Origin: a virus
Strand: one strand, 5' to 3'
Length of the DNA: 64,000 bases
IMG/VR virus record: IMGVR_UViG_3300017763_004709
Coordinates: 11,829-75,828 of that record
Part shown: in pieces, positions 1-64,000 of the stretch
How the letters are laid out: each line of letters starts with the position of its first letter
Position numbering within the stretch: the first letter of the stretch is position 1
Made by a program: the position numbers and the translations under genes
The notes under the pieces: generated by a model
What the model saw: the letters and a program-made list of their open reading frames with translations, nothing else
Told to the model about the DNA's origin: nothing
The model's database searches: none

Positions 1-142
1 TTATTCCTTTGCCACAAGCTACTACTGAACCTTCTGCAGGTTTTTCTTTAGCACTTTCAGGAATTATAATACCTCCTGAAGTAGTTTCTTCTGTTTCTGT
101 TCGTCTAACAAGCACCCGATCTTGAAGAGGTGTTAATGCCAT
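1..142 (-). CDS. groES: co-chaperonin GroES (truncated by window edge)
   Basis: Manual translation [46 protein letters not shown]; Cpn10 signature; GGAG SD upstream. Confidence 0.95.
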
Positions 143-154
143 AATATTTTCTCC

Positions 155-820
155 TTATGTTAATTTATTTACTATAGGGAATATAGATGCAATAACATCA
201 GCGCATGCATGTGCTATATCCATGTGTTCTTTTTGTGTGCCGTTAGCACTTCTTAGCTCAATATAGTGTACCCAGCTACGTATAGACCCATTCATATATA
301 GCTTAGTTTTAGTATTACCCTCTGGCAGTACCGCTCGTGCTTGTTCTTTTGCTATACCATTATCTATAGCCCACTCATAAGCCGTAATAGCAGAATGCCA
401 AACATTACGCTGATGTTGTTCCCATACTGTGTGTAAATTTACATCATCAGTAATAACGCTATTCTGTCTATTTTTAGTATCCTGTAGTCTAGCTTTTCTA
501 GGAACAAAAACATCTCCCATTTCTGAAGGATTTGCGTACCTCTGAGAAAACTCTTGAAAAGCAAAAGACCTGTGCCTAACTATTTGATGAGCAATATCTC
601 TAGTAGTTTCGATCTCCATTACTACATTTGCCATCTCTAAAGGCGACCAATGTTGATGTTTAATTAAATACTTAATAAGTCTTTCACTTGTTTCTGTGTT
701 TATCTGTGCCGCAGGGTTTGATACTTTTGCACAAAAAGCAATTAGCTCTTGTAAGTCAGTTAACCCTTCTTCTTCAAATACTTCTGTAGCTTTACTATAG
801 CTTACTAATTTTACTTTCAT
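155..820 (-). CDS. thyX: flavin-dependent thymidylate synthase
   Basis: HWSPLE and RHRSFAFQEFSQRY ThyX motifs. Confidence 0.96.
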   Translation of the reverse strand: MKVKLVSYSKATEVFEEEGLTDLQELIAFCAKVSNPAAQINTETSERLIKYLIKHQHWSPLEMANVVMEIETTRDIAHQIVRHRSFAFQEFSQRYANPSEMGDVFVPRKARLQDTKNRQNSVITDDVNLHTVWEQHQRNVWHSAITAYEWAIDNGIAKEQARAVLPEGNTKTKLYMNGSIRSWVHYIELRSANGTQKEHMDIAHACADVIASIFPIVNKLT

Positions 821-822
821 TA

Positions 823-1674
823 TTATACCTTTGTTAGGGCTTCACCCATAATTGTTTTTATAACTTCAGGATTTTCTGACATATTAATAGCTTCTTCTAA
901 ATAAGTATTTAGATCCATTAGTTGTTTATTAAGTAATAGTATTTCTTTACCACTATTTAAGTTTTGTATGTATTTAGCCTTACCTGCTATAGGTAGATTG
1001 TTAATCAGATTATCTAAATTTTTGTATTCTTTTACTAAAGATTGACTACGTTTTTTACCTATACCATCAATACCCATAATCCCATCACTTTTATCTCCTT
1101 CAATAATTCTAGAGAATAAAAACTCTTGAGGAGTAAACTGCCAATCTTCATGTAAAGAGTCTAGAGTTATTTCTTTTCTAGAGAATAGATTGAATATATT
1201 AACATTATGATCTAGTAGTTGATATAAATCTCTATCGCTAGATACAATCCATACATTGTCATACTGTTCTTTTAGATTATTTGCTAGGTACGTTATTAGA
1301 TCATCAGCTTCAATACCTTTAAATTTGTAATGTTCAAAAGGTAATAACTCTGTGGTATCTTTTAAACAGTTGAAAAAACCTGTGAATCTAATTTTTTCTT
1401 CTTCTGTTCTCTCTACTTTTCTATTTTGTTTATACCCAGGATAAATAGCTTTTCTATAAGAAGAAGCGCCTACATCAAAGCAACAAACTATTCGTTTCGC
1501 AGAATAGCTTTTTCCTAGACTACTAATAGTTTTAATGTACTCTTGAGAGTAATCATCAAAGTTAGGTCTATGTAAGTATCTAAAAGCTACATTATTCGCA
1601 TCAATCAAAAGAAGGTTGTTTTCTTCATATTTATCTTGTTCTAGCTCGGCTAGATCATTCCAACTTGCACTCAT
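823..1674 (-). CDS. 5'-3' exonuclease/flap endonuclease (T5 D15-like)
   Basis: LLIDANN, YKQNR, EADD, SSDRD, GDKSD..GI.GIG motifs; MSASW N-terminus resembling T5 D15. Confidence 0.92.
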   Translation of the reverse strand: MSASWNDLAELEQDKYEENNLLLIDANNVAFRYLHRPNFDDYSQEYIKTISSLGKSYSAKRIVCCFDVGASSYRKAIYPGYKQNRKVERTEEEKIRFTGFFNCLKDTTELLPFEHYKFKGIEADDLITYLANNLKEQYDNVWIVSSDRDLYQLLDHNVNIFNLFSRKEITLDSLHEDWQFTPQEFLFSRIIEGDKSDGIMGIDGIGKKRSQSLVKEYKNLDNLINNLPIAGKAKYIQNLNSGKEILLLNKQLMDLNTYLEEAINMSENPEVIKTIMGEALTKV

Positions 1675-1740
1675 TAAATTTTCTCCATATTTATACTTTA
1701 TAATATAATATATTTAATCACTAAGCAAGTTAAATCTAAC

Positions 1741-2187
1741 TTAAGTAGGTTCTAATTTTACAGCCTCTAACACCCACTCATCAAATAAACCCATTTTAAA
1801 GTATAAGTCATCTACTCTAACAGTTATTTGATTAGACACCTCAACTTCATTAGCCCAACAACAGTATACTTTACCTCTATCCCACTTATATATTAATAGT
1901 GGTTCTTTTTTCATAGTATCTGCTTCTCTTATAGTTTGTTTCCAAAAGTCTAATAGTAAAGCAGATTTTTTAGCTGTTAATAAATTATTCCAATTTATTT
2001 CTTTGTGATGTTTAGCCTCTATACAATATGTAAAATTTGGAAGCCAAGGACAGTATACGTCTCCTTTGAGATACTCTAATGCGCCTGATAAGGGCACTCT
2101 TTCAAACTTATTATTAAAATGTTTAGAAAAAAGATCTCTAACTACGTACTCAAAACTTCTTCCTTTAGTTTTACTTTTACTACTCAT
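1741..2187 (-). CDS. PD-(D/E)XK endonuclease / Holliday junction resolvase (T5 D14-like)
   Basis: SKTKGRSFE, RVPLSGA..KGD, IEAK; adjacent to D15; start moved to the ATG after AAGGAG. Confidence 0.85.
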   Translation of the reverse strand: MSSKSKTKGRSFEYVVRDLFSKHFNNKFERVPLSGALEYLKGDVYCPWLPNFTYCIEAKHHKEINWNNLLTAKKSALLLDFWKQTIREADTMKKEPLLIYKWDRGKVYCCWANEVEVSNQITVRVDDLYFKMGLFDEWVLEAVKLEPT

Positions 2188-2281
2188 AATATCTCCTTTG
2201 TACAATACTAATATAAAAAAGAACCATAAGTCTAATATAATATAAAAAAAGAGCCCTTATTGGACTCTTTTTACTTTTATA

Positions 2282-2455
2282 CTACAAGTATTTACCATCA
2301 GGAGTATGAGTACTTGAGTTATACCAAGCCCATATAATACAATTAAACTTACTGTAACGACTATACCAAGGGCCTATATCCGTTACACCAAGACACCAAC
2401 CTTGATGTCTTAAGTGATAATACCAGTCAACAATTCTTTTATATCGTTGGATCAT
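2282..2455 (-). CDS. hypothetical protein
   Basis: ORF at end of the cassette; likely start MIQRYK after GGAGAG. Confidence 0.45.
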   Translation of the reverse strand: MIQRYKRIVDWYYHLRHQGWCLGVTDIGPWYSRYSKFNCIIWAWYNSSTHTPDGKYL

Positions 2456-2627
2456 ACTGCTCTCCATTATAGCCTGGATATGTATCTTTATCTTGAACAC
2501 CAGAGTTGCAGCCCACAACTACGATTAATAAAAATACTATAGACCATAAGGTTACTCTTTTACTCCACATAATAAACAAGTTAAAAGTTTTCTCTGCTTC
2601 TATTTGTGCTTGCTCTCTTGGTGTCAT
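2439..2627 (-). CDS. small membrane protein resembling aa3-type cytochrome c oxidase subunit IV
   Basis: AEKTFNLF followed by one TM helix ending in N, like the EKTFxxF motif of Rhodobacter subunit IV. Confidence 0.5.
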   Translation of the reverse strand: MTPREQAQIEAEKTFNLFIMWSKRVTLWSIVFLLIVVVGCNSGVQDKDTYPGYNGEQYDPTI

Positions 2628-3025
2628 ATTCTATTACCTTTTAGTGCAAAATACATTCCACCTACCCATAGTAAGACATGGAAATGATCATACAATATTA
2701 CGTCCCAAAAACTTTCTGGTTGGCTTGTCCATATAACTCCAGTCAATATACTTGCAATAGTAATACCTGAGAAACGTGTAATTAGATCGCCTATCTCTTT
2801 AAAATACTTTTGATGGATGATCAAACCTCCTACTAACAATCCTAACCCTGCTCCTAGTTCACCTAGTACAACAAAAGCCCAGACAAGTAATGTTAGTTCT
2901 ACAGGGGAGTCTTCTACATTAATTGGCCACTTGTCAAGACCTTGCTGTAGAAAAACTACAACAAGGGGGATTCTTAACAACCAATGAGTCATACAAAACT
3001 CTGGAATACGGCTTACCCAACTCAT
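2624..3025 (-). CDS. DoxX-family membrane protein
   Basis: LLRIPL..VF...G..K and GEL.AG.GLLVG...TR; four hydrophobic segments. Confidence 0.8.
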   Translation of the reverse strand: MSWVSRIPEFCMTHWLLRIPLVVVFLQQGLDKWPINVEDSPVELTLLVWAFVVLGELGAGLGLLVGGLIIHQKYFKEIGDLITRFSGITIASILTGVIWTSQPESFWDVILYDHFHVLLWVGGMYFALKGNRI

Positions 3026-3441
3026 AGCTCAGCCAATAGTTCTTTTAGTTTCTTCTTTGACTTGCCACGAACTTTGGCACCTGAGATATCATTGTCTCCG
3101 TCACCTACAACAACAATAGCAATCATGCCCATTGTTTTGTGTGGAGTACACTGATACAAATACACACCCGGTGTATCAAATGTAATAGAAACTTCTTTGC
3201 TAAGTTTTGATTTTTTTGGTGCTTTCCATCCATCTGGGCCCGCAATAAATTCTACATTGTGACCTTTTTGTGTTGGTAGCCAAGTAATTGTATCGCCTAC
3301 ATCAATACGTGCGATATCTTCACTGTACACCATTTTAGCGCCATCATCACGCTTGTTTAACATTTCGATAGTCATGTCTTCTGCAAATGCTGGTGTCGCT
3401 AATGATGCCATTATAGCAACTGTATATAGTAATTTTTTCAT
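3022..3441 (-). CDS. pseudoazurin (type-1 blue copper protein) with signal peptide
   Basis: Signal peptide ending AFA; IEMLNK, GHNVEFI, YLYQCTPHKTMGM give His/Cys/His/Met ligands; start at MKKLL. Confidence 0.93.
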   Translation of the reverse strand: MKKLLYTVAIMASLATPAFAEDMTIEMLNKRDDGAKMVYSEDIARIDVGDTITWLPTQKGHNVEFIAGPDGWKAPKKSKLSKEVSITFDTPGVYLYQCTPHKTMGMIAIVVVGDGDNDISGAKVRGKSKKKLKELLAEL

Positions 3442-3442
3442 T

Positions 3443-3625
3443 TTATTTCCTTTTGTTATGCATTTCTTGAATCTGCAATATACAACGTTTGGCTTCCTCG
3501 TGGTAACCCATTCTTGCGAGCTCCGCTGCTGCTCTGGAGTACCCAATCGTCTGTGTAAACCGATCTAAGGAAGACCACAAACCCGACAAGGGTGAGAAGA
3601 TATAGTTTGTTACTAAAGCTGTCAT
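3443..3625 (-). CDS. small hypothetical protein
   Basis: GYSRAAAELARMGYHEEAK; TAATG-coupled to the upstream gene. Confidence 0.7.
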   Translation of the reverse strand: MTALVTNYIFSPLSGLWSSLDRFTQTIGYSRAAAELARMGYHEEAKRCILQIQEMHNKRK

Positions 3626-3858
3626 TATAGCCACCCCCTATTTTCAATTTTAGAGCCTGAACGAGCTACATGGTAAATGTCGCCTCGGGTAAGACCTATA
3701 TCTTCTAAGTCATAGTCTGATAATCTAGATAGCTCTTTTATAGTTTGTTTAGTTATGCGCTTTTGTTTATAATACTGTGCAAAAGTTCGTAAAGAATCTA
3801 TTAAGTTTTCAATTATTTTAGTAGAGAAATTATGTGCTATTAATATATGCTGTGTCAT
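3625..3858 (-). CDS. DUF1127 (YjiS-like) small protein
   Basis: TIKELSRLSDYDLEDIGLTRGDI signature; TAATG coupling at 3858. Confidence 0.9.
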   Translation of the reverse strand: MTQHILIAHNFSTKIIENLIDSLRTFAQYYKQKRITKQTIKELSRLSDYDLEDIGLTRGDIYHVARSGSKIENRGWL

Positions 3859-4019
3859 TATACCCATCCTCTTAAGTTAGGATTCATGTTCCCGTATATT
3901 AATTTCTTTTGTCTTCTCTCTAGGTCTACTAGGTCAGTAGATTGAGCTAGGTACTCATTAATTCTTTCTTGCTCTGTTTTTGGTTTTAATTTACTAAATA
4001 GTCTTTTTAAAAGTTTCAT
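3858..4019 (-). CDS. 53-aa protein, DUF3563-like (absent from ORF track)
   Basis: MKLLKRLFSKLKPKTEQERINEYLAQSTDLVDLERRQKKL...; AAGGAG SD. Confidence 0.7.
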   Translation of the reverse strand: MKLLKRLFSKLKPKTEQERINEYLAQSTDLVDLERRQKKLIYGNMNPNLRGWV

Positions 4020-4091
4020 GTTTTTCTCCTTCTATACTTATAGTATATAATAAAAAGGCTCAAAAAACAACTATAATTATGTCAAACCCGG

Positions 4092-4108
4092 TATGCACAG
4101 TTTGCATA
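4092..4108. promoter_or_regulatory. LysR-type operator palindrome (ATGC-N7-GCAT)
   Basis: TATGCA-CAGTT-TGCATA about 70 bp upstream of the DUF1127 cassette. Confidence 0.55.
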
Positions 4109-4128
4109 GCTTAGAGGTACAAAATGCT

Positions 4129-4162
4129 AAAATAAAATAACCAGAGATTGCTCTCTGGTTAT
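4129..4162 (-). terminator. intrinsic terminator after nrdB/tRNA-Thr
   Basis: TAACCAGAGA/TCTCTGGTTA stem, GCAA loop on minus strand, U-rich tail. Confidence 0.8.
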
Positions 4163-4168
4163 AATTAA

Positions 4169-4244
4169 TGGTGCTCCCACACGGACTCGAACCGCGGACC
4201 TATTGATTACAAATCAATTGCTCTACCAGCTGAGCTATAGGAGC
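4169..4244 (-). tRNA. tRNA-Thr(UGU)
   Basis: GCTCCTATAGCTCAG...TTTGTAA...GGTTCGAGTCC...GAGCACCA cloverleaf with encoded CCA. Confidence 0.96.
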
Positions 4245-4245
4245 T

Positions 4246-5376
4246 TTATAAACTAAATCCTTCGAATGATTTATCACTAACATCTTTTTTTGTGCCACCG
4301 ATAACATAACTAGAAATTTCAGTTTCTTGAGGGGCTACTTGTACTTCTGCCCCACTTATCCATTTTTGAGTCCAAGGAAGAGGGTTAGCTCTAGGAACAC
4401 TAAAATCAGGCTTTACTCCTGCAGCTACTAGTCTTTTATGAGTTATCCACTCTACGTAGTCACTTAGTAATTGAGCATTCAAACCAATCATTGAACCATC
4501 TTTAAATAAGTATTCTGCCCATTGTTTTTCCTGCTCCATAGCTTCTGTAAACATACTTCTAACAGTATCCTCACACTCAGGAATAATAGTAGCATAATCA
4601 GGATCATCTTTAGGTAATAATTTAATCATTTGCTGTGTGGAGGCAAGATGTAAGTTTTCATCGCGGGCAATTAATTTAATAATCTTAGCGTTGCCTTCCA
4701 TCTTCTTTAGTTCGGCAAATGCCCAACTACATGCAAAGCTTACATAGAAACGAACACCTTCTAAGATATTAACACTAGCTATGCAAAGATACAATAATTT
4801 TTTAAGCTCATACATATCAACTACGTACTTTTCACCATTAATTGTGTGGGTTCCCTCACCAAATAATTGATATAGTTTGCTTAATCTTAGAAGCTCATCA
4901 TAGTACTTAGTAATATCAGAGGCGCAGTCTGTGATCTCAGTAACATTCATCATCTCATCAAATATAATACTAGGATTAGTATAAATATTTCTAATAATAT
5001 GAGTGTAGCTACGAGAGTGAATAGATTCACTAAAAGTCCAAGTTAAAATCCAATTTTCTAACTCTGGAAGACCTACTATTCCTCCAAAAGCTTCTACAGG
5101 AGCTCTTCCTTGAACAGAATCTAGTAAGATTTGCCGTTTTAAGTTTGCAGTAAAAATATGCTGCTCATGCTCTGTTAAACCTCTAAAATCTTTACTATCT
5201 TTAGTTACATCTATCTCTTCTGGGCGCCAAAAGAAACCTAACTGCTTATCTGTAAGTTTATCAAATTGTTTATACTTTAAAGTATCATACCTCTGAATGT
5301 CTACTCCTCCTTCGGGATCTAAAAACATTAGGGAGGTTAAGTGTTTATTTCTGCTGTTTTCATTTAATACTGACAT
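4246..5376 (-). CDS. nrdB: ribonucleotide reductase class Ia beta subunit
   Basis: FFWRPEE, ESIHSRSY, LEGVRFYVSF, RDENLH, APQETEISSY. Confidence 0.97.
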   Translation of the reverse strand: MSVLNENSRNKHLTSLMFLDPEGGVDIQRYDTLKYKQFDKLTDKQLGFFWRPEEIDVTKDSKDFRGLTEHEQHIFTANLKRQILLDSVQGRAPVEAFGGIVGLPELENWILTWTFSESIHSRSYTHIIRNIYTNPSIIFDEMMNVTEITDCASDITKYYDELLRLSKLYQLFGEGTHTINGEKYVVDMYELKKLLYLCIASVNILEGVRFYVSFACSWAFAELKKMEGNAKIIKLIARDENLHLASTQQMIKLLPKDDPDYATIIPECEDTVRSMFTEAMEQEKQWAEYLFKDGSMIGLNAQLLSDYVEWITHKRLVAAGVKPDFSVPRANPLPWTQKWISGAEVQVAPQETEISSYVIGGTKKDVSDKSFEGFSL

Positions 5377-5387
5377 AATTTTTTCCT

Positions 5388-7703
5388 TTATAATACACAA
5401 CTTTCACAATAGTCATCATACTCTTCGTCTGAGTCAAAACTATCTCTGTCTAATTCTTCTTTATCTTCTAAGCTACTTAAGTCTAATTCCCCTTGTCCAT
5501 CATAGGTATTAAAGTAGTATAGTTGTTTACCGCCATACTTATAAAACATTAATAGATGCTGTAACATTAAACTCATAGGTATTTTTTCTTCTTCAAAGTA
5601 TTGAGGATTGTAACTTGTATTAACACTAATTCCTTGATCAATATACTTCTGCAGTACGGCCATAATCTTAATATACCCTTCTGGAGAACGTTGATCCCAT
5701 AATAAATCATATTTATTCTTTAGTTTATGTATACCAGGAACTACTTGTTTTAATACTCCATGTTTAGACTGTTTAATACTTACTAAACTTCTGGGAGGTT
5801 CAATACCGTTAGTACTATTACTTATCTGTGCGCTAGTTTCTGCAGGCATAAGAGCCATTAGTGTTGAATTACGAATACCTGTTGTTTTTAACTGCTCACG
5901 TAGCCCTTCCCAATCCATACGCTCTACATGAGGAACTAGTTCATCTACGTCTTTCTTATATGTTTGATTAGGTGTAAGGCCGTGTCCATATTTTGTTTCC
6001 ATAACTCCTGGGCAGGCACCCTTATCAACAGCTAAATCTGCGCTTGCTTTAATTAAGTAATAACTCCATGCTTCTGCCCATTCATCTATCAGAGACAATC
6101 CTTGCTCATCTATATCTTGATAATTAAGATTATTTTTAGCTAACCAGTATGCAAAATTAATAATACCAACGCCTAAAGGCCTTCTTTTTTCTGTAGATAG
6201 CTGTGCTGCACGTAAAGGATAATCTTGATAACTTAATAGAGCATCTAGTCCTCTTACGGCTAAAGCCCCTACTCTCTCAAAATCCTCTTTACATTTTACA
6301 TTGCCCCAATTAACAGCGCTCAAAGTACATAGACTTATTTCACCTTCTTCATCAAATATGTCTTTTAAAGGCTTAGTAGGTAAGTCTATCTCTGCACATA
6401 GATTAGACTGATGAATAGGAGCTATCTTTTCATCAAAACTAGAATGTGTATTAGCATGATCTACATTTTGTAAATAGATACGTCCTGTATTTTTACGTTC
6501 TTCCATAAAGGAAGAAAATAGATCAATAGCACTTACAGTTTTCTTTCTTAGCTTTGTGTTTTTTTCTGCGCCCTCGTACATAATTTTAAAAGTATCAGGG
6601 TCATTAAAGAATGAATCGTACAATCCTGGAACATCACTAGGAGAGAATAAGGTTATATCTCCTCCAGTAATTAAGCGCTCATAAAATAACTTATTGAATT
6701 GTACTCCATAGTCCATATGTCTTACACGGTTTTCTTCTGTGCCTTTATTATTCTTTAATACTAATAAGTCTTCTACTTCAAGATGCCATATAGGGTAATA
6801 TAAAGTAGCCGCCCCGTTTCTAACACCTCCTTGAGAGCAACTTCTTGTAGCTGCTTGAAACATCTTATAAAAAGGGATTACCCCTGTATGATAGGCGTCT
6901 CCTTTACGTATGGGAGAACCGATAGACCTAATTCTTCCTGCTCCAATACCAATACCGGCTTTTTGACTGACGTATTTAACGATACTAGAACTAGTAGCAT
7001 TAATACTGTCAAGACTGTCATCAGCTTCAATAAGTACGCAAGAAGAGAATTGTCGTTGTGGCGTACGCAGACCCGCCATGATAGGAGTAGGCAGGCTAAG
7101 CTCATGCAAACTAATAGCGTCATAATAATCTTTTACCCATTTTAATCTAGTTTCTTTAGGATAGTTAGCGAACAGTGTCATAGATATTAACATATAGGCT
7201 ACTTGAGGTGTTTCGTATATAATCTCTTCAACTCTATTTTGTACTAAATATTTACCTCTAAATTGCTCCATAGCAACATAAGTTAATTTATCATCTCGTA
7301 CATGCTTTATATACTTATTAATAGTTGAAAATTCTTTTCTAGAGTAGTTTTCTATAAGTTCAGGATCATAAAATCCTAATTTTACATTTTTATCTACTAT
7401 AGAATAAAGATCAGGAGGGTCAAATTGACCGTATACTTCTTTACGAAGATTATAGTTTATTAGTCTTCCTGCTACCCATTGATAATTAGGAGTTTGCTCG
7501 GATATTAAATCTGCGGCACTTTTTATAAGTGTTTCTTGTACGTCTGAAGTTTTAATACCGTCAAAAAACTGTATTTGACTTTTAATCTCTACTTCACTAG
7601 GACTTACTCCTGCTATACCCTCACAAGCTAAAAAAACTACCTTATGTAGTTTTTCAATGTTTAGATCTTCTTTTTTACCTGTTCTCTTTATAACCTGTAT
7701 CAT
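5388..7703 (-). CDS. nrdA: ribonucleotide reductase class Ia alpha subunit
   Basis: ATP cone, PTP, FSSC, SNLCAEI, LYY and C-terminal CESC. Confidence 0.97.
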   Translation of the reverse strand: MIQVIKRTGKKEDLNIEKLHKVVFLACEGIAGVSPSEVEIKSQIQFFDGIKTSDVQETLIKSAADLISEQTPNYQWVAGRLINYNLRKEVYGQFDPPDLYSIVDKNVKLGFYDPELIENYSRKEFSTINKYIKHVRDDKLTYVAMEQFRGKYLVQNRVEEIIYETPQVAYMLISMTLFANYPKETRLKWVKDYYDAISLHELSLPTPIMAGLRTPQRQFSSCVLIEADDSLDSINATSSSIVKYVSQKAGIGIGAGRIRSIGSPIRKGDAYHTGVIPFYKMFQAATRSCSQGGVRNGAATLYYPIWHLEVEDLLVLKNNKGTEENRVRHMDYGVQFNKLFYERLITGGDITLFSPSDVPGLYDSFFNDPDTFKIMYEGAEKNTKLRKKTVSAIDLFSSFMEERKNTGRIYLQNVDHANTHSSFDEKIAPIHQSNLCAEIDLPTKPLKDIFDEEGEISLCTLSAVNWGNVKCKEDFERVGALAVRGLDALLSYQDYPLRAAQLSTEKRRPLGVGIINFAYWLAKNNLNYQDIDEQGLSLIDEWAEAWSYYLIKASADLAVDKGACPGVMETKYGHGLTPNQTYKKDVDELVPHVERMDWEGLREQLKTTGIRNSTLMALMPAETSAQISNSTNGIEPPRSLVSIKQSKHGVLKQVVPGIHKLKNKYDLLWDQRSPEGYIKIMAVLQKYIDQGISVNTSYNPQYFEEEKIPMSLMLQHLLMFYKYGGKQLYYFNTYDGQGELDLSSLEDKEELDRDSFDSDEEYDDYCESCVL

Positions 7704-7712
7704 GGCACTCCT

Positions 7713-9536
7713 TTATACTATCCTACTCATATTATTTTCTTTTACTATCTCTATCTTAGGTATTAGAGGGTGATTATAGTCGTGACTAATAAGAAAAACA
7801 TTCAATCCTTCTTCTACAGATAGAACTTCAAATAGCTTTTCTTTTCCTGCCTCATCTAATACCCCTGTTATCTCATCTAAAAATAATAGATTTAAACTAT
7901 TGCCGCCTATTTTAGAAAGAGTAGACCTTACTGCAAGTAATACGCTTGTTTGTACTCTACTAAACTCTCCGCCTGATAAAGACTCAATAGTTACTTCTTT
8001 ACCTTCATTAATAACAATTACATTTAGTTTTTCTCCTGTTAACCTAAATAATACTGAAAATTGACCATCAGATAGTATAGATAGATATTTATTAATAGTT
8101 TGTTCTAAATCTTTTGCTACATTTTCTAGTTTAAAGGCTACAATACCTGATGAAGAAAATGCTTTTTTAAGTATTTGAATATTGTTAACCTTATCTTGAA
8201 GATTTAGTATATCATTTCTTAATACTAGCTGTCTAGATAAAAATTTTTCCTTTTCCTCTGAAAATAGATCTACTTTTGTGTTATGCACCCTAATATCTTC
8301 GTTTATTTTTTCTGTATAATTTTTTTCTGTTCTTTGATTTTTTAAGGTCTTTTTTAAACTACTTAATTCTGTTTGTATTTCTCTTTTATCAGGAACGTCA
8401 GTAGGAAGAGTCTTATCAATTAAGTTAGAAATAGTCTCAAATTTTTCTATGTTTTTTTGATTTATCTCATATTTTCTAAGTAAAGATTTATACATATCAT
8501 TTTTAGCCGTTAAAGAAATAAACTTATCTTTATAGTTATTATAAATAGTCTTACTATCTTCTATTTGTTGTTCAAATTTATTTTTTTGTATTATAGATTG
8601 AGATATGTCTAACTCTTGCCCACAGGCATAACATTTATCTTCTAAATCTAGTCCTTTTAACTTTTTACTAGTATCTTCAACAACTCTTTTAGCATTATTA
8701 GCCGTTTCTCTAGCTTCTTGTATTTCTTTATCTAAGTTTGGATCTTCTGGTTTTTCTAAAGACACATCAAAAGAAATAGCTTCTAACTCTTTAATATTTA
8801 TATTATTCTTATCTATCTGTCTAGTATCTTTTTCTAGGTTAGCCAGAGAAGCTTCTAGTTTAATAATTTCTTCCTCTAAGGACGGGTCTATATCTATTAT
8901 CTCTACAAACTCTTTTTTACTTCCTATATTTATATTTGAGATACTAGTTTCTATTGCTTTCTGTTCGCCTTTCAAAGAAACTAATTTACGTTCTTCTTCT
9001 GTGCCTGTTTTTTTTATCTCTTCTCCAATAGTTAAATATTTTTCTAAACTAAATAGGTTTATTAAGAATTTTTTTCTATTAGAGTCTGTAGCTTTTAAAA
9101 AGTCTAGTAAATCTGTCGAGCTTTGATAGGATAATTGAGAAAACACTTCAAAAGTCATGCCAAACAGAGAGTGTAATTTTTTATAAGTATCTAGAACTTT
9201 ATGTTCTGATATATCTTCTTTTCCTTTATATAAAACTACTTTAGTTTGTGCTCCTGATCTTTTAACGTCTAAGGTGTATTCTATAGAGTCTACAGAAAAA
9301 ATTAAATTAGCAGACCAGTTTTTTGAGTTGGAGTATTTGTTTAGTATGTCTCCCTTTTTAATTCCTTTAATATTTTTATTAAATAGTATTTCTTGTAGTA
9401 TAAAAGCAATAGAGCTTTTACCGCTACCATTAGGAGCAGATAACTGAGTTATCTTTTCTTTATCTAGTTGTATAGATATATTTTCTCCATAACTATACAT
9501 ATTACTAAATTTTAAAGTTTTTAGAATAATAGACAT
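7713..9536 (-). CDS. SbcC/Rad50-like ATPase (T5 D13-like)
   Basis: NGSGKS Walker A, CYAC zinc hook, LSGGE, LFLDE, SH. Confidence 0.93.
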   Translation of the reverse strand: MSIILKTLKFSNMYSYGENISIQLDKEKITQLSAPNGSGKSSIAFILQEILFNKNIKGIKKGDILNKYSNSKNWSANLIFSVDSIEYTLDVKRSGAQTKVVLYKGKEDISEHKVLDTYKKLHSLFGMTFEVFSQLSYQSSTDLLDFLKATDSNRKKFLINLFSLEKYLTIGEEIKKTGTEEERKLVSLKGEQKAIETSISNINIGSKKEFVEIIDIDPSLEEEIIKLEASLANLEKDTRQIDKNNINIKELEAISFDVSLEKPEDPNLDKEIQEARETANNAKRVVEDTSKKLKGLDLEDKCYACGQELDISQSIIQKNKFEQQIEDSKTIYNNYKDKFISLTAKNDMYKSLLRKYEINQKNIEKFETISNLIDKTLPTDVPDKREIQTELSSLKKTLKNQRTEKNYTEKINEDIRVHNTKVDLFSEEKEKFLSRQLVLRNDILNLQDKVNNIQILKKAFSSSGIVAFKLENVAKDLEQTINKYLSILSDGQFSVLFRLTGEKLNVIVINEGKEVTIESLSGGEFSRVQTSVLLAVRSTLSKIGGNSLNLLFLDEITGVLDEAGKEKLFEVLSVEEGLNVFLISHDYNHPLIPKIEIVKENNMSRIV

Positions 9537-9539
9537 AAT

Positions 9540-10505
9540 TTATTTTATACCTAACTCTTTAAATTGATTTATAATAGGTTGTTTATCTTCTATTTTTATA
9601 TAAGATAAGTACTCTTCTAATTCCTCTACTAAGCTTTTATTTCTAAGATCCAGTTTAGAATCTTCTGTGGGTTGTATAGCTATTTTTTTATCTATTAAGT
9701 CTGAGTTCTCTATTTTAGATACTTCATCTATAGACCCTGTAATTTCATATATTACATGGTCATACTCATGAGGAATTATGTCTTTTTGTTTAGATACTGT
9801 TTTTCTAATTAATTTAGGAAGCTTTAAATCTACAAACTCTCGTGAATAGTTTTGAGAGTCTATACAGTTAAATATATCTATACCATACTGTCGTTTAAAA
9901 TCTCTATCGAAGTGAGTATTTAAAGGGCTGCCAGGATAGTAAGCACTATAATCTTTGTACTTATGATTAAAATGCAAGTCTCCTAGTAGTATTAAAGGCC
10001 ATTCTCTTAATTGTTCAAAATCAAACTCTTCACTTACATGAGGAGGGACTTCTCCTCTTATATGTGTTACTAAAATATCATCCTTTACATACTTAGGTAT
10101 ATTACCTATTTGCATCTCCCCGTAAGGAAAAAACTGAAACCATTTGTTATGGGAAGAGTATCTAGCATTTTTTGTTACTATTTTTACTTTGGTGTTAGTT
10201 ATAGCATTATCTTGATTAAAGTACTCTAAAAAGGTCTCTCCTTTTTTAGTGGCTTCATGGTTTCCAGGTATTATAAAAGTATCTATAGTTACTGAGTTAA
10301 TATAACTAAGAAATAAACAAATCTCATCAGGTTCCGGTTTTTTATCAAAAACATCTCCTGCTATAATATGAACGTCACAAGAAGATTCAAGCTCACGTAA
10401 CTTTTGAAACATGAGCTTAAATCTATTTTCTTGCCAAGCATATGGCACTTTCTTTTTTCTTAATAGTATATGCCAGTCTGCGCTGGAAAGAATTTTAACC
10501 GCCAT
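9540..10505 (-). CDS. SbcD/Mre11-like nuclease (T5 D12-like)
   Basis: ADWH, AGDVFD, PGNHE, GDLH, YPGSP. Confidence 0.93.
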   Translation of the reverse strand: MAVKILSSADWHILLRKKKVPYAWQENRFKLMFQKLRELESSCDVHIIAGDVFDKKPEPDEICLFLSYINSVTIDTFIIPGNHEATKKGETFLEYFNQDNAITNTKVKIVTKNARYSSHNKWFQFFPYGEMQIGNIPKYVKDDILVTHIRGEVPPHVSEEFDFEQLREWPLILLGDLHFNHKYKDYSAYYPGSPLNTHFDRDFKRQYGIDIFNCIDSQNYSREFVDLKLPKLIRKTVSKQKDIIPHEYDHVIYEITGSIDEVSKIENSDLIDKKIAIQPTEDSKLDLRNKSLVEELEEYLSYIKIEDKQPIINQFKELGIK

Positions 10506-11508
10506 AATTAAATATTTTGTTTAAGTTTCCTTGAAAAGTAAAAGAACCAACATGATTAAGCTTAGTATTGGGGTCTACCCATATCTTACCCCCTAAAGCT
10601 TGCCATCTCCTACAAAAAGTATAGTCCTCAGATAAATACCTATTATCTTTAGGATCATGTATTGTATCAAATAGAGAATAACAGTACTTATTAAACTTTG
10701 GATCTATAGAGCTATCGTTCTTATAAAATAAATCTGGATAGGCTTCAAACATAGCTTTAACTACTTCTTTTTTTATAATAAAAAATCCTGTAGAAGCATC
10801 TAACACTTCTACGGCGCCATCTGAACTAGCTACTTTTTTAGTTTCTCTGTTTTCAAACTTTAAATTTATAGCATACTCAGCCCCAAAAGTTGCAGGATCT
10901 TCTTCTTTTCTTTCTACTGCTCTACTAACTCCTGCCCAGTCTACTGTTTTCTTTGGGTAAGCTGCAGCAGTTATATTCTTATTCATAGCTAACATTCTTA
11001 ATACTGAATCCGCCTCGAATTCTATATCAGCATCAATAAACATTAAATGAGTAGCTGACTCATCTGCCATAAACATAGCTGTTAATATATTTCTAGCTCT
11101 AGTTACTAAGCTTTCATTTCTTAAGGTTGTAATTCTAAAATTAATACCGTTTTGAATCATAGCTTGAGACAGCTTAAACATACTTAAAAAATATTGATCT
11201 GTAACCATTCCTCCATAACAAGGGGTAGCAAAGAATATATTCATTTTTTTAAGCTCTTCAGAGTCTAACTTTACTTGTTGAGGCCCTACCTGATTAAAAT
11301 ATGCTTTTCCGTCTTCAGGTATTTTTACCCCTTCTAAAGAGGGATTACCTATTCCCTTAGGAGTAGATAGCTCTTTAAAAGCTTTAGCATCGATAGATGT
11401 TTCTGATTGAGATTCTTTAGGTTTGTTATTAGCCTCAGAAGAAGTTTTAGGGGAGCTGGAAGGCTCCCCTTTACTACCTGAGTACTCAGATAATTTTCTT
11501 TTAGTCAT
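10495..11508 (-). CDS. GT-A fold glycosyltransferase-like protein with low-complexity N-terminus
   Basis: FATPCYGG, ESLVTRARN, FIDADI (DxD), SEDYTFC..W, HVG. Confidence 0.75.
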   Translation of the reverse strand: MTKRKLSEYSGSKGEPSSSPKTSSEANNKPKESQSETSIDAKAFKELSTPKGIGNPSLEGVKIPEDGKAYFNQVGPQQVKLDSEELKKMNIFFATPCYGGMVTDQYFLSMFKLSQAMIQNGINFRITTLRNESLVTRARNILTAMFMADESATHLMFIDADIEFEADSVLRMLAMNKNITAAAYPKKTVDWAGVSRAVERKEEDPATFGAEYAINLKFENRETKKVASSDGAVEVLDASTGFFIIKKEVVKAMFEAYPDLFYKNDSSIDPKFNKYCYSLFDTIHDPKDNRYLSEDYTFCRRWQALGGKIWVDPNTKLNHVGSFTFQGNLNKIFNYGG

Positions 11509-12176
11509 TAAATATCTTCCATTCTTTCATCATCGTCTACTCTTAAATCAGCAGCTACTGCTTCTGAAAAATAGGCGGTATTACGAAGTAAAAATTCTTT
11601 TTGAGCTTCATAGGTTGGACGTTTGAAGATTTTCTCTAGCTCAAAAAGTTCAGCATTTTTTTCTTCTTCTGTAAGAGGTACAGTTCTTCTAGAAGGGATA
11701 CAAGTATATTTTACATTCATAACTTGTGGTCCAGTTTTTTCTTTCTTGATAGTAATGTCATATCCTTCTTCTGTGTCTGAAGGATTACCGTACTCTGGGT
11801 TCATAGCATAATCTAAGATTTGTCTATAAATAGTAGGTTTAAGATCGAATAGCTTAATAGTACCATCTTTTCTATCTACTGCATTACATACATAAGAGAA
11901 TACAGGTTTATCTTGATAAATATCAGGATCAATTTCTTTTACAGGATCAATGCCTTCCTGCTCTTGAAAGGTTTCATTTTCTCTTACGAAACTTAGACAC
12001 TCGATAGGAGTTCTTTTACCTTCGTTATTGGTTACCCAATAAACAAAACGAGGCATCACGTCTCCAATTAATCTAAGTTTATTTTCTCCTTCTGTGAGCT
12101 TAATACGCTCAATATTTCTATTCCCCCCGCTATTATTTGCAGGTTGTACTTTTAAGTTTGTCCATTGTAAGGCCAT
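11508..12176 (-). CDS. single-stranded DNA-binding protein (T5 D11-like)
   Basis: GEN.LRLIG..MPRFVYW, IECLSF, GYDI...K.KTGP...NV.Y; acidic tail; synteny. Confidence 0.8.
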   Translation of the reverse strand: MALQWTNLKVQPANNSGGNRNIERIKLTEGENKLRLIGDVMPRFVYWVTNNEGKRTPIECLSFVRENETFQEQEGIDPVKEIDPDIYQDKPVFSYVCNAVDRKDGTIKLFDLKPTIYRQILDYAMNPEYGNPSDTEEGYDITIKKEKTGPQVMNVKYTCIPSRRTVPLTEEEKNAELFELEKIFKRPTYEAQKEFLLRNTAYFSEAVAADLRVDDDERMEDI

Positions 12177-12177
12177 A

Positions 12178-12615
12178 TTATTTCTCCAATATAAGTTTTA
12201 TTTTCCGATCAGAATGGTTTATAAGAGGATTTTTATGATATTTTGTATCTACAAAATAATCAGGCAAAAATCTATTTTTATTATCTAAACTTCTCTGACC
12301 AAGGATATGTAGGTAATCGCTTTTGATATTACTAGGAAGAGAATAGTGTAACCATGAACCGTTTGTCATATAACACTGAGGCTCTTCTATTGTAAATCTA
12401 GAGACGATTTTATCAGGATATTTATCAAAATATCCTTTAGTAATAAGAAATTGTGGAAAGTTATCTATTTTTAACTTTTCTTTTAAGTTATAAAAGTTAT
12501 TAGATATTATTTTATTAGGTCCTATAGCTACGGCAAAGGTTAATAAAACTTCTGCATCTTTAATATTTTTAGCAGCTTTTTTTATTTCTAATATATTTAA
12601 TAGTATACGCTTCAT
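12178..12615 (-). CDS. hypothetical protein between D10 and D11 homologues
   Basis: ORF, synteny with the T5-like module. Confidence 0.6.
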   Translation of the reverse strand: MKRILLNILEIKKAAKNIKDAEVLLTFAVAIGPNKIISNNFYNLKEKLKIDNFPQFLITKGYFDKYPDKIVSRFTIEEPQCYMTNGSWLHYSLPSNIKSDYLHILGQRSLDNKNRFLPDYFVDTKYHKNPLINHSDRKIKLILEK

Positions 12616-12632
12616 GAGACCTGCTGTCAATA

Positions 12633-13940
12633 TTAATTTGAATTTATATGAAATTGTTGCTTATCATACCATTGTAATCTTTTTTCTTGCATGTTTTTTA
12701 CTATAGGTCCTCGTAGCCAAAAGTCTACAATGAGAGGAAATTTCTTTTCCTCGTGTTCTCTTACTATCCTACCTATTCTCTGTTCTAGTTTAGCATAGTT
12801 ATTTTGAGGACAGGTAAAGAATATAGTATCTAATCTATGACAAGATATTCCTTCATCAAATATTTTTGTACTTAGTATAGCACTAATAGACTTACCAGCA
12901 TTTTCTAATATATATTCTCTATCCGAATTTTTAGTTGCGCCTACTAAAAGCCTAGACCCTTCTAACTTTTCATGTATACCGTTGAGCATATCAATTCGTT
13001 CACTTACTATTAATATACATCTACCTAGTGCTATTTTTCTTCTAGCTGTATCGCATATTAAATCTATATAGTTGTCGTTTCTTGCTAAAGTATTTAGAGC
13101 TAATGCCCAGTCTCTAGCAGGATTTCTTATTCTAAAATTAATATCTGTACGTACAACCTCTACGGAGGGGGTAAGACGTGCTTTATCTATTGCAGTTATT
13201 CTGTTAGGACCAAAGTAGTCAGATAATACTATATGCATACCATCTTTTCTAGTTGGGGTAGCAGATAAGGCTATTTTAGTTCTGGCACTTAACCCGTTGA
13301 CTACTTTGCTAAACATTTCAGCAGGGCATAAATGTGCTTCATCTACTAACACTACTTCAAAATTATTTTTTAGCGTGTCTAGATGATTTATAAGAGTTTT
13401 ATATATAGCTACTGTAATATCTTTTACCTGTAGTTTACCATCGCCAATAAACCCTATATCTTCTCCAGGTATTAATTCTTTTAAAGAGTCATACCACTGA
13501 TATGCTAATAGTTTAGTATGTACTATAATAACGGTAGGTTTAGAATTATTAGCTATCAAATAACAACCAAGAAAAGTTTTACCCCAACCACAAGGAGCTT
13601 TTATAAGACCGTTATACAGTCTTTCATTTTTATATATTTTATTAGCTACTTGTTGCTGTTCTGTTTTTAGCCTGCCTTTAAATTTCCAGTTTCTTCTATT
13701 AAAAAGAGGTCTATTATCTACCACATTTTTAAAGTCTATTTTATAAAAAGACCCTGAAGGTATAGAATGAGTATATTCTCCTTCTTCAGGAAATTGAAAA
13801 GTAGTAGCAAATTCATCACCTATTTTATAGTGAAAATGATCATAAAATATATCATCTACTTCTTGTTCTAAATCTTCTTTTTTGAAATAGATTTTATCTG
13901 AGATTGTAGCATTTTTTAAAACAAATTTAGTATAGCTCAT
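12633..13940 (-). CDS. superfamily 2 helicase (T5 D10-like)
   Basis: APCGWGKT, DEAH, SAT, EQRIGR. Confidence 0.93.
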   Translation of the reverse strand: MSYTKFVLKNATISDKIYFKKEDLEQEVDDIFYDHFHYKIGDEFATTFQFPEEGEYTHSIPSGSFYKIDFKNVVDNRPLFNRRNWKFKGRLKTEQQQVANKIYKNERLYNGLIKAPCGWGKTFLGCYLIANNSKPTVIIVHTKLLAYQWYDSLKELIPGEDIGFIGDGKLQVKDITVAIYKTLINHLDTLKNNFEVVLVDEAHLCPAEMFSKVVNGLSARTKIALSATPTRKDGMHIVLSDYFGPNRITAIDKARLTPSVEVVRTDINFRIRNPARDWALALNTLARNDNYIDLICDTARRKIALGRCILIVSERIDMLNGIHEKLEGSRLLVGATKNSDREYILENAGKSISAILSTKIFDEGISCHRLDTIFFTCPQNNYAKLEQRIGRIVREHEEKKFPLIVDFWLRGPIVKNMQEKRLQWYDKQQFHINSN

Positions 13941-14461
13941 AATCTTATTCTATCCTTTTTATTATAGAAAGCGCTAAATTCATAAATATGCCAACAAAAA
14001 TCTATGTAGACTAATCCTGCCCATAAGTTTTTTAAATTTTCAATATTAAGTAAAAATTTAGGTAGCTCAAAAGGGTGACTTATATCTTCTACCCAAAAAG
14101 CAGTTTCTTTTACTTTTATTATTTTTCTATAACTCATTTTATAGTGCTTATAGTAGTTATCGAAGTAGTGGGTATTTAAATTACTATCATAACCCCATTT
14201 ACTTTTACTAAGAAGTAGCGCACTTAAATTTGTACAAGTATAATCGTATTTTATAGTATAGTTATTAATACTATTTAAGTACTCTAACCTCTTTAAGTAG
14301 TTATTATTAGACATATTATCCCAGCTATCTACTAATAGTAAACTATCAGAAGAGATAAAATCCTTTTTAATAAATAACTTTTTATCTCTAAATATCTCAT
14401 CTACAGGAGAATTTTTTAAAGTAAATATAGGATATTTTATATTATAAAACTTACTTCTCAT
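13937..14461 (-). CDS. hypothetical protein
   Basis: ORF coupled to neighbours. Confidence 0.6.
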   Translation of the reverse strand: MRSKFYNIKYPIFTLKNSPVDEIFRDKKLFIKKDFISSDSLLLVDSWDNMSNNNYLKRLEYLNSINNYTIKYDYTCTNLSALLLSKSKWGYDSNLNTHYFDNYYKHYKMSYRKIIKVKETAFWVEDISHPFELPKFLLNIENLKNLWAGLVYIDFCWHIYEFSAFYNKKDRIRL

Positions 14462-15092
14462 AGCCTCTTAGTCTTAACCAATTATTTAGTCTGCTGTTAT
14501 GCTTATAGTTTTTTTCAGATATATAGTTTTTAAAGTTTGTGTGCTCTAGATTAATATGATTATGATGATACATAGTAATAGGATCTTGCTCACCGATAGT
14601 TAACTTATTTGATATTAGTATATTCTTTTGTATACTATTACTATCAGATAGCTCATCTAATATATACTTAGGCAGTAGTAAATTTAAATATCTAACTATT
14701 TTGTAAATCGCTCTATCTATATTTAATATATCATACTCATACCTAAGACTGAGTACTTTTAAATCTTCTTTTATAGCTTTATCAAATACTAAGTGATCAT
14801 AGTCTAGTAAAAAGTCAAACCAATCTTTAAAGGTATTTACATTAAATTGCTTATAGGACCACTCGCAGAATTCTTCTTCCGTTAAGTTTCTTTTTCTCAT
14901 AATAGAAGCAGTTATAGATCTTAAATCTCTATAGGAATATATATTAAAGTCTGTAGAGCATACAGGATATGTTATCCATTTCTCATGACACTTTTTTACA
15001 TTTGTAACTATAAATCTCTTATTGATTAACTGTTTACAGATATTAAAAGAAACAGTAGTGCCGCTTCTATAAAGCCCGTTTACATATATCAT
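14451..15092 (-). CDS. sulfotransferase-family protein
   Basis: G.YRSGTT 5'-PSB loop, KCH, YRD.R...AS 3'-PB motif, LRYE. Confidence 0.75.
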   Translation of the reverse strand: MIYVNGLYRSGTTVSFNICKQLINKRFIVTNVKKCHEKWITYPVCSTDFNIYSYRDLRSITASIMRKRNLTEEEFCEWSYKQFNVNTFKDWFDFLLDYDHLVFDKAIKEDLKVLSLRYEYDILNIDRAIYKIVRYLNLLLPKYILDELSDSNSIQKNILISNKLTIGEQDPITMYHHNHINLEHTNFKNYISEKNYKHNSRLNNWLRLRGYEK

Positions 15093-17344
15093 CGATAGTC
15101 TTTAAGCTCCCCCCAACTAGGACCTACTTCAATATCTACTTTAATAGGCTTGCCCTCAATAAACACGCCTCTATCTTTTTGTAAGTTCAAAGCTAAGTTA
15201 TCTGCGTAAATATCTATATAGTCTTCTCTAACCTCTGCGATAGTAGAATCATGTACTGTAGCAAAAATTCTAATATTATCTTGGTGCTGATTATCTTGTA
15301 CCCATTTAACAGTGTCTACAATACCCAGTAAGTTAATATCTGACGCAACACTTTGAATTAAAAAGTTCAGGCCGGACCGCTCTGCATGAGCAGCTACCCC
15401 TCTAGAATCAGCTCCTGCTTCTGGAAGACGTCTTTTACGTCCGAATGCACTATAAGTAAAATGATTTTCTTTAATAAAAGAAATATTACCATCAATCCAT
15501 CTTTTTAAATCTTTTGCTTGAGTAAAATACAACTTGATAAAGCGCTTAGCTTCTTCAATAGATACATTAGCAGTTTCTGCAATTTTAGAAGGGCCAGCAC
15601 CATATAAAATACCAAAGGTAATAGCTTTTGCATTTTGTCTTTCAGCAGCATATAAATTTTTTACTTCGTCAATCTCACAAGGAAGTTTAAACATGCTGTG
15701 AGCTACGTAAGAGTGAAAATCTAATTCTTCTACAAAAGCTCGCTGTAAAAAAGAGTCTTCAGCTAGCGCAGCAGCTACATATACTTCTGCTGTTCCTAAA
15801 TCCGCTTGTACTATTTTAAATCCTGGAGAGGCTTTAAAAAACTTTTTAATACCTGAGTCTTTATCTCTAGGAAGATTTTGGTAATTAAGAACTCCAGAAG
15901 ACGATAGACGCCCTGCAGCAGTTCCAATAATGTTAAAGCTAGAACGAAGTCTATTATCTGCGTCTACTCCGTTCTTAATATTTTTAATATAAGTTGTAGA
16001 AAGTTTTACTTTCTTACGGAGATCAAGGATAGCATCTGCAAGAGGATTATTCATTTCAGAAAGTACTTCTGCATCTGTAGATTTAGCACCTGTTGCAGTC
16101 TTCTTAGTAGAAGGAAGCTTTAATATGTTAAATAGCACCTCTCGTAGATGAAAAGTACTGTTAGGATTAAAAGTCTTTTTTTCTTGTTCCTCAAAAATTT
16201 TAATAGCAGGGTGCATAGATATTTCAGCCATACACTCTTCAATATCAATTTTAAAATCTTCTTCAATATCAGTTAGTACTTGAAGCTCAATAGGGCCTCC
16301 AGTATCTTCTAAATACATAAGAGCCTCAGTAGCAGGTTTTAATAATTCTTTGTATACATAAGAAAATTTAGAGTTCTTATCTATTAAAGGTTTAAACTTA
16401 TCATAAAGCTGAAAAGTAGCATCAGCGTCTTTACAAGCATAAGGAGATAAAATATCTAAAGGTAGCATACCATAATTAAAATCTGCCAGTAAGATTTTAT
16501 TTTTTCTACAAAACTCTTTCTTATAGTCATGTAAATCTTTGTCATAATCTCCTAAGTCAGTGAATTTCATAGCTAGTTGTTTTAGACCATGAGAGCCTAC
16601 CGTTTCATCTAAACAATAGTGCATAAGAATAGTATCTTCAAACTTTGGAAACTCAAACTTTAATGCTTGATACATAAATTGTACATCAAACTTAGCATTA
16701 TGTAGTACAATAGTTTTATCTATAAACATTTGTTTTACTTCGTCATAGAACTCTTCTACCACATCACAAGCTACAAAAATACCTTGATGAGAACGGGCAG
16801 ACATAGCTATACCAATAATAGAACCTTTTCTAGCAGATAGCGCAGTAGTTTCAATATCTACAACTAAAGTATCGGCTTTTTTAAACTGCTCTAGGTAAGG
16901 CAAAAACTCTTCTGAAGTACTAATATAAGCGTAGTCTTTTTCGTATACTAAAGGCTGCTCTCCTGCTAGAACACTTCTTACTTTGTCAAAACATTTTTGC
17001 AGCTCTAATCTGTACTGAGGTTTAATAGATAGCATATTAGGATCAATAATAGGTATATACTTCTCTTCTACTATCTGACCTGCATACTTAAGTATGCCTG
17101 TAAGTCCTGAAGTATATTTTAAAGATTCTGCACCTACAGGACAGATAATATCATACTCATCTAGCGTAGTTAAATCTAGATCTACATTTTTCTTTAGAAT
17201 TTTTTCTAAAGGTTCAGAGGATAGGTATTTTACTTCAAAATCAATTCCTTTAGAGAAAGATTTTAATTTTGATACTGTATCTGCTTTTAAAGGGCTACTA
17301 ATAACTAACGCTACTTTTAAATCTTTACTCATACTCTTCTCCAA
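15089..17344 (-). CDS. family A DNA polymerase with 3'-5' exonuclease
   Basis: DIETT, HNAKFD, YACKDAD, GRLSS, RQNAKAITFGILYG, TVHDS. Confidence 0.96.
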   Translation of the reverse strand: MEKSMSKDLKVALVISSPLKADTVSKLKSFSKGIDFEVKYLSSEPLEKILKKNVDLDLTTLDEYDIICPVGAESLKYTSGLTGILKYAGQIVEEKYIPIIDPNMLSIKPQYRLELQKCFDKVRSVLAGEQPLVYEKDYAYISTSEEFLPYLEQFKKADTLVVDIETTALSARKGSIIGIAMSARSHQGIFVACDVVEEFYDEVKQMFIDKTIVLHNAKFDVQFMYQALKFEFPKFEDTILMHYCLDETVGSHGLKQLAMKFTDLGDYDKDLHDYKKEFCRKNKILLADFNYGMLPLDILSPYACKDADATFQLYDKFKPLIDKNSKFSYVYKELLKPATEALMYLEDTGGPIELQVLTDIEEDFKIDIEECMAEISMHPAIKIFEEQEKKTFNPNSTFHLREVLFNILKLPSTKKTATGAKSTDAEVLSEMNNPLADAILDLRKKVKLSTTYIKNIKNGVDADNRLRSSFNIIGTAAGRLSSSGVLNYQNLPRDKDSGIKKFFKASPGFKIVQADLGTAEVYVAAALAEDSFLQRAFVEELDFHSYVAHSMFKLPCEIDEVKNLYAAERQNAKAITFGILYGAGPSKIAETANVSIEEAKRFIKLYFTQAKDLKRWIDGNISFIKENHFTYSAFGRKRRLPEAGADSRGVAAHAERSGLNFLIQSVASDINLLGIVDTVKWVQDNQHQDNIRIFATVHDSTIAEVREDYIDIYADNLALNLQKDRGVFIEGKPIKVDIEVGPSWGELKDYR

Positions 17345-18206
17345 ATAATTTCATTAATTCTGATTTACTTAAGTCTCCAGCATCTCTACCTTCAGGGGGT
17401 TGAACAATAATAGTTTCTATGTCCCTAGCTTCTAGCAGTGCAGTAATATTTTCTGCAGCTTTATTGCCGCTTATATCATTATCCATAAATATAGTAACCC
17501 TGGTACACCCTAAGTTATCTATCATAGATGCTTTTTCCTTACGAAAATTGTTTGTTCCAAAAATACAAACTGTATTTTTATATCCGTGTTGCCATAAGTT
17601 TAACATATCAAATAACCCTTCAACAAGTATTAAGTGACTTTTATCTGTTATTTTGTCTATAGGAAATAATAAATCACTAGTAGAAGCGTTTGAGGGTTTT
17701 CTCATATATCTTGGACTCTGTGTTTTTACATTTAATATTTTATACCTTCCTTCTATAAACCTAAGCTTTCCTTGTTGATAGACAGGAAAACATAAATAGT
17801 CTACTAATCCTAGTTGTCCAGTAGTAAAACTTTCAAACTCTTTCATTACAGAGCCGCTTACGCCTTTAAAGTCTAGAGTAAAGTTTATCTTATCTGAAGG
17901 CAATATTATGTCCATTCCAAAAAACTTAGAATGAAGTTTATTTTTTAGTTTTTTAATCTTATAAGTCTGTTTAGTTTCTATCTCTACAGAAGAATCTTCT
18001 CCAATAGCTTTTAGCAGTTTTTTATAGCTTCCTCCAAACCCACAAGAAAAACAATTAAATACGTTTTTATCTAAGTTAAATCTCATACTAGGGTTAGAGT
18101 CTTCGTGCAGACCACTAACACATTTAATAAGAATTTCTTCACTATGGTTAGGATTATTTGCGTACTCAATTTGTTTCTTATCTAATATAGAGTATATATC
18201 ATGCAT
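17325..18206 (-). CDS. DNA primase
   Basis: C..H.D.NPS..CFSC zinc-binding domain; VEGLFD and DND Toprim. Confidence 0.92.
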   Translation of the reverse strand: MHDIYSILDKKQIEYANNPNHSEEILIKCVSGLHEDSNPSMRFNLDKNVFNCFSCGFGGSYKKLLKAIGEDSSVEIETKQTYKIKKLKNKLHSKFFGMDIILPSDKINFTLDFKGVSGSVMKEFESFTTGQLGLVDYLCFPVYQQGKLRFIEGRYKILNVKTQSPRYMRKPSNASTSDLLFPIDKITDKSHLILVEGLFDMLNLWQHGYKNTVCIFGTNNFRKEKASMIDNLGCTRVTIFMDNDISGNKAAENITALLEARDIETIIVQPPEGRDAGDLSKSELMKLFGEEYE

Positions 18207-19582
18207 TAACCTAAATCCCTGCCTTGCTCTTTACTATCGTCTCCGTACTTGTTTAGTATTCTTCCACCAATAGCTTTAGACTTATTGGAGTCTATTCGTA
18301 GACAGTCCCAATCCATGTGCACATTAAACTTTATAGCTTTACCGTTTCTAATCTTAGCTACTTCAAAAGGCAAAGCAGTAGGATCTTCCGATAAATCACT
18401 AGGCATAAATCTAAAACTTTTATCAGCACTATCAAGAACGCCTTTAGCAAATCTAGCTTCTCCTGATGCATCAATTTGATATGGAGATATCATAATAACT
18501 TTATACTTTCTTGCAAGAGTTTTTAGAGAGTCAGATATATTAATTTGACTTTTCCAATCCATACGGTCTTCAACTTTTACAATATTTAAGTAGTCAATAA
18601 CACACATTTTAATATCATGCTTAGTAGTCATCATATTTAGATAGTGATCTATTCTAGCCAGACTTAATTGTACGTCATCAATAATATGGAAACGATTATC
18701 TTTAAAAGGGACAACACCTCTTTTAAGTTCTTGATCAAAATTATTAAAGCTACCAGAGGTTAATAAATTACTGTATATAGAGTCAGATGCCTCACCTGGT
18801 TTATAAAAAGTATCTAATTTACTTTTAGCTATAGAAAACTTTTGATCTTTAGTTAAATTATTAAGCATAAAGTCACTAAAAGGTACTCCACTAATCATAC
18901 TCATAAGACGATAGTATACTTCTACGTATCGCATCTCAATACTCATGAACATTACAGAATTATTAAGTAGGAAGTTATTTAAAGCCATATTTAGAGTAAT
19001 AATAGATTTACCTGAGCCTCTTCTACCTCCAAAAAGTACTAGTTCTTCTAAGCCGAAACCTCCATTTGCAGCATCAAAGTCTGTACTTAGACCACTAGGA
19101 AACATAACAAAATTATCTTCTTGAGGTACTGTTTCAATAGTTGCTACATCAAACAGTTCTTCTCCTTCTGGAATAAATTTTTGTACAGACAGTACATGTT
19201 CTTGTATTTTGTCTATGATCTCAGTTTGTTCTAAATTCTCTAAGTCATCTATAAATTTATCAATAAAACCAATAGTCTCTTCTCTTATATAATAATCTTG
19301 TAATTGAGAAGAAATGAAGTTAGAGTCAATAGAAGTTTCACCTTCTAAAGTAATATCTATCAATTCTGAACGTAAGTAAGCTTTTGAGCTTTCTTGCTTT
19401 TGTATTTCATAGAACTCCTGCATAGAAGGAATTCTTAAGTTTTTAGTATAGAAATTGTTAATTTTTCTAAACAGCACAAGATTATTACCTGTGAAATATT
19501 TATTCACAAGTTTATTGAAAAAATCAGGGCTCTGAGTTGTTAATAGCCTTTTCAAGGCCAACTTTTGTAAATCTACTGACAT
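18206..19582 (-). CDS. DnaB-like replicative helicase (T5 D6-like)
   Basis: GGRRGSGKS, SIEM, IDYLN, SPYQ, K.RNG. Confidence 0.92.
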   Translation of the reverse strand: MSVDLQKLALKRLLTTQSPDFFNKLVNKYFTGNNLVLFRKINNFYTKNLRIPSMQEFYEIQKQESSKAYLRSELIDITLEGETSIDSNFISSQLQDYYIREETIGFIDKFIDDLENLEQTEIIDKIQEHVLSVQKFIPEGEELFDVATIETVPQEDNFVMFPSGLSTDFDAANGGFGLEELVLFGGRRGSGKSIITLNMALNNFLLNNSVMFMSIEMRYVEVYYRLMSMISGVPFSDFMLNNLTKDQKFSIAKSKLDTFYKPGEASDSIYSNLLTSGSFNNFDQELKRGVVPFKDNRFHIIDDVQLSLARIDHYLNMMTTKHDIKMCVIDYLNIVKVEDRMDWKSQINISDSLKTLARKYKVIMISPYQIDASGEARFAKGVLDSADKSFRFMPSDLSEDPTALPFEVAKIRNGKAIKFNVHMDWDCLRIDSNKSKAIGGRILNKYGDDSKEQGRDLG

Positions 19583-20338
19583 CTATTTTTTAATTACCGG
19601 AAATAATTCATGACGAGGAACAAACATTCTTTGGTGAGAGTAATCACCTTCTATCCATAAAAGATAGCTTTCTCTTCCATAGTCCTCAATGTGTTTTAAT
19701 ACAGATTTAATATGATTTTTTAAAGAAGGAAGTTTCCAAGTTACTCCGTCTTCTAAAATCCAATAAATATTAAAGTGTACGTCTTCTACAGGTTCTTTGT
19801 GCTTCTTATAATCAAAAGGAGTAAGCTCTACATATTTCTGTACTCCTTGCTGTAAATATTCTATGTATTCTTCATCCATAGTTTTTTCTATGACAGCAAA
19901 ACAATTAGTAGGAGCATGAAATACTTTATCCCCCTTAGAAAATCTAATATCTAAGTCTTGAATAACATGATCTGTTTGAGCTGGAGCACTCTTTTTTCTA
20001 GAACGAATAGGCACTCCTAGTTCTAGTAAAAAAGATTTTACTTTTTGAGAAGATATATAATTTCTCTTTGCTATGCCGCTTACGCTATCTCCATCTTGAT
20101 AGTCTTTAGCCATAGTAGTTTTTTCTGCATTAGTAAACTCTTTAGTTTTAGCAGCTTTTTTAAGTCGAAGAGTTCTCTCTTCTTTTTCTAAAAAGTCATT
20201 AATAATATTATCTAATCTTTTAGTGTTATATGCGATACCTAAATGTTCACAAATAGCCTTCTTAGTTTTTTTACTTTTAATCATCCAAAGAGCTTGACGT
20301 ATTTTTGCTTCTGGAATTTCTATATTTTTAATAACCAT
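19583..20338 (-). CDS. T5 D2-like DNA-binding protein
   Basis: TKKAICEHLG and Y..GDS...IA.RNY.S...VKS.L resemble T5 D2 as recalled. Confidence 0.7.
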   Translation of the reverse strand: MVIKNIEIPEAKIRQALWMIKSKKTKKAICEHLGIAYNTKRLDNIINDFLEKEERTLRLKKAAKTKEFTNAEKTTMAKDYQDGDSVSGIAKRNYISSQKVKSFLLELGVPIRSRKKSAPAQTDHVIQDLDIRFSKGDKVFHAPTNCFAVIEKTMDEEYIEYLQQGVQKYVELTPFDYKKHKEPVEDVHFNIYWILEDGVTWKLPSLKNHIKSVLKHIEDYGRESYLLWIEGDYSHQRMFVPRHELFPVIKK

Positions 20339-20364
20339 TTAAGCCTCCATATTAACTTAATACC

Positions 20365-20394
20365 AGTATATAGTATAGAAGGCCTAAGTGTCAA
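20365..20394 (-). promoter_or_regulatory. sigma70-type promoter
   Basis: TTGACA ... TATACT upstream of the D2-like gene. Confidence 0.65.
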
Positions 20395-20402
20395 TATATA
20401 AT

Positions 20403-20723
20403 TTAATTAATCTGATACTTATACTCTTCCATCATAAAATATAAGTCATTACTTAACTCTCTAACTAGTCCTGTTTTTGTGTACACACAGGTAAAAGAGT
20501 CTGCTATTTCTTCGTCTTGTCTAAACACATATTCTAATGCAAAACTAGCATTATATGCTTTAATTAGCCCTTCAAACTCTTCCGCTGATTCTACATCTGG
20601 ATAAAATCTCTTTATTAAGTTGGTAAAGTACATTATCTTATCTTCTCCAGACATATTTAAAATATCTTGAAGTACTTTGTCAGGTAGATTATGTAAAAAT
20701 AAAGAACTGTCACTATTACTCAT
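20403..20723 (-). CDS. hypothetical protein
   Basis: ORF; start moved downstream of the terminator. Confidence 0.6.
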   Translation of the reverse strand: MSNSDSSLFLHNLPDKVLQDILNMSGEDKIMYFTNLIKRFYPDVESAEEFEGLIKAYNASFALEYVFRQDEEIADSFTCVYTKTGLVRELSNDLYFMMEEYKYQIN

Positions 20724-20736
20724 TTCGTTATCCCAT

Positions 20737-20767
20737 AAAAAAGGGCACGACAATTGCTTGCCGTGCC
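20737..20767 (-). terminator. intrinsic terminator after the D5-like gene
   Basis: GGCACGGCAA-GCAA-TTGTCGTGCC then CTTTTTT on minus strand. Confidence 0.8.
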
Positions 20768-20793
20768 AGTTATTGCAGTTAGTAATATAACTC

Positions 20794-21489
20794 TTAGGCT
20801 TCTAAAGCTTTTGGAGTATAATCTGTTGCAGAAATTCCGCGACGAGTTAACACAGTTTTAACACCGCGCTCACTTTTGCCAAATTGATCTGCTAACTCTG
20901 CAACACTCATACTGGTTGCCATATCTTCAATTCCTTCATAGGAATCGCTCTTAGCTGCTTTTTTATCACGCTGAGGTGCTTTAAGCTGCATAGAAAGAAG
21001 CTTTCCGCGAACGGAGTTTACAGATTTGCCAAGGGCATCTGCAATATCTTCTAAGAAAGCGCCCGAACCTGCCATATCAGAAATCTGAGCTTCTTCCGCC
21101 TCTGAATAGGTGCGTGGAGCTACTTTTTTCTCAGCTGGTTTAATATGAGCTGTCATTTCTAATGAAAGAGCCTTGCCGTTAACTTGACGAGAAGTTACTT
21201 CACGACCCCACTCACCAGTAAAGTGAGCTGCAATTTCTTCCGCAGTGTGTACACCGCTATTGCCTTCTAGAAATGAGGTTAAAGCGGCTGTTTCGTCTGC
21301 ATCAAATGCAGGAGCTGCTTTAGGTTTTGTTGGAACGTCGTAACCAAGTTTACGAAGTTTTGCCGTTACAGAACGACGAGGAAAGTCAAACTCATCGCAA
21401 AGAGCGATAATAGTATCTTCCGTAATGCCGCCTGCGCATACTTGCTCCATACGAGCAACCATGTCTTCAGTATATTCAAATTTTGCCAT
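20794..21489 (-). CDS. T5 D5-like multi-HTH DNA-binding protein
   Basis: RSVTAKLRKLG, GKALSLEMT, SVRGKLLS, GKSERGVK..L.RRG repeats as in T5 D5. Confidence 0.85.
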   Translation of the reverse strand: MAKFEYTEDMVARMEQVCAGGITEDTIIALCDEFDFPRRSVTAKLRKLGYDVPTKPKAAPAFDADETAALTSFLEGNSGVHTAEEIAAHFTGEWGREVTSRQVNGKALSLEMTAHIKPAEKKVAPRTYSEAEEAQISDMAGSGAFLEDIADALGKSVNSVRGKLLSMQLKAPQRDKKAAKSDSYEGIEDMATSMSVAELADQFGKSERGVKTVLTRRGISATDYTPKALEA

Positions 21490-21559
21490 TTTTATTCCCC
21501 TCTGGTTTCAAATGTTTTGTGTTATTAATAAATGTGAAACTTTTTGTTTCGATAAGATG

Positions 21560-21588
21560 ATATTATCAAATATCAGTATACTTAGCAA
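21560..21588 (-). promoter_or_regulatory. sigma70-type promoter
   Basis: TTGCTA-17-TAATAT. Confidence 0.6.
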
Positions 21589-21663
21589 GAAAAATATGAA
21601 AGTGTTTTTGTTTTTTGGTTGTTATTTTATAAATTGCTAAATTCATATATTTGTAATTTTATC

Positions 21664-21978
21664 TTATATTACTATCTTACCTTTTAAAGCATCAACAAGC
21701 AACTCTAAATTTGCTTTTTTTGTCAGGTTTAGACCTTCTATTTCAATTTCTAACATTTCTTCTATGTCTCTAATCATAGTTTTTACGCTACGCTTATCTT
21801 CTTTTTCTTCTTCTGGTTTTCTGTATATCTTCATTTGAACCAGTTTACTTATTACACTTCTGTGTCCTTTTTTAAAGTGATCTGCTACGTCATATACGTC
21901 TAGTCCTTGATCTACATATAATCTTGTTAGAATCTCTTCTTCTTCATCACTCCAGGCTTTATTAGATTTAGTAGCCAT
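21664..21978 (-). CDS. T5 D3-like HTH protein
   Basis: W..EE...L..LY, SVISKL....IY. Confidence 0.6.
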   Translation of the reverse strand: MATKSNKAWSDEEEEILTRLYVDQGLDVYDVADHFKKGHRSVISKLVQMKIYRKPEEEKEDKRSVKTMIRDIEEMLEIEIEGLNLTKKANLELLVDALKGKIVI

Positions 21979-22262
21979 TAAGATTCTCCTTCATCTTCAA
22001 ATAATTCTAGTTGTTTACTTTTAATCTTACTTAAATAAGTTTTGGTAAGTATATCTCCCGCCTTGTCTAGAAGGTGAGCAGCCATATCTACAAATTCGGG
22101 TCTTAAAGCTAATCCCTTTTTAGTAGGGAACCAGTTACCCGTATCTCCGTCTCTCATATACTCTCTTATATGAATATACTCTTGACCTCTAAATTCGTTT
22201 ATAGTTATTTTTATAGCTTTATCTTCTGTTATATAACCTACAAAACCTAAATCAATTTCCAT
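21978..22262 (-). CDS. PC4/p15-like ssDNA-binding protein
   Basis: INEFRGQEYIHIREY...W.PTKKGLAL. Confidence 0.88.
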   Translation of the reverse strand: MEIDLGFVGYITEDKAIKITINEFRGQEYIHIREYMRDGDTGNWFPTKKGLALRPEFVDMAAHLLDKAGDILTKTYLSKIKSKQLELFEDEGES

Positions 22263-23385
22263 GAACTCTTTTTATCCTTGGATAATCATGTATCTTTTTA
22301 AGAGCATGATTATACATAATTCCTGCTTCTTCCCAGTTTTTTATTTTACTACTTTTAGGAATAGCACGTTTCTTCGTATCGTATAACATTTTCATTTTAG
22401 ATATCAAGTCTTGAACTTCTGGTTCTACTAACCAAGTATGAGAGCCCATTAAGTTAAAGCTATCTCCTGGTTTCCCTGCAAAAATATTATTAATGTCTAC
22501 GATTTTTTGAGAAGACTTTATTTTATAATCTGTAACAAATTCATCAGTACAGCCTCCTCCAGTAACTAAAGGAATAGTCCCACAAGCTATTGCTTCTTGA
22601 ACAGGCATTCCAAAACCCTCTCCTCTATAAGGATGAACTAGTACGTCCACACTTCTATATAAATCTGCCATATCTTTTTCTGAATAAGGATCATCTATAT
22701 AAGTTATTTTAGCTAAGCTATTAGTGTACTGTAGTTTAATTAATTGTTCTTGTAAGGCTGTTTTTCCATAAACTTGAGGGGTGTCTTTTACTATAAGCTC
22801 TACATTATCTTCTTTTTTAAATGTATTAGCCCATGCTTGTAGTAATATATCAAAACCTTTTCTATATTGATCACATCCTACAAATAAGAAAGTATATTTA
22901 TCTCTTTTAGGAGTATCTCTGTCTACATAAAAGATACTTGGATCATATCCTATAGGTATACAAAAAAGCCTTTCTGGGTTAATACCGCCTTCTTGATATA
23001 CTGCACCTGTCCAGCGAGTAAAAGTAATAAGAGCATCTGCAAAAGTTTCAAATTTGTATTGCCACTCAAAAGGCACTTTTGTAAACTCCCAAGGCTGTAT
23101 ATATACTACTTTTGTATCATTAGAATGAGGCCATCTCCATATAGGAGGATAACTATGCCTTATTTGTATATCAGGAACTACAGCAGTCTCCTCTTTAGGA
23201 AGTAAATTTTCTAAGTTTTGTAATGTTTCTTGGCTAAGTTTAGCCTCTGAAGTAAAACTATCTATAGGAGAAATAACTACATTGTTATACTTAGATAATT
23301 CAATAGCTAAGTACCTATTTACAATAGACAAAGAGTGGTTATCATAAAATTTACCTATAATTTCTAAATTCATATTATTTTGCAT
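22252..23385 (-). CDS. GT-B glycosyltransferase (GT4-like)
   Basis: FLFVG...RKG.D, PYRGEGFGMPVQEAIACG. Confidence 0.9.
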   Translation of the reverse strand: MQNNMNLEIIGKFYDNHSLSIVNRYLAIELSKYNNVVISPIDSFTSEAKLSQETLQNLENLLPKEETAVVPDIQIRHSYPPIWRWPHSNDTKVVYIQPWEFTKVPFEWQYKFETFADALITFTRWTGAVYQEGGINPERLFCIPIGYDPSIFYVDRDTPKRDKYTFLFVGCDQYRKGFDILLQAWANTFKKEDNVELIVKDTPQVYGKTALQEQLIKLQYTNSLAKITYIDDPYSEKDMADLYRSVDVLVHPYRGEGFGMPVQEAIACGTIPLVTGGGCTDEFVTDYKIKSSQKIVDINNIFAGKPGDSFNLMGSHTWLVEPEVQDLISKMKMLYDTKKRAIPKSSKIKNWEEAGIMYNHALKKIHDYPRIKRVHGN

Positions 23386-24202
23386 ACATAATCACCGCTT
23401 GTTCTTTACAATAGTTTAGTAGGTCTTTTTCTTTAATTTTTAATAGAGACTCCCATTGAGGGCCCATATTGCTAGTTTTAAAGTTTTTTAACTGTGTGTA
23501 GTTGTTAATATCTACTTTAGCTTGTATATCATAAAACGGGTCTTGTTTACTCTCAATACTGTGTCCAAAGTTATTAATTTTTAAATCTAATTCATTTTCT
23601 GGTCTACAGAAGCTCCAATGTAATATAGCCAAAGGAGATTGAATTCTCTTTTGATTATTAGTCCATCTACAATAATTAAATGTATTATGTTTTAAAGTAG
23701 TAAAACCTTGAACTTCATTATTAGGAATACTCTTTCTATCCTCTTTTGATATCACTAGTATTTCACCGTCTCCAACTCTTTTATAAGGCAAAACCCAATA
23801 AAACATTAAGTCTACATCATAATTCTCTACTATAGGACAAAACTTATTAAAAAAGTCATCTGCATTTATTAGTATTTCATCAGCATCAAAAGAAAAAATC
23901 CAATCGTTAGAACATTGCTCTTTTAAAAAGTTTCTTTCATAGTTATCATTTTCAATAGGTACAGCGCTTCTATGAAAGTTTCCTTCTACTACTTCTATTT
24001 TATTATCGCCATCAATACTACTTAGCTCTTTCCATAACTTATCTTCATCAAAAGAAAACTTATTACCGCTCCAAGATATTCTATCTTTATCTAATCCTAA
24101 TATTATTTCATCTACATAGTTATAATAACTTTTTATAGAACTTACTAAATAACTAGCATCGTAAGATATTAGACTGATTACACTTTTTTTACGCATTTTC
24201 AA
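23375..24202 (-). CDS. GT-A glycosyltransferase (GT2-like)
   Basis: VDEII, ERN, DWIFSFDADE. Confidence 0.8.
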   Translation of the reverse strand: MKMRKKSVISLISYDASYLVSSIKSYYNYVDEIILGLDKDRISWSGNKFSFDEDKLWKELSSIDGDNKIEVVEGNFHRSAVPIENDNYERNFLKEQCSNDWIFSFDADEILINADDFFNKFCPIVENYDVDLMFYWVLPYKRVGDGEILVISKEDRKSIPNNEVQGFTTLKHNTFNYCRWTNNQKRIQSPLAILHWSFCRPENELDLKINNFGHSIESKQDPFYDIQAKVDINNYTQLKNFKTSNMGPQWESLLKIKEKDLLNYCKEQAVIMYAK

Positions 24203-24959
24203 CTACTCTGTCTACTGTTTCAAATTCTTTTTTGCCTATCCATTTATCCATGAATATTGATCTATTTATAGACCATTTTTCTTGAAGATTCGGATTTTGA
24301 GCTAATAGTCTTTTGTTATCTTTTCCTTCAAAATGAAGTAACGGAATACCCGTTTGATAAATTTTATGGCCAGCGCGGCGGGCAGAAAGACACCAATCCA
24401 CATCACGATAGTAAGTCCAATAGAACTCAGGATCAAAATTACCAACGGAATTCCTAACAGAAGCTTTGAGGTAAACTCCGCCCATAGTAACCCAGGCAAC
24501 TTCTCTGACTTTGTCGTATTGGCCCTCATCGATTTCCAATTCTTGATTTGCTTTTCCATCATAGAGGTTAAGTCCTCCTCCGAAATGTACTGCTTCACCA
24601 TTTTTACTAAATCTCCCACCAGCGTGCTGAATTATATATTTATTTTCCTCAGTTTTTTGAGGATATAAAAGTTTCATTCCAAATATATCAGCTTCTGGAT
24701 ATTTAACTACAGTATTTATTAATTCTGTATACCATTTATTTTCTGTATCCTCTTGAAGAGGCAACATATCTGCATGTAATATAATTACATCTCTATGCTT
24801 ATGTTTATTCCATAGATACTGATAAGCCATATCACTGCCTATCTGACCTGTATCTTGCCAAAACTCATATTCAAGCTTCCATCCAAGGGCGGCTTTTAAT
24901 TGTTGTATCTCTTGTTCAAATAAATAAGGAACTATAATAATAGGATTAGGAGTTGTCAT
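24189..24959 (-). CDS. GT2 glycosyltransferase
   Basis: G.KLLYP..IQHAG, VG.FD..F..YY.DVDWC..A...G. Confidence 0.85.
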   Translation of the reverse strand: MTTPNPIIIVPYLFEQEIQQLKAALGWKLEYEFWQDTGQIGSDMAYQYLWNKHKHRDVIILHADMLPLQEDTENKWYTELINTVVKYPEADIFGMKLLYPQKTEENKYIIQHAGGRFSKNGEAVHFGGGLNLYDGKANQELEIDEGQYDKVREVAWVTMGGVYLKASVRNSVGNFDPEFYWTYYRDVDWCLSARRAGHKIYQTGIPLLHFEGKDNKRLLAQNPNLQEKWSINRSIFMDKWIGKKEFETVDRVVENA

Positions 24960-25935
24960 TATAAATATCTAACCAATTTTTAAATTCGTCTAATACGCTC
25001 TCAGCGCTATGAGTTTTAGTACAAGCAAAACTAGTACTAGTATGGGGGCAATGTCTGGGCCAAAAAGTAAAGTTAGCTGTGGGATTGCCAGGCTCTGTGT
25101 TAGTATCGGCATCTTTACTTAGTTTAGGAACTACACACTTAAAATCTCCACAATGATTATTAGTAGACGGTTTTATAGTTTTATGATATCCATCAGAATA
25201 AAACTCAGGACTATCGTACTCTGTAGGAAACACACTAGGAATACTAATAGTATTTACGTCCATAGCTGCCGAAGCATGCACTAAAGATCCTAAAGGAGAT
25301 ATAAATAAGTTTTGACGCTTTAATATCTGTAAAGATTGATATAAATTAAAATTTCCACACTCTATGCCTAAAAAAGATAGCTCATGTTCTATATTTTTAT
25401 TAGTCAGTATCTCTCTTATGCCTTGTATTATATCTAATCTCATTGTTTCTGACTGTAATTTTCTATTCCAGTCTAAAGGGCCTGACATACCTATTCTTAA
25501 TATTTTATCATCAGGCTTAACAGAGTCTATGTTTAGTATGGTGTTACCGTCTAAAAACTGATCTTCGGTAATGTATTCTTTTATAGGTAAATTAGCACTC
25601 TTAGAAATTCCTAAATCTGAAAACCACCGCCAGTGTAAAAACATTTTATCTACTTTTTTAAACTGATCTTCGCTTTTATTTAAGTTTACGTTTTTTACTT
25701 GACCTCTATTATCAAATTCTATTAATCCTATAGAATCTAACCAAGGCTGTTTACTAATAACTTCTAAAACTTCTGATATACCACTAGGTTGTTCATGAGT
25801 AGTAAGCATAAAATTACTTCTTAAACAATAACTTACTAAATGATCAGGGTTATTTTCTTTATATCTTCTAGCAGCATTTATGCCTAGAATTACGTCTCCG
25901 AATGCTTGTGTGTTTGCAAATAGTACATGAGTCAT
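24946..25935 (-). CDS. GT9/heptosyltransferase-like protein with C-terminal four-Cys cluster
   Basis: AFGDVIL N-terminus, FIS..GS.VHASAAMDV, C....C...CP.....FACT. Confidence 0.6.
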   Translation of the reverse strand: MTHVLFANTQAFGDVILGINAARRYKENNPDHLVSYCLRSNFMLTTHEQPSGISEVLEVISKQPWLDSIGLIEFDNRGQVKNVNLNKSEDQFKKVDKMFLHWRWFSDLGISKSANLPIKEYITEDQFLDGNTILNIDSVKPDDKILRIGMSGPLDWNRKLQSETMRLDIIQGIREILTNKNIEHELSFLGIECGNFNLYQSLQILKRQNLFISPLGSLVHASAAMDVNTISIPSVFPTEYDSPEFYSDGYHKTIKPSTNNHCGDFKCVVPKLSKDADTNTEPGNPTANFTFWPRHCPHTSTSFACTKTHSAESVLDEFKNWLDIYNDNS

Positions 25936-26963
25936 TTATTAAATAGCCTATCTGTCCATGTTTTAGGTGTTTTATCATTTATTATTTCTAAATCTATATG
26001 ATAATCAAAGTCTCTAGTAGTTTGGTCTCTCATCCACACCACAGTATCTCTTATAGTTTCTTCAATATCTGTGTCTGCTTTATAGTTTAGTACGTCCTCT
26101 GCCTTATCAGTAGATACCCAAGCATTTTTTACTTCTCTAGGTCTTTCAGGAACAAAGTTTATTTCTGCAGTTTTGTTAAAATATTTAGCTACTTTATTTG
26201 CTAGTGCTGCTATAGAAGTTTCGGTTCCATGGCTAGGACCTATATTAAATACTTCTTTGCTTTCTATTTTATCTCTTTTATTATAAACTGTTACAAAAGC
26301 TTCTACACAATCTTTTACATGAGAAAAAGATCTTTTTTGTGTTCCGTCACCATAAATATATACAGGTTTATCTTTAGATATTAGATTTGCAAAAATACTC
26401 ATAACGTTTCTAAAAGGATCACTATAGCACTGATGAGGGCCGCACACATTATGAGGAACCATATGAAATACTTTTATTCCATGAATGTCACTCATTAAAT
26501 TTAAATGCTGCTCTGCGTGTAATTTAGCTAAGCCATAAGGATCTACAGGATTAGGAGTATGATCTTCTTGAAAAGGAGGATTTCCTTCGCCATATCTTGC
26601 CATAGAAGTGGTATTTATAAACATAGGTACATTATTACTTACAGAAGCACTACACACAGAAGCTGTTCCTGCATATATGTTCTCAACTATTTTTTTAGGA
26701 GAAAAAACACTTAATCCTTCGTGGGCTAAAGCAGCACAGTGTATTACAAGCACAGGAGAGTAAATACCCATTACATTAGACAGCTCTTTAGTATCTAGTA
26801 TGTCTTGCTCATAATAAAAAAAGTTTTTATTATCAGGCATGTTGGTTATATAGCCACCTATTAAAGAGTCTATACCTATTACTCTGTACCCTAACTCTAA
26901 ATACTTATAACATAGATGACTACCTATTAATCCTGCAGATCCTGTAATTACAACTGATTCCAT
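25932..26963 (-). CDS. NAD-dependent nucleotide-sugar epimerase/dehydratase
   Basis: TGSAGLIG, YGLAK, GDGTQKRSF.HV.D. Confidence 0.93.
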   Translation of the reverse strand: MESVVITGSAGLIGSHLCYKYLELGYRVIGIDSLIGGYITNMPDNKNFFYYEQDILDTKELSNVMGIYSPVLVIHCAALAHEGLSVFSPKKIVENIYAGTASVCSASVSNNVPMFINTTSMARYGEGNPPFQEDHTPNPVDPYGLAKLHAEQHLNLMSDIHGIKVFHMVPHNVCGPHQCYSDPFRNVMSIFANLISKDKPVYIYGDGTQKRSFSHVKDCVEAFVTVYNKRDKIESKEVFNIGPSHGTETSIAALANKVAKYFNKTAEINFVPERPREVKNAWVSTDKAEDVLNYKADTDIEETIRDTVVWMRDQTTRDFDYHIDLEIINDKTPKTWTDRLFNK

Positions 26964-27721
26964 ACGTCATTCCAATCTACTAAGGGGGTTACACAATTAT
27001 CTTGTAGGTGTGTAGCAGTTCCAGGTAAAGGACAAACAGCTACATTCTGTCTAAAAGCTTTCCAGGTCCAAGAGTCGTCTGAAAACAAACCTGCTTGAAG
27101 TATAGAAAACTTAAAAGGTAAGAATGTTTTTCCTTTTGCGGCTAAAGTTAAAGTAGCACTGCTAACTGTTTTTAAGTGACAGTCAGGTCCTACTAATACT
27201 TCTACTGTTCTGTCTTTATCAAAATACCTATCTGGATAGTCATAAGGCAAATAAAAACCTTCATACCCTGCTTTAAAAACATTTTTCATAGTTTTTATGG
27301 CAGTTTTAGTATGAAGGTAATCGTCTTCGCATAAATATATTAGCTCTTCAGTATTTGCTTCTGCTATTTCTATTAAATTTTCCATTAACGGAATACAAGT
27401 ATTTATTGTAACAGGATGATACTGAGGATAAGGATGCTCCCCAAATGGGGGTACTTCAGTTCTGTTAGGTATATCTTTTATTTCTAATTTAGTAGGTATA
27501 GAGCAGGTTTCTCGCATCCAAGATTTAGTTTCTTCAGTAACTGTATCTGCTAATACTATAATCTTATCGTCCCAGCCTTCTAAATCTTGTTGTAAAGAAA
27601 GCCAACATTTTCTAAAGATTTCATCTTTCTTTTTTCCATTCCATCTAGCTTTATCTTGTGAGCCGTCTGATATACTTCCTGGAGACTTATTAGCTTCTGA
27701 AGCTCTATATATTATTATCAT
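26948..27721 (-). CDS. putative GT-A glycosyltransferase
   Basis: IYLCEDDYLH, YDYPDRY, C.P.PG.ATH; within glycan operon. Confidence 0.65.
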   Translation of the reverse strand: MIIIYRASEANKSPGSISDGSQDKARWNGKKKDEIFRKCWLSLQQDLEGWDDKIIVLADTVTEETKSWMRETCSIPTKLEIKDIPNRTEVPPFGEHPYPQYHPVTINTCIPLMENLIEIAEANTEELIYLCEDDYLHTKTAIKTMKNVFKAGYEGFYLPYDYPDRYFDKDRTVEVLVGPDCHLKTVSSATLTLAAKGKTFLPFKFSILQAGLFSDDSWTWKAFRQNVAVCPLPGTATHLQDNCVTPLVDWNDVWNQL

Positions 27722-28314
27722 TTTGTTACTTTTTTTCTTGAGAAATTTCTATATTCATCAATAATACTTATAATATAAGGATCTAAAGGTTCTATACCTT
27801 CTCTTACAAATTTTTCTATTTCGTCTTTTTGATTATTATTAAAGTTACTTTTATAAATAGAAGAACGATATACTCCTCTTGTTTTAGAAGGATTACCAAA
27901 CACTTTAGAGAAAGGTTTTACATCTTTTATTATGGGCGAAAATGTTCCTATAAAAGAATGACTACCTACTGTAGAGTAATTTTGTATATGAGCATTATAC
28001 TCTATATAAACATTATTTTGAATAACACTATGAAAACCTAAGTAACAACAACCTGTTATAGTATTATTATTGCCTATCAAAGTATCACTATTAATAGTAG
28101 TACTTGGGCCTATATAATTGCCACTTCCTATAACAGTATTCTCTCTGTAACCAGTTGCGCAGTTAATAACACATGCTGAAAGTATGGTATTGTTTTTACC
28201 TAGAGATATTCCATATTTATCATCTTTTACTAAAAACACCACTGAAGGGTCAATAGTATTAGAAGAATCTATAGAAAATTCTATAATAGCTTTGGAGGCA
28301 GAGTATACTTTCAT
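27718..28314 (-). CDS. hexapeptide-repeat (LpxA-like) acyltransferase
   Basis: IG.N hexapeptide repeats; KDV.PF..V.GNP. Confidence 0.75.
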   Translation of the reverse strand: MKVYSASKAIIEFSIDSSNTIDPSVVFLVKDDKYGISLGKNNTILSACVINCATGYRENTVIGSGNYIGPSTTINSDTLIGNNNTITGCCYLGFHSVIQNNVYIEYNAHIQNYSTVGSHSFIGTFSPIIKDVKPFSKVFGNPSKTRGVYRSSIYKSNFNNNQKDEIEKFVREGIEPLDPYIISIIDEYRNFSRKKVTK

Positions 28315-28336
28315 AGTGCTATTCAAAATAATGAGT

Positions 28337-28595
28337 GTCACTTTTTCTGTTGCTAGGCAAGTGACCAGCCCCCTTAATCATGCAGCTAGTGCGTAATTAG
28401 ATGGTGCAAAGTTATCGTTTGCGTTTGTAGTTTTTGGCTGAATATCGTAGGCCAACACGGTAATCTACTCTCATCTCTACACACCTGTCGATCCTAGTTC
28501 AGCCCCATAAGAAACACACTTATCTTAATGTGTTTATGGTGGAGCTGTCGGGTACTGCCCCCGAGTCCAGTATGTATGTTGAATTGTATCAACGA
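28337..28595 (-). ncRNA. ssrA: tmRNA, circularly permuted two-piece (alphaproteobacterial type); tag ANDNFAPSNYALAA
   Basis: Acceptor piece ...GGACTCGGGGGCAGTACCCGACAGCTCCACCA (ends 28537) precedes a 30-nt spacer and the coding piece GGGGCTGAA..GGATCGAC (starts 28506); tag ORF 28422-28378; PK1 and terminal pseudoknot pair; outer ends approximate. Confidence 0.95.
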
Positions 28596-28633
28596 TTACA
28601 AAAAAGAGGTTTAAAACGATAGATGTATCGAAG

Positions 28634-28753
28634 TTAGTGACCCCTTAATTCCTTATTTATTTTTTGTCTTGTTTTCTTATTAGATAGTTGTTTTAGTTTC
28701 TTTTTCCATGCCCTAGATAGTGCATGAGGTATTACGCCGTTTTTAGGATTCAT
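28634..28753 (-). CDS. 39-aa basic protein (absent from ORF track)
   Basis: MNPKNGVIPHALSRAWKKKLKQLSNKKTRQKINKELRGH; AGGAG SD. Confidence 0.5.
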   Translation of the reverse strand: MNPKNGVIPHALSRAWKKKLKQLSNKKTRQKINKELRGH

Positions 28754-28763
28754 TTTTATACTC

Positions 28764-28931
28764 CTATAAAGAAACTATGCTAGTACTTCCTTTTTCCTTA
28801 TTAATAATCTTACTATTATACTTTCTAAGCCTATTAAACTGGCTAGGCCGTCTATAGGGTGCAAACTTTAAAGGATTATTATGGAGTTTTTCTACAGCTT
28901 CATTGATAATTTTATCTTTTTCAGTATTCAT
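28764..28931 (-). CDS. 55-aa hypothetical protein (absent from ORF track)
   Basis: MNTEKDKIINEAVEKLHNNP...; follows a TTGCTA-17-TAATAT promoter at about 28960-28988. Confidence 0.45.
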   Translation of the reverse strand: MNTEKDKIINEAVEKLHNNPLKFAPYRRPSQFNRLRKYNSKIINKEKGSTSIVSL

Positions 28932-29002
28932 GCGTTACTCTCTTTTTTATTATATAGTTAATATTAACACTAAAAATAGTAGTTAGCAACAAAAATTTAA
29001 AT

Positions 29003-29269
29003 TTAAGATTTGGAGTTTGGTGTATTTTTTTGCTTCTTTGTGTAGCCTGCTTTTCTTTCTAACTTTTGCATAAGAGCTTGTCTTTTAGCTTCTGCTTTTC
29101 TGTACCTAGCTTTACCAGCTTTTTTAGCTTCTCTAAGTTTTTCAGATTTAGAAACATAGTAACTTTGTCTTTTAGCATCTGTATAGAACCCATCGGCATT
29201 TAGTTTTCTCATCATAATTTTATATGCTTTAGAGACATCATTATTATATTTTTTTATACTTATTTTCAT
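29003..29269 (-). CDS. rpsU: ribosomal protein bS21 homologue
   Basis: MKISIKKYNNDVSKAYKIMMRKL..G.....KR..YY...SEK.R; TAATG-coupled start. Confidence 0.8.
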   Translation of the reverse strand: MKISIKKYNNDVSKAYKIMMRKLNADGFYTDAKRQSYYVSKSEKLREAKKAGKARYRKAEAKRQALMQKLERKAGYTKKQKNTPNSKS

Positions 29270-29577
29270 TAATTTACCTTTATATAGTTTTGTATCCAAG
29301 AAGATAAGTGTCCTGCAGAATATTTACCTATAAGTTTGGATATAACTCCATTATTTTTAGTTACCACAAACATAGGTGTTGTAATATTTTTTGAGAGGTC
29401 TGCACTGTTTACACTTTCTGTATTAATTCCTAGATCTTGCAGGGTGAGCAGTTCTCGTTGCACATAGGTTTTATTAAATTTGTTAAAATATCCTGTAACC
29501 TTCTTCAACTTATTTCTCCTATTAGTCTGACACTTTTTAAGAGTAGACATATTTTGATTTAATTTTATTCTTGCCAT
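29269..29577 (-). CDS. hypothetical protein, possible thioredoxin-like fold without CxxC
   Basis: ITTPMFVV.KN.G....LIG....L..WI C-terminus; start uncertain. Confidence 0.4.
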   Translation of the reverse strand: MARIKLNQNMSTLKKCQTNRRNKLKKVTGYFNKFNKTYVQRELLTLQDLGINTESVNSADLSKNITTPMFVVTKNNGVISKLIGKYSAGHLSSWIQNYIKVN

Positions 29578-29599
29578 TTATAATTTTTCATGCTAATAT
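29571..29599 (+). promoter_or_regulatory. sigma70-type promoter at the strand switch
   Basis: TTGCCA-17-TAATAT with TG extension. Confidence 0.6.
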
Positions 29600-29628
29600 T
29601 AATTTATAACAACAGGTAAGCAAATAAT

Positions 29629-29868
29629 ATGAAAGACTATCAGAATGAATTGAGCCGTTGTCTATCCGTAGTAAAGTGGAATCCTAATGAAGCACTCTCT
29701 GAGATGAACCTCTTAAGAGACGAAGCATTAAGTTCTCCTTTAAAAGAAAAACTTTGGAAGCGTAAGGCTCGTGAAATAAATAACTTTTTAGACTCTTTAG
29801 AAAACACACGTTACTATAAAGAATCTGAATTCTGGAAAAACTCAAAACCAAGTAGGTTAATAATATAA
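29629..29868 (+). CDS. hypothetical protein
   Basis: ORF. Confidence 0.6.
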   Translation: MKDYQNELSRCLSVVKWNPNEALSEMNLLRDEALSSPLKEKLWKRKAREINNFLDSLENTRYYKESEFWKNSKPSRLII

Positions 29869-30203
29869 TGAATAAGTATCAACAAGACTTTAACTCTTTG
29901 AAAACACTACTAGCTAACTCTTTTAACTCTGTAGAAGATGTTGTAAAGTTAGTTAAACCACTTTTATTAAAGATGAATAATCCAACCTTTTATAAAAAGT
30001 ATTTATACACTAAGCCCGAAGAGGCTTACGGGGGAGTAGGGAGTTATTCCAACAATATGTTTACCATATTTACTAACGAGTGTATCAAAATTATTAATGA
30101 ATGTCAAGACTTAAATGAAATGCTCAGGAAGCTACAAGTAGAATACTCATGGACAAATCGACACTCCGAGCCCTACTGGTTTAAAAATACAAAAAATACT
30201 TAG
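29868..30203 (+). CDS. hypothetical protein
   Basis: ORF, TAATG coupled. Confidence 0.6.
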   Translation: MNKYQQDFNSLKTLLANSFNSVEDVVKLVKPLLLKMNNPTFYKKYLYTKPEEAYGGVGSYSNNMFTIFTNECIKIINECQDLNEMLRKLQVEYSWTNRHSEPYWFKNTKNT

Positions 30204-30221
30204 TATAAGTTCAAATAAAAT

Positions 30222-30252
30222 CAGCTGCAGACTACTCTTGCGGCTGTTTTTT
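30222..30252 (+). terminator. intrinsic terminator
   Basis: CAGCTGCAG/TTGCGGCTG stem plus T-run. Confidence 0.7.
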
Positions 30253-30274
30253 ATTAACATAAGGGGAGTAGTGT

Positions 30275-30748
30275 ATGATAAAATCAATAACTATTTTTTT
30301 ATTATTACTTAGTGCAAAGACAGTGCTGGCAGATACGAGTAAAGAAATAGAGTGCTTAGCAAAGAATATTTATTTTGAAGCACGCAATCAGTCAGTAAGA
30401 GGTCAAATAGCTGTAGGAAACGTAACCATAAATAGGGTAAAAGATAGTAGATTTCCAAACTCAGTATGTAAGGTCGTAACTCAAGCCAAAAAAGACAAAA
30501 ATAATAATATAATACTTAACAAATGCCAATTTAGCTGGTATTGTGATGGAATAAAAGATACTATGTTAAATAAAGAGGTAAAAGAATTTTCTTTTAAACT
30601 TGCTAAAGCGTTAATTTTAGGGCAAATATCAGACGTAACACACAACTCAACGCACTATCATAGTAAAAAAGTCAAACCTTATTGGAGTAGCCATCTATCA
30701 AAAACGGTTACTATAGAGGATCACCATTTTTATAGGTGGGAAAAATAA
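30275..30748 (+). CDS. cell wall hydrolase, SleB/Hydrolase_2 family, with signal peptide
   Basis: CLAKNIYFEAR, V.INRV..RFP.SVC.VV, CQFSWYCDG, HYH, H.FY. Confidence 0.93.
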   Translation: MIKSITIFLLLLSAKTVLADTSKEIECLAKNIYFEARNQSVRGQIAVGNVTINRVKDSRFPNSVCKVVTQAKKDKNNNIILNKCQFSWYCDGIKDTMLNKEVKEFSFKLAKALILGQISDVTHNSTHYHSKKVKPYWSSHLSKTVTIEDHHFYRWEK

Positions 30749-30793
30749 AAATTTAAGATTGACTAACATAATAAGCGTTTGGTACAATAAAAA

Positions 30794-31105
30794 ATGATAG
30801 AAGAAAGTAGTTTAAGCGATGATGTTAAAAAGAATATAAACTGGCTGCACGAAAGGTCGCAAAAAACAAAAAGTGATCTAGAAACACATGAAGCTGTGTG
30901 CGCAGAACGTTATATTCACATTAGTCAATCTTTATCGGCTCTAAGTGAAAGTATAGAGCAAAGTAATAAAAGAATACAAGAACTTCATGATACTGTGTCT
31001 GCTAGTAAAGTAAGTTTAAAAACTCTAATGTTCATAGGTTCTTTCATATTAGCAATTTCAGGATTTATTTATACTATTATAGGAATAATTAATCAAGCAC
31101 AATGA
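30794..31105 (+). CDS. coiled-coil protein with C-terminal TM helix
   Basis: HEAVCAERY then hydrophobic tail; possibly lysis-related. Confidence 0.6.
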   Translation: MIEESSLSDDVKKNINWLHERSQKTKSDLETHEAVCAERYIHISQSLSALSESIEQSNKRIQELHDTVSASKVSLKTLMFIGSFILAISGFIYTIIGIINQAQ

Positions 31106-31446
31106 CTAAAGAAAAAGAATTATTAAAATATCTATTATCTAGTCCTCCTATGGATGTTTACAATGAGGATAACATGGATATTCAAGAAAGTAATTTAGAG
31201 TTAGTAGAGCCCAGACCTATTAAAGCTAACGAAGAAGAACTAGAATCTAGAGAAATAGGTTCGGCTAACTTATTTTTGGCTTCTGCATTTTTGAGCACTA
31301 TAAACGACATAGATTTACCGGCTAAATCAGACGAAGACGTAACTAAAGCTCAAAAACTATGGCAACAATGGATGACAGAGCTTAAAGAAGATAACTTCTT
31401 ACGAGAAAAACCTAATACGTTACGAGAAAGTTTTAAAATTGTTTAA
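31102..31446 (+). CDS. hypothetical protein
   Basis: ORF. Confidence 0.6.
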   Translation: MTKEKELLKYLLSSPPMDVYNEDNMDIQESNLELVEPRPIKANEEELESREIGSANLFLASAFLSTINDIDLPAKSDEDVTKAQKLWQQWMTELKEDNFLREKPNTLRESFKIV

Positions 31447-32125
31447 CTATGAAAAGTGTTTAGAAGCGTATAACATAGATAGAGAGTCTGGAAGAGTATA
31501 CAAAACTCCCGATGGCGAGTACCCTAGTATAACTACTATTTTAGGAGCGACTTCGAATAATTCTTTTTTACATAAGTGGAGAGAAAGAGTAGGCGAAGAA
31601 GAAGCTAATAGAATATCTAAAGAAGCTACTGATAGAGGTACTGCAGTACACGACTATATAGAGCAGTACTACTTACAAGAAGATAGAGTTTTTAGCGACT
31701 GGTTTGTATCTTCTGGACTTTCCAAAGAGCCAAGAAAAATTAAACAACCTGCTAGAGACATTATAAAAGAATGTGATAGAAATAACTTTACTCCCTATGC
31801 TCAAGAAATACCTTTATGGCATCCCAAACTAAAATTTGCCGGAAGAGTAGATGGCATTGGGTTATGGAATGGTGTACTATCTATAATAGATTTTAAAACT
31901 TCAAAAAAGAAAAAATACACCTCTCAAATAAAAAACTACTATATACAAGCTACTGCATATGCTGTTGCCCATAATTATTTATTTAATACTGCTATAAATA
32001 ATTTTTCAATAGTTATTGGAGTAGACGAAAAAGAATCTCAATGTTTTACAGGTAAAGTAGTAAATTTTATACCTGAGCTTAAATATAGGGTTAGATCTTT
32101 TTATAGTCAACAGAAAGGAAGTTAA
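31439..32125 (+). CDS. PD-(D/E)XK exonuclease (phage Cas4-like family)
   Basis: YPSITTIL, RGT.VH, AGRVD, IIDFKTS, Q..AYA. Confidence 0.9.
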   Translation: MFNYEKCLEAYNIDRESGRVYKTPDGEYPSITTILGATSNNSFLHKWRERVGEEEANRISKEATDRGTAVHDYIEQYYLQEDRVFSDWFVSSGLSKEPRKIKQPARDIIKECDRNNFTPYAQEIPLWHPKLKFAGRVDGIGLWNGVLSIIDFKTSKKKKYTSQIKNYYIQATAYAVAHNYLFNTAINNFSIVIGVDEKESQCFTGKVVNFIPELKYRVRSFYSQQKGS

Positions 32126-32126
32126 T

Positions 32127-32816
32127 ATTAAGAACTCTTTAAAACAACAAGAATACTATCGTCTAATAGAAAAATATGACTTACTATTTTTAACAGGCGC
32201 AGCGGGTACTGGAAAAACCTATGTAGCATGTAACTCAGCTTTAAATTTTTTAGAAAGAGGTCTTATTGAAAAAATTATTATAACAAGACCTGTTGTAGCT
32301 ACAGAAGATATAGGTTTTTTACCTGGAACTTTAGAAGAAAAAATAAATCCTTTTATGGACCCTATACTAGGAGTATTATCAGAGATTTATAATCCTAAAG
32401 AAATAAAAAGGATGGTTGCTAATAATGTTATAGAGGCAGTTCCGTTAGCTTATATGAGAGGAAGAACTTTTTCTAACTCTTTTATAATACTTGATGAAGC
32501 TCAGAATACTACTCAAAAACAGATGAGTATGTTTTTAACTAGATTTGGCAGAAATATTAAGTGTTGCGTAACAGGAGACTTACTACAATCAGATTTACCT
32601 ACTAGAGAAAATGGATTAAACTGGGCGTCATCAAAACTAAGCCCCTCAGAGTTAGTAGCTTTTCTTACTTTTACTAGTGATCACGTTGTAAGAAGTCCTT
32701 TAGTCAAAGAAATTATGAGATATTTATATGCAGAAGAAACGTCGTATCCCATTAAAAAAACTTTTAGAGCTGGAAGCCTTGAGTCTATTGCCCCGAGAGA
32801 GGTCGTTAATAGTTAG
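32127..32816 (+). CDS. phoH: PhoH-like ATPase, probable AUU start
   Basis: Frame open upstream of the track start with GAAGTGKT, RP.V, GFLPG; YMRGRT, DEAQN, GD..QSD, VRSP. Confidence 0.92.
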   Translation: MKNSLKQQEYYRLIEKYDLLFLTGAAGTGKTYVACNSALNFLERGLIEKIIITRPVVATEDIGFLPGTLEEKINPFMDPILGVLSEIYNPKEIKRMVANNVIEAVPLAYMRGRTFSNSFIILDEAQNTTQKQMSMFLTRFGRNIKCCVTGDLLQSDLPTRENGLNWASSKLSPSELVAFLTFTSDHVVRSPLVKEIMRYLYAEETSYPIKKTFRAGSLESIAPREVVNS

Positions 32817-32919
32817 TATTAAAAAGGCTCAAAGGGATTATCCTCAAATAACTCCCAAAATGTATGCTGCATTTAATGGTATATACGATAGCTATTTTTA
32901 TACAGGAGAAGAGCAATGA
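32728..32919 (+). CDS. hypothetical protein overlapping the phoH 3' end
   Basis: ORF; ATGA-coupled to the next gene. Confidence 0.5.
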   Translation: MQKKRRIPLKKLLELEALSLLPRERSLIVSIKKAQRDYPQITPKMYAAFNGIYDSYFYTGEEQ

Positions 32920-33077
32920 TAAGTAAAGAAAGATATTGTAAGTCTTGCGGTCATAGATGCCACTGTTATTCTCCTGATTGTTCTGAGTGTAAAAATGATG
33001 TATGCATAAGTTGTAAATGTTCTTCTAGTGAGAAGAGCTTTTGGCCTGATAATCCAGGAGAAGCATACTCTATTTAA
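32916..33077 (+). CDS. 53-aa Cys-rich metal-binding miniprotein (absent from ORF track)
   Basis: MISKERYCKSCGHRCHCYSPDCSECKNDVCISCKC...; 9 Cys; AGGAG SD. Confidence 0.7.
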   Translation: MISKERYCKSCGHRCHCYSPDCSECKNDVCISCKCSSSEKSFWPDNPGEAYSI

Positions 33078-33087
33078 GGAGATTTTT

Positions 33088-33222
33088 ATGCCCGTAAAAA
33101 AAGTAAAAGGCGGTTATAAGTGGGGAACCACTGGAAAAGTTTACAAAACTAAAAAAGCTGCAACTAAGCAAGCTAGAGCCGCTTATGCAAACGGTTATAA
33201 AGGTAAAAAAAGGAGAAAGTAA
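33088..33222 (+). CDS. 44-aa Lys-rich protein
   Basis: MPVKKVKGGYKWG..GKVYKTKKAA; AAGGAG SD. Confidence 0.75.
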   Translation: MPVKKVKGGYKWGTTGKVYKTKKAATKQARAAYANGYKGKKRRK

Positions 33223-33223
33223 T

Positions 33224-33265
33224 ATGCCACATTACGGTAGAAAAGGTAAAGGAAGAAAGAAGTAA
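33224..33265 (+). CDS. 13-aa basic peptide MPHYGRKGKGRKK
   Basis: AGGAGA SD; packed between basic ORFs. Confidence 0.45.
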   Translation: MPHYGRKGKGRKK

Positions 33266-33289
33266 TTATACTTATAAAGGAGATATAAT

Positions 33290-33442
33290 ATGCCTAAAAT
33301 GAAAACAAAAGCCCCTAAATATACAGTAGGTAAAAAACCAGCTAAAAAGGCTGCAGCGAAAAAAGGACTTACTGCTGCTCAAAAAAAACTGCCCCCAGCA
33401 CTTCAAAAAGCTATACTTAAAAAAATGAAAGGCAAGAAGTAA
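33290..33442 (+). CDS. 50-aa Lys/Ala/Pro-rich protein (absent from ORF track)
   Basis: MPKMKTKAPKYTVGKKPAKKAAAKKGLTAAQKKLPPALQKAILKKMKGKK; AAGGAG SD. Confidence 0.75.
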   Translation: MPKMKTKAPKYTVGKKPAKKAAAKKGLTAAQKKLPPALQKAILKKMKGKK

Positions 33443-33445
33443 CTA

Positions 33446-33622
33446 ATGGCTGCAACACCTACCAATCCTAGTCTTTGGTCTAGAGCTAAGACTCAGGCAA
33501 AAAAGAAGTTTAACGTTTATCCTTCTGCATATGCTAATGCATGGGCAGCTAAATGGTATAAGTCTAAAGGCGGTAAATGGAAAGGTGCTCCTACCAATAA
33601 AGTGAGAAAAAAACGTGGCTAA
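33446..33622 (+). CDS. 58-aa basic protein (absent from ORF track)
   Basis: PTNPSLW...K..AKKKF.VYPSAYANAW..K.YK.KGGKW. Confidence 0.75.
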   Translation: MAATPTNPSLWSRAKTQAKKKFNVYPSAYANAWAAKWYKSKGGKWKGAPTNKVRKKRG

Positions 33623-33842
33623 AGGCGGGTTAGGTAAATGGTTTTCTGAACAATGGGTTGATGTTAAAACAGGCAAACCTTGTGGAAGATCAGGCAAAAA
33701 AGATAAAAGAAAATATCCCGCCTGTAGACCTAAAGCAGTTGCTTCTAGAATAACTAAACAAGAAGCAGCTAAGAAAAAAGGCCGTAAAAAAGTTAAATGG
33801 TCTGTGACCTCTTCCGGTAAAAAGAGAAAGTCAAAAAAATAA
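33615..33842 (+). CDS. basic protein with WF.E.WVD and C-GR/C-RP motifs
   Basis: GGLGKWFSEQWVDVKTGKPCGR...YPACRP. Confidence 0.75.
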   Translation: MAKGGLGKWFSEQWVDVKTGKPCGRSGKKDKRKYPACRPKAVASRITKQEAAKKKGRKKVKWSVTSSGKKRKSKK

Positions 33843-33853
33843 GGAGAGTTTAT

Positions 33854-34021
33854 ATGATTAGTAAAATATTATCTTGGACTAAATCAAAACTTAAAGAAAG
33901 AACTTCATGGGACGGAATAGCCTTAGTTGGAACTGGCGTAGTAATGATTATGATGCCTATAGATCTAGTAGCTTATGCAGCTATAGCATGGGGACTGTGG
34001 ACTATTTGGAAAAGTGAATAG
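33854..34021 (+). CDS. 55-aa membrane protein (absent from ORF track)
   Basis: KERTSWDG then two hydrophobic segments; AAGGAG SD. Confidence 0.7.
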   Translation: MISKILSWTKSKLKERTSWDGIALVGTGVVMIMMPIDLVAYAAIAWGLWTIWKSE

Positions 34022-34027
34022 TATACT

Positions 34028-34306
34028 ATGTTAGAAATTATACAACAGATGGCCTCAGATAGACTATGGATTTATACTGCTTTAGCAGGTAGTCTGTTTG
34101 GGGCTATATTTGTAGCCTATGTTAGCACTACTAAATTAGGTCTTTGGACATATGCTAAGATAGATAAAATGTTAGATCTACTAATAGATAGATTAGGATG
34201 GACTTGGTTAGAGCAACCAAAAGACGCTTGGAAGCAAAAGCTACCAAAAGGTCTTATCAAAAAAATAGACGATATAGATAACAGATTAAAATACCTAGAA
34301 AAGTAA
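34028..34306 (+). CDS. membrane protein
   Basis: N-terminal TM helix. Confidence 0.65.
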   Translation: MLEIIQQMASDRLWIYTALAGSLFGAIFVAYVSTTKLGLWTYAKIDKMLDLLIDRLGWTWLEQPKDAWKQKLPKGLIKKIDDIDNRLKYLEK

Positions 34307-34355
34307 CTATTATTTTGGTATATATGTTAATATATGATAAAATAAGGAGATAATT

Positions 34356-34715
34356 ATGGCAAAAGCTAAAAATGCTAGACGGTTACCTAGCGGCAAGTTA
34401 GAATACAGAGGAGAAACCTATCCTGGATTCAACAAGCCTAAAAGAAATACTTCATCCTCTAAGCATAAACAAGTTGTTTTAGCTAAAAAAGGAGAAGACA
34501 TAAAAGTAGTTAGGTTTGGTCATAAAGATTATGGGCATAATTATTCTGAAGATGCAAGAAAAAATTATTTACAAAGAAGCGCAGGAATAAGAGATAAATC
34601 AGGAAGACTAACTAAAGATGACAAGTTTTCTGCTAATTATTGGGCTAGAAAAGAGCTATGGGCAGGATCTGGAGGCTCTAAGAAGTCTCCTAAAAAAGGT
34701 GGACCTAGAAAATGA
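34356..34715 (+). CDS. basic hypothetical protein
   Basis: PGFNKPKR, V.RFG, FSANYWAR..LW; AAGGAG SD. Confidence 0.75.
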   Translation: MAKAKNARRLPSGKLEYRGETYPGFNKPKRNTSSSKHKQVVLAKKGEDIKVVRFGHKDYGHNYSEDARKNYLQRSAGIRDKSGRLTKDDKFSANYWARKELWAGSGGSKKSPKKGGPRK

Positions 34716-35029
34716 TTATTAAAGATAGTGAAGGCCAAGAAGCCAGAATGATTAAAGCTAAAGTAAGAAAAATGATAGCACAGAATCAAGAATTACTAAG
34801 TATGATAAAAGAAAATATGGACGTAGAAGAGTGGGTTCAGAATAAAATAGTTTTAGCGTCTCACAATATAGATGCTATATATGATTATATGAAATACTCC
34901 TCTGACCCTGTAGAGACGCAACTAGAAGAAGACTCAGATAGTGTAACTATAACACTAGCATTAGAAGAAGAGATAGACTCTTCTGATGTAATAGAAATAT
35001 CTTTAACAGATAATTCTTTAGATGCCTAA
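34712..35029 (+). CDS. hypothetical protein with acidic tail
   Basis: EEWVQNKI..A...I..IYDYM. Confidence 0.6.
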   Translation: MIIKDSEGQEARMIKAKVRKMIAQNQELLSMIKENMDVEEWVQNKIVLASHNIDAIYDYMKYSSDPVETQLEEDSDSVTITLALEEEIDSSDVIEISLTDNSLDA

Positions 35030-35435
35030 AGAGTATTTAATATCAGAGGCATTTAATAATGTTTTTTGTACCTTAGCACCTTCACCAATACATGGTGTAG
35101 GTGTTTTTGCGCTAAAAGACATACCCAAAAATATAATTGTATTTTCTTCTATATCATGGGATACCTTAGACAACTCTATTCTAAAAAAGCTAGATGAAAG
35201 TGTACTACTTGAGTATGCTAAAAAATTTAAAACATCTTATGAAGGATTAAAGATCCCTGCTAGAGGGTATAATTCAATTGACTTTAGATTTTACTTAAAC
35301 CACGCTACTTCTTGTAATCTTAATTATGATTCAGAGAATGATTTAATCATAAGTAAAGATACTATTTATAAAAATACTGAATTAACAATAAACTATAAAG
35401 CTTACGGACTTAGCATTGATAACAGTTTTCACTAA
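35022..35435 (+). CDS. SET-domain protein (putative lysine methyltransferase)
   Basis: SPIHGVGVFA..DI, FYLNHA..CN, ELTINY. Confidence 0.85.
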   Translation: MPKEYLISEAFNNVFCTLAPSPIHGVGVFALKDIPKNIIVFSSISWDTLDNSILKKLDESVLLEYAKKFKTSYEGLKIPARGYNSIDFRFYLNHATSCNLNYDSENDLIISKDTIYKNTELTINYKAYGLSIDNSFH

Positions 35436-35814
35436 CGGATGTTATGATATCTTACATCCTGGACATATAGATTTGTTTAACTATGCCTCTACATTAGGTG
35501 ATAGACTAATAGTATGTCTAGACAGTGACGATAGGGTAAGAAGAAATAAAGGTTTTTGTAGACCTATAAACACTTTAGGTATTAGATCTAAAATTATAGG
35601 AGCTTTAAAACCTGTAACGTCGGTAATATCTTTTGATTCTGATGATGATTTATGTTCTATATTTGATACTTATAACGCTGACTTATTAGTCATTGGAGAA
35701 GAATATAAATACAAAAATATTGTAGGCGAAGATTTTGTAAAGAAAGTTATATTTTATGAACGAGACAATAGATACTCAACAACTAACATCATTAAGAGTA
35801 TTAATAATAGGTGA
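35416..35814 (+). CDS. heptose-1-phosphate adenylyltransferase-like (HldE/RfaE domain II)
   Basis: VFTNGCYDILHPGH, DSD..VR..KG..RPIN, STT.II. Confidence 0.85.
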   Translation: MITVFTNGCYDILHPGHIDLFNYASTLGDRLIVCLDSDDRVRRNKGFCRPINTLGIRSKIIGALKPVTSVISFDSDDDLCSIFDTYNADLLVIGEEYKYKNIVGEDFVKKVIFYERDNRYSTTNIIKSINNR

Positions 35815-36550
35815 GTCATGTCTGGATGAGTACAGGCTAGGTTCTGTAACTAGAATATCTCCAGAGGCTCCTGTACCTGTTATACAGTTTAAAGAGTTAA
35901 ATACTGTAGAAGGTATGGCTGCTAATGTTAAAAATAATGTTCAAGCTTTTAATGTAGGTAACATAGATTTAATAACTAATAGATCTAAAATTATTAAAAG
36001 AAGATTTATAGATATAAAATCTAATCAACAATTACTACGAGAAGACATAGGCGACTCTGTATCCTCGTTAATAGACTATAATATAAAAGTAATGAGTTCT
36101 AATGATTATGATGTAGTCATAATTTCTGACTACTGTAAAGGGCTATTAACACCTGATACGGCCAAACTAGTATGTGAAAAATTTAAACATAAGGTGTATG
36201 TAGACACTAAAAAAGAAGACTTAAGTTGTTTTCCATATTCTATTATAAAAATAAATGAATATGAGGATAATAGTAGTTATAACTTACCTCTATCTTCTAC
36301 TAAAATAGTAACTTTAGGGTCTAAAGGTTCGGTATGCGAAGGTGTATTCTCTAGGCCTTCTCCTGTAAAAGTTCATGATGTTACGGGGGCTGGAGACGTA
36401 TTTTTATCTTCTCTTGCAGTATTAAATAGTTTTAACTCTATTCATGACTCTATAGACTTAGCAAATAAACTTGCGTCTTATTCAGTAGAACACTTTGGAA
36501 CATATGTTATAAATCAACTAGATATAGAAAGGGCTTTTAATGAGACTTGA
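35756..36550 (+). CDS. heptose-7-phosphate kinase-like (HldE/RfaE domain I, PfkB fold)
   Basis: RISPEAPVPV, ISDYCKG, DVTGAGD. Confidence 0.88.
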   Translation: MNETIDTQQLTSLRVLIIGESCLDEYRLGSVTRISPEAPVPVIQFKELNTVEGMAANVKNNVQAFNVGNIDLITNRSKIIKRRFIDIKSNQQLLREDIGDSVSSLIDYNIKVMSSNDYDVVIISDYCKGLLTPDTAKLVCEKFKHKVYVDTKKEDLSCFPYSIIKINEYEDNSSYNLPLSSTKIVTLGSKGSVCEGVFSRPSPVKVHDVTGAGDVFLSSLAVLNSFNSIHDSIDLANKLASYSVEHFGTYVINQLDIERAFNET

Positions 36551-36893
36551 AGGTTTTGTAAAAAAAGGATGGGGTCACGAACTTATTTGGGCAACAAATG
36601 ATAAATATTGTGGCAAACTGATGAAGTTTAATGAAGGTGCTAAGTTTTCTATGCATTTTCATAAAGATAAAGAAGAGACTTGGTATGTATTAGGCGGCGA
36701 GTTTATAGTTCATTGGATTAATACTTTTGATGCCTCTAAGATAAGTACAAAAATTAAAGAGGGAGATACTTGGCATAATGAACCTTGTAGCCCTCATCAA
36801 TTAGAATGTTTAAAAGAGGGTACTATATTAGAAGTTAGTACTCCAGACAGCGTAGAAGATAATTATAGAGTGTCTCCTGGGGATTCTCAATGA
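36540..36893 (+). CDS. cupin (sugar isomerase-like)
   Basis: V.KGWG.E, SMHFH..K.ETW, PH, EVSTP...DNYRV.PGD. Confidence 0.8.
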   Translation: MRLEGFVKKGWGHELIWATNDKYCGKLMKFNEGAKFSMHFHKDKEETWYVLGGEFIVHWINTFDASKISTKIKEGDTWHNEPCSPHQLECLKEGTILEVSTPDSVEDNYRVSPGDSQ

Positions 36894-36903
36894 TACAATT
36901 AGT

Positions 36904-36932
36904 TTGACACTTACTTTTTTATTAAGTATTAT
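36904..36932 (+). promoter_or_regulatory. sigma70-type promoter
   Basis: TTGACA-17-TATTAT. Confidence 0.7.
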
Positions 36933-36957
36933 ATAGTATAACCATATAGGATCTACA

Positions 36958-38025
36958 ATGGAATATTTCAATAAAACTAGTGAAGACTGGCGTATTTCTC
37001 AATGCTGTCAGTTCCATGATAAAGCAAAAGCTAAATCTTACAATTTTGGAACTACTACTAAAACTTATGCTCTAAAAGAGGGCGGAAAAGAAAGAGTGCA
37101 ACAAAAAGCTTTACATAATTGTAATCAGCTTTTATCTGTGCTAAAAAATCATTTCCCTACACAACCTAAAAATCTAAGAGCTTGGAGAATATCTTCAGAG
37201 CTTTTTCCTTGCTACACTTTAGATTTTACTAAGCCTTGGTACGAAGAAATTTGGGATGACATTTGTGCTATACTAGAAGAATGCGGTAGACTAGCAAAAA
37301 AACATGAAGTAAGACTCAGTGTGCATCCTGGACAGTATACTGTTCTAGCGTCTAACAAAGCTGAGGTAGTAGAAAACTCTATTAAAGATTTAGAGTATCA
37401 TGCTCTATATGGTAGTTTGATGGGATTACCCGCTAAAGACTTTGTAATGAATATTCATCTTCAGGGTCTATATGGAGGAAAGCACGAAGACGGCATAAAG
37501 CGTTTTGCTACTAATTTTCATTACCTATCTGACTACGCCCAACAGTGTCTTACTGTAGAAAATGAAGATAAACCTAATGGTTATGATATAAGACATACTA
37601 TAGAGCTATCTAAGCGTGTACCTATTCGCTGTTGTTTAGACACTCACCATTATGCATGCCATAGAATGAGAGAGTCGGAAAAAGTTGTACTAGAAGGCAA
37701 AACTGTTAATAGGAAGATTAGGGATGTAGAACATATTACTTATACCCATGAGTACTTTGCAGAGGCTGTAGTATCTTGGAAAGGGGTTAGACCTTTATTT
37801 CACGTGTCTCAATCTTTCCCTCCAGAAAATTCTGCCTATTGGATGAAGCCTAATGCTCACTCAGAAGTATTCTGGGATGAAGAACTTATGGCAAATCATG
37901 TGCCTATGTTACAGTATGCAGACTTTGATATAGAAGCTAAACATAAAGAAGTAGCCGTACTAGGTTTTTACAATTTTATAAAAGAAGAAGAAGAGCTAGC
38001 AGGAGAGCCCTTAGTAGCAATATGA
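36958..38025 (+). CDS. uvsE: UV-damage endonuclease
   Basis: RISSELFP, RLSVHPGQY..L.S, NIH, L.VENED, D.HH, HS, EAK.KE. Confidence 0.88.
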   Translation: MEYFNKTSEDWRISQCCQFHDKAKAKSYNFGTTTKTYALKEGGKERVQQKALHNCNQLLSVLKNHFPTQPKNLRAWRISSELFPCYTLDFTKPWYEEIWDDICAILEECGRLAKKHEVRLSVHPGQYTVLASNKAEVVENSIKDLEYHALYGSLMGLPAKDFVMNIHLQGLYGGKHEDGIKRFATNFHYLSDYAQQCLTVENEDKPNGYDIRHTIELSKRVPIRCCLDTHHYACHRMRESEKVVLEGKTVNRKIRDVEHITYTHEYFAEAVVSWKGVRPLFHVSQSFPPENSAYWMKPNAHSEVFWDEELMANHVPMLQYADFDIEAKHKEVAVLGFYNFIKEEEELAGEPLVAI

Positions 38026-38294
38026 TAGATTATAAATTTAATGAAGATCAATATATAAAAGAATTTAAAAAGTATGTTGATTCCACTTATAACCAACACT
38101 ATTCTAATAATAAATTTCAATCTACTGAAGTAATTATTGATAGAGGTCATGGAACAGGTTTCTGTATGGGAAGTATAGATAAATACTCTAATAGGTATGG
38201 TAAGAAGGGCACTGTAGAAGATGCTCGTAAAGATTTAATGAAGATATTACACTATACTCTACTTCAGCTGTATATACACGATAGTAACTATTAG
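38022..38294 (+). CDS. DUF3310-like phage protein
   Basis: HY, GFC.G...KY..RYGKK, DL.K..HY. Confidence 0.7.
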   Translation: MIDYKFNEDQYIKEFKKYVDSTYNQHYSNNKFQSTEVIIDRGHGTGFCMGSIDKYSNRYGKKGTVEDARKDLMKILHYTLLQLYIHDSNY

Positions 38295-38305
38295 AGGAGT
38301 TATTA

Positions 38306-38701
38306 ATGACTAAATATTTATTTAGGAACCCAGAAGTTCCTGGGCAAATTGAACGAGAAATAATTGCTAGAAATCTAGTAAGAAATTTAGAGAAACTAGG
38401 TAAGTTTCAAATAGAGCAATTATCTGGGGAAAGCTGGACACATTTAAAAATACATGCCCCTGATAATTTACTTAAAATATTTAAAGGAATAAAAAGTACT
38501 AAATATAAACCTATTATAAAAGGTAAACACGTATTTATGTATATAGATAGTAATGTTACGTCATTAGACGTGAGAATGTTTATAGGAGAGTTAATAGCGT
38601 GTATAAATACTAAGAATAATAAATTATCTCATAGAATTAGAAGAAAAATAGGAATTTTTCTATTTAATTTAGCAAAACTAATATATAAACCTAAAAAATA
38701 A
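38306..38701 (+). CDS. hypothetical protein
   Basis: ORF with GAGGAG SD. Confidence 0.6.
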   Translation: MTKYLFRNPEVPGQIEREIIARNLVRNLEKLGKFQIEQLSGESWTHLKIHAPDNLLKIFKGIKSTKYKPIIKGKHVFMYIDSNVTSLDVRMFIGELIACINTKNNKLSHRIRRKIGIFLFNLAKLIYKPKK

Positions 38702-38710
38702 GGAATAACT

Positions 38711-38980
38711 ATGTCAGAAGATAAAGATGTCAAAAAACCTATAAAAGCTATTAACCCAGAAGATGTAGCAGAACAGTTAGATATTATTGTATCTTTCTTA
38801 GGCGCAATAGAAAGCTCCAGAGACGAAATTAATAAAAGAGTAAAGCATTTAAAAGAAGAATACGGATTACAATCCACAGCTGTTAGAGCTGCTGCGACTG
38901 TTCTACATAAGCAAAATCAAGAACAGTTAGATGAAAAAGAGTCTCAAATTAGAAACATTTTAGATATTTGTAAAGGTTAG
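38711..38980 (+). CDS. small helical DNA-binding protein (T4 DsbA-like)
   Basis: I......I......LKEEYG.......A...HKQ pattern. Confidence 0.5.
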   Translation: MSEDKDVKKPIKAINPEDVAEQLDIIVSFLGAIESSRDEINKRVKHLKEEYGLQSTAVRAAATVLHKQNQEQLDEKESQIRNILDICKG

Positions 38981-38983
38981 AAT

Positions 38984-39793
38984 ATGTCTAGCATAGTACT
39001 GGTTACTGGAGGTTTTGACCCTCTTCATTCTGGCCATATAGCTTACTTTAAAGAAGCTAAAAGGTTAGGACAAAAATTAGTGGTCGGACTAAATAGTGAT
39101 GATTGGCTAACAAGAAAAAAAGGTAGACCCTTTATGAGCTGGTCTGAAAGAGCTGAGATACTTGAAAATATAAGCTGTATTGACAGAGTTATTAAATTTA
39201 ATGACTTAGACGATACTGCTAATGACGCTATATATAAAACTTTAAAAATGTCTCCTGATAGTAGAATAATTTTTGCTAATGGAGGAGATAGATCTATAGG
39301 TAATACTCCTGAAGAAAAAACTTATGGAGGAGTACCTTGGGTTAGGTTTGAATGGGGAATAGGAGGAGAGAATAAAGTAAATAGTTCTTCTTGGATTCTA
39401 GACAAATGGAAAACTCAAAAAACAGAAAGAGATTGGGGGTACTGGAGAGTTTTAGATGATAAACAACCAGCATTACCTCAAAAGATAAAAGAGCTAGTTA
39501 TTTATCCTAATTGTAGCTTATCTGATCAAAAACATTTAGATCGCTCAGAACATTGGTATGTATTAGAGGGAGATTTACAAATAGAACTAGAATATCCAGA
39601 TGCTACTTGGAAAACAATGATTCTTAGCCCTCATACTACTTTTGTTATACCTACTAATACTTGGCATAAAACTACCAATATTGGTAGTTTTAACGCTCAT
39701 GTTCTTGAAGTACAATACGGAACTAAATGTATTGAGTCAGACATTGAGCGAAGGCAGATACTTAATGAAAAGAATAAACGAGACGACATATAA
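38984..39793 (+). CDS. nucleotidyltransferase fused to mannose-6-phosphate isomerase-type cupin
   Basis: TGGFDPLHSGH, FANGGDR, K.NSSS; R.WG, LS.Q.H..RSEHW, H, EVQYG. Confidence 0.88.
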   Translation: MSSIVLVTGGFDPLHSGHIAYFKEAKRLGQKLVVGLNSDDWLTRKKGRPFMSWSERAEILENISCIDRVIKFNDLDDTANDAIYKTLKMSPDSRIIFANGGDRSIGNTPEEKTYGGVPWVRFEWGIGGENKVNSSSWILDKWKTQKTERDWGYWRVLDDKQPALPQKIKELVIYPNCSLSDQKHLDRSEHWYVLEGDLQIELEYPDATWKTMILSPHTTFVIPTNTWHKTTNIGSFNAHVLEVQYGTKCIESDIERRQILNEKNKRDDI

Positions 39794-40259
39794 TCAGTCT
39801 ACCTATCCTACAGAGGTAGAAAACTTAATAATAGAACATCTAGATAAGACAGATAAATTAATATTCAGCTGGGGAAGAGATAGTTCTACTTTTTGGCTAG
39901 CTAGACGATGTACTTCTATGTGTGTAGTAGAACATGATCTTGCATCCTTTAATGCAACAAAAGACTTTTTATCTTTCAAAAACATTAATAATATAAAGAC
40001 TAAGTATTCAAAAGAAAACTATGTAGATAGTATCAAAGAGTATCCAAGTAATATATTTGATACTATCATTATAGATGAGCATGAAAAAGAAAAGTGTTTT
40101 GTGTCTGCAATATCAGAAGCTAGATCAGGAGGTATTATAATAGCTCCTTATCTCAATATAGATTTATTAGAAGAATACTCTAACAGAGTTAAAAGCTACT
40201 CATCTTTCTCAGGAAAAGGGTATATAAATGAAGAAACGGTTATTATCCGGAAAAAATAA
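39765..40259 (+). CDS. SAM-dependent methyltransferase-like protein (divergent)
   Basis: WG...ST.W, VEHD, FD.IIID, SGGII. Confidence 0.65.
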   Translation: MKRINETTYNQSTYPTEVENLIIEHLDKTDKLIFSWGRDSSTFWLARRCTSMCVVEHDLASFNATKDFLSFKNINNIKTKYSKENYVDSIKEYPSNIFDTIIIDEHEKEKCFVSAISEARSGGIIIAPYLNIDLLEEYSNRVKSYSSFSGKGYINEETVIIRKK

Positions 40260-40635
40260 AACTATTCCTTTTATACCTTTTTATATAAGAAGAGCAGGAG
40301 GATGGGTAATACCTACTGCTTATGATATATTTACAGATAAAAAAAGTTTAATCATTTTTTTAAAAGGTGCATATATAGATAGTAAATTATTAGTTCATTA
40401 TGATGATTCTGATTTAATATCAAATTATAATAATACTTATTGTTGTTGTCCTAATGACTCTTATGTAATGAATCAATGGGCTACCGACTTAAATATTAAA
40501 AATATAGATATGTTACCTGACGGTAATAAAGAGTTTTTTGACTATTTAGACTTACTAGAAAAAGAAACTCCTATACGCCAAAAGGTAGAAATAAGTAATT
40601 CAGAAATAAAATATTTAGGAGATGTACGTGTCTAA
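40228..40635 (+). CDS. degenerate Prx5-like redoxin lacking the peroxidatic motif
   Basis: KGAYID in place of PGAFTPTC; NDSYVM.QW, LPDGN.EF. Confidence 0.6.
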   Translation: MKKRLLSGKNKTIPFIPFYIRRAGGWVIPTAYDIFTDKKSLIIFLKGAYIDSKLLVHYDDSDLISNYNNTYCCCPNDSYVMNQWATDLNIKNIDMLPDGNKEFFDYLDLLEKETPIRQKVEISNSEIKYLGDVRV

Positions 40636-40888
40636 AGTTATAGTTTATTCTTTACCTAGCTGTATAGCATCTAATGATTTTATTATATACTGTAAGAGTA
40701 AGGTACGTGACTTAGAAACCTATGTAGTAAAAGACTCTTCGTGGCCTCAGATTAGGCATGATGTAACTATAGACTCTTTAGAAAGTAAGTATAATAGAAA
40801 ATTTTTTAGTTATCCTATTATATATATAAACAATCAATATGTAAATTCAATACAAGAAGCAAAGAAGATTATAACAAAAGGACTATAA
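40622..40888 (+). CDS. glutaredoxin-like protein (CxxS)
   Basis: IVYS.PSCIAS, SYPIIYIN..YV. Confidence 0.55.
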   Translation: MYVSKVIVYSLPSCIASNDFIIYCKSKVRDLETYVVKDSSWPQIRHDVTIDSLESKYNRKFFSYPIIYINNQYVNSIQEAKKIITKGL

Positions 40889-40889
40889 T

Positions 40890-41117
40890 ATGGATATACT
40901 TATATACTCTAAAACAAATTGTAACTTTTGTGTGAAGGCAAAAAATTTATTAAATGTAAAAAATCTAGAATTCACTGAGAAGGTACTAGATAAAGACTTC
41001 ACTAAAGAACAATTATTAGAGATACTACCTAATGTAAAAACCTTGCCACAAATACAAATAAATGGCAAGCATATAGGCGGTTATAGAGAATTAGAAAGCT
41101 ATTTAAATACTAATTAA
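40890..41117 (+). CDS. glutaredoxin
   Basis: CNFC, TLPQI, HIGGY. Confidence 0.93.
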   Translation: MDILIYSKTNCNFCVKAKNLLNVKNLEFTEKVLDKDFTKEQLLEILPNVKTLPQIQINGKHIGGYRELESYLNTN

Positions 41118-41165
41118 TGTAACTTATTAGTTGCTTAATAGTTTATATTTAATTATTATTGTATA

Positions 41166-41516
41166 ATGGAAAATTTATTTAGCGCTTTTATACTATTGTT
41201 TTTTGTTATACTTCCTTTGGTAGCTATATTCAGCTTTACATCAAAGGTAACAAGTGGTATATATTACTGGGCAGATTCTCAGCACCCACAAGAAACCTAC
41301 GATTACACAGAACAGCGGGCATTCCCAAAAACTACTACACCCCTTATTAAGGATTCTCCTCTAGTATTGAAATACCCATTAGCAAAATCAGATAAAAATA
41401 AAATGGAAGATTATTTAGGGTACTCACTAGAATATGAAGATTCTAGTGAATTCAAAAACTTTTTAGATAATAATGACTTTGATGTTAGGGAGCATTTAAA
41501 AGTTAAAAAAGGATGA
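41166..41516 (+). CDS. membrane-anchored hypothetical protein
   Basis: N-terminal TM helix; candidate leaderless gene. Confidence 0.6.
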   Translation: MENLFSAFILLFFVILPLVAIFSFTSKVTSGIYYWADSQHPQETYDYTEQRAFPKTTTPLIKDSPLVLKYPLAKSDKNKMEDYLGYSLEYEDSSEFKNFLDNNDFDVREHLKVKKG

Positions 41517-41520
41517 TTTT

Positions 41521-41730
41521 ATGTACAATAAAGAATTTAAACTAGATATAAGAGACATAGAAATAATTGAACAAGCTCTAGAAGCTAAAGTAGCTCGTAG
41601 GGCTGCTTCTTTATTGATCGACTCCGACTCAAAAAAACAGTTAGAACTAAGAGAGATAAGAGAGTTATTAGGAAGAATTTCTTATCAAAAGAACTGGTAC
41701 AGACCTAAAAAAGGATATATAAGTGGATGA
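41521..41730 (+). CDS. hypothetical protein
   Basis: F.L.I.DI.IIE.AL...LLGRI..QK.WYRPK. Confidence 0.7.
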   Translation: MYNKEFKLDIRDIEIIEQALEAKVARRAASLLIDSDSKKQLELREIRELLGRISYQKNWYRPKKGYISG

Positions 41731-41867
41731 GTATATATGTTAAAACAGGTTTCTATATTATATGTCTTACCTTTTCTATTATAGCTACTCAGCAGATGCT
41801 AACTTTTAGCGGAGAGGCTTTTAACGTCTTAACCTCTATAGGGCAAGAACTAGATAAATTACCTTGA
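41727..41867 (+). CDS. 46-aa membrane peptide (absent from ORF track)
   Basis: ATGA-coupled; hydrophobic N-terminal half. Confidence 0.45.
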   Translation: MSIYVKTGFYIICLTFSIIATQQMLTFSGEAFNVLTSIGQELDKLP

Positions 41868-41892
41868 CAATTATTAATAATTAAGATATAGT
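41864..41892 (+). promoter_or_regulatory. sigma70-type promoter
   Basis: TTGACA-17-TATAGT. Confidence 0.75.
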
Positions 41893-41915
41893 AAGTATAT
41901 ACAAGAAAGGTTACT

Positions 41916-43655
41916 ATGAAACAAGATTATAATTCTCTGCTAAATACAGTTAAGCATCATTCTAAACTGTATTATGACGATAACGCCCCTATATTATCTG
42001 ACTATGAATATGATCAGCTATATGACAGACTGAGTTCTATAGAGCTTAGACAAGGATGGGCAGACTCGTCTAGCCCTACAGTAAGAGTAGGAAACTCTAA
42101 AGGTAAAATTAAGCACCCTTTCCCTTTATACTCTTTAAAAAAAGTATATGAACAAGATGAAATAGATCCCGAATTTATAATTGAGACTATAAAAATCGAT
42201 GGAACTAACCTGTCTGTAACTTACGATGAAAAAGGTAATTTACTTCATGCACTTACTAGAGGTGATGGAGAGTTTGGTGAAAATGTAACTCATCTAGTAG
42301 ATTATATTGCTTCTATACCTCTTACTGTTCCTGCACAAAACAAAATAATTACTGTTATAGGAGAAGTAGTAACTGATAAAGAAAACGTACAAAACTTTAG
42401 AAACTTTGTAAGCGGTTCTCTCGGTATAAAAAACGCTGAGGAGATTATAGATAGATCTTTACGTTTTATAGTTCATGACGTTGCAGGTATAGAAGAAGAT
42501 TATTCTATAAGAGTTAAGAGTCTTCACAGTTTCGGGTTTGTATCTACTTTCAATTGGGATTGCTCTTCTTATCCTAGTGATGGTATTGTTTATCGAGTAG
42601 ACTCCTATAAAAGAGAAAAATTATTAGGAACAACCTCTAAATATCCTAGATATGCTGTAGCCTTAAAAACTAGAGGGGCTATGACAGCAGTAACTACCAT
42701 TCAAGATATTTTTTGGAGTATTGGTAGAACAGGAGTTGTTACTCCTGTAGCAGTAGTAGATCCTGTAAATATTGACGATGCTACTATATCTAGAGTAATA
42801 CTTCATAATATTGACTTCATAGAACAACACGAGCTTGGACTGGGAGATGAAATACTTATTGAAAGACAAATTACTCCACAATTCGTAAAGGTGCTATCTA
42901 AATCTAAATTTGCTAGATTCTGTGTAGCAGATGCAGAAAAAAAACTAGGGCTAAAACTATATAGAGAAGGTCCTAAACTTTTTACTTCTGCTAAAGACGG
43001 TAACAAATCTGTAGAGTATTTTGTTAAACAGCTAGGCATTAAAGGCTTAGGCCCTGCATGGATTCAAAAATTAGATTTAACTCATCCTAATGACTTATTT
43101 AAGGAAGAAGTTCCTTGGGAACATATGGGTAAAAACGGTGAAAAAGTATTAGAAGAGCTATCTAGACCTAAAGAGTACTACTCTGTATTAGGAGCTTTAG
43201 GCATACCTGGAGTGGGCAAAAATACTGCTAAGCGTATTACTCAAAAAATACCTTCCTTTGATAGATTAAGAGAAATAGAGTATGAAGATATTAACGGAAT
43301 AGGGCCTAAAACAGTTGATAGCATACTGGCCTGGTTAGATGTTAATGAGTCCTGGGTTAAGAGCTTACCTTATTCTCTAACGGCTTCTACTTTTGTAGAA
43401 GAGGCTACTAATAACTTAACAGTAGCTGTATCAGGTAAGCTAGACATGACAAAGCAAGATTTATCAGATCATTTACAAGATCTTAATATAGTGCTCAAAG
43501 ATAGAGTAACTAAAGATATAGATTATTTAATTAGCTCTGGAGAAGAAACTTCTAAAGTAGCTAAAGCTAGACAGTATAATATTCCTATTATAAATTACTG
43601 GCAGAATAAAAAATACATCTTAAGAGGAGAGCTAACTCATGGCGGAAGTTATTGA
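41916..43655 (+). CDS. ligA: NAD-dependent DNA ligase
   Basis: YY...P..SD.EYD, KIDG, TRGDG, DGIV, GRTG..TPVA, HhH repeats, BRCT. Confidence 0.95.
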   Translation: MKQDYNSLLNTVKHHSKLYYDDNAPILSDYEYDQLYDRLSSIELRQGWADSSSPTVRVGNSKGKIKHPFPLYSLKKVYEQDEIDPEFIIETIKIDGTNLSVTYDEKGNLLHALTRGDGEFGENVTHLVDYIASIPLTVPAQNKIITVIGEVVTDKENVQNFRNFVSGSLGIKNAEEIIDRSLRFIVHDVAGIEEDYSIRVKSLHSFGFVSTFNWDCSSYPSDGIVYRVDSYKREKLLGTTSKYPRYAVALKTRGAMTAVTTIQDIFWSIGRTGVVTPVAVVDPVNIDDATISRVILHNIDFIEQHELGLGDEILIERQITPQFVKVLSKSKFARFCVADAEKKLGLKLYREGPKLFTSAKDGNKSVEYFVKQLGIKGLGPAWIQKLDLTHPNDLFKEEVPWEHMGKNGEKVLEELSRPKEYYSVLGALGIPGVGKNTAKRITQKIPSFDRLREIEYEDINGIGPKTVDSILAWLDVNESWVKSLPYSLTASTFVEEATNNLTVAVSGKLDMTKQDLSDHLQDLNIVLKDRVTKDIDYLISSGEETSKVAKARQYNIPIINYWQNKKYILRGELTHGGSY

Positions 43656-43977
43656 TTTTTTACAGAGATCTAAACAAATAAAGCAATCTTATATAGACGA
43701 AGATATAGATATAGAAGATGCTAAGGTAATAAGTAAAGACATATTTTATGAAACCTTAATGACTTTAGAGGAGTTAGGCTATTCTCCTAACCAAAATTCT
43801 CAGTTATTAAAAGATTTAGAAGCTTTATGTTTTATATCTTGTGCTATGATATTTAGAGCGCATAACAATAAACATCCTGCTAATAGACTACTAGATGCAG
43901 CTTTTAAAGACTTAGAAAATACTATAGAAGTTGTGGGAGAATCTTTACATGCCGAAAATGATAATAAGATTCAGTGA
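43639..43977 (+). CDS. hypothetical protein
   Basis: ORF with GAGGAG SD. Confidence 0.65.
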   Translation: MAEVIDFLQRSKQIKQSYIDEDIDIEDAKVISKDIFYETLMTLEELGYSPNQNSQLLKDLEALCFISCAMIFRAHNNKHPANRLLDAAFKDLENTIEVVGESLHAENDNKIQ

Positions 43978-44218
43978 TTCTGGATTAACTAAGCAAGAAG
44001 CTAAAGAATTTGCGACTGAGCATAATGCAGATCTATCTGCGTATCGTAATGATAGTAAATCTAAACAATCTTTTCTTGACTTAACACTAGAAGACCATTA
44101 TTATGGTAACGAAGTTTTAGAAATGTATAGTGATCAGGCGCAAGGTTATCTTCAGTTTGATGACGGTACCGTTAGTAGACACTTTATAAGACGAGAAAGA
44201 AATTTTACTGAAGATTAG
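43949..44218 (+). CDS. hypothetical protein
   Basis: ORF; start MPKMII after GGAG. Confidence 0.6.
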   Translation: MPKMIIRFSDSGLTKQEAKEFATEHNADLSAYRNDSKSKQSFLDLTLEDHYYGNEVLEMYSDQAQGYLQFDDGTVSRHFIRRERNFTED

Positions 44219-44227
44219 TACAAAAGG

Positions 44228-44506
44228 ATGAACAATATGTATAATTTAATTAAAAACTTAACTACTAAAGAAGAAGTTAAAAAAGTATTAAGAGCAAATG
44301 ATGCTGGAGCCTCTTTAGAAAAAAGCTTAACTGATAGGTGGTTAGCAGAAAAAGAAGCAGCAGATATTGCAGCAGAGCAAAAAACTATTGCCCCCACACA
44401 GAATGTAGTAAAAAAAGCTACATTAGCTGCAGATAAATTGGTAACTACTAAGGTTTCTGAGAGTATTACAGAGTATAAAATGCCTAAAGAAACTGACCCC
44501 GAATAA
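44228..44506 (+). CDS. hypothetical protein
   Basis: ORF. Confidence 0.6.
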   Translation: MNNMYNLIKNLTTKEEVKKVLRANDAGASLEKSLTDRWLAEKEAADIAAEQKTIAPTQNVVKKATLAADKLVTTKVSESITEYKMPKETDPE

Positions 44507-44527
44507 CTTACTAATTTAACTTTTTTA

Positions 44528-44680
44528 TTTACATAAACTTATTTATTTGATATATTTATTATAGTTTCTTTTAGTGTTGTCTTCGGAGACCTAAAACAAA
44601 CTACTAGCCCTATAGGGCAACAAGCAGTAATAAACAAGAATACTGCTATTATAATCTTGCTTATTAAAAGGAGAAAATTA
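44528..44680 (+). promoter_or_regulatory. promoter plus ROSE-like RNA thermometer leader
   Basis: TTTACA-17-TATATT; multi-hairpin leader; UCUUGCU (44655-61) pairs with SD AGGAGA (44669-74) with bulged G. Confidence 0.6.
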
Positions 44681-44902
44681 ATGATGAGTTCGTATATAAC
44701 AGATTGGGGAATTGATTCCCTTCAAAATACAAAAAAATACTATGTAGATGCATTAGTAAAGGAAGAGTCTTTATCAAAACCTTTACACTCATTTATAGAC
44801 GCCCAAACAGAGTTTACTAAATCTGCATTTAAGTCTGTAGACTTATTTGTTCAAGCTTTAGGAGAGTCAGCACAAAGTTTTGCTAAAGGAGGTCTAAAAT
44901 GA
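44681..44902 (+). CDS. small amphipathic helical protein coupled to hsp20
   Basis: ID..Q..KK..V....FIDAQT.F.K; ATGA overlap. Confidence 0.65.
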   Translation: MMSSYITDWGIDSLQNTKKYYVDALVKEESLSKPLHSFIDAQTEFTKSAFKSVDLFVQALGESAQSFAKGGLK

Positions 44903-45333
44903 ATATGAGAAATGCTTCTTTATTAGATATCAATAAATTTACCCCCTATGCGGTAGGATTTGATCGTCTTTTCGATCAGATGAATAAGTATTTAGACAAC
45001 CAGGCACAAAGTACTGGGTATCCTCCGTATAATATAACTAATGTCAATAATCAATATACTATTGAGATAGCCTTAGCGGGAGTATCTAAAGAAGATATTG
45101 ATATGGTAGTCACTGATAATGTACTATCTATTTCGTATAAACCTGATCAAAGTGATAATAACGCCGATTCGTGGGTGTACAGAGGTATAGCTAATAGAGG
45201 ATTTACCCGTAAGTTTACTATTGCAGACGACATAGAAGTAAAAGACGCTCGTATGAGTAATGGATTACTTAGCGTGGTACTAGAAAGAATAGTTCCAGAC
45301 ACTAAAAAACCAAAAAAAATTGATATTTCGTAA
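44899..45333 (+). CDS. small heat shock protein (Hsp20/IbpA)
   Basis: VGFDRLF, YPPYNI, IEIALAG, YRGIA.R.F.R.F, NGLL. Confidence 0.95.
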   Translation: MNMRNASLLDINKFTPYAVGFDRLFDQMNKYLDNQAQSTGYPPYNITNVNNQYTIEIALAGVSKEDIDMVVTDNVLSISYKPDQSDNNADSWVYRGIANRGFTRKFTIADDIEVKDARMSNGLLSVVLERIVPDTKKPKKIDIS

Positions 45334-45347
45334 AAATAAATAACAAG

Positions 45348-45373
45348 TAAGGGTCCCTATTAGGGGGCCCTTA
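45348..45373 (+). terminator. GC-rich hairpin / terminator after hsp20
   Basis: TAAGGGTCCC/GGGGCCCTTA stem. Confidence 0.6.
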
Positions 45374-45397
45374 TCTATAACTTATAATGAGTATTCT

Positions 45398-45724
45398 ATG
45401 ATAAAAAAACACTTTTCAGACTTAGACAGATTAATGTTCACTAGAGAGAATAAGTATACTAAATCTTTTAATAAAGATAAAACTTCTTCTCCTATAATGT
45501 ATCAAGTACTTAAATTTATAGACTTAGAACATCCTAATATTAAAAAAATATTAAATTGGTGCTCAGAGAACTGTAAATTTAGATATGATATATGTCAGTG
45601 GCATTTAGGATATGATAATAATATATTTTTAAGATTCCACTCTAAGGAAGACTATAACAACTTTTATACTTTTTATGATTCTAACTTTTTTTCTAGAATA
45701 GACGTTAGAATAGGAGACAGATAA
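45398..45724 (+). CDS. hypothetical protein
   Basis: ORF. Confidence 0.55.
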   Translation: MIKKHFSDLDRLMFTRENKYTKSFNKDKTSSPIMYQVLKFIDLEHPNIKKILNWCSENCKFRYDICQWHLGYDNNIFLRFHSKEDYNNFYTFYDSNFFSRIDVRIGDR

Positions 45725-45725
45725 A

Positions 45726-46073
45726 TTGGAAACTAATATTGTTAACTCACAGCAAATGCTTCAAGGAAACTCTAGTATGCCTATGAATGAAGGTGATAAG
45801 TCTGTACAAGGTAATTCAAAAAACATGCCTTTTAATCCTAATACTTTTCCTAATGCAGAAAATATCAGACCCCCAAATACAGAAGAAAGAAGAGTAGTAG
45901 AACCCTCTACTCGAGCAGCTGTTATATTGAAAAAGTTTCAAGAGCTGCAATATATGTGGAAAGATTATAACAGTAAACTAAACGATAGGAGTTACGCAGA
46001 AAAAGCCTATCTAAGAGAAGAGTATGCTTTAAAATTAAGCGGTCGAGAATCAACAGTAGATATTAGTGTGTAA
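45726..46073 (+). CDS. hypothetical protein
   Basis: TTG start with AGGAG SD. Confidence 0.55.
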   Translation: METNIVNSQQMLQGNSSMPMNEGDKSVQGNSKNMPFNPNTFPNAENIRPPNTEERRVVEPSTRAAVILKKFQELQYMWKDYNSKLNDRSYAEKAYLREEYALKLSGRESTVDISV

Positions 46074-46580
46074 ATGAAAATAATAAATTTTGAAAATAAA
46101 CAGTATCCTGCTTTTCAAGCTACTGGAAATGCAGCTAGATTTGCTATTCCTTTTGCTAAAGAGCTTATAGGATTAGACAAAGTAGGTTATGATATAGGGT
46201 GTATGAAAAAAGAATGGTCTTATCCAGGGTCTATAAATATAGACATAGATATAGACGACCCTTGGGACGCCTATAATTTACCTGATTTAGAAGTAGATTA
46301 TATATTTTCTTCTCACTGCTTAGAGCACTTGCCTGATTGGGTAGGAGCTTTAGACTATTGGAATTCTAAACTAAAAATAGGAGGAATTTTATTTTTGTAT
46401 CTACCTCATAAGAGTCAGAAATACTGGAATCCTTGGAACAATAGAAAACATTATCACATGTTTTCTTCTTCACAGTTTAATAAATATTTTAAAAGTAAAA
46501 GTAAAAACTGGACTAATACATTTGTAACAAAAGGTCATGATTTAAATAACAGCTTCTACTGTGTAGCAAAAAAATACTGA
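46074..46580 (+). CDS. class I SAM-dependent methyltransferase
   Basis: DIGC, DYIFSSHCLEH, LK.GG.LFLYLP. Confidence 0.88.
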   Translation: MKIINFENKQYPAFQATGNAARFAIPFAKELIGLDKVGYDIGCMKKEWSYPGSINIDIDIDDPWDAYNLPDLEVDYIFSSHCLEHLPDWVGALDYWNSKLKIGGILFLYLPHKSQKYWNPWNNRKHYHMFSSSQFNKYFKSKSKNWTNTFVTKGHDLNNSFYCVAKKY

Positions 46581-46642
46581 TAGTATTTGCATAGATACTT
46601 ATTAAATGTTAATATATAATATAGCATTTAATGAGGTAACTA

Positions 46643-46939
46643 ATGTACGCAGTGAAAAAACTAAATAAAAGCAATTTTGAAGTTGTTAATATATTAGAAG
46701 AGCCTAAAACTTACAAAGTTAGTAAAAATACACAAGGACACTATCAGTGTGATTGTATGGGTTTTGCTAGACAAAAAAATAAATTAGAACACAAGCATTG
46801 TTTAATGGTACAAGTTCTAGAAGATTTAGACTATGATAGCTTTGTGCTTGATACAGATAGAGAATGGAAAATTGTATCAGCACATACTATGCAAGATGCT
46901 ATAGACAGTATAGAATCTTTTATTGATAGCTTAATGTGA
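46643..46939 (+). CDS. SWIM-type zinc finger protein
   Basis: Y.V......CDC.GF.......HKH. Confidence 0.6.
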   Translation: MYAVKKLNKSNFEVVNILEEPKTYKVSKNTQGHYQCDCMGFARQKNKLEHKHCLMVQVLEDLDYDSFVLDTDREWKIVSAHTMQDAIDSIESFIDSLM

Positions 46940-46949
46940 AGAGGAAAAT

Positions 46950-47282
46950 ATGCTAGCTAATATTACTAATCTAAACACAGAATATTCTGATTGCACTATT
47001 TTAATAGATCCAAGCGATTCTTGGACTACAGATAAGACTATATCTGTTCTATTGTCAAGACTTTTAGCTAACTACTCAGAGTATTGCGAAGAATATCCTA
47101 GCGATTTTTCTTCTTTAGAAGAGTGGAAAATGGAAGTTAACTATCATTCAGATTGTTTAAGTGAGTATTTTTATTGTCAAGAATCAGATAATGCTGAGTT
47201 TGAAGCAATTCTTAAAGACACTAAAAAGTCTTTTAAATTTATCTCTGAATATTTAGAAGATTTATGGATAGTTAACGAATGA
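46950..47282 (+). CDS. hypothetical protein
   Basis: ORF with GAGG SD. Confidence 0.6.
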   Translation: MLANITNLNTEYSDCTILIDPSDSWTTDKTISVLLSRLLANYSEYCEEYPSDFSSLEEWKMEVNYHSDCLSEYFYCQESDNAEFEAILKDTKKSFKFISEYLEDLWIVNE

Positions 47283-47995
47283 CTGCTATAATATTTGATG
47301 TAGACGGTACTCTTACAGACCCTAGAGAAAAAATAGATCCTTTCTTTTTACAAGAACTTGTAGGATTATCTATGTCTTATAGTATTTATTTAGCTACAGG
47401 AAGCGACTACGTTAAAACAGAAGAACAACTAGATACGTGGTTTTTAGAGAACATAATTTCCTATAGTTTTAATTGCTCAGGAAACTCTGTATGGCAAAAA
47501 GGACAAGAAGTATATAGAGAAGACTGGATTACTCCTACCGAAGTATTAGATTGGCTTAACAGTGAACTAACTGAAAGTACTTTTGAACACAAGACAGGGT
47601 TTCATTTTGACAAAAGACCTGGTATGCTAAACTTTAGTATAGTTGGAAGAAATGCTACACCTCTACAAAGAGTATTATATTCTGAGTTTGACAAAAACAC
47701 TAAAGAAAGGTTAAACTTATCTATAAAGTTTAATAATGCTTTTAAAGATAAATATAATATTACAGCACAGATTGCCGGAAGAACTGGTTTTGACATATAT
47801 AGAGACGGTAAGGATAAGAGTCAAATATTAGATTACTTTGAAAATATTCCTATATTATTTTTTGGCGATGACACTCAAGAGGGCGGTAATGATCATACGT
47901 TAGCTAAAGCTATCGAAGAAAGAAACAATAAAGAAGATAAAGTATTTAAAGTATCTTCTCCTTCTGAAACAAGATATTTAGTTTCTCTTCTTTAA
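47279..47995 (+). CDS. HAD-IIB phosphomannomutase (PMM/Sec53-type)
   Basis: FDVDGTLT.PR, TGSD, R.GMLNFS.VGR, FFGD...GGND. Confidence 0.85.
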   Translation: MTAIIFDVDGTLTDPREKIDPFFLQELVGLSMSYSIYLATGSDYVKTEEQLDTWFLENIISYSFNCSGNSVWQKGQEVYREDWITPTEVLDWLNSELTESTFEHKTGFHFDKRPGMLNFSIVGRNATPLQRVLYSEFDKNTKERLNLSIKFNNAFKDKYNITAQIAGRTGFDIYRDGKDKSQILDYFENIPILFFGDDTQEGGNDHTLAKAIEERNNKEDKVFKVSSPSETRYLVSLL

Positions 47996-48011
47996 ACACT
48001 TGTTTAAGATG

Positions 48012-48145
48012 AGGGGCTGGTCAAGTGATGCCAGTAAACCATAAAAATCACTATGGGTTATGTTAAACTATCCTATCCGAAAAAAATTGTTTAACCACTA
48101 TTCTGCTAGTGTAACTAAGTCCGTTATTTCGGAAACGGCAGCAGA
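48012..48145 (+). ncRNA. candidate structured ncRNA 1 (five hairpins, three tertiary pairings)
   Basis: Intergenic; complementary loops AGTGAT/ATCACT, TCCGAAA/TTTCGGA, TCTGC/GCAGA. Confidence 0.6.
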
Positions 48146-48146
48146 T

Positions 48147-48190
48147 AAAAAGGCGTTCTAACTTATAGTAAGAGCGCCTTTTTACTTTTT
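48147..48190 (+). terminator. intrinsic terminator (A- and T-flanked)
   Basis: AAAAAGGCGTTCT/AGAGCGCCTTTTT. Confidence 0.8.
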
Positions 48191-48210
48191 TAATTATAAG
48201 GAAAATATAA

Positions 48211-48789
48211 ATGTCTACCGTACATAAGATATTAAAAAATGCGTTAAAAAACATGAACTATGTAGGCTCCGGGTGTTATGCTGCTGCTTTTGATAGTAAT
48301 AAAGAAATAGTTAAAATAGGAGCAGATATATTTGACCCTTATTTATATTATCTAAGAGAAATAAAATCATTAAAAAATACACATTTTCCTAAATTTCATA
48401 GTTTATATGTAGATAACTATAATGAGTTTTATACTGTAAAGCTAGAGAAACTATATCCTTTAAATGATAAACAACTTAAAGATTACGAACAACTATACGA
48501 CTGGGCAGTAAAAGGAGAAGATAAACCTTGTTGGGCTAGTGAAGAGCTAGAAGAAGCTGTTAATAAGATAGTAGATTTAGCAGATGTAATATCTTTACAA
48601 CCTTCAGAGGATTTAGAGTATGAAGGGCAGACAGGAGATTGTAGATTAGACCTTCATGAAGCCAATGTAATGAGTCGATCTGATGGGACATTAGTATTTA
48701 CAGATCCTCTTTCAGATGCCCAAATGTTTGATGCCCCTGCTATAGAAGAGTGGATAGATGACTATCTTTATTATACCAATAAAAAGTAG
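48211..48789 (+). CDS. protein kinase, T7 gp0.7-like
   Basis: GSGCYAAAF, VKIG...D, YTV.LE.L, DLHEANVM, TDP. Confidence 0.75.
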   Translation: MSTVHKILKNALKNMNYVGSGCYAAAFDSNKEIVKIGADIFDPYLYYLREIKSLKNTHFPKFHSLYVDNYNEFYTVKLEKLYPLNDKQLKDYEQLYDWAVKGEDKPCWASEELEEAVNKIVDLADVISLQPSEDLEYEGQTGDCRLDLHEANVMSRSDGTLVFTDPLSDAQMFDAPAIEEWIDDYLYYTNKK

Positions 48790-48832
48790 TTTTATTCTTG
48801 CTTATTACTTATTTTAATAGTATTATGATTAT

Positions 48833-48985
48833 ATGATGAAAAAACAAATAAAATTTAATATAAAATCTGTAGAAGATTTACATAAACAAATGAATGAGTG
48901 GGTAGATGCAAATCTACCTATAGAAGAGATAAATAATACTAACTTAGCGGCTACAATGCTAAAAAGTATAGGAATAAAAGTATAG
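48833..48985 (+). CDS. 50-aa hypothetical protein (absent from ORF track)
   Basis: ATG 7 nt after TTGCTT-17-TATTAT; stop overlaps first base of tRNA-Arg. Confidence 0.5.
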   Translation: MMKKQIKFNIKSVEDLHKQMNEWVDANLPIEEINNTNLAATMLKSIGIKV

Positions 48986-49061
48986 GTCTCTTAGCTCAGC
49001 TGGATAGAGCAAGTGCCTTCTAAGCACTAGGTCTCAGGTTCGAATCCTGAAGAGATCACCA
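48985..49061 (+). tRNA. tRNA-Arg(UCU)
   Basis: Cloverleaf, CTTCTAA loop, CCA encoded. Confidence 0.95.
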
Positions 49062-49242
49062 AGATAGGCAAAGGGGAAAGCCTAGCGATTTCGCTAAACG
49101 TACCCAACAAAGGTCCTAGACATGGAAGAGTGGCCCTCTAGTCTAGTCCGGTATAAGCACTGGTACCGCATAACCCAGTCGGTTGCTGCATACGTCAAAT
49201 GCAGATACGTGGGGAGGCACTGCAGAAAGCCTCCCCACCGAT
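49062..49242 (+). ncRNA. candidate structured ncRNA 2 directly after tRNA-Arg
   Basis: GC-rich island with about seven stems and an H-type pseudoknot. Confidence 0.65.
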
Positions 49243-49278
49243 TCTATAGAGTTATATCTATGTAACAAAGGATACACT

Positions 49279-49437
49279 ATGAGAAGAGGTACTAAGCCTA
49301 ACCCCATAGATTATATTAAAGTAAGAATAGATCTACTACGTGAAGAAAAGAAAAAAAACGAAGATAATACTGCTCACTTAGTATTAGATAAAGCAATTTA
49401 TGAGTTAAGTGTTGTTTTAGATCTTCTAATAAGATAG
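49279..49437 (+). CDS. 52-aa hypothetical protein
   Basis: AAGGA SD; start MRRGTK rather than track start 49183. Confidence 0.6.
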   Translation: MRRGTKPNPIDYIKVRIDLLREEKKKNEDNTAHLVLDKAIYELSVVLDLLIR

Positions 49438-49449
49438 TAGTTATACTAT

Positions 49450-49524
49450 TCCGGCGTAGCTCAGTGGTAGAGCAGTTGACTGTTAATCAATTGGTCGTAG
49501 GTTCGACCCCTACCGCCGGAGCCA
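49450..49524 (+). tRNA. tRNA-Asn(GUU)
   Basis: Cloverleaf, CTGTTAA loop, GCCA end. Confidence 0.95.
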
Positions 49525-49529
49525 AATTA

Positions 49530-49605
49530 GGGTCTGTAGCTTAGTGGTTAAAGCTGCCCGCTCATAACGGGTAGATCGTAGGTTCGAATCCTACCGGACC
49601 CACCA
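49530..49605 (+). tRNA. tRNA with CAU anticodon, probably Ile2 (lysidine type)
   Basis: G1-C72 paired so not an initiator; CCCG-CTCATAA-CGGG arm resembles Ile2. Confidence 0.88.
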
Positions 49606-49608
49606 TAT

Positions 49609-49680
49609 ATGGGTGAAGTGTTAATGGTTGCACATCGGATTCCAAATCCGAAAGACAGAGTTCGATTCTTTGCACCTATG
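49609..49680 (+). tRNA. tRNA-Trp(CCA)
   Basis: ATGGGTG/CACCTAT acceptor, TCGGA-TTCCAAA-TCCGA arm, GTTCGATTC; followed by CCCA. Confidence 0.85.
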
Positions 49681-49697
49681 CCCAAAGGAATATTAGT

Positions 49698-49922
49698 ATG
49701 TATACAGTAGAATTTGATCATGATGAAGTAATTATAACTATATTAGACGACTCAGGAAGTTTACCAGATCTAATAATAAATAGTTATGACGATGGAGTAT
49801 ACATTACTCAAATGGATGAAGATGGTGATTATGATGATATACTTAACATAACTCCAGAAATGTGGCAAGAGTTGATTTTAGCTATAAACAGCTCAGAAGG
49901 AGCTTATGTTATAAAGAGATAA
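49698..49922 (+). CDS. acidic hypothetical protein inside the tRNA island
   Basis: ORF with AAGGA SD. Confidence 0.7.
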   Translation: MYTVEFDHDEVIITILDDSGSLPDLIINSYDDGVYITQMDEDGDYDDILNITPEMWQELILAINSSEGAYVIKR

Positions 49923-50006
49923 GCCCGCGTGATGGAATGGTAGACATAACAGACTTAAAATCTGTGGCCGCAAGGCGTGCCGGTTCGAGTCCGGCCGCGG
50001 GTACCA
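49923..50006 (+). tRNA. tRNA-Leu(UAA)
   Basis: Type II cloverleaf with variable arm, CTTAAAA loop, CCA encoded. Confidence 0.95.
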
Positions 50007-50010
50007 ACCA

Positions 50011-50147
50011 GCGTGACAACTACGCACTCAAATATACTCCGGACTCTGTATTGGTTGAGAAATAGTTGTACTTGTAAGTCGTACTTTGTAGAGTATTTAC
50101 TTATTATCTGAGGGGGTTATATAAGTAAACATTCCAAAGAGCGACCA
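50011..50147 (+). ncRNA. candidate structured ncRNA 3 ending in ACCA
   Basis: Pseudoknot domain plus long rod between tRNA-Leu and the terminator. Confidence 0.55.
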
Positions 50148-50184
50148 CAGCCCTCCTAGTTTTTTATACTAGGAGGGCTGTTTT
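50147..50184 (+). terminator. intrinsic terminator closing the tRNA island
   Basis: ACAGCCCTCCTAGT/ACTAGGAGGGCTGT 14-bp stem plus T-run. Confidence 0.88.
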
Positions 50185-50250
50185 ACATCTAAACTTAATA
50201 AAATAAAATTTAACATTAGTCATAAATAATGATACTATAGAGTATATAAA

Positions 50251-50739
50251 ATGTTTACAAAACAACAAATTGAAGAATTAGTAGAATTACTAGTGACGCT
50301 GGATTCTAATACAAAAATATATCTAGGCTGCGATTCTGTAACTTACTTTAAAAATAATAGAAAAAAAGCAAAATATGCTACGGTACTTATAGTACATAAA
50401 AATAGTAAAAATGGTTGTAAATTATTCTCTAATACCTCTTATGAAGTAGATTATGATTTAAAAAAAGACAGACCTAAAATGAGAATGATTTATGAGGCTA
50501 GAAAAGTTTGTGAATTATATATACAAGTAGCGCCTTTTATAGATGAGTTTGATATAGAAATACATTTAGATATAAACACAAATCCTAAGTTCGGATCTAA
50601 TTGTGCTGCATCGGAAGCCGCTGGATATATTTTAGGTATGACAGGCATCACACCAAAATTAAAACCTTTTGGTTTTGCAGCGAGCTACGGTGCAGATAGT
50701 GTAGCCAAAGGTAGAGGAGTAGTTATTGTACCACACTAG
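50251..50739 (+). CDS. RNase H-fold YkuK/DUF458-family protein
   Basis: IYLGCDS, R...E, IEIHLDIN, S, KP...AAS..AD. Confidence 0.85.
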   Translation: MFTKQQIEELVELLVTLDSNTKIYLGCDSVTYFKNNRKKAKYATVLIVHKNSKNGCKLFSNTSYEVDYDLKKDRPKMRMIYEARKVCELYIQVAPFIDEFDIEIHLDINTNPKFGSNCAASEAAGYILGMTGITPKLKPFGFAASYGADSVAKGRGVVIVPH

Positions 50740-50974
50740 AATTAAAAATCTAGAAATCTTTAATAAGAGACTTCTAACTATGATGAAGGATTATTCTATC
50801 TCTCTTAGAGAAGCTCTAATGTGGGATCACGAAGGTTTTGGTTTCTTAACTCTTGATGATTATCTGATAGTAAACGGAGTTACTTATACAAATGACAAAG
50901 AGTTCTATATTAGAATACTTATTAAAAAAACTCCTGATATAACTTTATCTGAGCTAACAGAGGATGACAAATGA
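50726..50974 (+). CDS. hypothetical protein
   Basis: TTG start with GAGGAG SD. Confidence 0.55.
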   Translation: MYHTRIKNLEIFNKRLLTMMKDYSISLREALMWDHEGFGFLTLDDYLIVNGVTYTNDKEFYIRILIKKTPDITLSELTEDDK

Positions 50975-51303
50975 AAATAAATACTCACGGTTTTGAAAAA
51001 GAAGAAAACGAGCATGATGTCATTGATAAAGGAGATAACTATGTACGATGGGGTATTACTCCTCGCGCTGTTCAAAGTGAGTGGGTAAAAAAACTAAAAA
51101 ATAAAGCAGGAGAAGAGTGGAAATCTAGATGCACAGAACATTATGCGTGGAAAGCTGCAGAATACATTGAGTTTTTAGAAAATAAAGTACAACAGCAATT
51201 ACTTAAGTCTGATGCCTTTATTGGTACTGATTACCCTCTTCAAGAAAGATATCATGAATATCTACTAAGAAAAACTAAAGAACAAAAAAATATATTTGAC
51301 TAA
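50971..51303 (+). CDS. hypothetical protein
   Basis: ORF, ATGA coupled. Confidence 0.6.
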   Translation: MKINTHGFEKEENEHDVIDKGDNYVRWGITPRAVQSEWVKKLKNKAGEEWKSRCTEHYAWKAAEYIEFLENKVQQQLLKSDAFIGTDYPLQERYHEYLLRKTKEQKNIFD

Positions 51304-51337
51304 TGCCTAAGAAGAGTATATTATAAAGAATACAAAA

Positions 51338-51859
51338 ATGACATCTTACTATATTGATATATTAGTACCTTCTGTTTCTTTAAAAGAAGTTTCCAGCACG
51401 ACTATCGAAGACACAACGAGTAACTGCCTTTTTGAAGATAAAAAAGTGGTTATTTTTTCCGTGCCAGGAGCTTTTACTCCTACTTGCTCCTCTAAACAAG
51501 TACCTGATTTTGATAAAGAGTATGAACAATTCATTAAATTAGGTATTTCAAATATATATTGTATATCTGTAAATGACCCTTTTGTAATGAGTAATTGGTA
51601 CTCTCATCTAGACATTAATAGTATAAAATTTATATCTGATTATAGTAGTTCTTTTACTAAAGAATTAGGTATGTTAGTAGACAAGAGTCATCTAGGTATG
51701 GGAATGAGATCTTGGCGATATGCCGCCCTCATAGACAATATGTTAGTAAAAGCTTGGTTTGAAGAACCAGGTCGTAACATATTAGGATCTTACAAAGATC
51801 CTTATGGAGAAACTTCTCCAAAGAAAATACTAGAATATTTAAAAATAAATATGAAATAA
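51338..51859 (+). CDS. peroxiredoxin (Prx5 type)
   Basis: PGAFTPTCS, SVNDPFVM, G.RSWRYA. Confidence 0.94.
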   Translation: MTSYYIDILVPSVSLKEVSSTTIEDTTSNCLFEDKKVVIFSVPGAFTPTCSSKQVPDFDKEYEQFIKLGISNIYCISVNDPFVMSNWYSHLDINSIKFISDYSSSFTKELGMLVDKSHLGMGMRSWRYAALIDNMLVKAWFEEPGRNILGSYKDPYGETSPKKILEYLKINMK

Positions 51860-51892
51860 CAGGAATCAAACCTGTATATAAGGAAAATTATT

Positions 51893-52654
51893 ATGAATCG
51901 TTTATCACAAACTTTATTAACTACTACAGCTATTAGCTGTATGGCTTTTTCTGCTTTAGCTAATCCTATTACAGGTAGTGTAGAAGTAGAATTAAAAGAA
52001 AATTCGTCAGACAAATGGGCGTCAACTACTACTTTAGGAGCTTCTATGTCCTCAGAAGGTTCAGCTTTTGGAGGCTTTAATATAGAGTCTGTAGACGGTG
52101 CTACTTTTGCTTTAGACGAGTGGAATCTAGGAACTACCGTGGGTGAAGTAAGTGTGTCTTTAGGAAACCAAGGAGATATTTGGATCGGTGCTGAAGGTGA
52201 GCATACTATTGCAAATATGAGCATGGATGAAAGCTTAAGAATTACTATGGGTACTACCTCTGTAGCCCTAGAGTTTGAAGACTATAAGAATGATGTATCT
52301 GACATTGAATCTGTAGCATTAGCATCCACAGTAACTACTGGGGGCTTAGGTATTACCGGTGCTGTAGATTATGATCTAGACTCAGAAAATTGGGTTATCG
52401 GAACTAGAGTAGATATGGGTACTTACGGTACTGCACTAACCTACTCAGAAGATACAGAAAAATTAGCTTATGAAGTAGATGGTAACTTATCTGGTATTAC
52501 TATGTATGTAAATGGTGATGAAGATGAATTAGCTCGTAACTTAGGAGCTTCTTATTTAGTAGATGTTTCAGGTTTAGATATTGAACCTAAATTAAACTAT
52601 AATCTAGACGCAGAAGAACTAACTCCTAGTATTGTTCTTACACTAAACTTCTAA
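51893..52654 (+). CDS. outer-membrane beta-barrel / porin-like protein
   Basis: Signal peptide (SALA), alternating beta-strand pattern, acidic, C-terminal LTLNF. Confidence 0.7.
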   Translation: MNRLSQTLLTTTAISCMAFSALANPITGSVEVELKENSSDKWASTTTLGASMSSEGSAFGGFNIESVDGATFALDEWNLGTTVGEVSVSLGNQGDIWIGAEGEHTIANMSMDESLRITMGTTSVALEFEDYKNDVSDIESVALASTVTTGGLGITGAVDYDLDSENWVIGTRVDMGTYGTALTYSEDTEKLAYEVDGNLSGITMYVNGDEDELARNLGASYLVDVSGLDIEPKLNYNLDAEELTPSIVLTLNF

Positions 52655-52721
52655 TTAAGTAACGAACAGGAGCTCTCGTTATAAAATAAACTCCTTTTAA
52701 CTTAATCTTAGAAAGTATCTA

Positions 52722-53132
52722 ATGAAAAACGTTGATTTAAATAAATACAAGAATTTCGTAGAAAAAGTAACTTCAACAGAAAGTAATGAAGTTAGCTCTC
52801 TTACAGGGCGTCTATGCCAACTAGAAACTGATACGGGAGTTAATATTTCCTTACTTTTAACAGGAAGTATAGGTATTGCTAGTGAAGGAGGAGAGTTCAG
52901 TGAGATTGTTAAAAAATGTATATTCCAGGGTAAGCCTTTGGATGATGACACCAGATTTCACATCAAACGTGAACTTGGCGATATTGCTTGGTATTGGATT
53001 AATTCTTGTCGTGCACTAGACTTAGATCCTAACGAAGTAATAGCTGAGAATGTAAATAAGCTTAAAAATAGATACCCAGACGGTAATTTTAATGTTTGGT
53101 ATAGTGAAAATAGACAAGAAGGCGACTTGTAG
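52722..53132 (+). CDS. mazG: MazG-like nucleotide pyrophosphohydrolase
   Basis: G.ASEGGEF.EIVKK, RELGDI.WY, N..KL..RYP. Confidence 0.9.
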   Translation: MKNVDLNKYKNFVEKVTSTESNEVSSLTGRLCQLETDTGVNISLLLTGSIGIASEGGEFSEIVKKCIFQGKPLDDDTRFHIKRELGDIAWYWINSCRALDLDPNEVIAENVNKLKNRYPDGNFNVWYSENRQEGDL

Positions 53133-53899
53133 TGTCTTCTTTAGTTATAAGTGGTATAGGCTTTGTAGGGTCGGCAGTTATGTCGGCCCTTAGTCATGAG
53201 TATACTATACATATTTCTGATCCTAAAATAAATGATAATAAAGTTTTTGACTTTGATAATGCTAAAGGAGTTATACTATGTTTACCTACACCACAAAAAG
53301 ACGATGGTAGCTGCGACTTAAGTTATATAGATGAAGTATTAAGCGAGTGTTACGATAATATACCTATACTTATTAAGTCTACTATGAGTTTAGATGGTTT
53401 TAGAAAATTACGAGAAAAATATTCTTTACTATCTATAACTTTTTCTCCTGAGTTTTTAACAGCTAAAAACGCAGAGACTGACTTTAAAAATCAAAAGACT
53501 ATGTATTTTGCAGGAGATAAGAGTGCTTATTGGGCTTCTATTTTTACAACAGCTATGCCTAATTTAGTTACTAAAATATATGATAATATAGATACTCTTA
53601 TACTAGCTAAATATTTTAGAAACTCATTTTTAGCTTTAAAAGTAGCTTATGCTAATCAAATGTTTGATGTTTGTGAAAAACTACATATATCGTTTGACGA
53701 TTTAATTGATATTTTTGTAGATGATAATAGGATAGGCAATAGTCATACAAAGGTTCCTGGAGACGACGGAAGAGGGTTTGGGGGCGCTTGCTTTCCAAAA
53801 GATACCTCTGCGTTACTACATACTATGAATAGATACCAAATAGATTTATCTATACTAAATGCTGCAGTGAGCTATAATAATAAAATAAAGGAAAATTAA
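53132..53899 (+). CDS. UDP-glucose/GDP-mannose dehydrogenase family
   Basis: G.GFVG, CLPTP, IKST, SPEFL, K...N.FLA.K, GFGGACFPKD. Confidence 0.9.
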   Translation: MSSLVISGIGFVGSAVMSALSHEYTIHISDPKINDNKVFDFDNAKGVILCLPTPQKDDGSCDLSYIDEVLSECYDNIPILIKSTMSLDGFRKLREKYSLLSITFSPEFLTAKNAETDFKNQKTMYFAGDKSAYWASIFTTAMPNLVTKIYDNIDTLILAKYFRNSFLALKVAYANQMFDVCEKLHISFDDLIDIFVDDNRIGNSHTKVPGDDGRGFGGACFPKDTSALLHTMNRYQIDLSILNAAVSYNNKIKEN

Positions 53900-54510
53900 T
53901 GTCAGGTCATTATATAGAAATAAAAGGTCATAAAATATTCGGGTACTCAAGGTATATACCTTTTTATGCTGATATAGTATCTAACTCTGAGGATGGGGCT
54001 CTTTTAGTAGAGGTAGGAAGTTTTTTAGGTCAGTCTACTGCAGCTATGGGTACCTTCATTAAAGAAAGTGGAAAAAGAATAGATTTCCATGCAGTAGATA
54101 TATTTGAGCTGTCTGACTTTAGTGATGAGCCACATTTTGACGCTATAAAGCAGCATGGAGGTAACTTTTATAAAGTATTTGAAGACAATTTAATTGCTGC
54201 AGGTGTTAGAGATTATGTAAACCCAGTAAAAGCCACCTCATTAGAGGCCTCTAAGCAGTATGAAGATAGAAGCATATCCTTTCTAATGATAGATGCTTCT
54301 CATGCATATAAAGATGTAGTTGAAGATATTGAATATTGGTATCCCAAAATAAAAATGGGAGGAATTATATCAGGAGACGATTACGATTTTGAAGAAGTAG
54401 CCAAAGCAGTAAAAGATACTTGCGGAGATAACATAAAAGTTTATCCTAACACTACTTGGTGGTTTAGAAAAACTAAAGATACTTTACAGGAGCATAGAAA
54501 TGTTAAATAA
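53899..54510 (+). CDS. class I SAM methyltransferase (Methyltransf_24-like)
   Basis: VEVGSFLGQS, IDASHAY, GG.ISGDDY. Confidence 0.88.
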   Translation: MSGHYIEIKGHKIFGYSRYIPFYADIVSNSEDGALLVEVGSFLGQSTAAMGTFIKESGKRIDFHAVDIFELSDFSDEPHFDAIKQHGGNFYKVFEDNLIAAGVRDYVNPVKATSLEASKQYEDRSISFLMIDASHAYKDVVEDIEYWYPKIKMGGIISGDDYDFEEVAKAVKDTCGDNIKVYPNTTWWFRKTKDTLQEHRNVK

Positions 54511-54925
54511 GTTAGTACTTACATCTATTTTATGTCTACTAGGCACTATGGCTGTATCCGAAATAAAAATGAGAGAATACAGAGACAGAGTTTGCTATGA
54601 TGGAGATACTTGTTATATAATATACGAGTCTTTACCTAAGAGCCTGCAAAAAATGAGTGTTAGAATATTAGGAATAGATACTCCAGAAATAAAAGCTGAA
54701 TGTGCTCAAGAAAAAGAGTTAGCGCTTAAAGGAAGAGAGTTTGCTAATCAGGCATTTAGATCTGCTAAAAAAATAGAGTTTAAAGATTTAAAGTGGGACA
54801 AGTACGGAGGAAGAATATTATCTAATGTGTACCTAGATGGTGTTCTTTATTCAGATGCTATCATAAAAGAAGGCCTAGCAAGAAGTTATGATGGTGGTAA
54901 AAAAATATCTTGGTGTGAGGCATAG
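54500..54925 (+). CDS. thermonuclease (SNase) with signal/TM segment
   Basis: DGDT, VRILGIDTPE, DKYGGRIL, GLA. Confidence 0.9.
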   Translation: MLNKLVLTSILCLLGTMAVSEIKMREYRDRVCYDGDTCYIIYESLPKSLQKMSVRILGIDTPEIKAECAQEKELALKGREFANQAFRSAKKIEFKDLKWDKYGGRILSNVYLDGVLYSDAIIKEGLARSYDGGKKISWCEA

Positions 54926-54928
54926 CTT

Positions 54929-55408
54929 ATGGGTACAGAAGGAAAAAAATTATGGAAAAAGGTGAAGAAAATGGATCTAGGAAACCCGGTAATAACAGCC
55001 CTTGTTGGTCTGGTTATTTTTTATATTGGACTTAAGACGTTCTCAGGGGGAATGAAATCTATGGGTAATATGGAGCATTTAAATTGGTTTTTAGGTAGTC
55101 CAATATATATGTTCTTTGGAGGGATTATAATGACTCTTTTATGGCAGTCATCATCGCTGTCTACTACTGCAATTATAGCTTTAGTAGCCGCAGGAGCTCT
55201 ACCCCTACCTGCTGCTATTGCTTGTGTGCTTGGTGCTAACATCGGTACTACAGGTACTATATGGCTAGCAGGGCTATTTGTATCTGATGGGATGCCGAAA
55301 GGTGATACCCTTAGAATAGCTATAGCCCACACAGGAATGAACTTACTGATGGCCATAATGCTATTGCCTTTTGTAGGCAGCTTAGCTAAGATATTAAATA
55401 AGTTTTAA
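54929..55408 (+). CDS. single-repeat Na+/Pi cotransporter-family protein
   Basis: T.LWQSSS.ST, GANIGTT, R.A.AH...N. Confidence 0.85.
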   Translation: MGTEGKKLWKKVKKMDLGNPVITALVGLVIFYIGLKTFSGGMKSMGNMEHLNWFLGSPIYMFFGGIIMTLLWQSSSLSTTAIIALVAAGALPLPAAIACVLGANIGTTGTIWLAGLFVSDGMPKGDTLRIAIAHTGMNLLMAIMLLPFVGSLAKILNKF

Positions 55409-55412
55409 TACA

Positions 55413-55820
55413 ATGAGAGTAGGATTTACCTGTAGTACTTTTGACTTACTACATGCAGGCCATATAATGATGTTGAGAGAAGCTAAATCTCAGTGTGACT
55501 ATTTAATAGTAGGCCTTCAATTAGATCCTAGTTTAGACAGAAAAGAAAAAAACTCTCCTATACAAAGTATAGTAGAAAGACAAGCCCAGCTATCAGCTAT
55601 AAAATATGTAGATGAAGTTTTATTATATAGTACAGAATCTGATCTTTTAGATATACTTAATATGTATCCTATAGATGTTAGAATATTAGGAGAAGAATAC
55701 AGACAAAAAGATTTTACAGGAAAAGATGAATGTAGAAATAGAGGTATTGAGCTATATTTTAATAAGAGAGATCATAGATTTAGTTCTAGCGATTTAAGAA
55801 AAAGAGTATGTGAAAAATAA
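55413..55820 (+). CDS. cytidylyltransferase (TagD-like)
   Basis: FDLLHAGH, YVDEV, R.H.FSSS.LR. Confidence 0.88.
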   Translation: MRVGFTCSTFDLLHAGHIMMLREAKSQCDYLIVGLQLDPSLDRKEKNSPIQSIVERQAQLSAIKYVDEVLLYSTESDLLDILNMYPIDVRILGEEYRQKDFTGKDECRNRGIELYFNKRDHRFSSSDLRKRVCEK

Positions 55821-55924
55821 ACACTTTAGTTAGCTATATGTCTATAGATTATTTAAAAAAATAATTGACAGTTTAGCCTTTTATAATATATTATTAATAG
55901 TAATCTAAAAAAAGGAACATAAAG

Positions 55925-56197
55925 ATGGCTAAAAGAAAAGGTGGTAAGTCTAAAGGCAACGTATCAGCGGGCGTTCATTCTAATGTTAGTAAGTCTTTAC
56001 GCAAAGAAATGCGTAATGATTATATGAACTCTGGCGATCGAATTGTTAACCAAATGAAAGCATTACGCCAAGGAAAACGCGTAATGGTAACTATCTCAAA
56101 TCCTAATAAATCTGAAACTAATAAACCTTTTATCCGAGTTACAGCACAAGAAGCAGGATGGAAATCTGGTGGTTCTTTTGCTAGACAAGGAGCATAA
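55925..56197 (+). CDS. basic hypothetical protein
   Basis: ORF after TTGACA promoter at 55865; TI.NPN..ETNKPFIRV. Confidence 0.7.
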   Translation: MAKRKGGKSKGNVSAGVHSNVSKSLRKEMRNDYMNSGDRIVNQMKALRQGKRVMVTISNPNKSETNKPFIRVTAQEAGWKSGGSFARQGA

Positions 56198-56199
56198 CT

Positions 56200-56397
56200 T
56201 TGACACTTTTTGAGCTTAAAGATATTCTGTATATAATTTTTATTGTTACTGCTTGTTGGTATTCATACAGAAAAGGATTTATCGAAGGTCTAGATAACGG
56301 CGTAGATAAATCTTTAATCTTTCTAGATAAAAAAGGATATATTACTCTTACTAGAGACGACAATGGAAATATTGTAGAATTCGAAAGTAACGAGTAA
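56200..56397 (+). CDS. small membrane protein
   Basis: TTG start, AAGGAG SD, TM helix. Confidence 0.6.
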   Translation: MTLFELKDILYIIFIVTACWYSYRKGFIEGLDNGVDKSLIFLDKKGYITLTRDDNGNIVEFESNE

Positions 56398-56960
56398 TGA
56401 AGTACTCAGATATCGAGCAGTATGAAGATATTGCAAAACATTATATTAATGTCTCTTCTAAAGAGATCTGCAAGTTGATAGACCTTCACGAATTTGAATT
56501 AGCTTTTTATAAACTGGATTGGTCTAAACGTAGATGCTCTTCAAGAGGAGGATGGTATCCTAATAAAGGCGGTGCTGGCATCAGCATCGCTATGAGTGCT
56601 ACAACCAACATAAAAAAAGGCAAAGTTTCTAAAGTATATGAGTATGCTTCTTTTCAAGACTGTCCTGTAATAGGGAGTATATATACAAAAAATACGGAAG
56701 ATAAAATTGCCCTACACTGTTTACATGAAGTAGCTCATGCTGCTCAATACTGGTCTAAATATTTAAAAGGTAAATCTGCGGGAAAACCGCATGGAGATAT
56801 CTGGAAATCATTATATAGGCACCTTAGAGTAAATATTCTTAATCCTTCTTTAGAAGATCAAACAACTCTTAAAAAAGAATATGAAGAAATAATATCTTCT
56901 ATAAAAAAAGTTAGAACTAGAAGTTATAGTTTAACTGGGCAAATAGCAGCCTCTAAATAG
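56397..56960 (+). CDS. SprT-like zinc metalloprotein
   Basis: HEVAH...PHG..W. Confidence 0.7.
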   Translation: MKYSDIEQYEDIAKHYINVSSKEICKLIDLHEFELAFYKLDWSKRRCSSRGGWYPNKGGAGISIAMSATTNIKKGKVSKVYEYASFQDCPVIGSIYTKNTEDKIALHCLHEVAHAAQYWSKYLKGKSAGKPHGDIWKSLYRHLRVNILNPSLEDQTTLKKEYEEIISSIKKVRTRSYSLTGQIAASK

Positions 56961-56974
56961 CTAGGAGAACAAAT

Positions 56975-57799
56975 ATGAAATTTAATTTTACCGTTGAAAT
57001 GTTGAACGAGCTTATAGGCAAAGGCAACAAAGAAGTACCTGCTTGGTATAAAGCTATAGTAGATATTTTACCCAAATATAATATAGACACCCCTGAAAGA
57101 GTTGCTGCTTTTATAGCTCAGTGTGCCCATGAAAGTAGAAACTTCACAGTATTAGAAGAGAATCTAAATTATAGTGCTTCTGCCTTAGAAGCTGTATTTA
57201 CAAAATACTTTAGAGACAGATCTTCTAAAGCTTATGCTAGAAAACCAGAAGCAATAGCTAATGTAGTATATTCTAATAGAATGGGTAACGGCAGTGAAAA
57301 AACTGGAGATGGTTGGAAATTTAGAGGTAGAGGTATTATTCAGTTAACAGGTTGTAATAATTATACCGCTTTTGGAGAATCTATAGATAAAGATGTAGAT
57401 CAAGTTATAAAATATGTACAAACTAAAGATGGCGCATTAGAAAGTGCTTGTTGGTATTGGAATTCAAGAAATATTAATAATGCAGCAGATGCTAAAGATA
57501 TCGTAAAAGTAACAAAACTTATTAATGGTGGTACTATAGGATTAGAAGATCGTAAAAAACACTATGAGCATGCCTTAGAAGTATTTGGGGTTAAAAAAGT
57601 ATCTACAAAGACTCCTACAAAGAAAGTAGAAAAAGTAACACACACTTTAGTACATATTCAAACAGCTTTAGGATTAAAAGCAGATGGGATATCAGGACCT
57701 AAAACTAAAGCAGCTATAAGTGCTTTTCAAAAAAGAAAAGGGCTTACTCCTGATGGGATAGCTGGACCAAAAACACTTAACGCACTATTCGGAGATTAA
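56975..57799 (+). CDS. GH19 endolysin with C-terminal peptidoglycan-binding domain
   Basis: FIAQCAHES, ENLNYS, DGW.FRGRG.IQLTG, INGG..GL.DR; DGI.GPKT twice. Confidence 0.93.
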   Translation: MKFNFTVEMLNELIGKGNKEVPAWYKAIVDILPKYNIDTPERVAAFIAQCAHESRNFTVLEENLNYSASALEAVFTKYFRDRSSKAYARKPEAIANVVYSNRMGNGSEKTGDGWKFRGRGIIQLTGCNNYTAFGESIDKDVDQVIKYVQTKDGALESACWYWNSRNINNAADAKDIVKVTKLINGGTIGLEDRKKHYEHALEVFGVKKVSTKTPTKKVEKVTHTLVHIQTALGLKADGISGPKTKAAISAFQKRKGLTPDGIAGPKTLNALFGD

Positions 57800-57800
57800 A

Positions 57801-58019
57801 ATGTATGTAAGAATGACAGTAAACTCTAATCATGATGATTGGGAAAAAGATGCTTCTGGTAGAATCCCAGACATTGAAATGAGTATGGAATACGATACAG
57901 GAAAAGTTCCTACTAGTGAAGAACTTAAAGATTTATTTTCTAGATTTTTACTATCAATTACTGCAGAGCAGCATACTTCAAATAAGCCTAAAGCTAATAG
58001 GGAATTAGGAAGTGGCTAA
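57801..58019 (+). CDS. hypothetical protein
   Basis: ORF with GGAG SD. Confidence 0.6.
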   Translation: MYVRMTVNSNHDDWEKDASGRIPDIEMSMEYDTGKVPTSEELKDLFSRFLLSITAEQHTSNKPKANRELGSG

Positions 58020-58185
58020 AAAACATAATTTAAAACAATTAGAAGACTTTGCTAGAGACTGGGGTATTTATAAATGGATGCACGCAGATAACCCAGATAA
58101 TGAACCTGTCAGGTCTAACAAACACAGAAAACCTTACAATAAAAACTTTAATAAAAATAAGAAAGGTTTTAAAGGAAGAAAATAA
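58012..58185 (+). CDS. 57-aa basic protein (GTG start, absent from ORF track)
   Basis: Fills the gap before the fibre gene. Confidence 0.45.
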   Translation: MAKKHNLKQLEDFARDWGIYKWMHADNPDNEPVRSNKHRKPYNKNFNKNKKGFKGRK

Positions 58186-58188
58186 TTA

Positions 58189-61100
58189 ATGGCCGTTAAC
58201 TTTCCAGACTCTCCAGCAAATGGAGACTCATTTAGTGTAAATGATACTACTTATGTATATAACGCTACTGCGGGTTACTGGGATATAACATCTACAGTAC
58301 AGGCTTCTGCAAGCACCAGTACTAATGCCCCTTCTAATCCTTCTTCTGGAGATTTATGGTTTGACCCTTCTAGTCTCACTACTTATATTTACTATTCTGA
58401 CGGTACCAGCTCTCAGTGGGTTCCCGCAAATTCTGTAGGAGCAAGAGGCGCACCTGGACCAGGGTACCCTACTGCTTATTATTCAGTAGACTACACTAGT
58501 ACCGCTACAGGAAATGTAGTTTTTAATTCTAGTAGTTCTCCTACCCTACCTTCTTATACTGTAGGTAAGGTTAACGCATGGGTCAATGGAGTACTAAGAT
58601 CAGACATAGATGCAAGTGACGGTTCTAATGTAGAAATATCTTTATCTACAGGTGATGAGGTTCAAATAATTAATTTTGGGGATACTGATATATTAGACCC
58701 TACCGCCTCTTCTAATGACCACACTACATATACTACTTTATCTAGTTTAATAGATACTGTACAAGCAAATGTTACCTCAGCTGGATCAGGTGTAGCGGTT
58801 TATGCTACACCTGATCTTTTGCCATTATCAGGTACTGATGCGGGAGACCAAGCATATGTCAATTCTACCAATAGGCTTTATATTAACAATGGTGCTGGCT
58901 GGTATAGCATCGGTCTTGTAAATAGTAGTCCAAGTATTACAAGCGTATTAGATGAAGATTCTAATGCTACACCCTTTACCTTATCAACTGACGGATCAGC
59001 TAGTGTTATAACAATTACTGCAACCGATCCAGAAGATGTACCATTAACTTATACCTATTCTGTTACTGGTGGTTCACTAACTAATGGTGGGGGTACAACT
59101 GCAACCATTGTACAAGGCACAGGATCTAATACTAACAAGTTTACCGTTACGCCCTCTACTATCGAAGCGTATGCTGGTACATTCAGTCTAACATTTACAG
59201 CTTCAGATGGAATTAATACTGCAACGAGCGCTAATAGCTTTACATTACAGTTTATTACTATAGTTTCTAATAGTAAGTATACAACTTTGTTAGCTACCGC
59301 AACTGGTACTTCCGATAATAACAATATTACAGACGCTTCTACTAATAACCATTCAATCACTGTAAACGGTGATGCCTACGCTGGTACGTTTAGCCCTTAT
59401 AGAAGTGGGGGTTATTCAACATCTTTTGATGGTACTGGTAACACTTGGTTTAAATTTCCTACCAGTACAGACTTTAATCTTACAGACCAATCTTTTCATA
59501 TTGGTTTCTGGTGCTATCCTAAAGTATTAGGAGATTATGATACAATAATTGCACAGATTGGAACAATGGGAATAGAACTTCTAAGTGGTTCTATGAGAAT
59601 GTGGCTAGGAACAGGCACGAACGGCACTTGGAATTTACTTAATGCTGCCCAGATTTCAAATACTTTAAATGTAAATGAATGGGCATATATTACTGTAGTT
59701 AGAGATACAGACAACAATACATTAAAGTCATATCATAACGGCACTTTAGTATATAACAATACAAGTTTTACTGGCACCGTAGGTGATAGTACTAACTCAA
59801 TGGATATTGGAAAATATAACAATAGTAATATCAATTCTTGGAACGGATATATTAGAGACCTTAGATATAGAGTTGGCACTGGTTCTGAAGATACTTCAAA
59901 CGCTGTACCAACAGAAGCAGTTACATCAGAAGATTCTTTAACAAAACTTCTTACGTGTCATTCACCAATCATTAGTGATGGTTCATCTAGTGCGAGAACA
60001 CCCGAAGGCAAGATGATTAGTGGAAGTATGACTGCTGGTTGGAAAGTTACAGAACCCTTCTCACCCTACGATTACACTGAATACTCAGCAACAGATCACG
60101 GGGGGTCAGTACATTATGATGGGTCAAACGATGATATTACAATTACAGATCATAGTGCTTTTGATTTAAGCACTGTAAATTGGACTGTTGAGTTTTGGTG
60201 GAACCCTAAAAGTGTAAACACAAATGAAGGCCCAATGAGTGTGGGCTATGGATCTGGTAGCACTCCAACAGGTTTAAAGTTTTCATGGGAAAACAATAAG
60301 CTGTACGCATTTTCTATGGACGGCTCAACTCTGCAGACGGGCCTTTACCACGATGCTACTGCTGCTAGTTTGATTAATAGATGGAACCACGTTGCAGCGG
60401 TTTATAATGGGACAAATACGGATTTATATCTAAACGGTGTTGCTTCAGGCCGTGCGCAATCAACTAACTTTGGTGAAAATAGCTCTGACGATGTGAGAAT
60501 TGGCTCTGTACGCCGTTTAAGCTCTATACATTATTCAGAATGCTCAATAAGTGATGTCAGAATTGTAAAAGGCACCGCTGTTTACTCTGGTAACTTCACT
60601 CCACCAACAGGCCCACTAACGACTACTGGTGGAACATATCCAAGCACTACTAATGTAAACACCAGCATCACGGCAAGTAATACTTCACTGCTTATCAAAG
60701 GTACAGACGCCTCAATTATAGATAAATCTCAAGTAAATAATTTAAAACTGATTGGGGGCCCTGCAGGTTCAACTACTCAGGCTAAGTTTAGTAATACTAA
60801 GTCAATAGACTTTGGAGATGGAAGTTTATCATATGTAATGGAGGTGCCATCAGGAGCAGGTTACACAGGCGAGTTTACGATAGAATTTTGGATGTATAAC
60901 ACATTCGTTACAAGCACATGGCAATCATTAATATCTAATAGCTATGTAAATGGTAGTGAGTATTTTAGATTTTATAAGAATAATGGGAGTGGAACATTTG
61001 CTTTATATCATAATTCAACTAGTGCTAAATTAACAGGTATTGGTAATATAACTAATAATACGTGGACTCATGTTGCAATTGTGAGAGATTCTTCTAATGA

Positions 61101-61314
61101 TATAACAGTTTATCAAGACGGTACTAGTATTGGTAGTTATAATAATAACCAAATATTTGGTACAGCTTCTAATCCTATCAATGTTGGAAAAGGTGGGGTA
61201 GGAGATACTACAAACTATCCTATGAGTGGATATATCCAAGATTTAAGAATCACTGATGGTTTAGCTCGCTACACCGCAAACTTTACACCGCCAACAGCAC
61301 CATTAGAAGGTTAA
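58189..61314 (+). CDS. virion fibre/adhesin with Ig-like domain and three LamG (ConA-like) domains
   Basis: MAVNFPDSP N-terminus, GDLWFD, repeated F.IEFW / W.H.A.VR / GYI.DLR; Ser/Thr-rich. Confidence 0.85.
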   Translation: MAVNFPDSPANGDSFSVNDTTYVYNATAGYWDITSTVQASASTSTNAPSNPSSGDLWFDPSSLTTYIYYSDGTSSQWVPANSVGARGAPGPGYPTAYYSVDYTSTATGNVVFNSSSSPTLPSYTVGKVNAWVNGVLRSDIDASDGSNVEISLSTGDEVQIINFGDTDILDPTASSNDHTTYTTLSSLIDTVQANVTSAGSGVAVYATPDLLPLSGTDAGDQAYVNSTNRLYINNGAGWYSIGLVNSSPSITSVLDEDSNATPFTLSTDGSASVITITATDPEDVPLTYTYSVTGGSLTNGGGTTATIVQGTGSNTNKFTVTPSTIEAYAGTFSLTFTASDGINTATSANSFTLQFITIVSNSKYTTLLATATGTSDNNNITDASTNNHSITVNGDAYAGTFSPYRSGGYSTSFDGTGNTWFKFPTSTDFNLTDQSFHIGFWCYPKVLGDYDTIIAQIGTMGIELLSGSMRMWLGTGTNGTWNLLNAAQISNTLNVNEWAYITVVRDTDNNTLKSYHNGTLVYNNTSFTGTVGDSTNSMDIGKYNNSNINSWNGYIRDLRYRVGTGSEDTSNAVPTEAVTSEDSLTKLLTCHSPIISDGSSSARTPEGKMISGSMTAGWKVTEPFSPYDYTEYSATDHGGSVHYDGSNDDITITDHSAFDLSTVNWTVEFWWNPKSVNTNEGPMSVGYGSGSTPTGLKFSWENNKLYAFSMDGSTLQTGLYHDATAASLINRWNHVAAVYNGTNTDLYLNGVASGRAQSTNFGENSSDDVRIGSVRRLSSIHYSECSISDVRIVKGTAVYSGNFTPPTGPLTTTGGTYPSTTNVNTSITASNTSLLIKGTDASIIDKSQVNNLKLIGGPAGSTTQAKFSNTKSIDFGDGSLSYVMEVPSGAGYTGEFTIEFWMYNTFVTSTWQSLISNSYVNGSEYFRFYKNNGSGTFALYHNSTSAKLTGIGNITNNTWTHVAIVRDSSNDITVYQDGTSIGSYNNNQIFGTASNPINVGKGGVGDTTNYPMSGYIQDLRITDGLARYTANFTPPTAPLEG

Positions 61315-61332
61315 TAAAAGGATAAAAGAAAC

Positions 61333-64000
61333 ATGGCAATAAACTTTCCAGATAGTCCTACAAACGGGCAGCAAACTTCTGCAGGAGGAAACACCTGGCA
61401 GTATAATAGTGCTAAATCAGTTTGGGAAAAGACTTTAACTAGTGGTAGATCTAGCTTAGGTATCGCTACTTATGCAAATATTTCAGATTTACCTCTTAGT
61501 GGGGTATCTGCAGGTAAACAAGCCTTTGTTACGGGATCAAATAGACTTTATATTAGTAACGGCACTGGATGGTATTCTATTGGATTAGTAAATACTAACC
61601 CTGCTATTACTTCAGTTCAAGATTCTGCAGCAGGAACAACTCCGTTTACTTTAACGACAGATGGCACCGCAACTGTAATTACTATAACTGCTGCAGACCC
61701 AGAAGGATTCCCATTAACTTATAACTATTCTGTTACTAGTGGTTCACTAACTAATGGTGGTGGTACAACCGCAACTGTTGGCCAAGGTACTGGTGAGGGT
61801 TATGCTATAGCAAGCGCTTCTCTGCTAAGCGGAACTCATACTGTTAATGCGAATGTAGGAGCGCTTACATTTAAACCAGATGGTACTGAAATGTATTATG
61901 TGGGTACTCATAATGATCGTGTTAATAGGCATACTTTAAGTACTGCTTGGGATGTAAGTACAGCAAGTTTTGTAGGATCTAGTCCAAACACTCTTAGTCA
62001 GGTTAGTCAATTAACTGATGCTAAGTTTAATAATGACGGCACTAAAATGTATATGGCTGATAAATCTACCAACACTATATATCAATATAGTTTAAGCACT
62101 GCTTGGAATATTGGTACGGCAAGTTACGATAATAAATCATACGATTTTTCTACTCAATTAACCAGCGATGAATTAAATTGTTTTGTATTTAATAACGATG
62201 GTTCTGCCGTGTATCTAGCAGAGCTTGGGACTAGCAGAGATATTTTTCAATATACTCTAAGTACTCCTTTTGATATAAGCACCGCATCTTATGCTAGTAA
62301 AAGTCTTAGTCTGGCCTCTGTAGCTTCAAATGGTTATATTGGAAGACAGTATTTTCAATTCACTAATGATGGCAGTAAATTATTCTTAATTCATACGTTT
62401 CATCCAGCTGGGTTTGTAGGAAAAATTTATGAATATAGTTTAACAACAGCATACGATATAAGCACTGCATCTCATACCAGCGTTACTTATACACCTACTG
62501 GTATAACTACAGGTCGTTCTGCTATAGCATTTAAACCTGATGGCTCAAAAATGTTTATAATGGGTACGGATAATCATACTACCATTTCTCAATTTAACTT
62601 GCCTGTTTATAATGCTAATCAATTTACAATAACTCCAACAACTACAGAAGCGCATGCTGGTACGTTTGAACTAACTTTTACTACTAGTGACGGTATCAAC
62701 ACAGCTACAAGTGCTAATAGCTTTACATTAAATTTTATTACTATAGTTACTAATAGTAAATATACTACCTTATTAGCGACAGCAACTGGTACGTCAGACA
62801 ATAATAATATTACTGATACATCTTCAAACAATCATACTATTACTGTAAATGGCCCTGCCCACGCTGGTACGTTTAGCCCTTATCGGAGTGGTGGGTATTC
62901 TACTTATTTTGACGGCAACGATTATTTAACAACTACACAAACTACCCCATTAGGAACGGCAGATTTTACTATTGAAGGTTGGATAAATTTTGATAATGTT
63001 GGTGGAAATAGAACCTTTATGACTTTAGATAGCACGACACAACTATATTTTAGAAATAACGGATCATCTATTGCGATATATAAAAACAGCAGCGCATATA
63101 ACTTTTCTACTGGAACACCAGAGGTTAATACTTGGTATCACTTTGCTTTTGTAAGACAGTCAGGATCTGTAACTTTATATTGGAATGGTCAGTCTAAAGG
63201 TTCTACTAGTCACGCGCATGATTATACTATTGGAAATCTACACATAGGATGCTGGTCGGCAATAAGTGAATTTTTTCAAGGACATCTTACGGATATAAAG
63301 ATATCAAATACAGCAGCATATACATCTAATTTTTCTGTGCCAACTGAAAGATTATCTTCTGATTCATCAACTAAACTGCTTATTTGTCACCTACCGTACA
63401 TTGCTGATGGTTCTAATCTTAATGAGACAATCGCAGTAAACGGCGACCCCACTACAAAACCATTATCACCCTACGACAATTTAGAATACTCAGCAACTGA
63501 TCACGGTGGGTCTGTGTATTTTGGAGGCGGTACAAGAGAGCATTTATCAACATCATTGCCTGCATTTGGTACTCAAGATTTTGAAGTAGAATTTTGGATT
63601 TATGGAGGAGCATTAACTTCTAGCACTTGGTATACCTTGTTTAGTAGAGACTATAATGTAAATGGAAGTTTTAGAATATATTGTGCTGCTGGTTCGGATG
63701 TGGATAAATTTATATACATAGCTAATGGGACAGCATATAATTATACTTCAGCTGGAAAAATAAGAGATAATGTTTGGAATCATATATTACTTTCCAGAGT
63801 CTCTGGTACAGCAAAATGGTTTATAAACGGTATTGAAGATACTTCTTGGTCTGATTCACAAAATATGACTAGTACTGCTACCCTATATATAGGAGACACT
63901 GGAGCAGATGAGACTTCTAATTCGTCATATCCATTTGTAGGTTATATGTCAGATATTGCAATTAGAATGGGCGGTAGTGGGTATAGAACATCTAGCTTCA
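61333..64000 (+). CDS. paralogous fibre/adhesin with inserted beta-propeller and LamG domains (runs off the window; absent from ORF track)
   Basis: MAINFPDSP start; no stop seen in frame; shares long blocks with 58189-61314. Confidence 0.85.
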   Translation, partial: MAINFPDSPTNGQQTSAGGNTWQYNSAKSVWEKTLTSGRSSLGIATYANISDLPLSGVSAGKQAFVTGSNRLYISNGTGWYSIGLVNTNPAITSVQDSAAGTTPFTLTTDGTATVITITAADPEGFPLTYNYSVTSGSLTNGGGTTATVGQGTGEGYAIASASLLSGTHTVNANVGALTFKPDGTEMYYVGTHNDRVNRHTLSTAWDVSTASFVGSSPNTLSQVSQLTDAKFNNDGTKMYMADKSTNTIYQYSLSTAWNIGTASYDNKSYDFSTQLTSDELNCFVFNNDGSAVYLAELGTSRDIFQYTLSTPFDISTASYASKSLSLASVASNGYIGRQYFQFTNDGSKLFLIHTFHPAGFVGKIYEYSLTTAYDISTASHTSVTYTPTGITTGRSAIAFKPDGSKMFIMGTDNHTTISQFNLPVYNANQFTITPTTTEAHAGTFELTFTTSDGINTATSANSFTLNFITIVTNSKYTTLLATATGTSDNNNITDTSSNNHTITVNGPAHAGTFSPYRSGGYSTYFDGNDYLTTTQTTPLGTADFTIEGWINFDNVGGNRTFMTLDSTTQLYFRNNGSSIAIYKNSSAYNFSTGTPEVNTWYHFAFVRQSGSVTLYWNGQSKGSTSHAHDYTIGNLHIGCWSAISEFFQGHLTDIKISNTAAYTSNFSVPTERLSSDSSTKLLICHLPYIADGSNLNETIAVNGDPTTKPLSPYDNLEYSATDHGGSVYFGGGTREHLSTSLPAFGTQDFEVEFWIYGGALTSSTWYTLFSRDYNVNGSFRIYCAAGSDVDKFIYIANGTAYNYTSAGKIRDNVWNHILLSRVSGTAKWFINGIEDTSWSDSQNMTSTATLYIGDTGADETSNSSYPFVGYMSDIAIRMGGSGYRTSSF
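61795..62607 (+). repeat. five protein-level repeats (F..DG..[MVL][YF] ... LST.[WFY]D.STAS)
   Basis: FKPDGTEMY, FNNDGTKMY, FNNDGSAVY, FTNDGSKLF, FKPDGSKMF. Confidence 0.8.

Follow-up and report, generated by a model that had tools for sequence, protein, structure and literature searches.

A GT9-fold glycosyltransferase with a Cys4 finger and a possible ADP-heptose pathway in an uncultured marine phage

Could a tailed phage make its own ADP-heptose and use it to glycosylate the proteins of its virion? The question is raised by one gene in a 64,000-nucleotide stretch (hereafter the window; positions 11,829 to 75,828 of the IMG/VR record IMGVR_UViG_3300017763_004709). Its product, here P0001, had been read in an original prediction as a GT9-like transferase of the TibC/Aah type, supplied with ADP-heptose by the phage itself and priming a glycan on the phage's fibres or capsid. 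To our knowledge, protein O-heptosylation is known from bacterial autotransporter adhesins only, and mycobacteriophages and giant algal viruses are the only cases in which glycosylation of virions has been demonstrated. The source of the gene is an uncultured marine tailed phage. The features discussed are collected in Table 1.

Table 1. Positions in the window of the P0001 gene, its glycan operon, the candidate sugar-nucleotide genes and the fibre-like proteins.
Feature	Position	Strand	Evidence or remark
GT4 glycosyltransferase, last gene of the operon	22252..23385	-	Pfam Glycos_transf_1 2.3e-17; phrog_2170
GT2-like protein, weak match	23375..24202	-	Glyco_tranf_2_4 E 0.0014, below cut-off
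256-aa protein, coding region overlapping the GT9 gene	24189..24959	-	weak rhamnosyltransferase match, E 0.002
GT9-fold glycosyltransferase with Cys4 finger (P0001)	24946..25935	-	329 aa, soluble, pI 5.7
Cys4 finger insertion of P0001 (C262, C267, C296, C305)	25021..25152	-	between PEFY motif and C-terminal helix; predicted tetrahedral metal site
D155-W-N-R-K159 motif of P0001	25459..25473	-	K159 pairs with TibC K230, D155 with TibC T226 (hhalign)
Asp14 codon of P0001, G13-D14 motif	25894..25896	-	predicted catalytic base, equivalent to WaaC D13 and TibC D110
SDR nucleotide-sugar 4-epimerase-like protein	25932..26963	-	Pfam Epimerase 2.8e-47; 4-base overlap (ATGA) with GT9 start
257-aa operon protein	26948..27721	-	no family match; 32% conserved in clade 2
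Left-handed beta-helix (hexapeptide) acyl/acetyltransferase, first gene of the operon	27718..28341	-	Hexapep 1.8e-11
HldC-like heptose-1-phosphate adenylyltransferase (HldE domain II)	35416..35814	+	HPGH; TIGR02199 107 bits against a cut-off of 181.5
HldA-like heptose-7-phosphate kinase (HldE domain I), shortened, 264 aa	35756..36550	+	RISPEAPVPV, TGAGD
Metal-binding cupin	36540..36893	+	Cupin_2 3.9e-08; weak lyxose-isomerase match; HxH...E motif
Cytidylyltransferase-like domain fused to PMI-type cupin	38984..39793	+	Pfam CTP_transf_like, MannoseP_isomer
SAM methyltransferase	46074..46580	+	Methyltransf_23
Eukaryote-type phosphomannomutase (HAD)	47279..47995	+	Pfam PMM 5.2e-24; PDB PMM2 8.6e-24
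Ser/Thr-rich (26.7%) fibre/baseplate-like protein, three ConA-like Laminin_G_3 domains	58189..61314	+	candidate acceptor
Second fibre-like protein, 26.5% Ser/Thr	61333..63999	+	cut off by contig end

Profile searches are blind to P0001. Alone, it gives zero matches in Pfam (blank even at E<=10, the PF01075 profile included), NCBIfam (no family at E<=0.01) and PHROGs, and phmmer against PDB sequences returns chance matches only. Among its relatives, 3 of 23 are matched by PF01075 (best 2.7e-6), while a profile of the family finds the GT9 protein 3tov in the PDB (E=0.0017). The fold is nevertheless clearly GT9, as the original prediction had proposed: the AlphaFold2 model (mean pLDDT 93) displays the two lobes of a GT-B enzyme, and its nearest solved structures, by both Foldseek and VIA-align, are GT9 enzymes. 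We take P0001 for a soluble GT-B glycosyltransferase with an inverting mechanism and the GT9 (heptosyltransferase) fold. G13, D14 and K159 are invariant in all 56 members of the family, and the N-terminal GD segment pairs with those of WaaC and WaaF in hhalign; D14 is the predicted general base and K159 the predicted beta-phosphate contact. The C-x4-C tail noted earlier is also there in the translation (...HCGDFKCVV...RHCPHTSTSFACTK...SV...). A two-copy homodimer prediction scored 0.01, a value that bears neither for nor against a dimer. TibC is the top Foldseek match, and VIA-align places TibC, the uncharacterised 3tov, WaaF and WaaC all within about 3 Z units of one another.

The gene is found in four other IMG/VR contigs at 95-100% identity, and a second phage clade (clade 2) carries a homologue, 36-37% identical, in the same operon position. 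These relatives, together with the pLDDT of the model, indicate that the reading frame is a real gene. Outside this group, neither megablast and tblastn against 50,697 GenBank phage records nor a GTDB scan of some 185,000 bacterial species genomes found the family, and a profile run against 5.8 billion proteins returned the phage family alone, with no link to BAHT and no new or intermediate relatives. A related-locus search in IMG/VR with the proteins P0037, P0016, P0010, P0024 and P0021 found none. P0001 defines a small family, found in phages only. Its structural neighbours in BFVD are proteins of uncultured phages labelled 'RfaF' and 'Aah/TibC', and in the ESM Atlas the closest clusters consist of viral GT9 proteins. 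Unlike the GT9 and 'Aah/TibC'-annotated proteins of uncultured Caudovirales, the P0001 family escapes the GT9 HMM and carries a Cys4 finger, a feature that the plain GT9 of related phages (L106) lacks. The cyanophage 'LPS/cell-wall modification' clusters and the 'RfaF' and 'Aah/TibC' phage annotations are among the closest known phage systems.

How close is this protein to TibC? As reference we took the BAHT family (TibC/Aah; PDB 4RAP, 4RB4; eLife 2014, PMC4358343), where the roles of TibC D110, K230 (beta-phosphate), R286 (adenine) and W305 (heptose O4) have been assigned (PMC4358343). The two proteins have in common the GT9-type GT-B core, the catalytic Asp (D110/D14), the beta-phosphate Lys (K230/K159) and a four-Cys insertion before the C-terminal helix, with an (S/P)EFY motif, a CP...F-x-C-T knuckle and the helix following. 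Both are soluble, and both lack the basic N-lobe that WaaC and WaaF have. In contrast, P0001 begins with the catalytic lobe (in VIA-align the first residue of the model falls at TibC residue 96) and is without the N-terminal beta-barrel (PF21129, TibC residues 1-97; no Pfam match), which is present in all listed TibC homologues. Also missing is the beta-hairpin thumb that mediates the dodecamer ring, with TibC residues ~257-279, including F265 and V266, facing a gap in both hhalign alignments; lacking barrel and thumb, P0001 is unlikely to form a TibC-style dodecamer. Furthermore, R286, P300 and W305 are replaced (R286 aligns with S201, which is variable, and W305 with H220 in hhalign), identity is about 10-12%, and the phages that encode P0001 are marine and without an autotransporter substrate. 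The TibC/Aah likeness stands in part: the GT9 fold, the four-Cys site and the top Foldseek match speak for it, whereas barrel, thumb, R286/W305 and NCBIfam do not. P0001 lies outside the BAHT family, although in our proposal it would work like a minimal TibC/Aah-type protein O-heptosyltransferase.

The finger is the most distinctive of the shared features. An insertion of ~45 residues ahead of the C-terminal helix, it has its four cysteines in 54 of the 56 family members, and in the remaining two all four are gone, an all-or-none pattern that is far from chance and that fits a structural metal site. In TibC, Cys339/342/358/370 bind Fe. Comparing the C-lobe and finger of P0001 by hhalign yields an E of 1.7e-3 with TibC and of 2.8e-4 with the BAHT alignment, pairing PEFY with SEFY, H-C-G-x-Y-x-C with H-G-C-Y-G-C and CP...F-A-C-T with CP...F-E-C-T (second knuckle CPHTSTSFACT in P0001, CPRHKNTDRQFECT in TibC/Aah). 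These alignments support a common topological site for the P0001 insertion and the iron finger of TibC/Aah. The Cys spacing differs, being C-x4-C-x28-C-x8-C in P0001 and C-x2-C-x15-C-x11-C in TibC. Taken alone, the likeness between the fingers is statistically weak (p about 0.01-0.05): a finger-only profile comparison with the TibC finger reaches 17.9, where the 95th percentile of column shuffles is 15.4, and finger-only HMM-to-sequence comparisons fall short of significance (105/2000 and 28/2000 shuffles score as high as the real sequences). The isolated finger model (residues 236-329, pLDDT 81) has no Foldseek or VIA-align match, TibC included, so that the two fingers are at most putative structural equivalents.

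The LPS-type enzymes WaaC, WaaF and an uncharacterised Veillonella GT9 (PDB 2H1H, 1PSW, 3TOV) bring in a different scenario, in which the operon acts during infection on a host glycolipid or lipid-linked glycan (LPS/LOS core, capsule or S-layer precursor) and so could block superinfection or alter the cell surface, the customary reading of 'LPS' or 'cell wall modification' genes in marine phages. P0001 shares with WaaC and WaaF the N-terminal 'GD' motif, a length of 320-350 aa and the absence of any additional N-terminal domain. Its G-S-x-x-H-x-A-A signature puts a His at the position of WaaF 'GLMHVAAAL', and this H220, kept in 52/56 family members, fits the D-S-G-x-x-H signature of the LPS enzymes. 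The Asp of that D-(S/T)-G motif, however, present in WaaC and WaaF, is missing in P0001, where position 215 is a Leu and is variable across the family. WaaC and WaaF have nothing equivalent to the BAHT-like finger, and their alignments end ahead of it. In addition, the basic N-lobe of these two enzymes provides a surface for the anionic Kdo2-lipid A acceptor, whereas that of P0001 is acidic: by net charge computed from sequence, a crude proxy, the N-lobe is at -3 in P0001 and at -3 to -11 in most family members, against +8 in WaaC and +5 in WaaF. The outcome that would have counted against the original prediction, an LPS heptosyltransferase acting on Kdo-lipid A as the closest structure, did not occur: the closest structure is not clearly such an enzyme.

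Genomic context provides further clues on both sides. WaaC and WaaF belong to an LPS core cluster, P0001 to a phage glycan operon. By translational coupling this operon forms part of the early replication block, whose genes it overlaps and whose orientation it shares; it has no terminator before about position 20750 and does not lie among the virion genes, an arrangement in keeping with an action on the host envelope. Its first gene, the acyltransferase, scores highest against LpxA (LpxA-like 78 bits, NeuD-like 51 bits, both under the NCBIfam cut-off), and clusters of such genes in phages have been read as cell-surface modification genes (PMC12801897). On the other hand, the scanned ORFs are without a flippase, polymerase, ligase or initiating phosphoglycosyltransferase, and the P0001 family, as noted, is missing from the bacterial genomes scanned. 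All operon proteins are soluble. Since soluble GT9, GT4 and GT2 enzymes also make LPS cores on the inner leaflet, a lipid-linked acceptor is compatible with the lack of membrane proteins. We consider a host envelope glycan a serious rival as the target of P0001, though somewhat unlikely in itself. As for the remaining genes, in clade 2 the GT2-like protein is 66% identical and the 256-aa protein, which has no PDB match, is 57% conserved, while a homologue of the distant methyltransferase lies inside the glycan operon of that clade, adjoining the SDR gene. We dismissed the idea that the SDR of the window is an HldD heptose epimerase, since the solved structures closest to it are those of UDP-Glc/UDP-GlcA 4-epimerases.

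Is there a source of heptose? The two HldE domains seen in the original prediction are present as separate, overlapping genes, with intact HPGH (HxGH), RISPEAPVPV and TGAGD motifs, which we take to be hallmarks of HldC and HldA. TIGR02198 and TIGR02199 are the best-scoring NCBIfam families for the HldA-like and HldC-like proteins, respectively, though under the curated cut-offs (the former with 122 bits in three stretches, cut-off 345). GmhA and GmhB, not seen at first in the window, are missing both from the entire 75.8-kb record and from five related ones, SIS_2 and GmhB searches giving no match in these six. Their place may be taken by other enzymes. The cupin is always paired with the HldA-like kinase, a pair kept in clade 2, and is a candidate sugar-phosphate isomerase in GmhA's place; the PMM-type HAD protein could be a phosphomannomutase or a substitute for the GmhB phosphatase. 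A related phage has an RpiB-like isomerase and a small HAD protein in place of GmhA and GmhB. HldA and HldC genes occur in all six records first examined with the P0001 family (G000-G005). Among 21 related phage records, HldA was found in 4 of 6 with a P0001-family transferase and in 2 of 15 without. Both of the latter carry a different GT9 directly adjoining a HAD gene, an RpiB::HldC fusion and HldA. A GT9 accompanied by a non-canonical route to ADP-heptose thus recurs as a cassette among these phages.

It is quite improbable, but conceivable on several of these observations, that the GT9 fold serves another chemistry, its donor being a product of the cytidylyltransferase-cupin/PMM route or a UDP-sugar made by the adjoining 4-epimerase, with HldA and HldC serving a different transferase or a different purpose. 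The sugar contacts of TibC/WaaC are changed (R286 to S201, P300/D261 to L215, W305 to H220), the adjoining SDR resembles a UDP-hexose 4-epimerase and not HldD, and the phage has three nucleotidyltransferases besides the PMM, the cytidylyltransferase-cupin fusion being a second nucleotide-sugar route. The HldA/HldC-like genes lie 10 kb from P0001 on the opposite strand, and in two fragmentary records with a P0001-family transferase (G006, G014) HldA was not detected. Yet within the phage group HldA and HldC are confined to records that also have some GT9-type gene, and P0001 is the only GT9-fold gene in the window that might draw on the heptose pathway. Nearly all characterised GT9 enzymes we know of use ADP-heptose.

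With regard to the acceptor, the two Ser/Thr-rich fibre proteins pointed out originally stand out at about 26.5% Ser+Thr, where the median for the window is 12.6%, and in clade 2 the HldC-like gene adjoins Ser/Thr-rich structural ORFs. Lipid A is probably not the acceptor, because the operon proteins are soluble and P0001, at pI 5.7, has an acidic N-lobe compared with WaaC and WaaF. Nor, probably, is DNA. A phage kinase, a cytidylyltransferase and a GT-B enzyme are reported to yield heptosylated 5hmC (bioRxiv 10.1101/2023.12.21.572611), and by analogy with this 5-heptosyl-hydroxymethylcytosine the operon might put heptose-containing glycans on a modified phage base, evading restriction; its location within the replication block, and that of the clade 2 HldA-cupin pair between the DnaB and primase genes, would suit such a role. 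Nevertheless, in the five gene-carrying records, 44-73% complete, a search found ThyX only and no ThyA-type hydroxymethylase, TET/JBP or C5-methyltransferase, and for this reason we rank DNA glycosylation low. Additionally, P0001 is acidic and shows nothing like a basic groove for DNA, and its fold fits GT9, not T4 beta-GT-like enzymes. DNA glycosylation by the operon is thus unlikely, and we accord it very little probability. The target that P0001 decorates is probably soluble, for example the phage's own Ser/Thr-rich fibres.

In this context, we tentatively put forward, as a possible reading, that P0001 is a minimal TibC/Aah-type O-heptosyltransferase, which uses phage-made ADP-heptose and a virion-protein acceptor and works with the operon enzymes. 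The HldA-like kinase and HldC-like adenylyltransferase would make ADP-heptose, its donor, with the cupin isomerase and PMM-type HAD protein probably replacing GmhA and GmhB. P0001 and the GT2-like, GT4, epimerase, acyltransferase and methyltransferase proteins may then jointly assemble a short glycan whose acceptor is soluble, most likely the Ser/Thr hydroxyls of virion proteins such as the ConA-like Ser/Thr-rich fibres, while the Cys4 finger, like that of TibC, would serve for docking or stabilisation. Against this proposal stand the missing BAHT barrel, thumb, R286 and W305, the LPS-type character of the H220 position, the VIA-align scores that leave TibC unseparated from 3tov, WaaF and WaaC, and the non-significant finger-only scores, as well as the place of the operon in the early replication block, the HldA/HldC scores below cut-offs and the two records without HldA. 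The fuller version, in which a marine siphophage heptosylates its own fibres with a minimal TibC-like enzyme (core plus Cys4 finger, probably no dodecamer) fed by a non-canonical ADP-heptose pathway, is unlikely to hold in all its parts.

If true, fibre heptosylation by P0001 would be the first virion heptosylation, and the metal finger of BAHT would be a protein-substrate module that is portable and predates the autotransporter systems. Being small and soluble, with the finger kept and barrel and thumb dropped, P0001 is a tractable protein in which to address the role of the finger and the presence of heptose on marine phage fibres. The associated genes point to phages reassembling the route to ADP-heptose from unrelated isomerases (a cupin in this phage, an RpiB-like protein in a relative) and unrelated phosphatases, which makes this pathway a testable case of non-orthologous replacement. 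Should the host envelope be the target instead, the operon would bear on the 'LPS gene' clusters that marine phages carry and that have long lacked an explanation. Among viruses, the closest parallels to heptosylation of the virion are the capsid and tail glycosylation of mycobacteriophages (Freeman et al. 2023; PMC10527164) and the capsid system of chlorovirus PBCV-1. There, glycans have been directly observed and involve other GT families and other sugars, whereas here both the glycan and its acceptor are predictions. Like this phage, both systems have virus-encoded soluble glycosyltransferases that could decorate the virus's own structural proteins; this phage additionally encodes its own sugar-nucleotide enzymes.

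The gene under study, P0001 (ORF 24946-25935, minus strand), encodes a glycosyltransferase of 329 amino acids, and its translation bears out the Cys-bearing tail noted in the original prediction, the C-terminal third reading ...NNHCGDFKCVV...FWPRHCPHTSTSFACTKTHSAESV.... Overlapping minus-strand genes form a chain from 28341 to 22252 in which it comes fourth: its start overlaps, through ATGA, the stop codon of the epimerase gene upstream, and its own stop in turn overlaps the following gene. The chain runs on into the replication block, with no convincing terminator before ~20750. The source record, a 75.8-kb IMG/VR virus (CheckV completeness 67%; GC ~32%), is marked as a large marine siphophage-like virus by its replication genes (PolA, DnaB, primase, NAD ligase, SbcCD, RNR, and ThyX) and its lambda/T5-like tail-tip genes. 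In close relatives the structural region, outside the window, contains giant ORFs of 4420 (G001:C1:15057-28319) and 3899 aa (G003:C1:18493-30192). In the literature, glycosyltransferase clusters of marine phages have been treated as "cell wall modification" genes of uncharacterised function (PMC12801897).

A second phage clade (clade 2) carries a homologue in the same operon position. Between the two operons, identity is lowest for the GT9 (36%) and for an unknown 257-aa protein (32%), while the epimerase (70%), GT2-like (66%), and GT4 (50%) proteins are better kept. The divergence of the former pair fits, without proving, a specificity-determining role. The clade-2 operon (L010-L012) is without the hexapeptide acyltransferase of the window operon (22252-28341); a methyltransferase, whose window homologue lies at 46074-46580, adjoins the epimerase in its place.

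Database searches indicate a narrowly distributed family. P0001 gave no matches in Pfam (to E<=10), NCBIfam, or PHROGs. An HMMER search run exhaustively against 1.84 billion representatives recovered only 28 clusters, and word-seeded searches of 5.8 billion proteins ~34, every one labelled "hypothetical" and derived from contigs of metagenomic or viral origin, with Tara Oceans among the sources. Neither the 50,697 phage records from GenBank nor ~185,000 species genomes of bacteria and archaea yielded a homologue. The family profile reaches GT9 structures weakly (E 0.0017 for 3tov, an uncharacterised Veillonella GT9, and 0.28 for WaaF), and PF01075 is matched by three of 23 members. We consider the GT9 fold of P0001 practically certain. 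BFVD and the ESM Atlas hold many GT9-like proteins from uncultured phages, some auto-labelled "RfaF" or "Aah/TibC". Clade 2 also has, amid its replication genes, a 544-565-aa ORF (G003:C1:49966-51642; also G004 and G007) with a weak PF01075 match at model positions 175-229 and no counterpart within the window.

An insertion that follows the (P/S)EFY motif of P0001 and precedes its C-terminal helix contains four cysteines (C262, C267, C296, and C305), kept in 54 of 56 family members; in the remaining two all four are gone, as is part of the insertion. To judge from the alignment, such all-or-none loss is the pattern that a tetrahedral metal site would produce, and the insertion is very likely a structural metal finger. 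The stretch from the signature His to the C-terminus measures ~109 residues in P0001 and ~56 in WaaC; in TibC, ~101 residues follow the aligned W305. The TibC finger, with iron ligands C339, C342, C358, and C370, is required for dimerisation and for recognition of the substrate TibA. With hhalign, the whole C-lobe plus finger of P0001 matched TibC (E 1.7e-3) and a 19-member alignment of the bacterial autotransporter heptosyltransferases, or BAHT family (E 2.8e-4, probability 41%), pairing HCGxYxC with HGCYGC, FWPRHCP with LWCPRH, and FACT with FECT. For the finger alone the signal is weak: 1.4-5% of composition-preserving shuffles reach the real HMM-versus-sequence score, and the profile-profile score of 17.9 compares with column shuffles whose 95th percentile is 15.4 and whose highest value is 20.8. 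Folded separately (pLDDT 81), the finger fragment found no structural match in searches. We read the finger as probably homologous, or at least equivalent, to that of BAHT, short of proof.

Candidate genes for donor supply lie elsewhere in the window (table below).

Sugar-phosphate and nucleotide-sugar genes of the window
Feature	Position	Remarks
HldC-type adenylyltransferase	35416-35814	HPGH motif; best family rfaE domain II, below curated cut-off
HldA-type kinase, shortened	35756-36550	RISPEAPVPV and TGAGD intact; best family rfaE domain I, below curated cut-off
Metal-binding cupin	36540-36893	Directly after kinase; kinase-cupin pair kept in clade 2
Cytidylyltransferase-like domain fused to PMI-type cupin	38984-39793	
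Eukaryote-type PMM	47279-47995	

The last two together point to an additional nucleotide-sugar route, of the mannose type, whose nucleotidyltransferase would have an unusual fold. Further sugar-related genes comprise two methyltransferases, a UGDH-like fragment, and a third nucleotidyltransferase. A 255-aa ORF at 53132-53899, preceded by a MazG gene and followed by a Methyltransf_24 gene, resembles UDP-glucose/GDP-mannose dehydrogenases in its N-terminal and central domains; the C-terminal domain is lacking, and the ORF may be truncated or split. The clade-2 HldA-like matches (G003:C1:56943-57818, G004:C1:26949-27842, and G007:C1:19351-20241) each contain one in-frame TAG; the open frame is 291-303 aa, and the TAG may merely reflect a match running beyond the gene end.

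GmhA and GmhB were not found in the six records searched. A related phage and its twin record (G008 and G009) carry a compact cassette (L106:234-3110 = G008:C1:13793-16669) consisting, in order, of a methyltransferase, a plain GT9 (309 aa, without the Cys4 finger), a small HAD (107 aa, DxDGT start), an RpiB/LacAB-like sugar-phosphate isomerase fused to HldC, and, just downstream, an HldA-like kinase. This looks like a complete ADP-heptose pathway without GmhA or GmhB, which implies that this phage group assembles such pathways from non-canonical isomerases and phosphatases. By analogy, the cupin and PMM-type HAD of the window are credible substitutes for the missing steps. All six first-examined records with the Cys4 GT9 have HldA- and HldC-like genes. 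Among 21 related records gathered through DNA polymerase, HldA occurs in four of the six with the Cys4 GT9 and in two of the 15 without it, both of which carry the other GT9; 13 have neither gene, one of these being a 173.5-kb record with a completeness rating of 100%. The association (one-sided Fisher p ~0.03, hand-calculated from counts) gives only modest support, since the records are related and fragmentary. Overall, we lean towards ADP-heptose as the donor.

Evidence on the acceptor is indirect throughout. An acceptor of the Kdo-lipid A type is counted against by an acidic N-lobe (charge -3, mostly -3 to -11 in the family, versus +8 in WaaC and +5 in WaaF), by a whole-protein pI of 5.7, and by the operon proteins, none of which has a membrane-like segment; nor were a flippase, polymerase, or ligase seen among the scanned ORFs. 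In a distant sub-branch of Cys4 GT9 (P0024, P0027, and P0028), unlike the acidic majority, the N-lobe is strongly basic (charge +4 to +13) and the pI is 8.3-9.0; its members may have a different acceptor, possibly anionic or membrane-bound. Glycosylation of DNA has a real precedent in heptosylated 5hmC (bioRxiv 10.1101/2023.12.21.572611), but is counted against by ThyX being the only thymidylate synthase and by five carrier records in which a ThyA-type hydroxymethylase, TET/JBP, and a C5-methyltransferase were not found. A protein acceptor can be proposed only tentatively, and a virion fibre in particular with somewhat less confidence still. The TibC-like finger favours a virion protein, as do two ConA-like fibre ORFs with 26.5% Ser+Thr (window median 12.6%) and the clade-2 HldC-like gene adjoining Ser/Thr-rich structural ORFs; the location of the operon inside the early replication block speaks against it.

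At the active site, G13, D14, S113, K159, Y246, and H251 are invariant across the 56 members. In hhalign the N-terminal "GD" segment lines up with the N-termini of WaaC and WaaF, and D155-x3-K159 with TibC T226-x3-K230; in TibC, T226 and K230 hold the beta-phosphate and D110 is the catalytic base (PMC4358343). The TibC adenine contact R286 is replaced by a variable Ser, P300 by Leu, and W305 by His220. LPS-type GT9 enzymes also have His at this position; the Asp that precedes it in WaaC/WaaF is missing, so the donor pocket matches neither subfamily exactly. The N-terminal beta-barrel (PF21129), present in every listed TibC homologue, is absent, the P0001 model aligning to TibC from residue 96 on, and the beta-hairpin thumb (TibC residues 257-279) faces a gap. 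Both elements build the TibC dodecamer, and such an architecture is therefore unlikely in P0001. Their absence also sets P0001 outside BAHT, although it probably shares the most unusual feature of that family. The sequence observation behind the original prediction is borne out, its interpretation in part. P0001 is structurally within GT9 and belongs to neither the BAHT nor the WaaC/WaaF group; its family is marked by the Cys4 finger, the lack of barrel and thumb, and the blindness of the GT9 HMM to it. In function it would most resemble a minimal TibC/Aah enzyme.

Follow-up and report, generated by a model that had tools for sequence, protein, structure and literature searches.

A covarying, pseudoknot-rich RNA upstream of a T7 gp0.7-like kinase gene: a new RNA family and candidate attenuating leader in one phage lineage

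Directly upstream of a kinase gene in an IMG/VR virus record of 75.8 kb, which is estimated to be 67% complete and of which a stretch of 64,000 nucleotides was analysed here (the window), lies a short segment that a sequence-only reading had described as a structured RNA of five hairpins, interlocked by three loop pairings and followed by a terminator. This locus raises the question of whether such an RNA is real and, if so, whether it governs the kinase gene that follows it, acts on the kinase itself, or serves a purpose of its own. The reading that we consider the best, with a probability of roughly 40%, is that the element is a leader and attenuator which gates read-through into the T7 gp0.7-like kinase gene.

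The genome is that of a large lytic-type phage, with genes for ribonucleotide reductase, a family A DNA polymerase, a DnaB-like helicase, an NAD-dependent ligase and baseplate proteins, a permuted alpha-type tmRNA and six tRNA genes, five of which are clustered at 48985-50006. The element is present in a single copy in the window. On its 5' side, the open reading frames at 46643-47995 form an operon that ends with a phosphomannomutase-like gene of the HAD family (the PMM-like gene), and on its 3' side lies the gene that had been labelled a kinase (Table 1). Two lines of evidence agree on this label: the open reading frame matches the PHROG family of T7 gp0.7-type kinases (E 6e-16), a family which carries the annotation of an inhibitor of host transcription, and its AlphaFold model (pLDDT 75.5) matches aminoglycoside phosphotransferases and eukaryote-type protein kinases. 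The downstream gene is accordingly predicted to encode a protein-kinase-like fold; a PDB sequence search with the kinase profile gave no match.

Table 1. Features of the element and its surroundings, in window coordinates
Feature	Position	Strand	Basis or remark
Nearest upstream promoter motif	46587-46615	+	Lies at the head of the operon whose last members are the PMM-like gene and the RNA
PMM-like gene, HAD family (phosphomannomutase-like), 5' of the element	47279-47995	+	Pfam PF03332, E 5e-24
P0 hairpin, ~13 pairs, directly 5' of P1	47983-48015	+	Folds in 5 of 5 types
P1 hairpin, GCUGG/CCAGU, G-U closing pair, 10-nt loop	48016-20/48031-35	+	Invariant in 8 of 8 distinct sequences, 100% paired
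PK1, P1 loop, AGUGAU/AUCACU	48024-29/48047-52	+	H-type pseudoknot; A-rich connecting loop, 11 nt
Hairpin 2 of the sequence-only reading, AACCATA/TATGGGTT	48037-59	+	Not conserved as a helix
P3 hairpin, GTTAAAC/GTTTAAC, 7 bp	48062-68/48089-95	+	Invariant stem, 100% paired
Kissing loop, P3 loop TCCGAAA/P5 loop TTTCGGA, 6-7 bp	48076-82/48127-33	+	Duplex energies
P4 hairpin, CACTA/TAGTG, 4-5 bp, 6-nt loop	48096-100/48107-11	+	Covariation
PK2, P4 loop TCTGC/3' tail GCAGA, encloses P5	48102-06/48141-45	+	Covariation; RNAalifold
P5 hairpin, CCGTT/AACGG, 5 bp, 8-nt loop	48121-25/48134-38	+	Covariation
Intrinsic terminator, G+C-cored hairpin and T-run	Stem 48147-48183, T-run to 48191	+	Fold about -21 kcal/mol
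Kinase gene, 192 aa, 3' of the element	RBS (AAGGA) and ORF 48198-48789; ATG 48211	+	PHROG 15752
Next promoter motif, TTGCTT-N17-TATTAT, directly after the kinase gene	48798-48826	+	Motif match

In scans guided by protein or by pattern, the element turned up in nine further IMG/VR contigs and several metagenome contigs, ~13 contigs in all, which fall into five sequence types: that of the window (with minor variants L004 and L062), L006/L007, L049, L050/L060 and L058. The types are well diverged, the kinase being 76% identical to that of the window in L006 and 48% identical in L049 and L050, and a model built from the window and L006 types only still scores the RNAs of the distant types at 70-86 bits.

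Compared across these types, P0, P1, P3, P4 and P5 make up an RNA of ~165 nt that is locked by three long-range pairings. Every motif of the sequence-only reading was found in its place, and four of its five hairpins (P1, P3, P4 and P5) stand, the exception being hairpin 2, whose strands AACCAUA/UAUGGGUU pair in the window type and form only 2-3 pairs in L006, L049, L050 and L058. Since hairpin 2 collapses outside the window type, P1 and PK1 are better read together as an H-type pseudoknot, in which the supposed loop of hairpin 2 is the 3' strand that pairs with the P1 loop. RNAalifold offers an alternative to P1 that pairs 48015-18 with 48056-59. The start of the structured RNA must be moved upstream, as P1 is preceded by a further hairpin, P0. 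In the window, the 5' strand of P0 takes in the final codons of the PMM-like gene and its stop codon, and the 3' strand is the invariant AUGAGGG; the 5' strand varies by type (UUCUC.., CCCU.., CCUUGU.., CCUCAU..) yet always pairs, and minimum-free-energy folding of the upstream 46 nt returns the same hairpin in each type, at -8.4 to -14.2 kcal/mol. The loop of P3, which carries one strand of the kissing interaction, is 20 nt long and is pyrimidine-rich and then A-rich.

The three loop pairings are kept in all five types, and they were recovered exactly in a shuffle test in which the stems were held fixed and the unpaired regions were shuffled (n=300). The best set of three disjoint region pairings joins the P1 loop to the following spacer, the P3 loop to the P5 loop and the P4 loop to the 3' tail, with a total of -22.1 kcal/mol against -12.3 +/- 2.4 for the shuffles, none of which reached it. 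The same three have the best mean duplex energies among all region pairs over the five types, the kissing loop being the best of all (mean -8.4 kcal/mol); it is the top duplex between unpaired regions in four types and the second in L049. Folding of the whole region on the + strand gave z = -3.6 relative to shuffles, a value to which the terminator contributes much.

Comparative evidence points the same way. In a model-fitted alignment of eight rows from the five types (A6), standard pairs fill 97.3% of cells, a share that falls to 23-43% once the 3' partners are shifted by 1-3 columns, and nine pairs change on both sides, as against 0-2 in the shifted controls; an alignment in hand register shows compensatory changes in 11 of 43 pairs, with 93% of cells canonical. 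Three of the six pairs of PK1 change on both sides, and in L049 its AGUGAU/AUCACU is replaced by GGUAAA/UUUACC within an 8-bp UGGUAAAG/CUUUACCA. Changes on both sides are also seen in two of four pairs of P4 (A-U/G-C and C-G/U-A) and in two pairs of PK2, which occurs as UCUGC/GCAGA, UCUAC/GUAGA, UCCGCA/UGUGGA and UCUACG/CGUAGA. The 5' strand of P5 is found as CCGUU, CCAUU, CCGCU and CCACU, each with a matching 3' strand, so that two pairs covary in all four combinations. The CCGAA/UUCGG core of the kissing loop is invariant, and its flanks show one change from U-A to C-G and one from A-U to G-U. In both P1/PK1 and P4/PK2 the hairpin loop pairs outside its own hairpin and does so with covariation, as is expected of H-type pseudoknots, and the structure predicted by RNAalifold itself contains PK1, P3, PK2 and P5. 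P1 and P3 never vary, so covariation neither supports nor contradicts them, and with only five independent types the covariation statistics are suggestive, below R-scape grade. The sequence-only reading had accepted that a lack of covariation would speak against it; covariation is present in PK1, P4, PK2, P5 and one pair of the kissing loop.

The G-U pairs of P1, P4, PK2 and the kissing loop, together with the T-run, fit only the + strand, which fixes the strand of the RNA. These features also bear on the idea that no RNA structure is involved, and that the ATG at 48009 opens a short peptide (MRGWS...) or that a site is conserved at the level of DNA, which we find barely credible. By-eye translation does give an ATG with an open frame of 11-25 codons in the window, L006, L049 and L050, and GTTAAAC/GTTTAAC is an inverted repeat, but no Shine-Dalgarno sequence precedes the ATG, which lies inside the P0 stem, and the length and C-terminus of the peptide differ in every type. 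Furthermore, AUGAGGGGCUGGU and GCCAGUAAAC are invariant even at would-be codon third positions, the changes that do occur are compensatory across distances of up to 40 nt, and the G-U pairs are strand-specific, none of which suits a conserved peptide or DNA site. A leader peptide was rejected on the missing Shine-Dalgarno sequence, the position of the ATG in P0, the varying length and the compensatory changes. A frameshift or read-through signal for the PMM-like gene was likewise rejected, as the UUUAAAC-like string at its stop codon is out of frame and the frames that would result are short and lack conservation.

The RNA had been said to belong to no recognised family, and a search of positions 48012-48145 against Rfam 15, at the gathering score as well as with E relaxed to 10, gave no match. 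Nor did any family match the corresponding stretch of L006, L049, L050 and L058; the only sub-threshold matches fall on the terminator, and literature searches returned no description of this RNA. The core of the sequence-only reading, a structured non-coding RNA outside the known families, is upheld by the presence of covariation together with these negative searches, and the element is a new RNA family. The kinds of RNA to which it may belong are all known, namely attenuating leaders, orphan RNAs of phage tRNA islands and RNA antidotes. To our knowledge, few well-supported RNA folds have three long-range pairings that covary, and most of those have proved to be riboswitches, ribozymes or self-assembling RNAs. 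At ~140-200 nt, the element is small enough for direct structural and biochemical work.

As possible roles the sequence-only reading had named a riboswitch or attenuator, a ribozyme and a stand-alone RNA. A self-cleaving ribozyme would cut the polycistronic transcript and thereby free the leader of the kinase message or set the 5' end of a small RNA. The fold is compact and contains several pseudoknots as well as long unpaired stretches that do not vary, which would suit a ribozyme, the invariant G-U pair that closes P1 adjoins the invariant AUGAGGG, and the position in the window type is intercistronic. However, no Rfam ribozyme family matches at E up to 10, and comparison by model with the hammerhead, twister, pistol, hatchet, HDV-like and glmS classes found no match; as a reading of topology, the strand order of P1/PK1 and P4/PK2 is unlike the nested double pseudoknot of HDV-like ribozymes. 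In three of the five types a promoter motif would already put the 5' end at P0, which would leave nothing to cut off, and a contig from an RNA library bridges 47899-48168, which weighs weakly against cleavage. We regard a ribozyme as very unlikely. The contig in question (X15) has a depth of 2, and a second one (X17), from a variant strain, covers 47700-48350; both come from metatranscriptomes and are weak evidence of transcription, being contigs, in which the ends and the strand of the transcript are not shown, and they may stem from carried-over DNA.

The RNA had been placed before a terminator and the kinase gene, and this order is correct: the terminator begins 1 nt 3' of PK2 in the window and 1-4 nt 3' of it across the types, and the kinase ATG follows 20 nt past the T-run in the window and ~20-35 nt past the terminator across the types, behind a ribosome-binding site. 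A terminator stands at the same place in every type, with sequences that are unrelated between types; a scanner for consensus terminators missed that of the window. Judged from the sequence, the gap between terminator and ATG would leave the kinase gene no room for a promoter of its own. These phages reuse a promoter-like motif, TTGC(t/a)n-N17-TAT(A/T)(T/C)T, the copies of which have an A+T-rich spacer in common. L049, L050 and L058 have a copy that stops 8-10 nt short of P0, from which transcription would begin at the foot of P0. The window and L006 types lack the spacer before P0 and have no dedicated promoter, the RNA being the tail of the upstream operon, and a scan for sigma-70 consensus sequences around the element in the window gave nothing convincing. 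Copies of the motif also follow the kinase gene in L049 and L050 (3595) and in L006 (3099), as in the window, and serve the tRNA genes. As the next promoter comes after the kinase gene, no gene other than that of the kinase would rely on polymerases that get past this terminator.

These observations suggest a one-gene unit, made up of a promoter (where present), the structured RNA, an intrinsic terminator and the kinase gene, which is the basis of the attenuating leader that we favour. The folded body would set how often the terminator is passed, by binding something conserved, for which a small molecule, the host RNA polymerase or another host factor are candidates. In this manner the phage would control the dose of a host-takeover kinase of the T7 gp0.7 type, and the terminated product would accumulate as a stable RNA of ~200 nt. 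Binding of such a partner would explain why unpaired nucleotides are invariant although the kinases are only 48% identical. In favour of an attenuating leader are the dedicated unit, delimited by the promoter motif, the terminator and the next promoter past the kinase gene; the co-occurrence of the RNA with close relatives of the kinase; unpaired nucleotides that stay invariant between phages with proteins diverged by half; and the fold itself, with its covariation and the outcome of the shuffle test. The element shares with terminating riboswitches, and with attenuators that depend on a protein or another factor, a promoter, a covarying pseudoknot-rich fold, a terminator, a ribosome-binding site, a single dependent gene and conserved unpaired nucleotides. 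It differs from them in that no competition between terminator and anti-terminator was found, in having neither a helix that closes the 5' and 3' ends nor a matching Rfam class, and in being found in one phage lineage.

The switch between the fold and the terminator is one that we infer. Of the hallmarks of terminator-type riboswitches, the covarying aptamer-like fold is seen and a 5' leader position is suggested by the order of promoter motif, terminator and gene, but a terminator and anti-terminator that share aptamer nucleotides were not found. When both strands of the terminator were searched against the aptamer with RNAduplex for an anti-terminator, the best site differed in each type; no conserved pairing competes with the terminator, and the defining switch of a terminator-type riboswitch is therefore missing. 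PK2 does not overlap the terminator stem, ending 1-4 nt before it, and the terminators seem strong and may act constitutively, in which case simple leakage would supply the kinase. Confinement to a single phage lineage with five types, with none in one genome each of 185,579 prokaryote species, would be unusual for a metabolite riboswitch. Also to be set against an attenuating leader are the synteny of the gene block, through which shared descent accounts in part for the position next to the kinase; the lack of a dedicated promoter in the window and L006 types, where the RNA is an operon tail; and the GOLLD and manA RNAs that relatives of this phage carry in the same tRNA island, RNAs which are not known to act in cis.

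A bolder version of the attenuating leader, which we advance tentatively and hold to be rather unlikely, is that the element represents a new class of sensing attenuator (a riboswitch or factor-sensing RNA), private to a marine/estuarine phage lineage, whose triple-locked fold reads a conserved signal of the host state and sets the amount of kinase. If it does sense a cellular signal, the element would be a phage-specific regulator of host takeover, and read-through into the single kinase gene provides a clear genetic read-out.

The put RNA of phage HK022 acts in cis to alter the response of polymerase to terminators and consists of two simple stem-loops of ~70 nt. A constitutive processive antiterminator of this kind, in which the nascent RNA binds polymerase and carries it through the terminator, would account for the position of the element, which like put is a phage RNA between a promoter and a terminator, and a conserved partner in the host, RNA polymerase for example, would suit its invariant nucleotides. 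Nevertheless, a terminator that is always overridden serves no purpose, and the next promoter comes right after the kinase gene, leaving no long operon to protect. The architecture also departs from the two stem-loops of put, with five helices, three long-range pairings and a terminator immediately adjacent. We consider this highly improbable, more so than a ribozyme.

Considering the question of which gene the RNA belongs with, its distribution is informative. Four pattern scans of IMG/VR (P5 with the kissing loop; the kissing pair; P1; P3) returned the same contigs and chance matches in coding DNA, and a metagenome scan yielded L058 as a new type, L062/L065 as a minor variant of that of the window, and two matches due to chance. 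The scan of prokaryotes, with one genome per species (185,579 species), gave eight chance matches, all at or below 18 bits (model R2), and neither a prophage copy nor an assignment to a host; in searches for DNA similarity among cultured phages the tRNA-Arg gene alone matches, the element giving chance matches only. The distribution is narrow, confined to one phage lineage. Every fetched locus with a close relative of the kinase (at least 48% identity to that of the window) also has the RNA, and the contigs of further kinase homologues, P0004-P0013 (39-51% identical), probably hold more variants of it. By contrast, 77 other phage contigs with a PMM-like gene (42-50% identical) contain neither the RNA nor the kinase, and no such RNA stands upstream of the nearest cultured homologues of the kinase, those of the Naomviridae (33% identical). 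The RNA goes with this kinase subfamily and not with the upstream PMM-like gene. The gene block is syntenic throughout the lineage, so the association of RNA and kinase is partly one of shared descent.

Strict co-occurrence of RNA and kinase in the loci fetched would also be expected if the RNA were a partner or antidote of the kinase protein, with the terminator setting an excess of RNA that binds the kinase and inactivates or directs it. The order of promoter, structured RNA, terminator and potentially toxic protein is the layout of ToxIN, and the PHROG family of the kinase is annotated as an inhibitor of host transcription. A further precedent is RCd22, an orphan abiF-motif RNA upstream of abiF, which neutralises its protein in cis as well as in trans (PMC12373285). 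With ToxI and RCd22 the element has in common a structured, pseudoknotted RNA, a terminator and then a gene for a potentially toxic protein, but it differs in having no tandem repeats, in the kinase fold of the protein and in lying in a lytic-type phage genome and not in a defence locus. Tandem Repeats Finder reported no tandem repeats in 47800-48400, and the protein is predicted to be a kinase and not an endoribonuclease of the ToxN or Abi type; thus, of the marks of a type III toxin-antitoxin system, the terminator between RNA and gene is present, and tandem repeats and an endoribonuclease of the ToxN, CptN or TenpN type are absent. In addition, conservation is much higher in the RNA than in the kinase (48% identity), whereas a co-evolving pair usually shows the reverse, and the Naomviridae homologues lack such an RNA upstream. 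We judge a kinase-binding RNA to be improbable; should it bind the kinase, the logic of RNA antidotes would be extended from nucleases to kinases.

A serious alternative to an attenuating leader, though one that we still think unlikely, is that the element is a stand-alone, trans-acting stable RNA of the phage tRNA island, like GOLLD, ROOL and manA. Such an RNA would be produced in large amounts, either from a promoter of its own or as the last part of the upstream operon, its 3' end would be set by the terminator, and the throttling of the kinase would be a side effect. In three types the promoter before P0 and the terminator after PK2 delimit a discrete RNA of ~210 nt, and the failure to find an anti-terminator sits well with such an RNA. 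The module lies inside tRNA islands in every relative; all types have tRNA genes within 200-800 nt on the downstream side, and L049 and L050 have them upstream as well. Small stable RNAs beside phage tRNA genes are familiar from T4 and T5, whose tRNA regions encode stable small RNAs that are processed from tRNA precursor transcripts; the element, unlike these, precedes a protein gene and is followed by a terminator of its own.

More specific neighbours are found in L049 and L050, which carry GOLLD and manA RNAs 1.5-3 kb downstream of the element: GOLLD at 5881-6326 in L049 and 4339-4785 in L050, and manA at 5168-5374 in L049, with a sub-threshold match at 4885-5088 in L050. GOLLD and ROOL are RNA-only cages held together by kissing loops, and a quaternary kissing loop of ROOL had earlier been taken, from covariation, for a tertiary contact (PMC12286853), while manA RNAs assemble as 8- to 60-mers (10.64898/2026.07.01.735769). 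Given the precedent of ROOL, covariation cannot tell intramolecular from intermolecular pairings here, and by analogy the loop pairings could be partly intermolecular, with the RNA self-assembling into oligomers, although all three are sterically plausible within one molecule. The element resembles these RNAs in its location in phage tRNA islands and in its covariation-supported kissing loop and pseudoknots. It differs in matching none of their models in sequence or structure, the consensus structure of manA being different, in being much smaller than GOLLD and ROOL, and in being tied to one protein gene that its terminator gates. It speaks against a stand-alone RNA that the element follows the kinase and not tRNA islands generally, as it was found neither in the 77 other phage contigs nor elsewhere in the collections scanned, and that the kinase depends fully on the terminator, which, if accidental, would be strange to see preserved in each of the five types. 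As the element lies in the same tRNA islands as GOLLD and manA, it may offer a tractable way into the function of these islands.

The 5′ domain of the new RNA admits two further pairings. RNAalifold prefers, as an alternative to P1 (the hairpin at 48016-48035), a pairing of 48015-48018 with 48056-48059, i.e. GGCU with a conserved GGU(U/C), in which the U-to-C change retains pairing with G and which encloses PK1 (the P1 loop paired with 48047-48052) as a plain hairpin. P1 and the alternative are both nearly invariant, and the latter may represent an additional conformation of the 5′ domain. The invariant GAGG(G) at 48011-48015 is also able to pair with a conserved CCU(U/C/A) in the loop of the P3 hairpin (48072-48075, UCCU in the window), with energies between -3.4 and -6.0 kcal/mol across the five sequence types; this predicted pairing would compete with the 5′-terminal hairpin P0.

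The invariant ATG at 48009 opens a short frame, MRGWS… (48009-48044), of 11-25 codons in the four types translated by eye, each of which ends it differently. Because this ATG lacks a Shine-Dalgarno sequence and lies within the P0 stem, the frame is probably not translated.

The new RNA ends an operon (46074-47995) comprising a methyltransferase gene, two small ORFs and the phosphomannomutase-like HAD gene, homologues of which are widespread in phage contigs (at least 405 confirmed, among 599 candidate stretches listed). A glycosyltransferase gene is encoded elsewhere in the window (22252-23385). Throughout this phage lineage a recurrent motif, TTGC(t/a)n, a 17-nt A+T-rich spacer (often ..TTATTTTAATAG) and TAT(A/T)(T/C)T, precedes many of the genes and tRNA clusters; judged by sequence, it looks like the early-promoter family of the lineage. 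Its copies in the window and in related contigs that carry the new RNA are tabulated below with two known structured RNAs, GOLLD and manA, which in the distant relatives L049 and L050 occupy the same tRNA island as the new RNA, 1.5-3 kb downstream of it; both are absent from the window's own contig.

Promoter-like motif copies and structured RNAs in the window and related contigs (manA gathering score, 55.2 bits)
Feature	Sequence	Position	Strand	Score
Promoter-like motif	window	46587, 48798, 41131
Promoter-like motif	window	28989, 21588, 1728	-
Promoter-like motif	L006	888, 3099
Promoter-like motif	L049	2733, 3595, 5462
Promoter-like motif	L050	2734, 3595, 3915
Promoter-like motif	L058	850
GOLLD RNA	L049	5881-6326		209 bits
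GOLLD RNA	L050	4339-4785		197 bits
manA RNA	L049	5168-5374		55.5 bits, just above gathering
manA RNA match	L050	4885-5088		43.9 bits, under gathering

After the tRNA-Leu gene of the window, 50064-50186 (+) resembles the Phe_leader model at a score below threshold (32.6 bits, E 0.008); this stretch adjoins another RNA candidate of the island from the sequence-only reading.

The window also encodes, at 28287-28640 (-), a permuted, two-piece tmRNA of alphaproteobacterial type (Rfam, 127 bits; ARAGORN) with the tag peptide ANDNFAPSNYALAA; a tmRNA is an unusual cargo in a phage, and its type is a hint that the host may be an alphaproteobacterium. L049 (4496-4570) and L054 (4866-4940) each have a tRNA, labelled Pyl by ARAGORN, whose anticodon CTA reads the amber stop codon; it is possibly a phage-borne suppressor tRNA.

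Follow-up and report, generated by a model that had tools for sequence, protein, structure and literature searches.

Since T4 species 1 and 2, phage tRNA regions have been known to encode stable RNAs whose function is unknown. Both (rnaC and rnaD) are small RNAs that lie directly after tRNA-Arg(UCU) and are released by tRNA processing, and their function is unknown. Recent work has shown that GOLLD and ROOL form cages built from RNA alone. Loop-loop pairing also drives RNA self-association at retroviral dimerisation initiation sites and in phi29 pRNA, where the palindromic hexamer loops vary between strains and remain palindromic. GOLLD (RF01998) and ROOL (RF03087) form homo-oligomers through kissing loops, and covariation from palindrome to palindrome, which has been taken as a criterion supporting intermolecular bridges in OLE and GOLLD, has served as evidence for the bridges (PMC12286853).

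The locus described here is a tRNA island in a 64,000-nucleotide stretch of viral DNA, referred to below as the window, and its spacers encode three structured RNAs designated RNA1, RNA2 and RNA3. RNA2 resembles GOLLD and ROOL in that these RNAs are encoded by phages or prophages, often lie next to tRNA islands and lack a known protein partner, and it resembles GOLLD in combining a conserved 3′ part with a variable 5′ part. It differs from both in its length (140-180 nt versus >500-800 nt) and in being confined to marine viral contigs; whereas GOLLD and ROOL are homo-oligomers, an RNA2 oligomer is suggested solely by covariation between palindromes. RF01998 and RF03087 gave no match to RNA2 at the gathering threshold or up to E 10. 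RNA2 follows tRNA-Arg(UCU) in the window and in many T4-like marine contigs, and its likeness to rnaC and rnaD is one of position only: the covariance model of the RNA2 core (R1, below), run with filters off on T4 70.7-71.4 kb, scored 1.3 bits at best, and the conserved words of RNA2 are all missing there. Both comparisons had been drawn in an initial annotation of this DNA and are apt as analogies. Retroviral dimerisation sites and phi29 pRNA serve genome dimerisation or DNA packaging, and neither role is indicated for RNA2.

Layout of the tRNA island

The initial annotation proposed that three structured RNAs, five tRNAs, a kinase and an RNase H-fold protein form one RNA system. The five tRNAs (Arg-UCU, Asn, Met, Trp and Leu-UAA) are indeed present, all on the + strand, and both protein assignments are backed by profile matches. 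The features of the island are as follows.

48012-48145, + strand: RNA1, five hairpins (48016-35, 48037-59, 48062-95, 48096-111 and 48121-38)
48024-29/48047-52, 48076-82/48127-33 and 48102-06/48141-45, + strand: loop pairings of RNA1
48146-48196, + strand: intrinsic terminator closing RNA1, 14-bp stem and U tract, -20.2 kcal/mol
48211-48789, + strand: kinase-like ORF, 192 aa; PHROG 15752 (T7 gp0.7-type protein kinase), E 6.2e-16, residues 15-180
48985-49061, + strand: tRNA-Arg(UCU), CCA encoded (ARAGORN and Rfam, 68.4 bits)
49063-49244, + strand: RNA2
49280-49437, + strand: small ORF 3′ of RNA2, 52 aa from ATG (ORF list, sequence)
49450-49684, + strand: tRNA-Asn(GUU), tRNA-Met(CAU) and tRNA-Trp(CCA) (ARAGORN, Rfam)
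49698-49922, + strand: small acidic ORF, 74 aa, whose stop codon abuts tRNA-Leu
49923-50006, + strand: tRNA-Leu(UAA), CCA encoded (ARAGORN, Rfam)
50007-50146, + strand: RNA3, a hairpin (GCGU/ACGC) followed by a 23-pair rod (50078-50145) with conserved apex UAUCUGAGGGGGUUAUAUA
50147-50190, + strand: intrinsic terminator ending the tRNA unit, 14-bp G+C-rich stem and UUUU, -26.9 kcal/mol
50251-50739, + strand: RNase H-like fold protein, 162 aa; PF04308 RNaseH_like, E 5.1e-15; PHROG 11311, E 1e-45

The kinase-like ORF matched no Pfam kinase domain above threshold. The RNase H-like ORF scored 56.1 bits against PF04308 (curated cut-off 25). Homologues of the 52-aa ORF are confined to the window phage's own clade. 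The 74-aa ORF has no match in Pfam or PHROG; its homologues (37-49% identity) occur at 15 of 52 RNA2 loci versus 2 of 29 loci anchored on the RNase H-like gene. Searches of the three spacers with ARAGORN and Rfam RF00005 found no tRNA-like cloverleaf, only the five annotated tRNAs being detected. Rfam searches at the gathering threshold and at E 10 returned tRNAs and tmRNA only, apart from a weak Phe_leader match (see below).

RNA1 starts 17 nt past the stop codon of a PMM/HAD-like gene, and its terminator, kept in the related loci L093 and L094, lies 15 nt upstream of the kinase start codon. The first base of tRNA-Arg is overlapped by the stop codon of an ORF at 48833-48985. As had been noted, the other two RNAs start at tRNA 3′ ends, RNA2 2 nt past the CCA of tRNA-Arg and RNA3 directly after that of tRNA-Leu. 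The terminator that ends the unit is conserved in relatives. Because the spacer RNAs share a unit with the tRNAs that is bounded by two intrinsic terminators, their release through tRNA processing is plausible. This uncultured marine phage encodes a DNA polymerase of family A but none of family B, has ∼32% G+C and probably infects an alphaproteobacterial host.

Comparison with RNA libraries was made using assembled contigs from four runs, in which the tRNA bins were swamped by other organisms. Contigs from two runs of one study covered RNA1, the kinase gene and parts of RNA2 at ∼93-98% identity and a depth of ∼10, values that may reflect DNA carry-over. In one run a contig, which may likewise derive from carried-over DNA, joins an RNA2 5′ domain to a different P3 cassette (defined below).

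Fold and distribution of RNA2

RNA2 is composed of a 5′ domain and a core, with the following elements.

49063-49106, + strand: 5′ domain, with P1 (49065-69/49080-84) and P2 (49085-87/49092-94)
49073-75 with 49103-05, + strand: pseudoknot PK1, formed between GGG, the loop of UAGGC/GCCUA, and CCC on the far side of a small hairpin
49107-49244, + strand: core, with P3, the H-type pseudoknot S1/S2, a possible P4, P5 and P6
49115-47, + strand: variable stem P3, apex GGCC at 49132-35
49149-53/49164-68 (S1) and 49160-63/49175-78 (S2), + strand: H-type pseudoknot with A-rich loop
49179-82/49238-41, + strand: P4, possible only
49186-91/49199-204, + strand: P5, loop ACGUCAA
49211-18/49229-36, + strand: P6, with a 10-nt loop holding CUGCAG (49220-25)

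Support for the three RNAs comes from comparison with relatives. Folding energy alone is unimpressive: z-scores relative to shuffled sequences are -2.6 for RNA2, -2.2 for RNA3 and -0.4 for RNA1 without its terminator, whose nested fold is no better than those of shuffles. In the RNA2 alignment 93.6% of cells are paired, versus 33-46% in controls in which the sequences were slid, and 15 pairs carry compensatory double changes (142 cells altered on both sides versus 4-27 when slid). Both pseudoknots covary. PK1 is GGG/CCC or GAG/CUC, matching in 18 of 18 sequences, and longer re-paired versions are present in L071 and L045. P1 occurs as AGGC/GCCU or GAGC/GCUC and P2 in four stem versions; a C-G pair is replaced by U-A in nine sequences in S1, and in 11 in P5, whose loop ACGU is invariant and hence uninformative. 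The H-type pseudoknot of the window combines CGGUA/UACCG with CUGG/CCAG and has an A-rich third loop. The core also contains a UGCAU/AUGCA hairpin and a G+C-rich terminal hairpin. G·U pairs assign RNA2 to the + strand, the strand of the tRNAs. RNA2 is certainly a real structured RNA.

It had been claimed that each spacer contains a hairpin whose loop can pair beyond an intervening hairpin, and such a pairing was found in all three (48096-48145, 49065-49105 and 50011-50069). The second had been called weak, yet as PK1 it is the best supported of the three. The spacers are conserved and structured in relatives, whereas unconserved spacers would, according to the annotation, have refuted its proposal.

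About half of the family has the 5′ domain; in the remainder it is absent or replaced. In the L038/L091 strain, whose kinase is 95% identical, the 3′ strand of PK1 has been lost, and L093 and L094 carry a reduced RNA2 that lacks the H-type pseudoknot and retains both palindromic loops (see below). Parts of the fold may therefore be dispensable, or these copies are decaying.

The family to which RNA2 belongs is widespread and uncatalogued; its RNAs measure ∼140-180 nt and are found on viral contigs only. A 21-base core pattern matched 57 marine viral contigs (42 distinct versions) and had no match across 185,579 prokaryote genomes. No RNA2 match was obtained by blastn in 50,697 GenBank phage records, and Rfam 15 returned no family, even at E 10. 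R1, the covariance model of the core (P3, S1, P5 and P6), was built from 39 sequences, the window's own copy among them; window positions 49108-49246 aligned to model positions 1-137 with 137.7 bits (E 2.3e-37), as a seed member. Relatives outside the seed scored 137-140 bits (L089-L092) and 53 bits (L093 and L094). The family may be included, unnamed, among the 10,006 viral candidate RNAs of a 2023 catalogue (PMC10690425).

tRNAs lie within 3 kb of RNA2 at 32 of the 57 loci, on the same strand every time. RNA2 abuts a tRNA CCA end in the window and in L043, L053, L072, L077 and L087, and in L081 a tRNA is directly 3′ of it. Clustering of the gene neighbourhoods of the 57 loci, which comprise 42 distinct contexts, gave no protein family that occurs in over 16 of these.

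RNA1 and RNA3

In RNA1 (48096-48145), hairpin CACUA/UAGUG has the loop UCUGC, which reaches over hairpin CCGUU/AACGG to pair with GCAGA; a sister lineage keeps this pairing through a double change from G-C to A-U. The sister lineage (L093 and L094) has RNA1 at 80-83% conservation, next to a kinase with 76% protein identity. In total, 97.4% of RNA1 cells are paired, and three pairs (in the fourth and fifth hairpins and the long-range pairing) show double changes, versus none in slid controls. A coding reading of RNA1 is excluded by indels of 1 and 2 nt. A riboswitch-type antiterminator was also considered for RNA1 and rejected, as the duplex energies are the same as those of shuffled sequence.

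In RNA3 (50011-50069), the loop ACAACU can form base pairs with AGUUGU (50064-69), on the far side of hairpin CUCAA/UUGAG (50027-59); both strands are invariant in all five versions, so that the pairing is neither supported nor contradicted. RNA3 is 81% identical in the L093 lineage, with 99.1% of cells paired and five double-change pairs versus 0-1 when slid, and a 2-nt indel excludes a coding reading. A Phe_leader match over RNA3 and its terminator was judged spurious (32.6 bits against a gathering score of 55, and no leader ORF).

Both RNAs are conserved only in the window phage's clade and the one sister lineage. Pattern scans returned the same two lineages, plus a chance ribosome-binding-site match in L098; nhmmer searches of all 99 loci gave only a faint match to part of the 5′ UTR in L009; and a metagenome scan with the kinase yielded eight loci, again from these two lineages. 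A first reading of RNA1 and RNA3 as unconserved UTR or terminator sequence, based on blastn at loci anchored on the RNase H-like gene, was overturned when kinase-anchored loci revealed the sister lineage. Note that, because there are only two lineages, each compensatory change is a single event. With three and five compensatory pairs, respectively, the evidence is thin, and RNA1 and RNA3 are probably real.

Self-complementary loops and competing explanations

The P6 loop of RNA2 contains a palindromic hexamer in every sequence: CUGCAG in 30, CCUAGG in eight and CUCGAG in one. The apex of P3 contains a G/C-containing palindrome in 26 of 26 distinct stems (∼13 independent versions), examples being GGCC, GCGC, CGCUCGAGCG, CCCGUACGGG, GGUACC and CUGCAG; a script flagged 23 of these, and the other three, for which fold prediction went astray, were recognised by eye. 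Loop-shuffled P3 controls contain a palindrome in ∼50% of cases per sequence. The P3 and P6 palindromes of a given molecule differ in every case, as in the window (GGCC at 49132-35 and CUGCAG at 49220-25). Since the loops are always self-complementary, RNA2 copies probably dock onto each other, and homo-oligomerisation is the best-supported mechanism that these sequences suggest.

A DNA-level reading of the palindromes as restriction sites was rejected: the genome does not avoid CTGCAG (26 sites versus 8.3 expected), and G·U pairs indicate RNA. Against oligomerisation, perfect inverted repeats yield palindromic tetraloops trivially, and the P3 shuffles already reach ∼50%.

The explanation we favour, with a probability of roughly 0.6, is that the island is one transcription unit from which tRNAs, small ORFs and structured non-coding RNAs would be produced together, the transcript being cut apart by host tRNA-processing enzymes. 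RNA2 would act as a homo-oligomer: its P3 apex and P6 loop, both self-complementary and orthogonal to one another, would make symmetric kissing contacts between copies, giving dimers, rings or chains of a stable RNA particle while the phage infects its host. Of the two lineage-restricted RNAs, each of which ends at an intrinsic terminator, RNA1 would be either a leader of the kinase-tRNA unit or the structured 3′ end of the transcript that precedes it, and RNA3 a processed trailer of tRNA-Leu; no system would be shared. Of the earlier proposal that the RNAs are parts of one assembly, self-assembly of RNA2 is what the loops support, and joint assembly of the three RNAs is not.

A bolder version, which we put forward tentatively, makes RNA2 a miniature counterpart of GOLLD and ROOL. 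It would be the smallest natural self-assembling phage RNA, forming closed dimers, rings or cages through two orthogonal palindromic kissing loops; P3 would be an “address” cassette, recombined between near-identical phages and setting which RNAs co-assemble in co-infection; and RNA1 and RNA3 would likewise belong to an RNA-based take-over module, produced together with the tRNAs.

It is unlikely that RNA2 instead works as a monomer, that is, as a pseudoknotted binder of a protein or small ligand or as a ribozyme, with palindromes that are sites for dimeric proteins or arise by accident in perfect hairpins. In its favour, some 50 nucleotides that are unpaired or lie at junctions (GGUCGGUA, CCCAGNCGGUUG, ACGUNAAA and AGAUA) are invariant, as expected of an exact tertiary fold or an active site, the H-type pseudoknot with its A-rich loop is similar to pseudoknots that bind ligands, and several P3 apices are plain perfect hairpins with tetraloops. 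However, three different hexamer palindromes occupy the 10-nt P6 loop, in which neighbouring bases cannot, for steric reasons, pair within one molecule, no Rfam ribozyme or riboswitch family matches RNA2, and the reduced version in L093 and L094 dispenses with the pseudoknot while retaining the loops. Because downstream genes vary, a riboswitch is unlikely.

We consider it more doubtful that the three RNAs act only in cis, as exonuclease-blocking 3′ stabilisers, processing signals or terminator/attenuator leaders (RNA1 being the leader of a kinase-tRNA operon), and have no function as free RNAs. The strong terminators that finish RNA1 and RNA3, the former just before the kinase start codon, fit such roles, and in some RNA2 relatives a U run follows P6 and the core begins right after a stop codon. 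In the window, however, P6 has no U tract; RNA2 relatives are sited after tRNAs, after ORFs or before tRNAs; their sequence conservation is far above the needs of a stabiliser hairpin; and antiterminator pairing in RNA1 does not exceed that of shuffled controls.

Least probable by far is a single counter-defence system in which the RNAs, with the kinase and the RNase H-fold protein, serve as decoys for anticodon nucleases or other RNA-targeting defences: the components are co-located and syntenic in both available lineages, the PHROG description has the T7 gp0.7-type kinase family modulate RNase III and RNase E, and tRNA clusters are often found next to the RNase H-like gene (tRNAs within 5 kb at ∼20 of 31 related viral loci), but none of the three RNAs resembles a tRNA anticodon arm and co-occurrence breaks down beyond the clade, with the kinase at 0 of 52 and the RNase H-like gene at two of 52 other RNA2 loci, 29 other RNase H-like loci that have none of the three RNAs, and RNA1 and RNA3 in one small clade. 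The single system first proposed is not borne out by these counts; what links the three RNAs to the kinase and the RNase H-like protein is synteny, not a demonstrated system.

If the kissing-loop reading of RNA2 is true, self-assembling RNAs would be common among ocean phages and extend to at least two of their replication types, and the family would be a far more tractable model of natural RNA quaternary structure. RNA2 is short enough to be synthesised or to be studied by mutational scanning, NMR, crystallography or cryo-EM, and the natural swaps of P3 cassettes provide a ready-made test of specificity.

Island layout and phage

The window represents 64 kb out of a 75.8-kb viral contig and has a G+C content of ~32%. 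Its genes include a ribonucleotide reductase, an SbcC-like nuclease, a DnaB-type helicase, a family A DNA polymerase, an NAD-dependent ligase and baseplate-like proteins. Neither a family B polymerase nor a Gp23 capsid gene was found in the available part of the genome (CheckV completeness of the contig, 67%). Relevant features are as follows.

28287-28630, minus strand: permuted (two-piece) alpha-type tmRNA, tag ANDNFAPSNYALAA; 127 bits to RF04321, 118.5 bits to RF01849
ending at 47995, plus strand: PMM/HAD-like gene, first in the island
plus strand: spacer 1 (RNA1, 48012-48145), between the PMM/HAD-like gene and the kinase-like ORF
48146-48196: strong intrinsic terminator ending spacer 1 (-20.2 kcal/mol)
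48211-48789, plus strand: kinase-like ORF (PHROG 15752, T7 gp0.7 type, E 6e-16)
plus strand: 50-aa ORF, between the kinase-like ORF and tRNA-Arg(UCU)
plus strand: tRNA-Arg(UCU), then spacer 2 (RNA2, 49063-49244), then a 52-aa ORF
plus strand: tRNA-Asn, tRNA-Met and tRNA-Trp, between the 52-aa and 74-aa ORFs
49698-49922, plus strand: 74-aa acidic ORF, no Pfam or PHROG match
plus strand: tRNA-Leu(UAA), between the 74-aa ORF and spacer 3 (RNA3, 50007-50146)
50147-50190: strong intrinsic terminator ending spacer 3 (-26.9 kcal/mol)
50251-50739, plus strand: RNase H-like ORF (PF04308), last in the island

The alpha-type tmRNA points to an alphaproteobacterial host. Because spacers 1 and 3 end in terminators, the kinase, small ORFs, five tRNAs, RNA2 and RNA3 sit between two terminators. 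Two small ORFs have stop codons (48983-48985 and 49920-49922) that overlap or directly adjoin the first nucleotide of tRNA-Arg and tRNA-Leu, so that RNase P cleavage would leave both mRNAs without a 3′ UTR.

RNA2, a family of pseudoknotted RNAs

Among the spacers, only spacer 2 matched distant contigs by blastn. In one contig with 98-99% identical flanks its identity was just 82%, and the alignment revealed a replaced stem surrounded by conserved blocks. Three rounds of IMG/VR pattern scans (9, 19 and 56 stretches) gave a family of 57 instances including the window, in 42 distinct versions. The pattern had zero matches in prokaryotes (one genome per species, 185,579 species), blastn had zero among 50,697 GenBank phage records, and the 221-base stretch searched alone had no match in Rfam 15 even at E 10. 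Model R1, a covariance model of the core built from 39 sequences, scored 137.7 bits on the window RNA2 and found no second copy in the window.

Core pairing was tested for P3, an H-type pseudoknot, P5 and P6 using an alignment (A2) of 39 distinct cores. In the pseudoknot, S2 (CUGG/CCAG) lies inside the loop of S1 (CGGUA/UACCG) and an A-rich loop comes next. Across the core, 93.6% of cells were paired, versus 33-46% with partners slid, and both sides had changed at 15 pairs (142 such cells, versus 4-27 when slid); the observed pairing values were reached by no shuffle. The alignment is also compatible, mainly through G-C/G.U alternation, with a possible P4 (UCGG with YYGA) that would close a three-way junction. 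The frequent G.U pairs place RNA2 on the tRNA strand.

In the 5′ domain (49063-49106), the P1 loop GGG pairs with CCC past the small hairpin P2 (pairing PK1). This loop-to-downstream pairing had been called weak in the initial annotation and proved stronger: among relatives, GGG goes with CCC in 13/13 and GAG with CUC in 5/5, with GACGGC/GCCGUC in L071 and a 9-bp version in L045. P1 and P2 covary too. The domain is optional, the core directly following a tRNA CCA or a stop codon in many members. Two sets of natural variants bear on which RNA2 parts matter. At L038:324-539 (minus strand) and in L091, a 9-nt deletion removes the PK1 3′ strand (GUACCCAAC); the strain kinase is 95% identical. In the reduced RNA2 of a sister lineage (L093:3392-3500 and L094:3367-3475), the 30-nt H-type pseudoknot is gone, and a GGCC apex, P5, and P6 with its CUGCAG loop are kept (R1, 53 bits); L094 also lacks most of the 5′ domain.

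In 32 of the 57 loci, RNA2 has tRNAs within 3 kb, always on its own strand, a share that may be higher in truth since many loci end early. Arg(UCU), Pro(UGG) and Met are the commonest tRNAs upstream, and at L081 a tRNA lies directly 3′ of RNA2. Four large carriers (135-221 kb) encode Gp23 and family B polymerase and are therefore T4-like, whereas the phage of the window has a family A polymerase; the RNA2 family thus crosses phage lineages. In T4, rnaD and rnaC lie directly after tRNA-Arg, as RNA2 follows tRNA-Arg(UCU) in the window; their roles are unknown (PMC3014915). R1 gave no RNA2-like signal at rnaC/rnaD (about 1 bit, filters off), which are a positional analogue of RNA2 and no relative.

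Palindromic loops and exchange of P3

Three hexamers occur in the 10-nt P6 loop: CUGCAG (30 sequences), CCUAGG (8) and CUCGAG (1). All three are palindromes, and CUCGAG differs from the commonest solely by a central GC to CG change. The P3 apex exists in about 13 unrelated versions, all with a G/C-containing palindrome (GGCC, GCGC, CGCUCGAGCG, CCCUCGAGGG, CCCGUACGGG, CCUACGUAGG, GGUACC, CUGCAG and CGCGCGCGCG among them). These were flagged by script in 23 of 26 distinct stems and by eye in the other three, whose folds had been mispredicted; among loop-shuffled controls, ~50% have a palindrome. The P3 and P6 palindromes of one molecule are always different words, and the P2 hairpin, an internal control, is not systematically palindromic. 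From the palindromic loops of P3 and P6 we infer that RNA2 may self-associate via two orthogonal symmetric contacts. CTGCAG occurs at 26 sites in the whole window versus 8.3 expected from shuffles, so the genome does not avoid this palindrome.

Spacers 1 and 3 are 98-99.5% identical between the window and L002/L040, and the P3 inserts differ (window 49115-49147 versus an unrelated cassette in L002:3811-4029 and L040). The same inserts were found again on unrelated backbones. Together these observations imply that P3 is a module that moves by recombination.

Fourteen DNA runs, drawn from many studies of seawater, contain most of the stretch, and six RNA-library runs contain 8-21% of its words. 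The RNA-library data are contigs, with DNA possibly present, from which transcription and RNA ends cannot be read. Of the four RNA-library runs compared, two that belong to one study have contigs over RNA1, the kinase and some of RNA2, and a third has one contig that joins an RNA2 5′ domain to a different P3 cassette.

RNA1, RNA3 and the question of one system

RNA1 and RNA3 were at first read as unconserved UTRs, a reading overturned by the sister lineage (L093/L094 and copies) obtained from kinase-anchored loci. Gene order there is the same and the kinase has 76% protein identity; spacer 1 is 80-83% identical, spacer 3 81%, and the island as a whole about 76-77%.

For RNA1, 46 pairs were tested and 97.4% of cells were paired. 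Double changes occurred in hairpin 48096-111 (A-U to G-C), hairpin 48121-38 (G-C to A-U) and the long-range pairing 48102-06/48141-45 (G-C to A-U), with zero in slid controls; one A-U became G.U in pairing 48076-82/48127-33. The sister lineage lacks the inner portion of hairpin 48037-59. RNA1 without its terminator is no more stably folded than shuffled sequence (z -0.4) under nested folding, which is blind to its three loop pairings. No RNA1 antiterminator was found. Just 5′ of RNA1, a conserved hairpin (47989-48010, CUUUAAAC/GUUUAAG) spans the PMM/HAD-like stop codon and is changed in the sister lineage in the loop only.

For RNA3, 99.1% of cells were paired over 43 pairs. Double changes fell at five pairs (three in hairpin 50032-51 across three lineages, two in the rod; 0-1 when slid), the remaining substitutions were at unpaired positions or pair-improving, and the ACAACU/AGUUGU pairing was invariant. 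The rod apex (50105-50123, UAUCUGAGGGGGUUAUAUA) is also invariant and resembles a Shine-Dalgarno site, with no start codon after it; in L098, a contig unrelated to the window, this 19-mer recurs ahead of an ATG as a true ribosome-binding site.

For both RNAs, a coding reading is ruled out by indels of 1-2 nt. Pattern scans, nhmmer and a metagenome scan gave no further lineage of either, and each compensatory change therefore counts as one event. Comparative evidence that RNA1 and RNA3 would be conserved structured RNAs is thus good but thin.

The initial annotation grouped the RNAs, kinase and RNase H-fold protein as one possible system and suggested nuclease decoys as one role; the analysis lent the decoy role no support. 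Co-occurrence, assessed over 52 RNA2 loci with near-copies of the window left out, spoke against one system: a kinase homologue was present at 0/52 and the RNase H-like protein at 2/52, and none of RNA1, RNA2 and RNA3 was found within 5 kb in 29/29 loci anchored on the RNase H-like gene. In about 20 of 31 related viral loci (L001-L031), this gene (PF04308, 50251-50739 in the window) is no more than 5 kb from a tRNA cluster, usually immediately 3′ of it and on the same strand. The commonest protein family near RNA2 appeared in at most 16 of 42 distinct contexts. The sole enrichment was for the 74-aa acidic ORF (15/52 RNA2 loci versus 2/29 without RNA2), whose homologues (37-49% identity) lie at variable distances of up to 4 kb from RNA2. 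As a lead rather than a finding, this protein could be an RNA2 partner; alternatively, mere synteny within T4-like tRNA regions could account for the enrichment.

That the three spacers hold structured RNAs, also proposed at the outset, was upheld by compensatory changes in RNA1, RNA2 and RNA3. RNA2 is a real RNA, and RNA1 and RNA3 probably are; all three are plausibly co-processed with the tRNAs.
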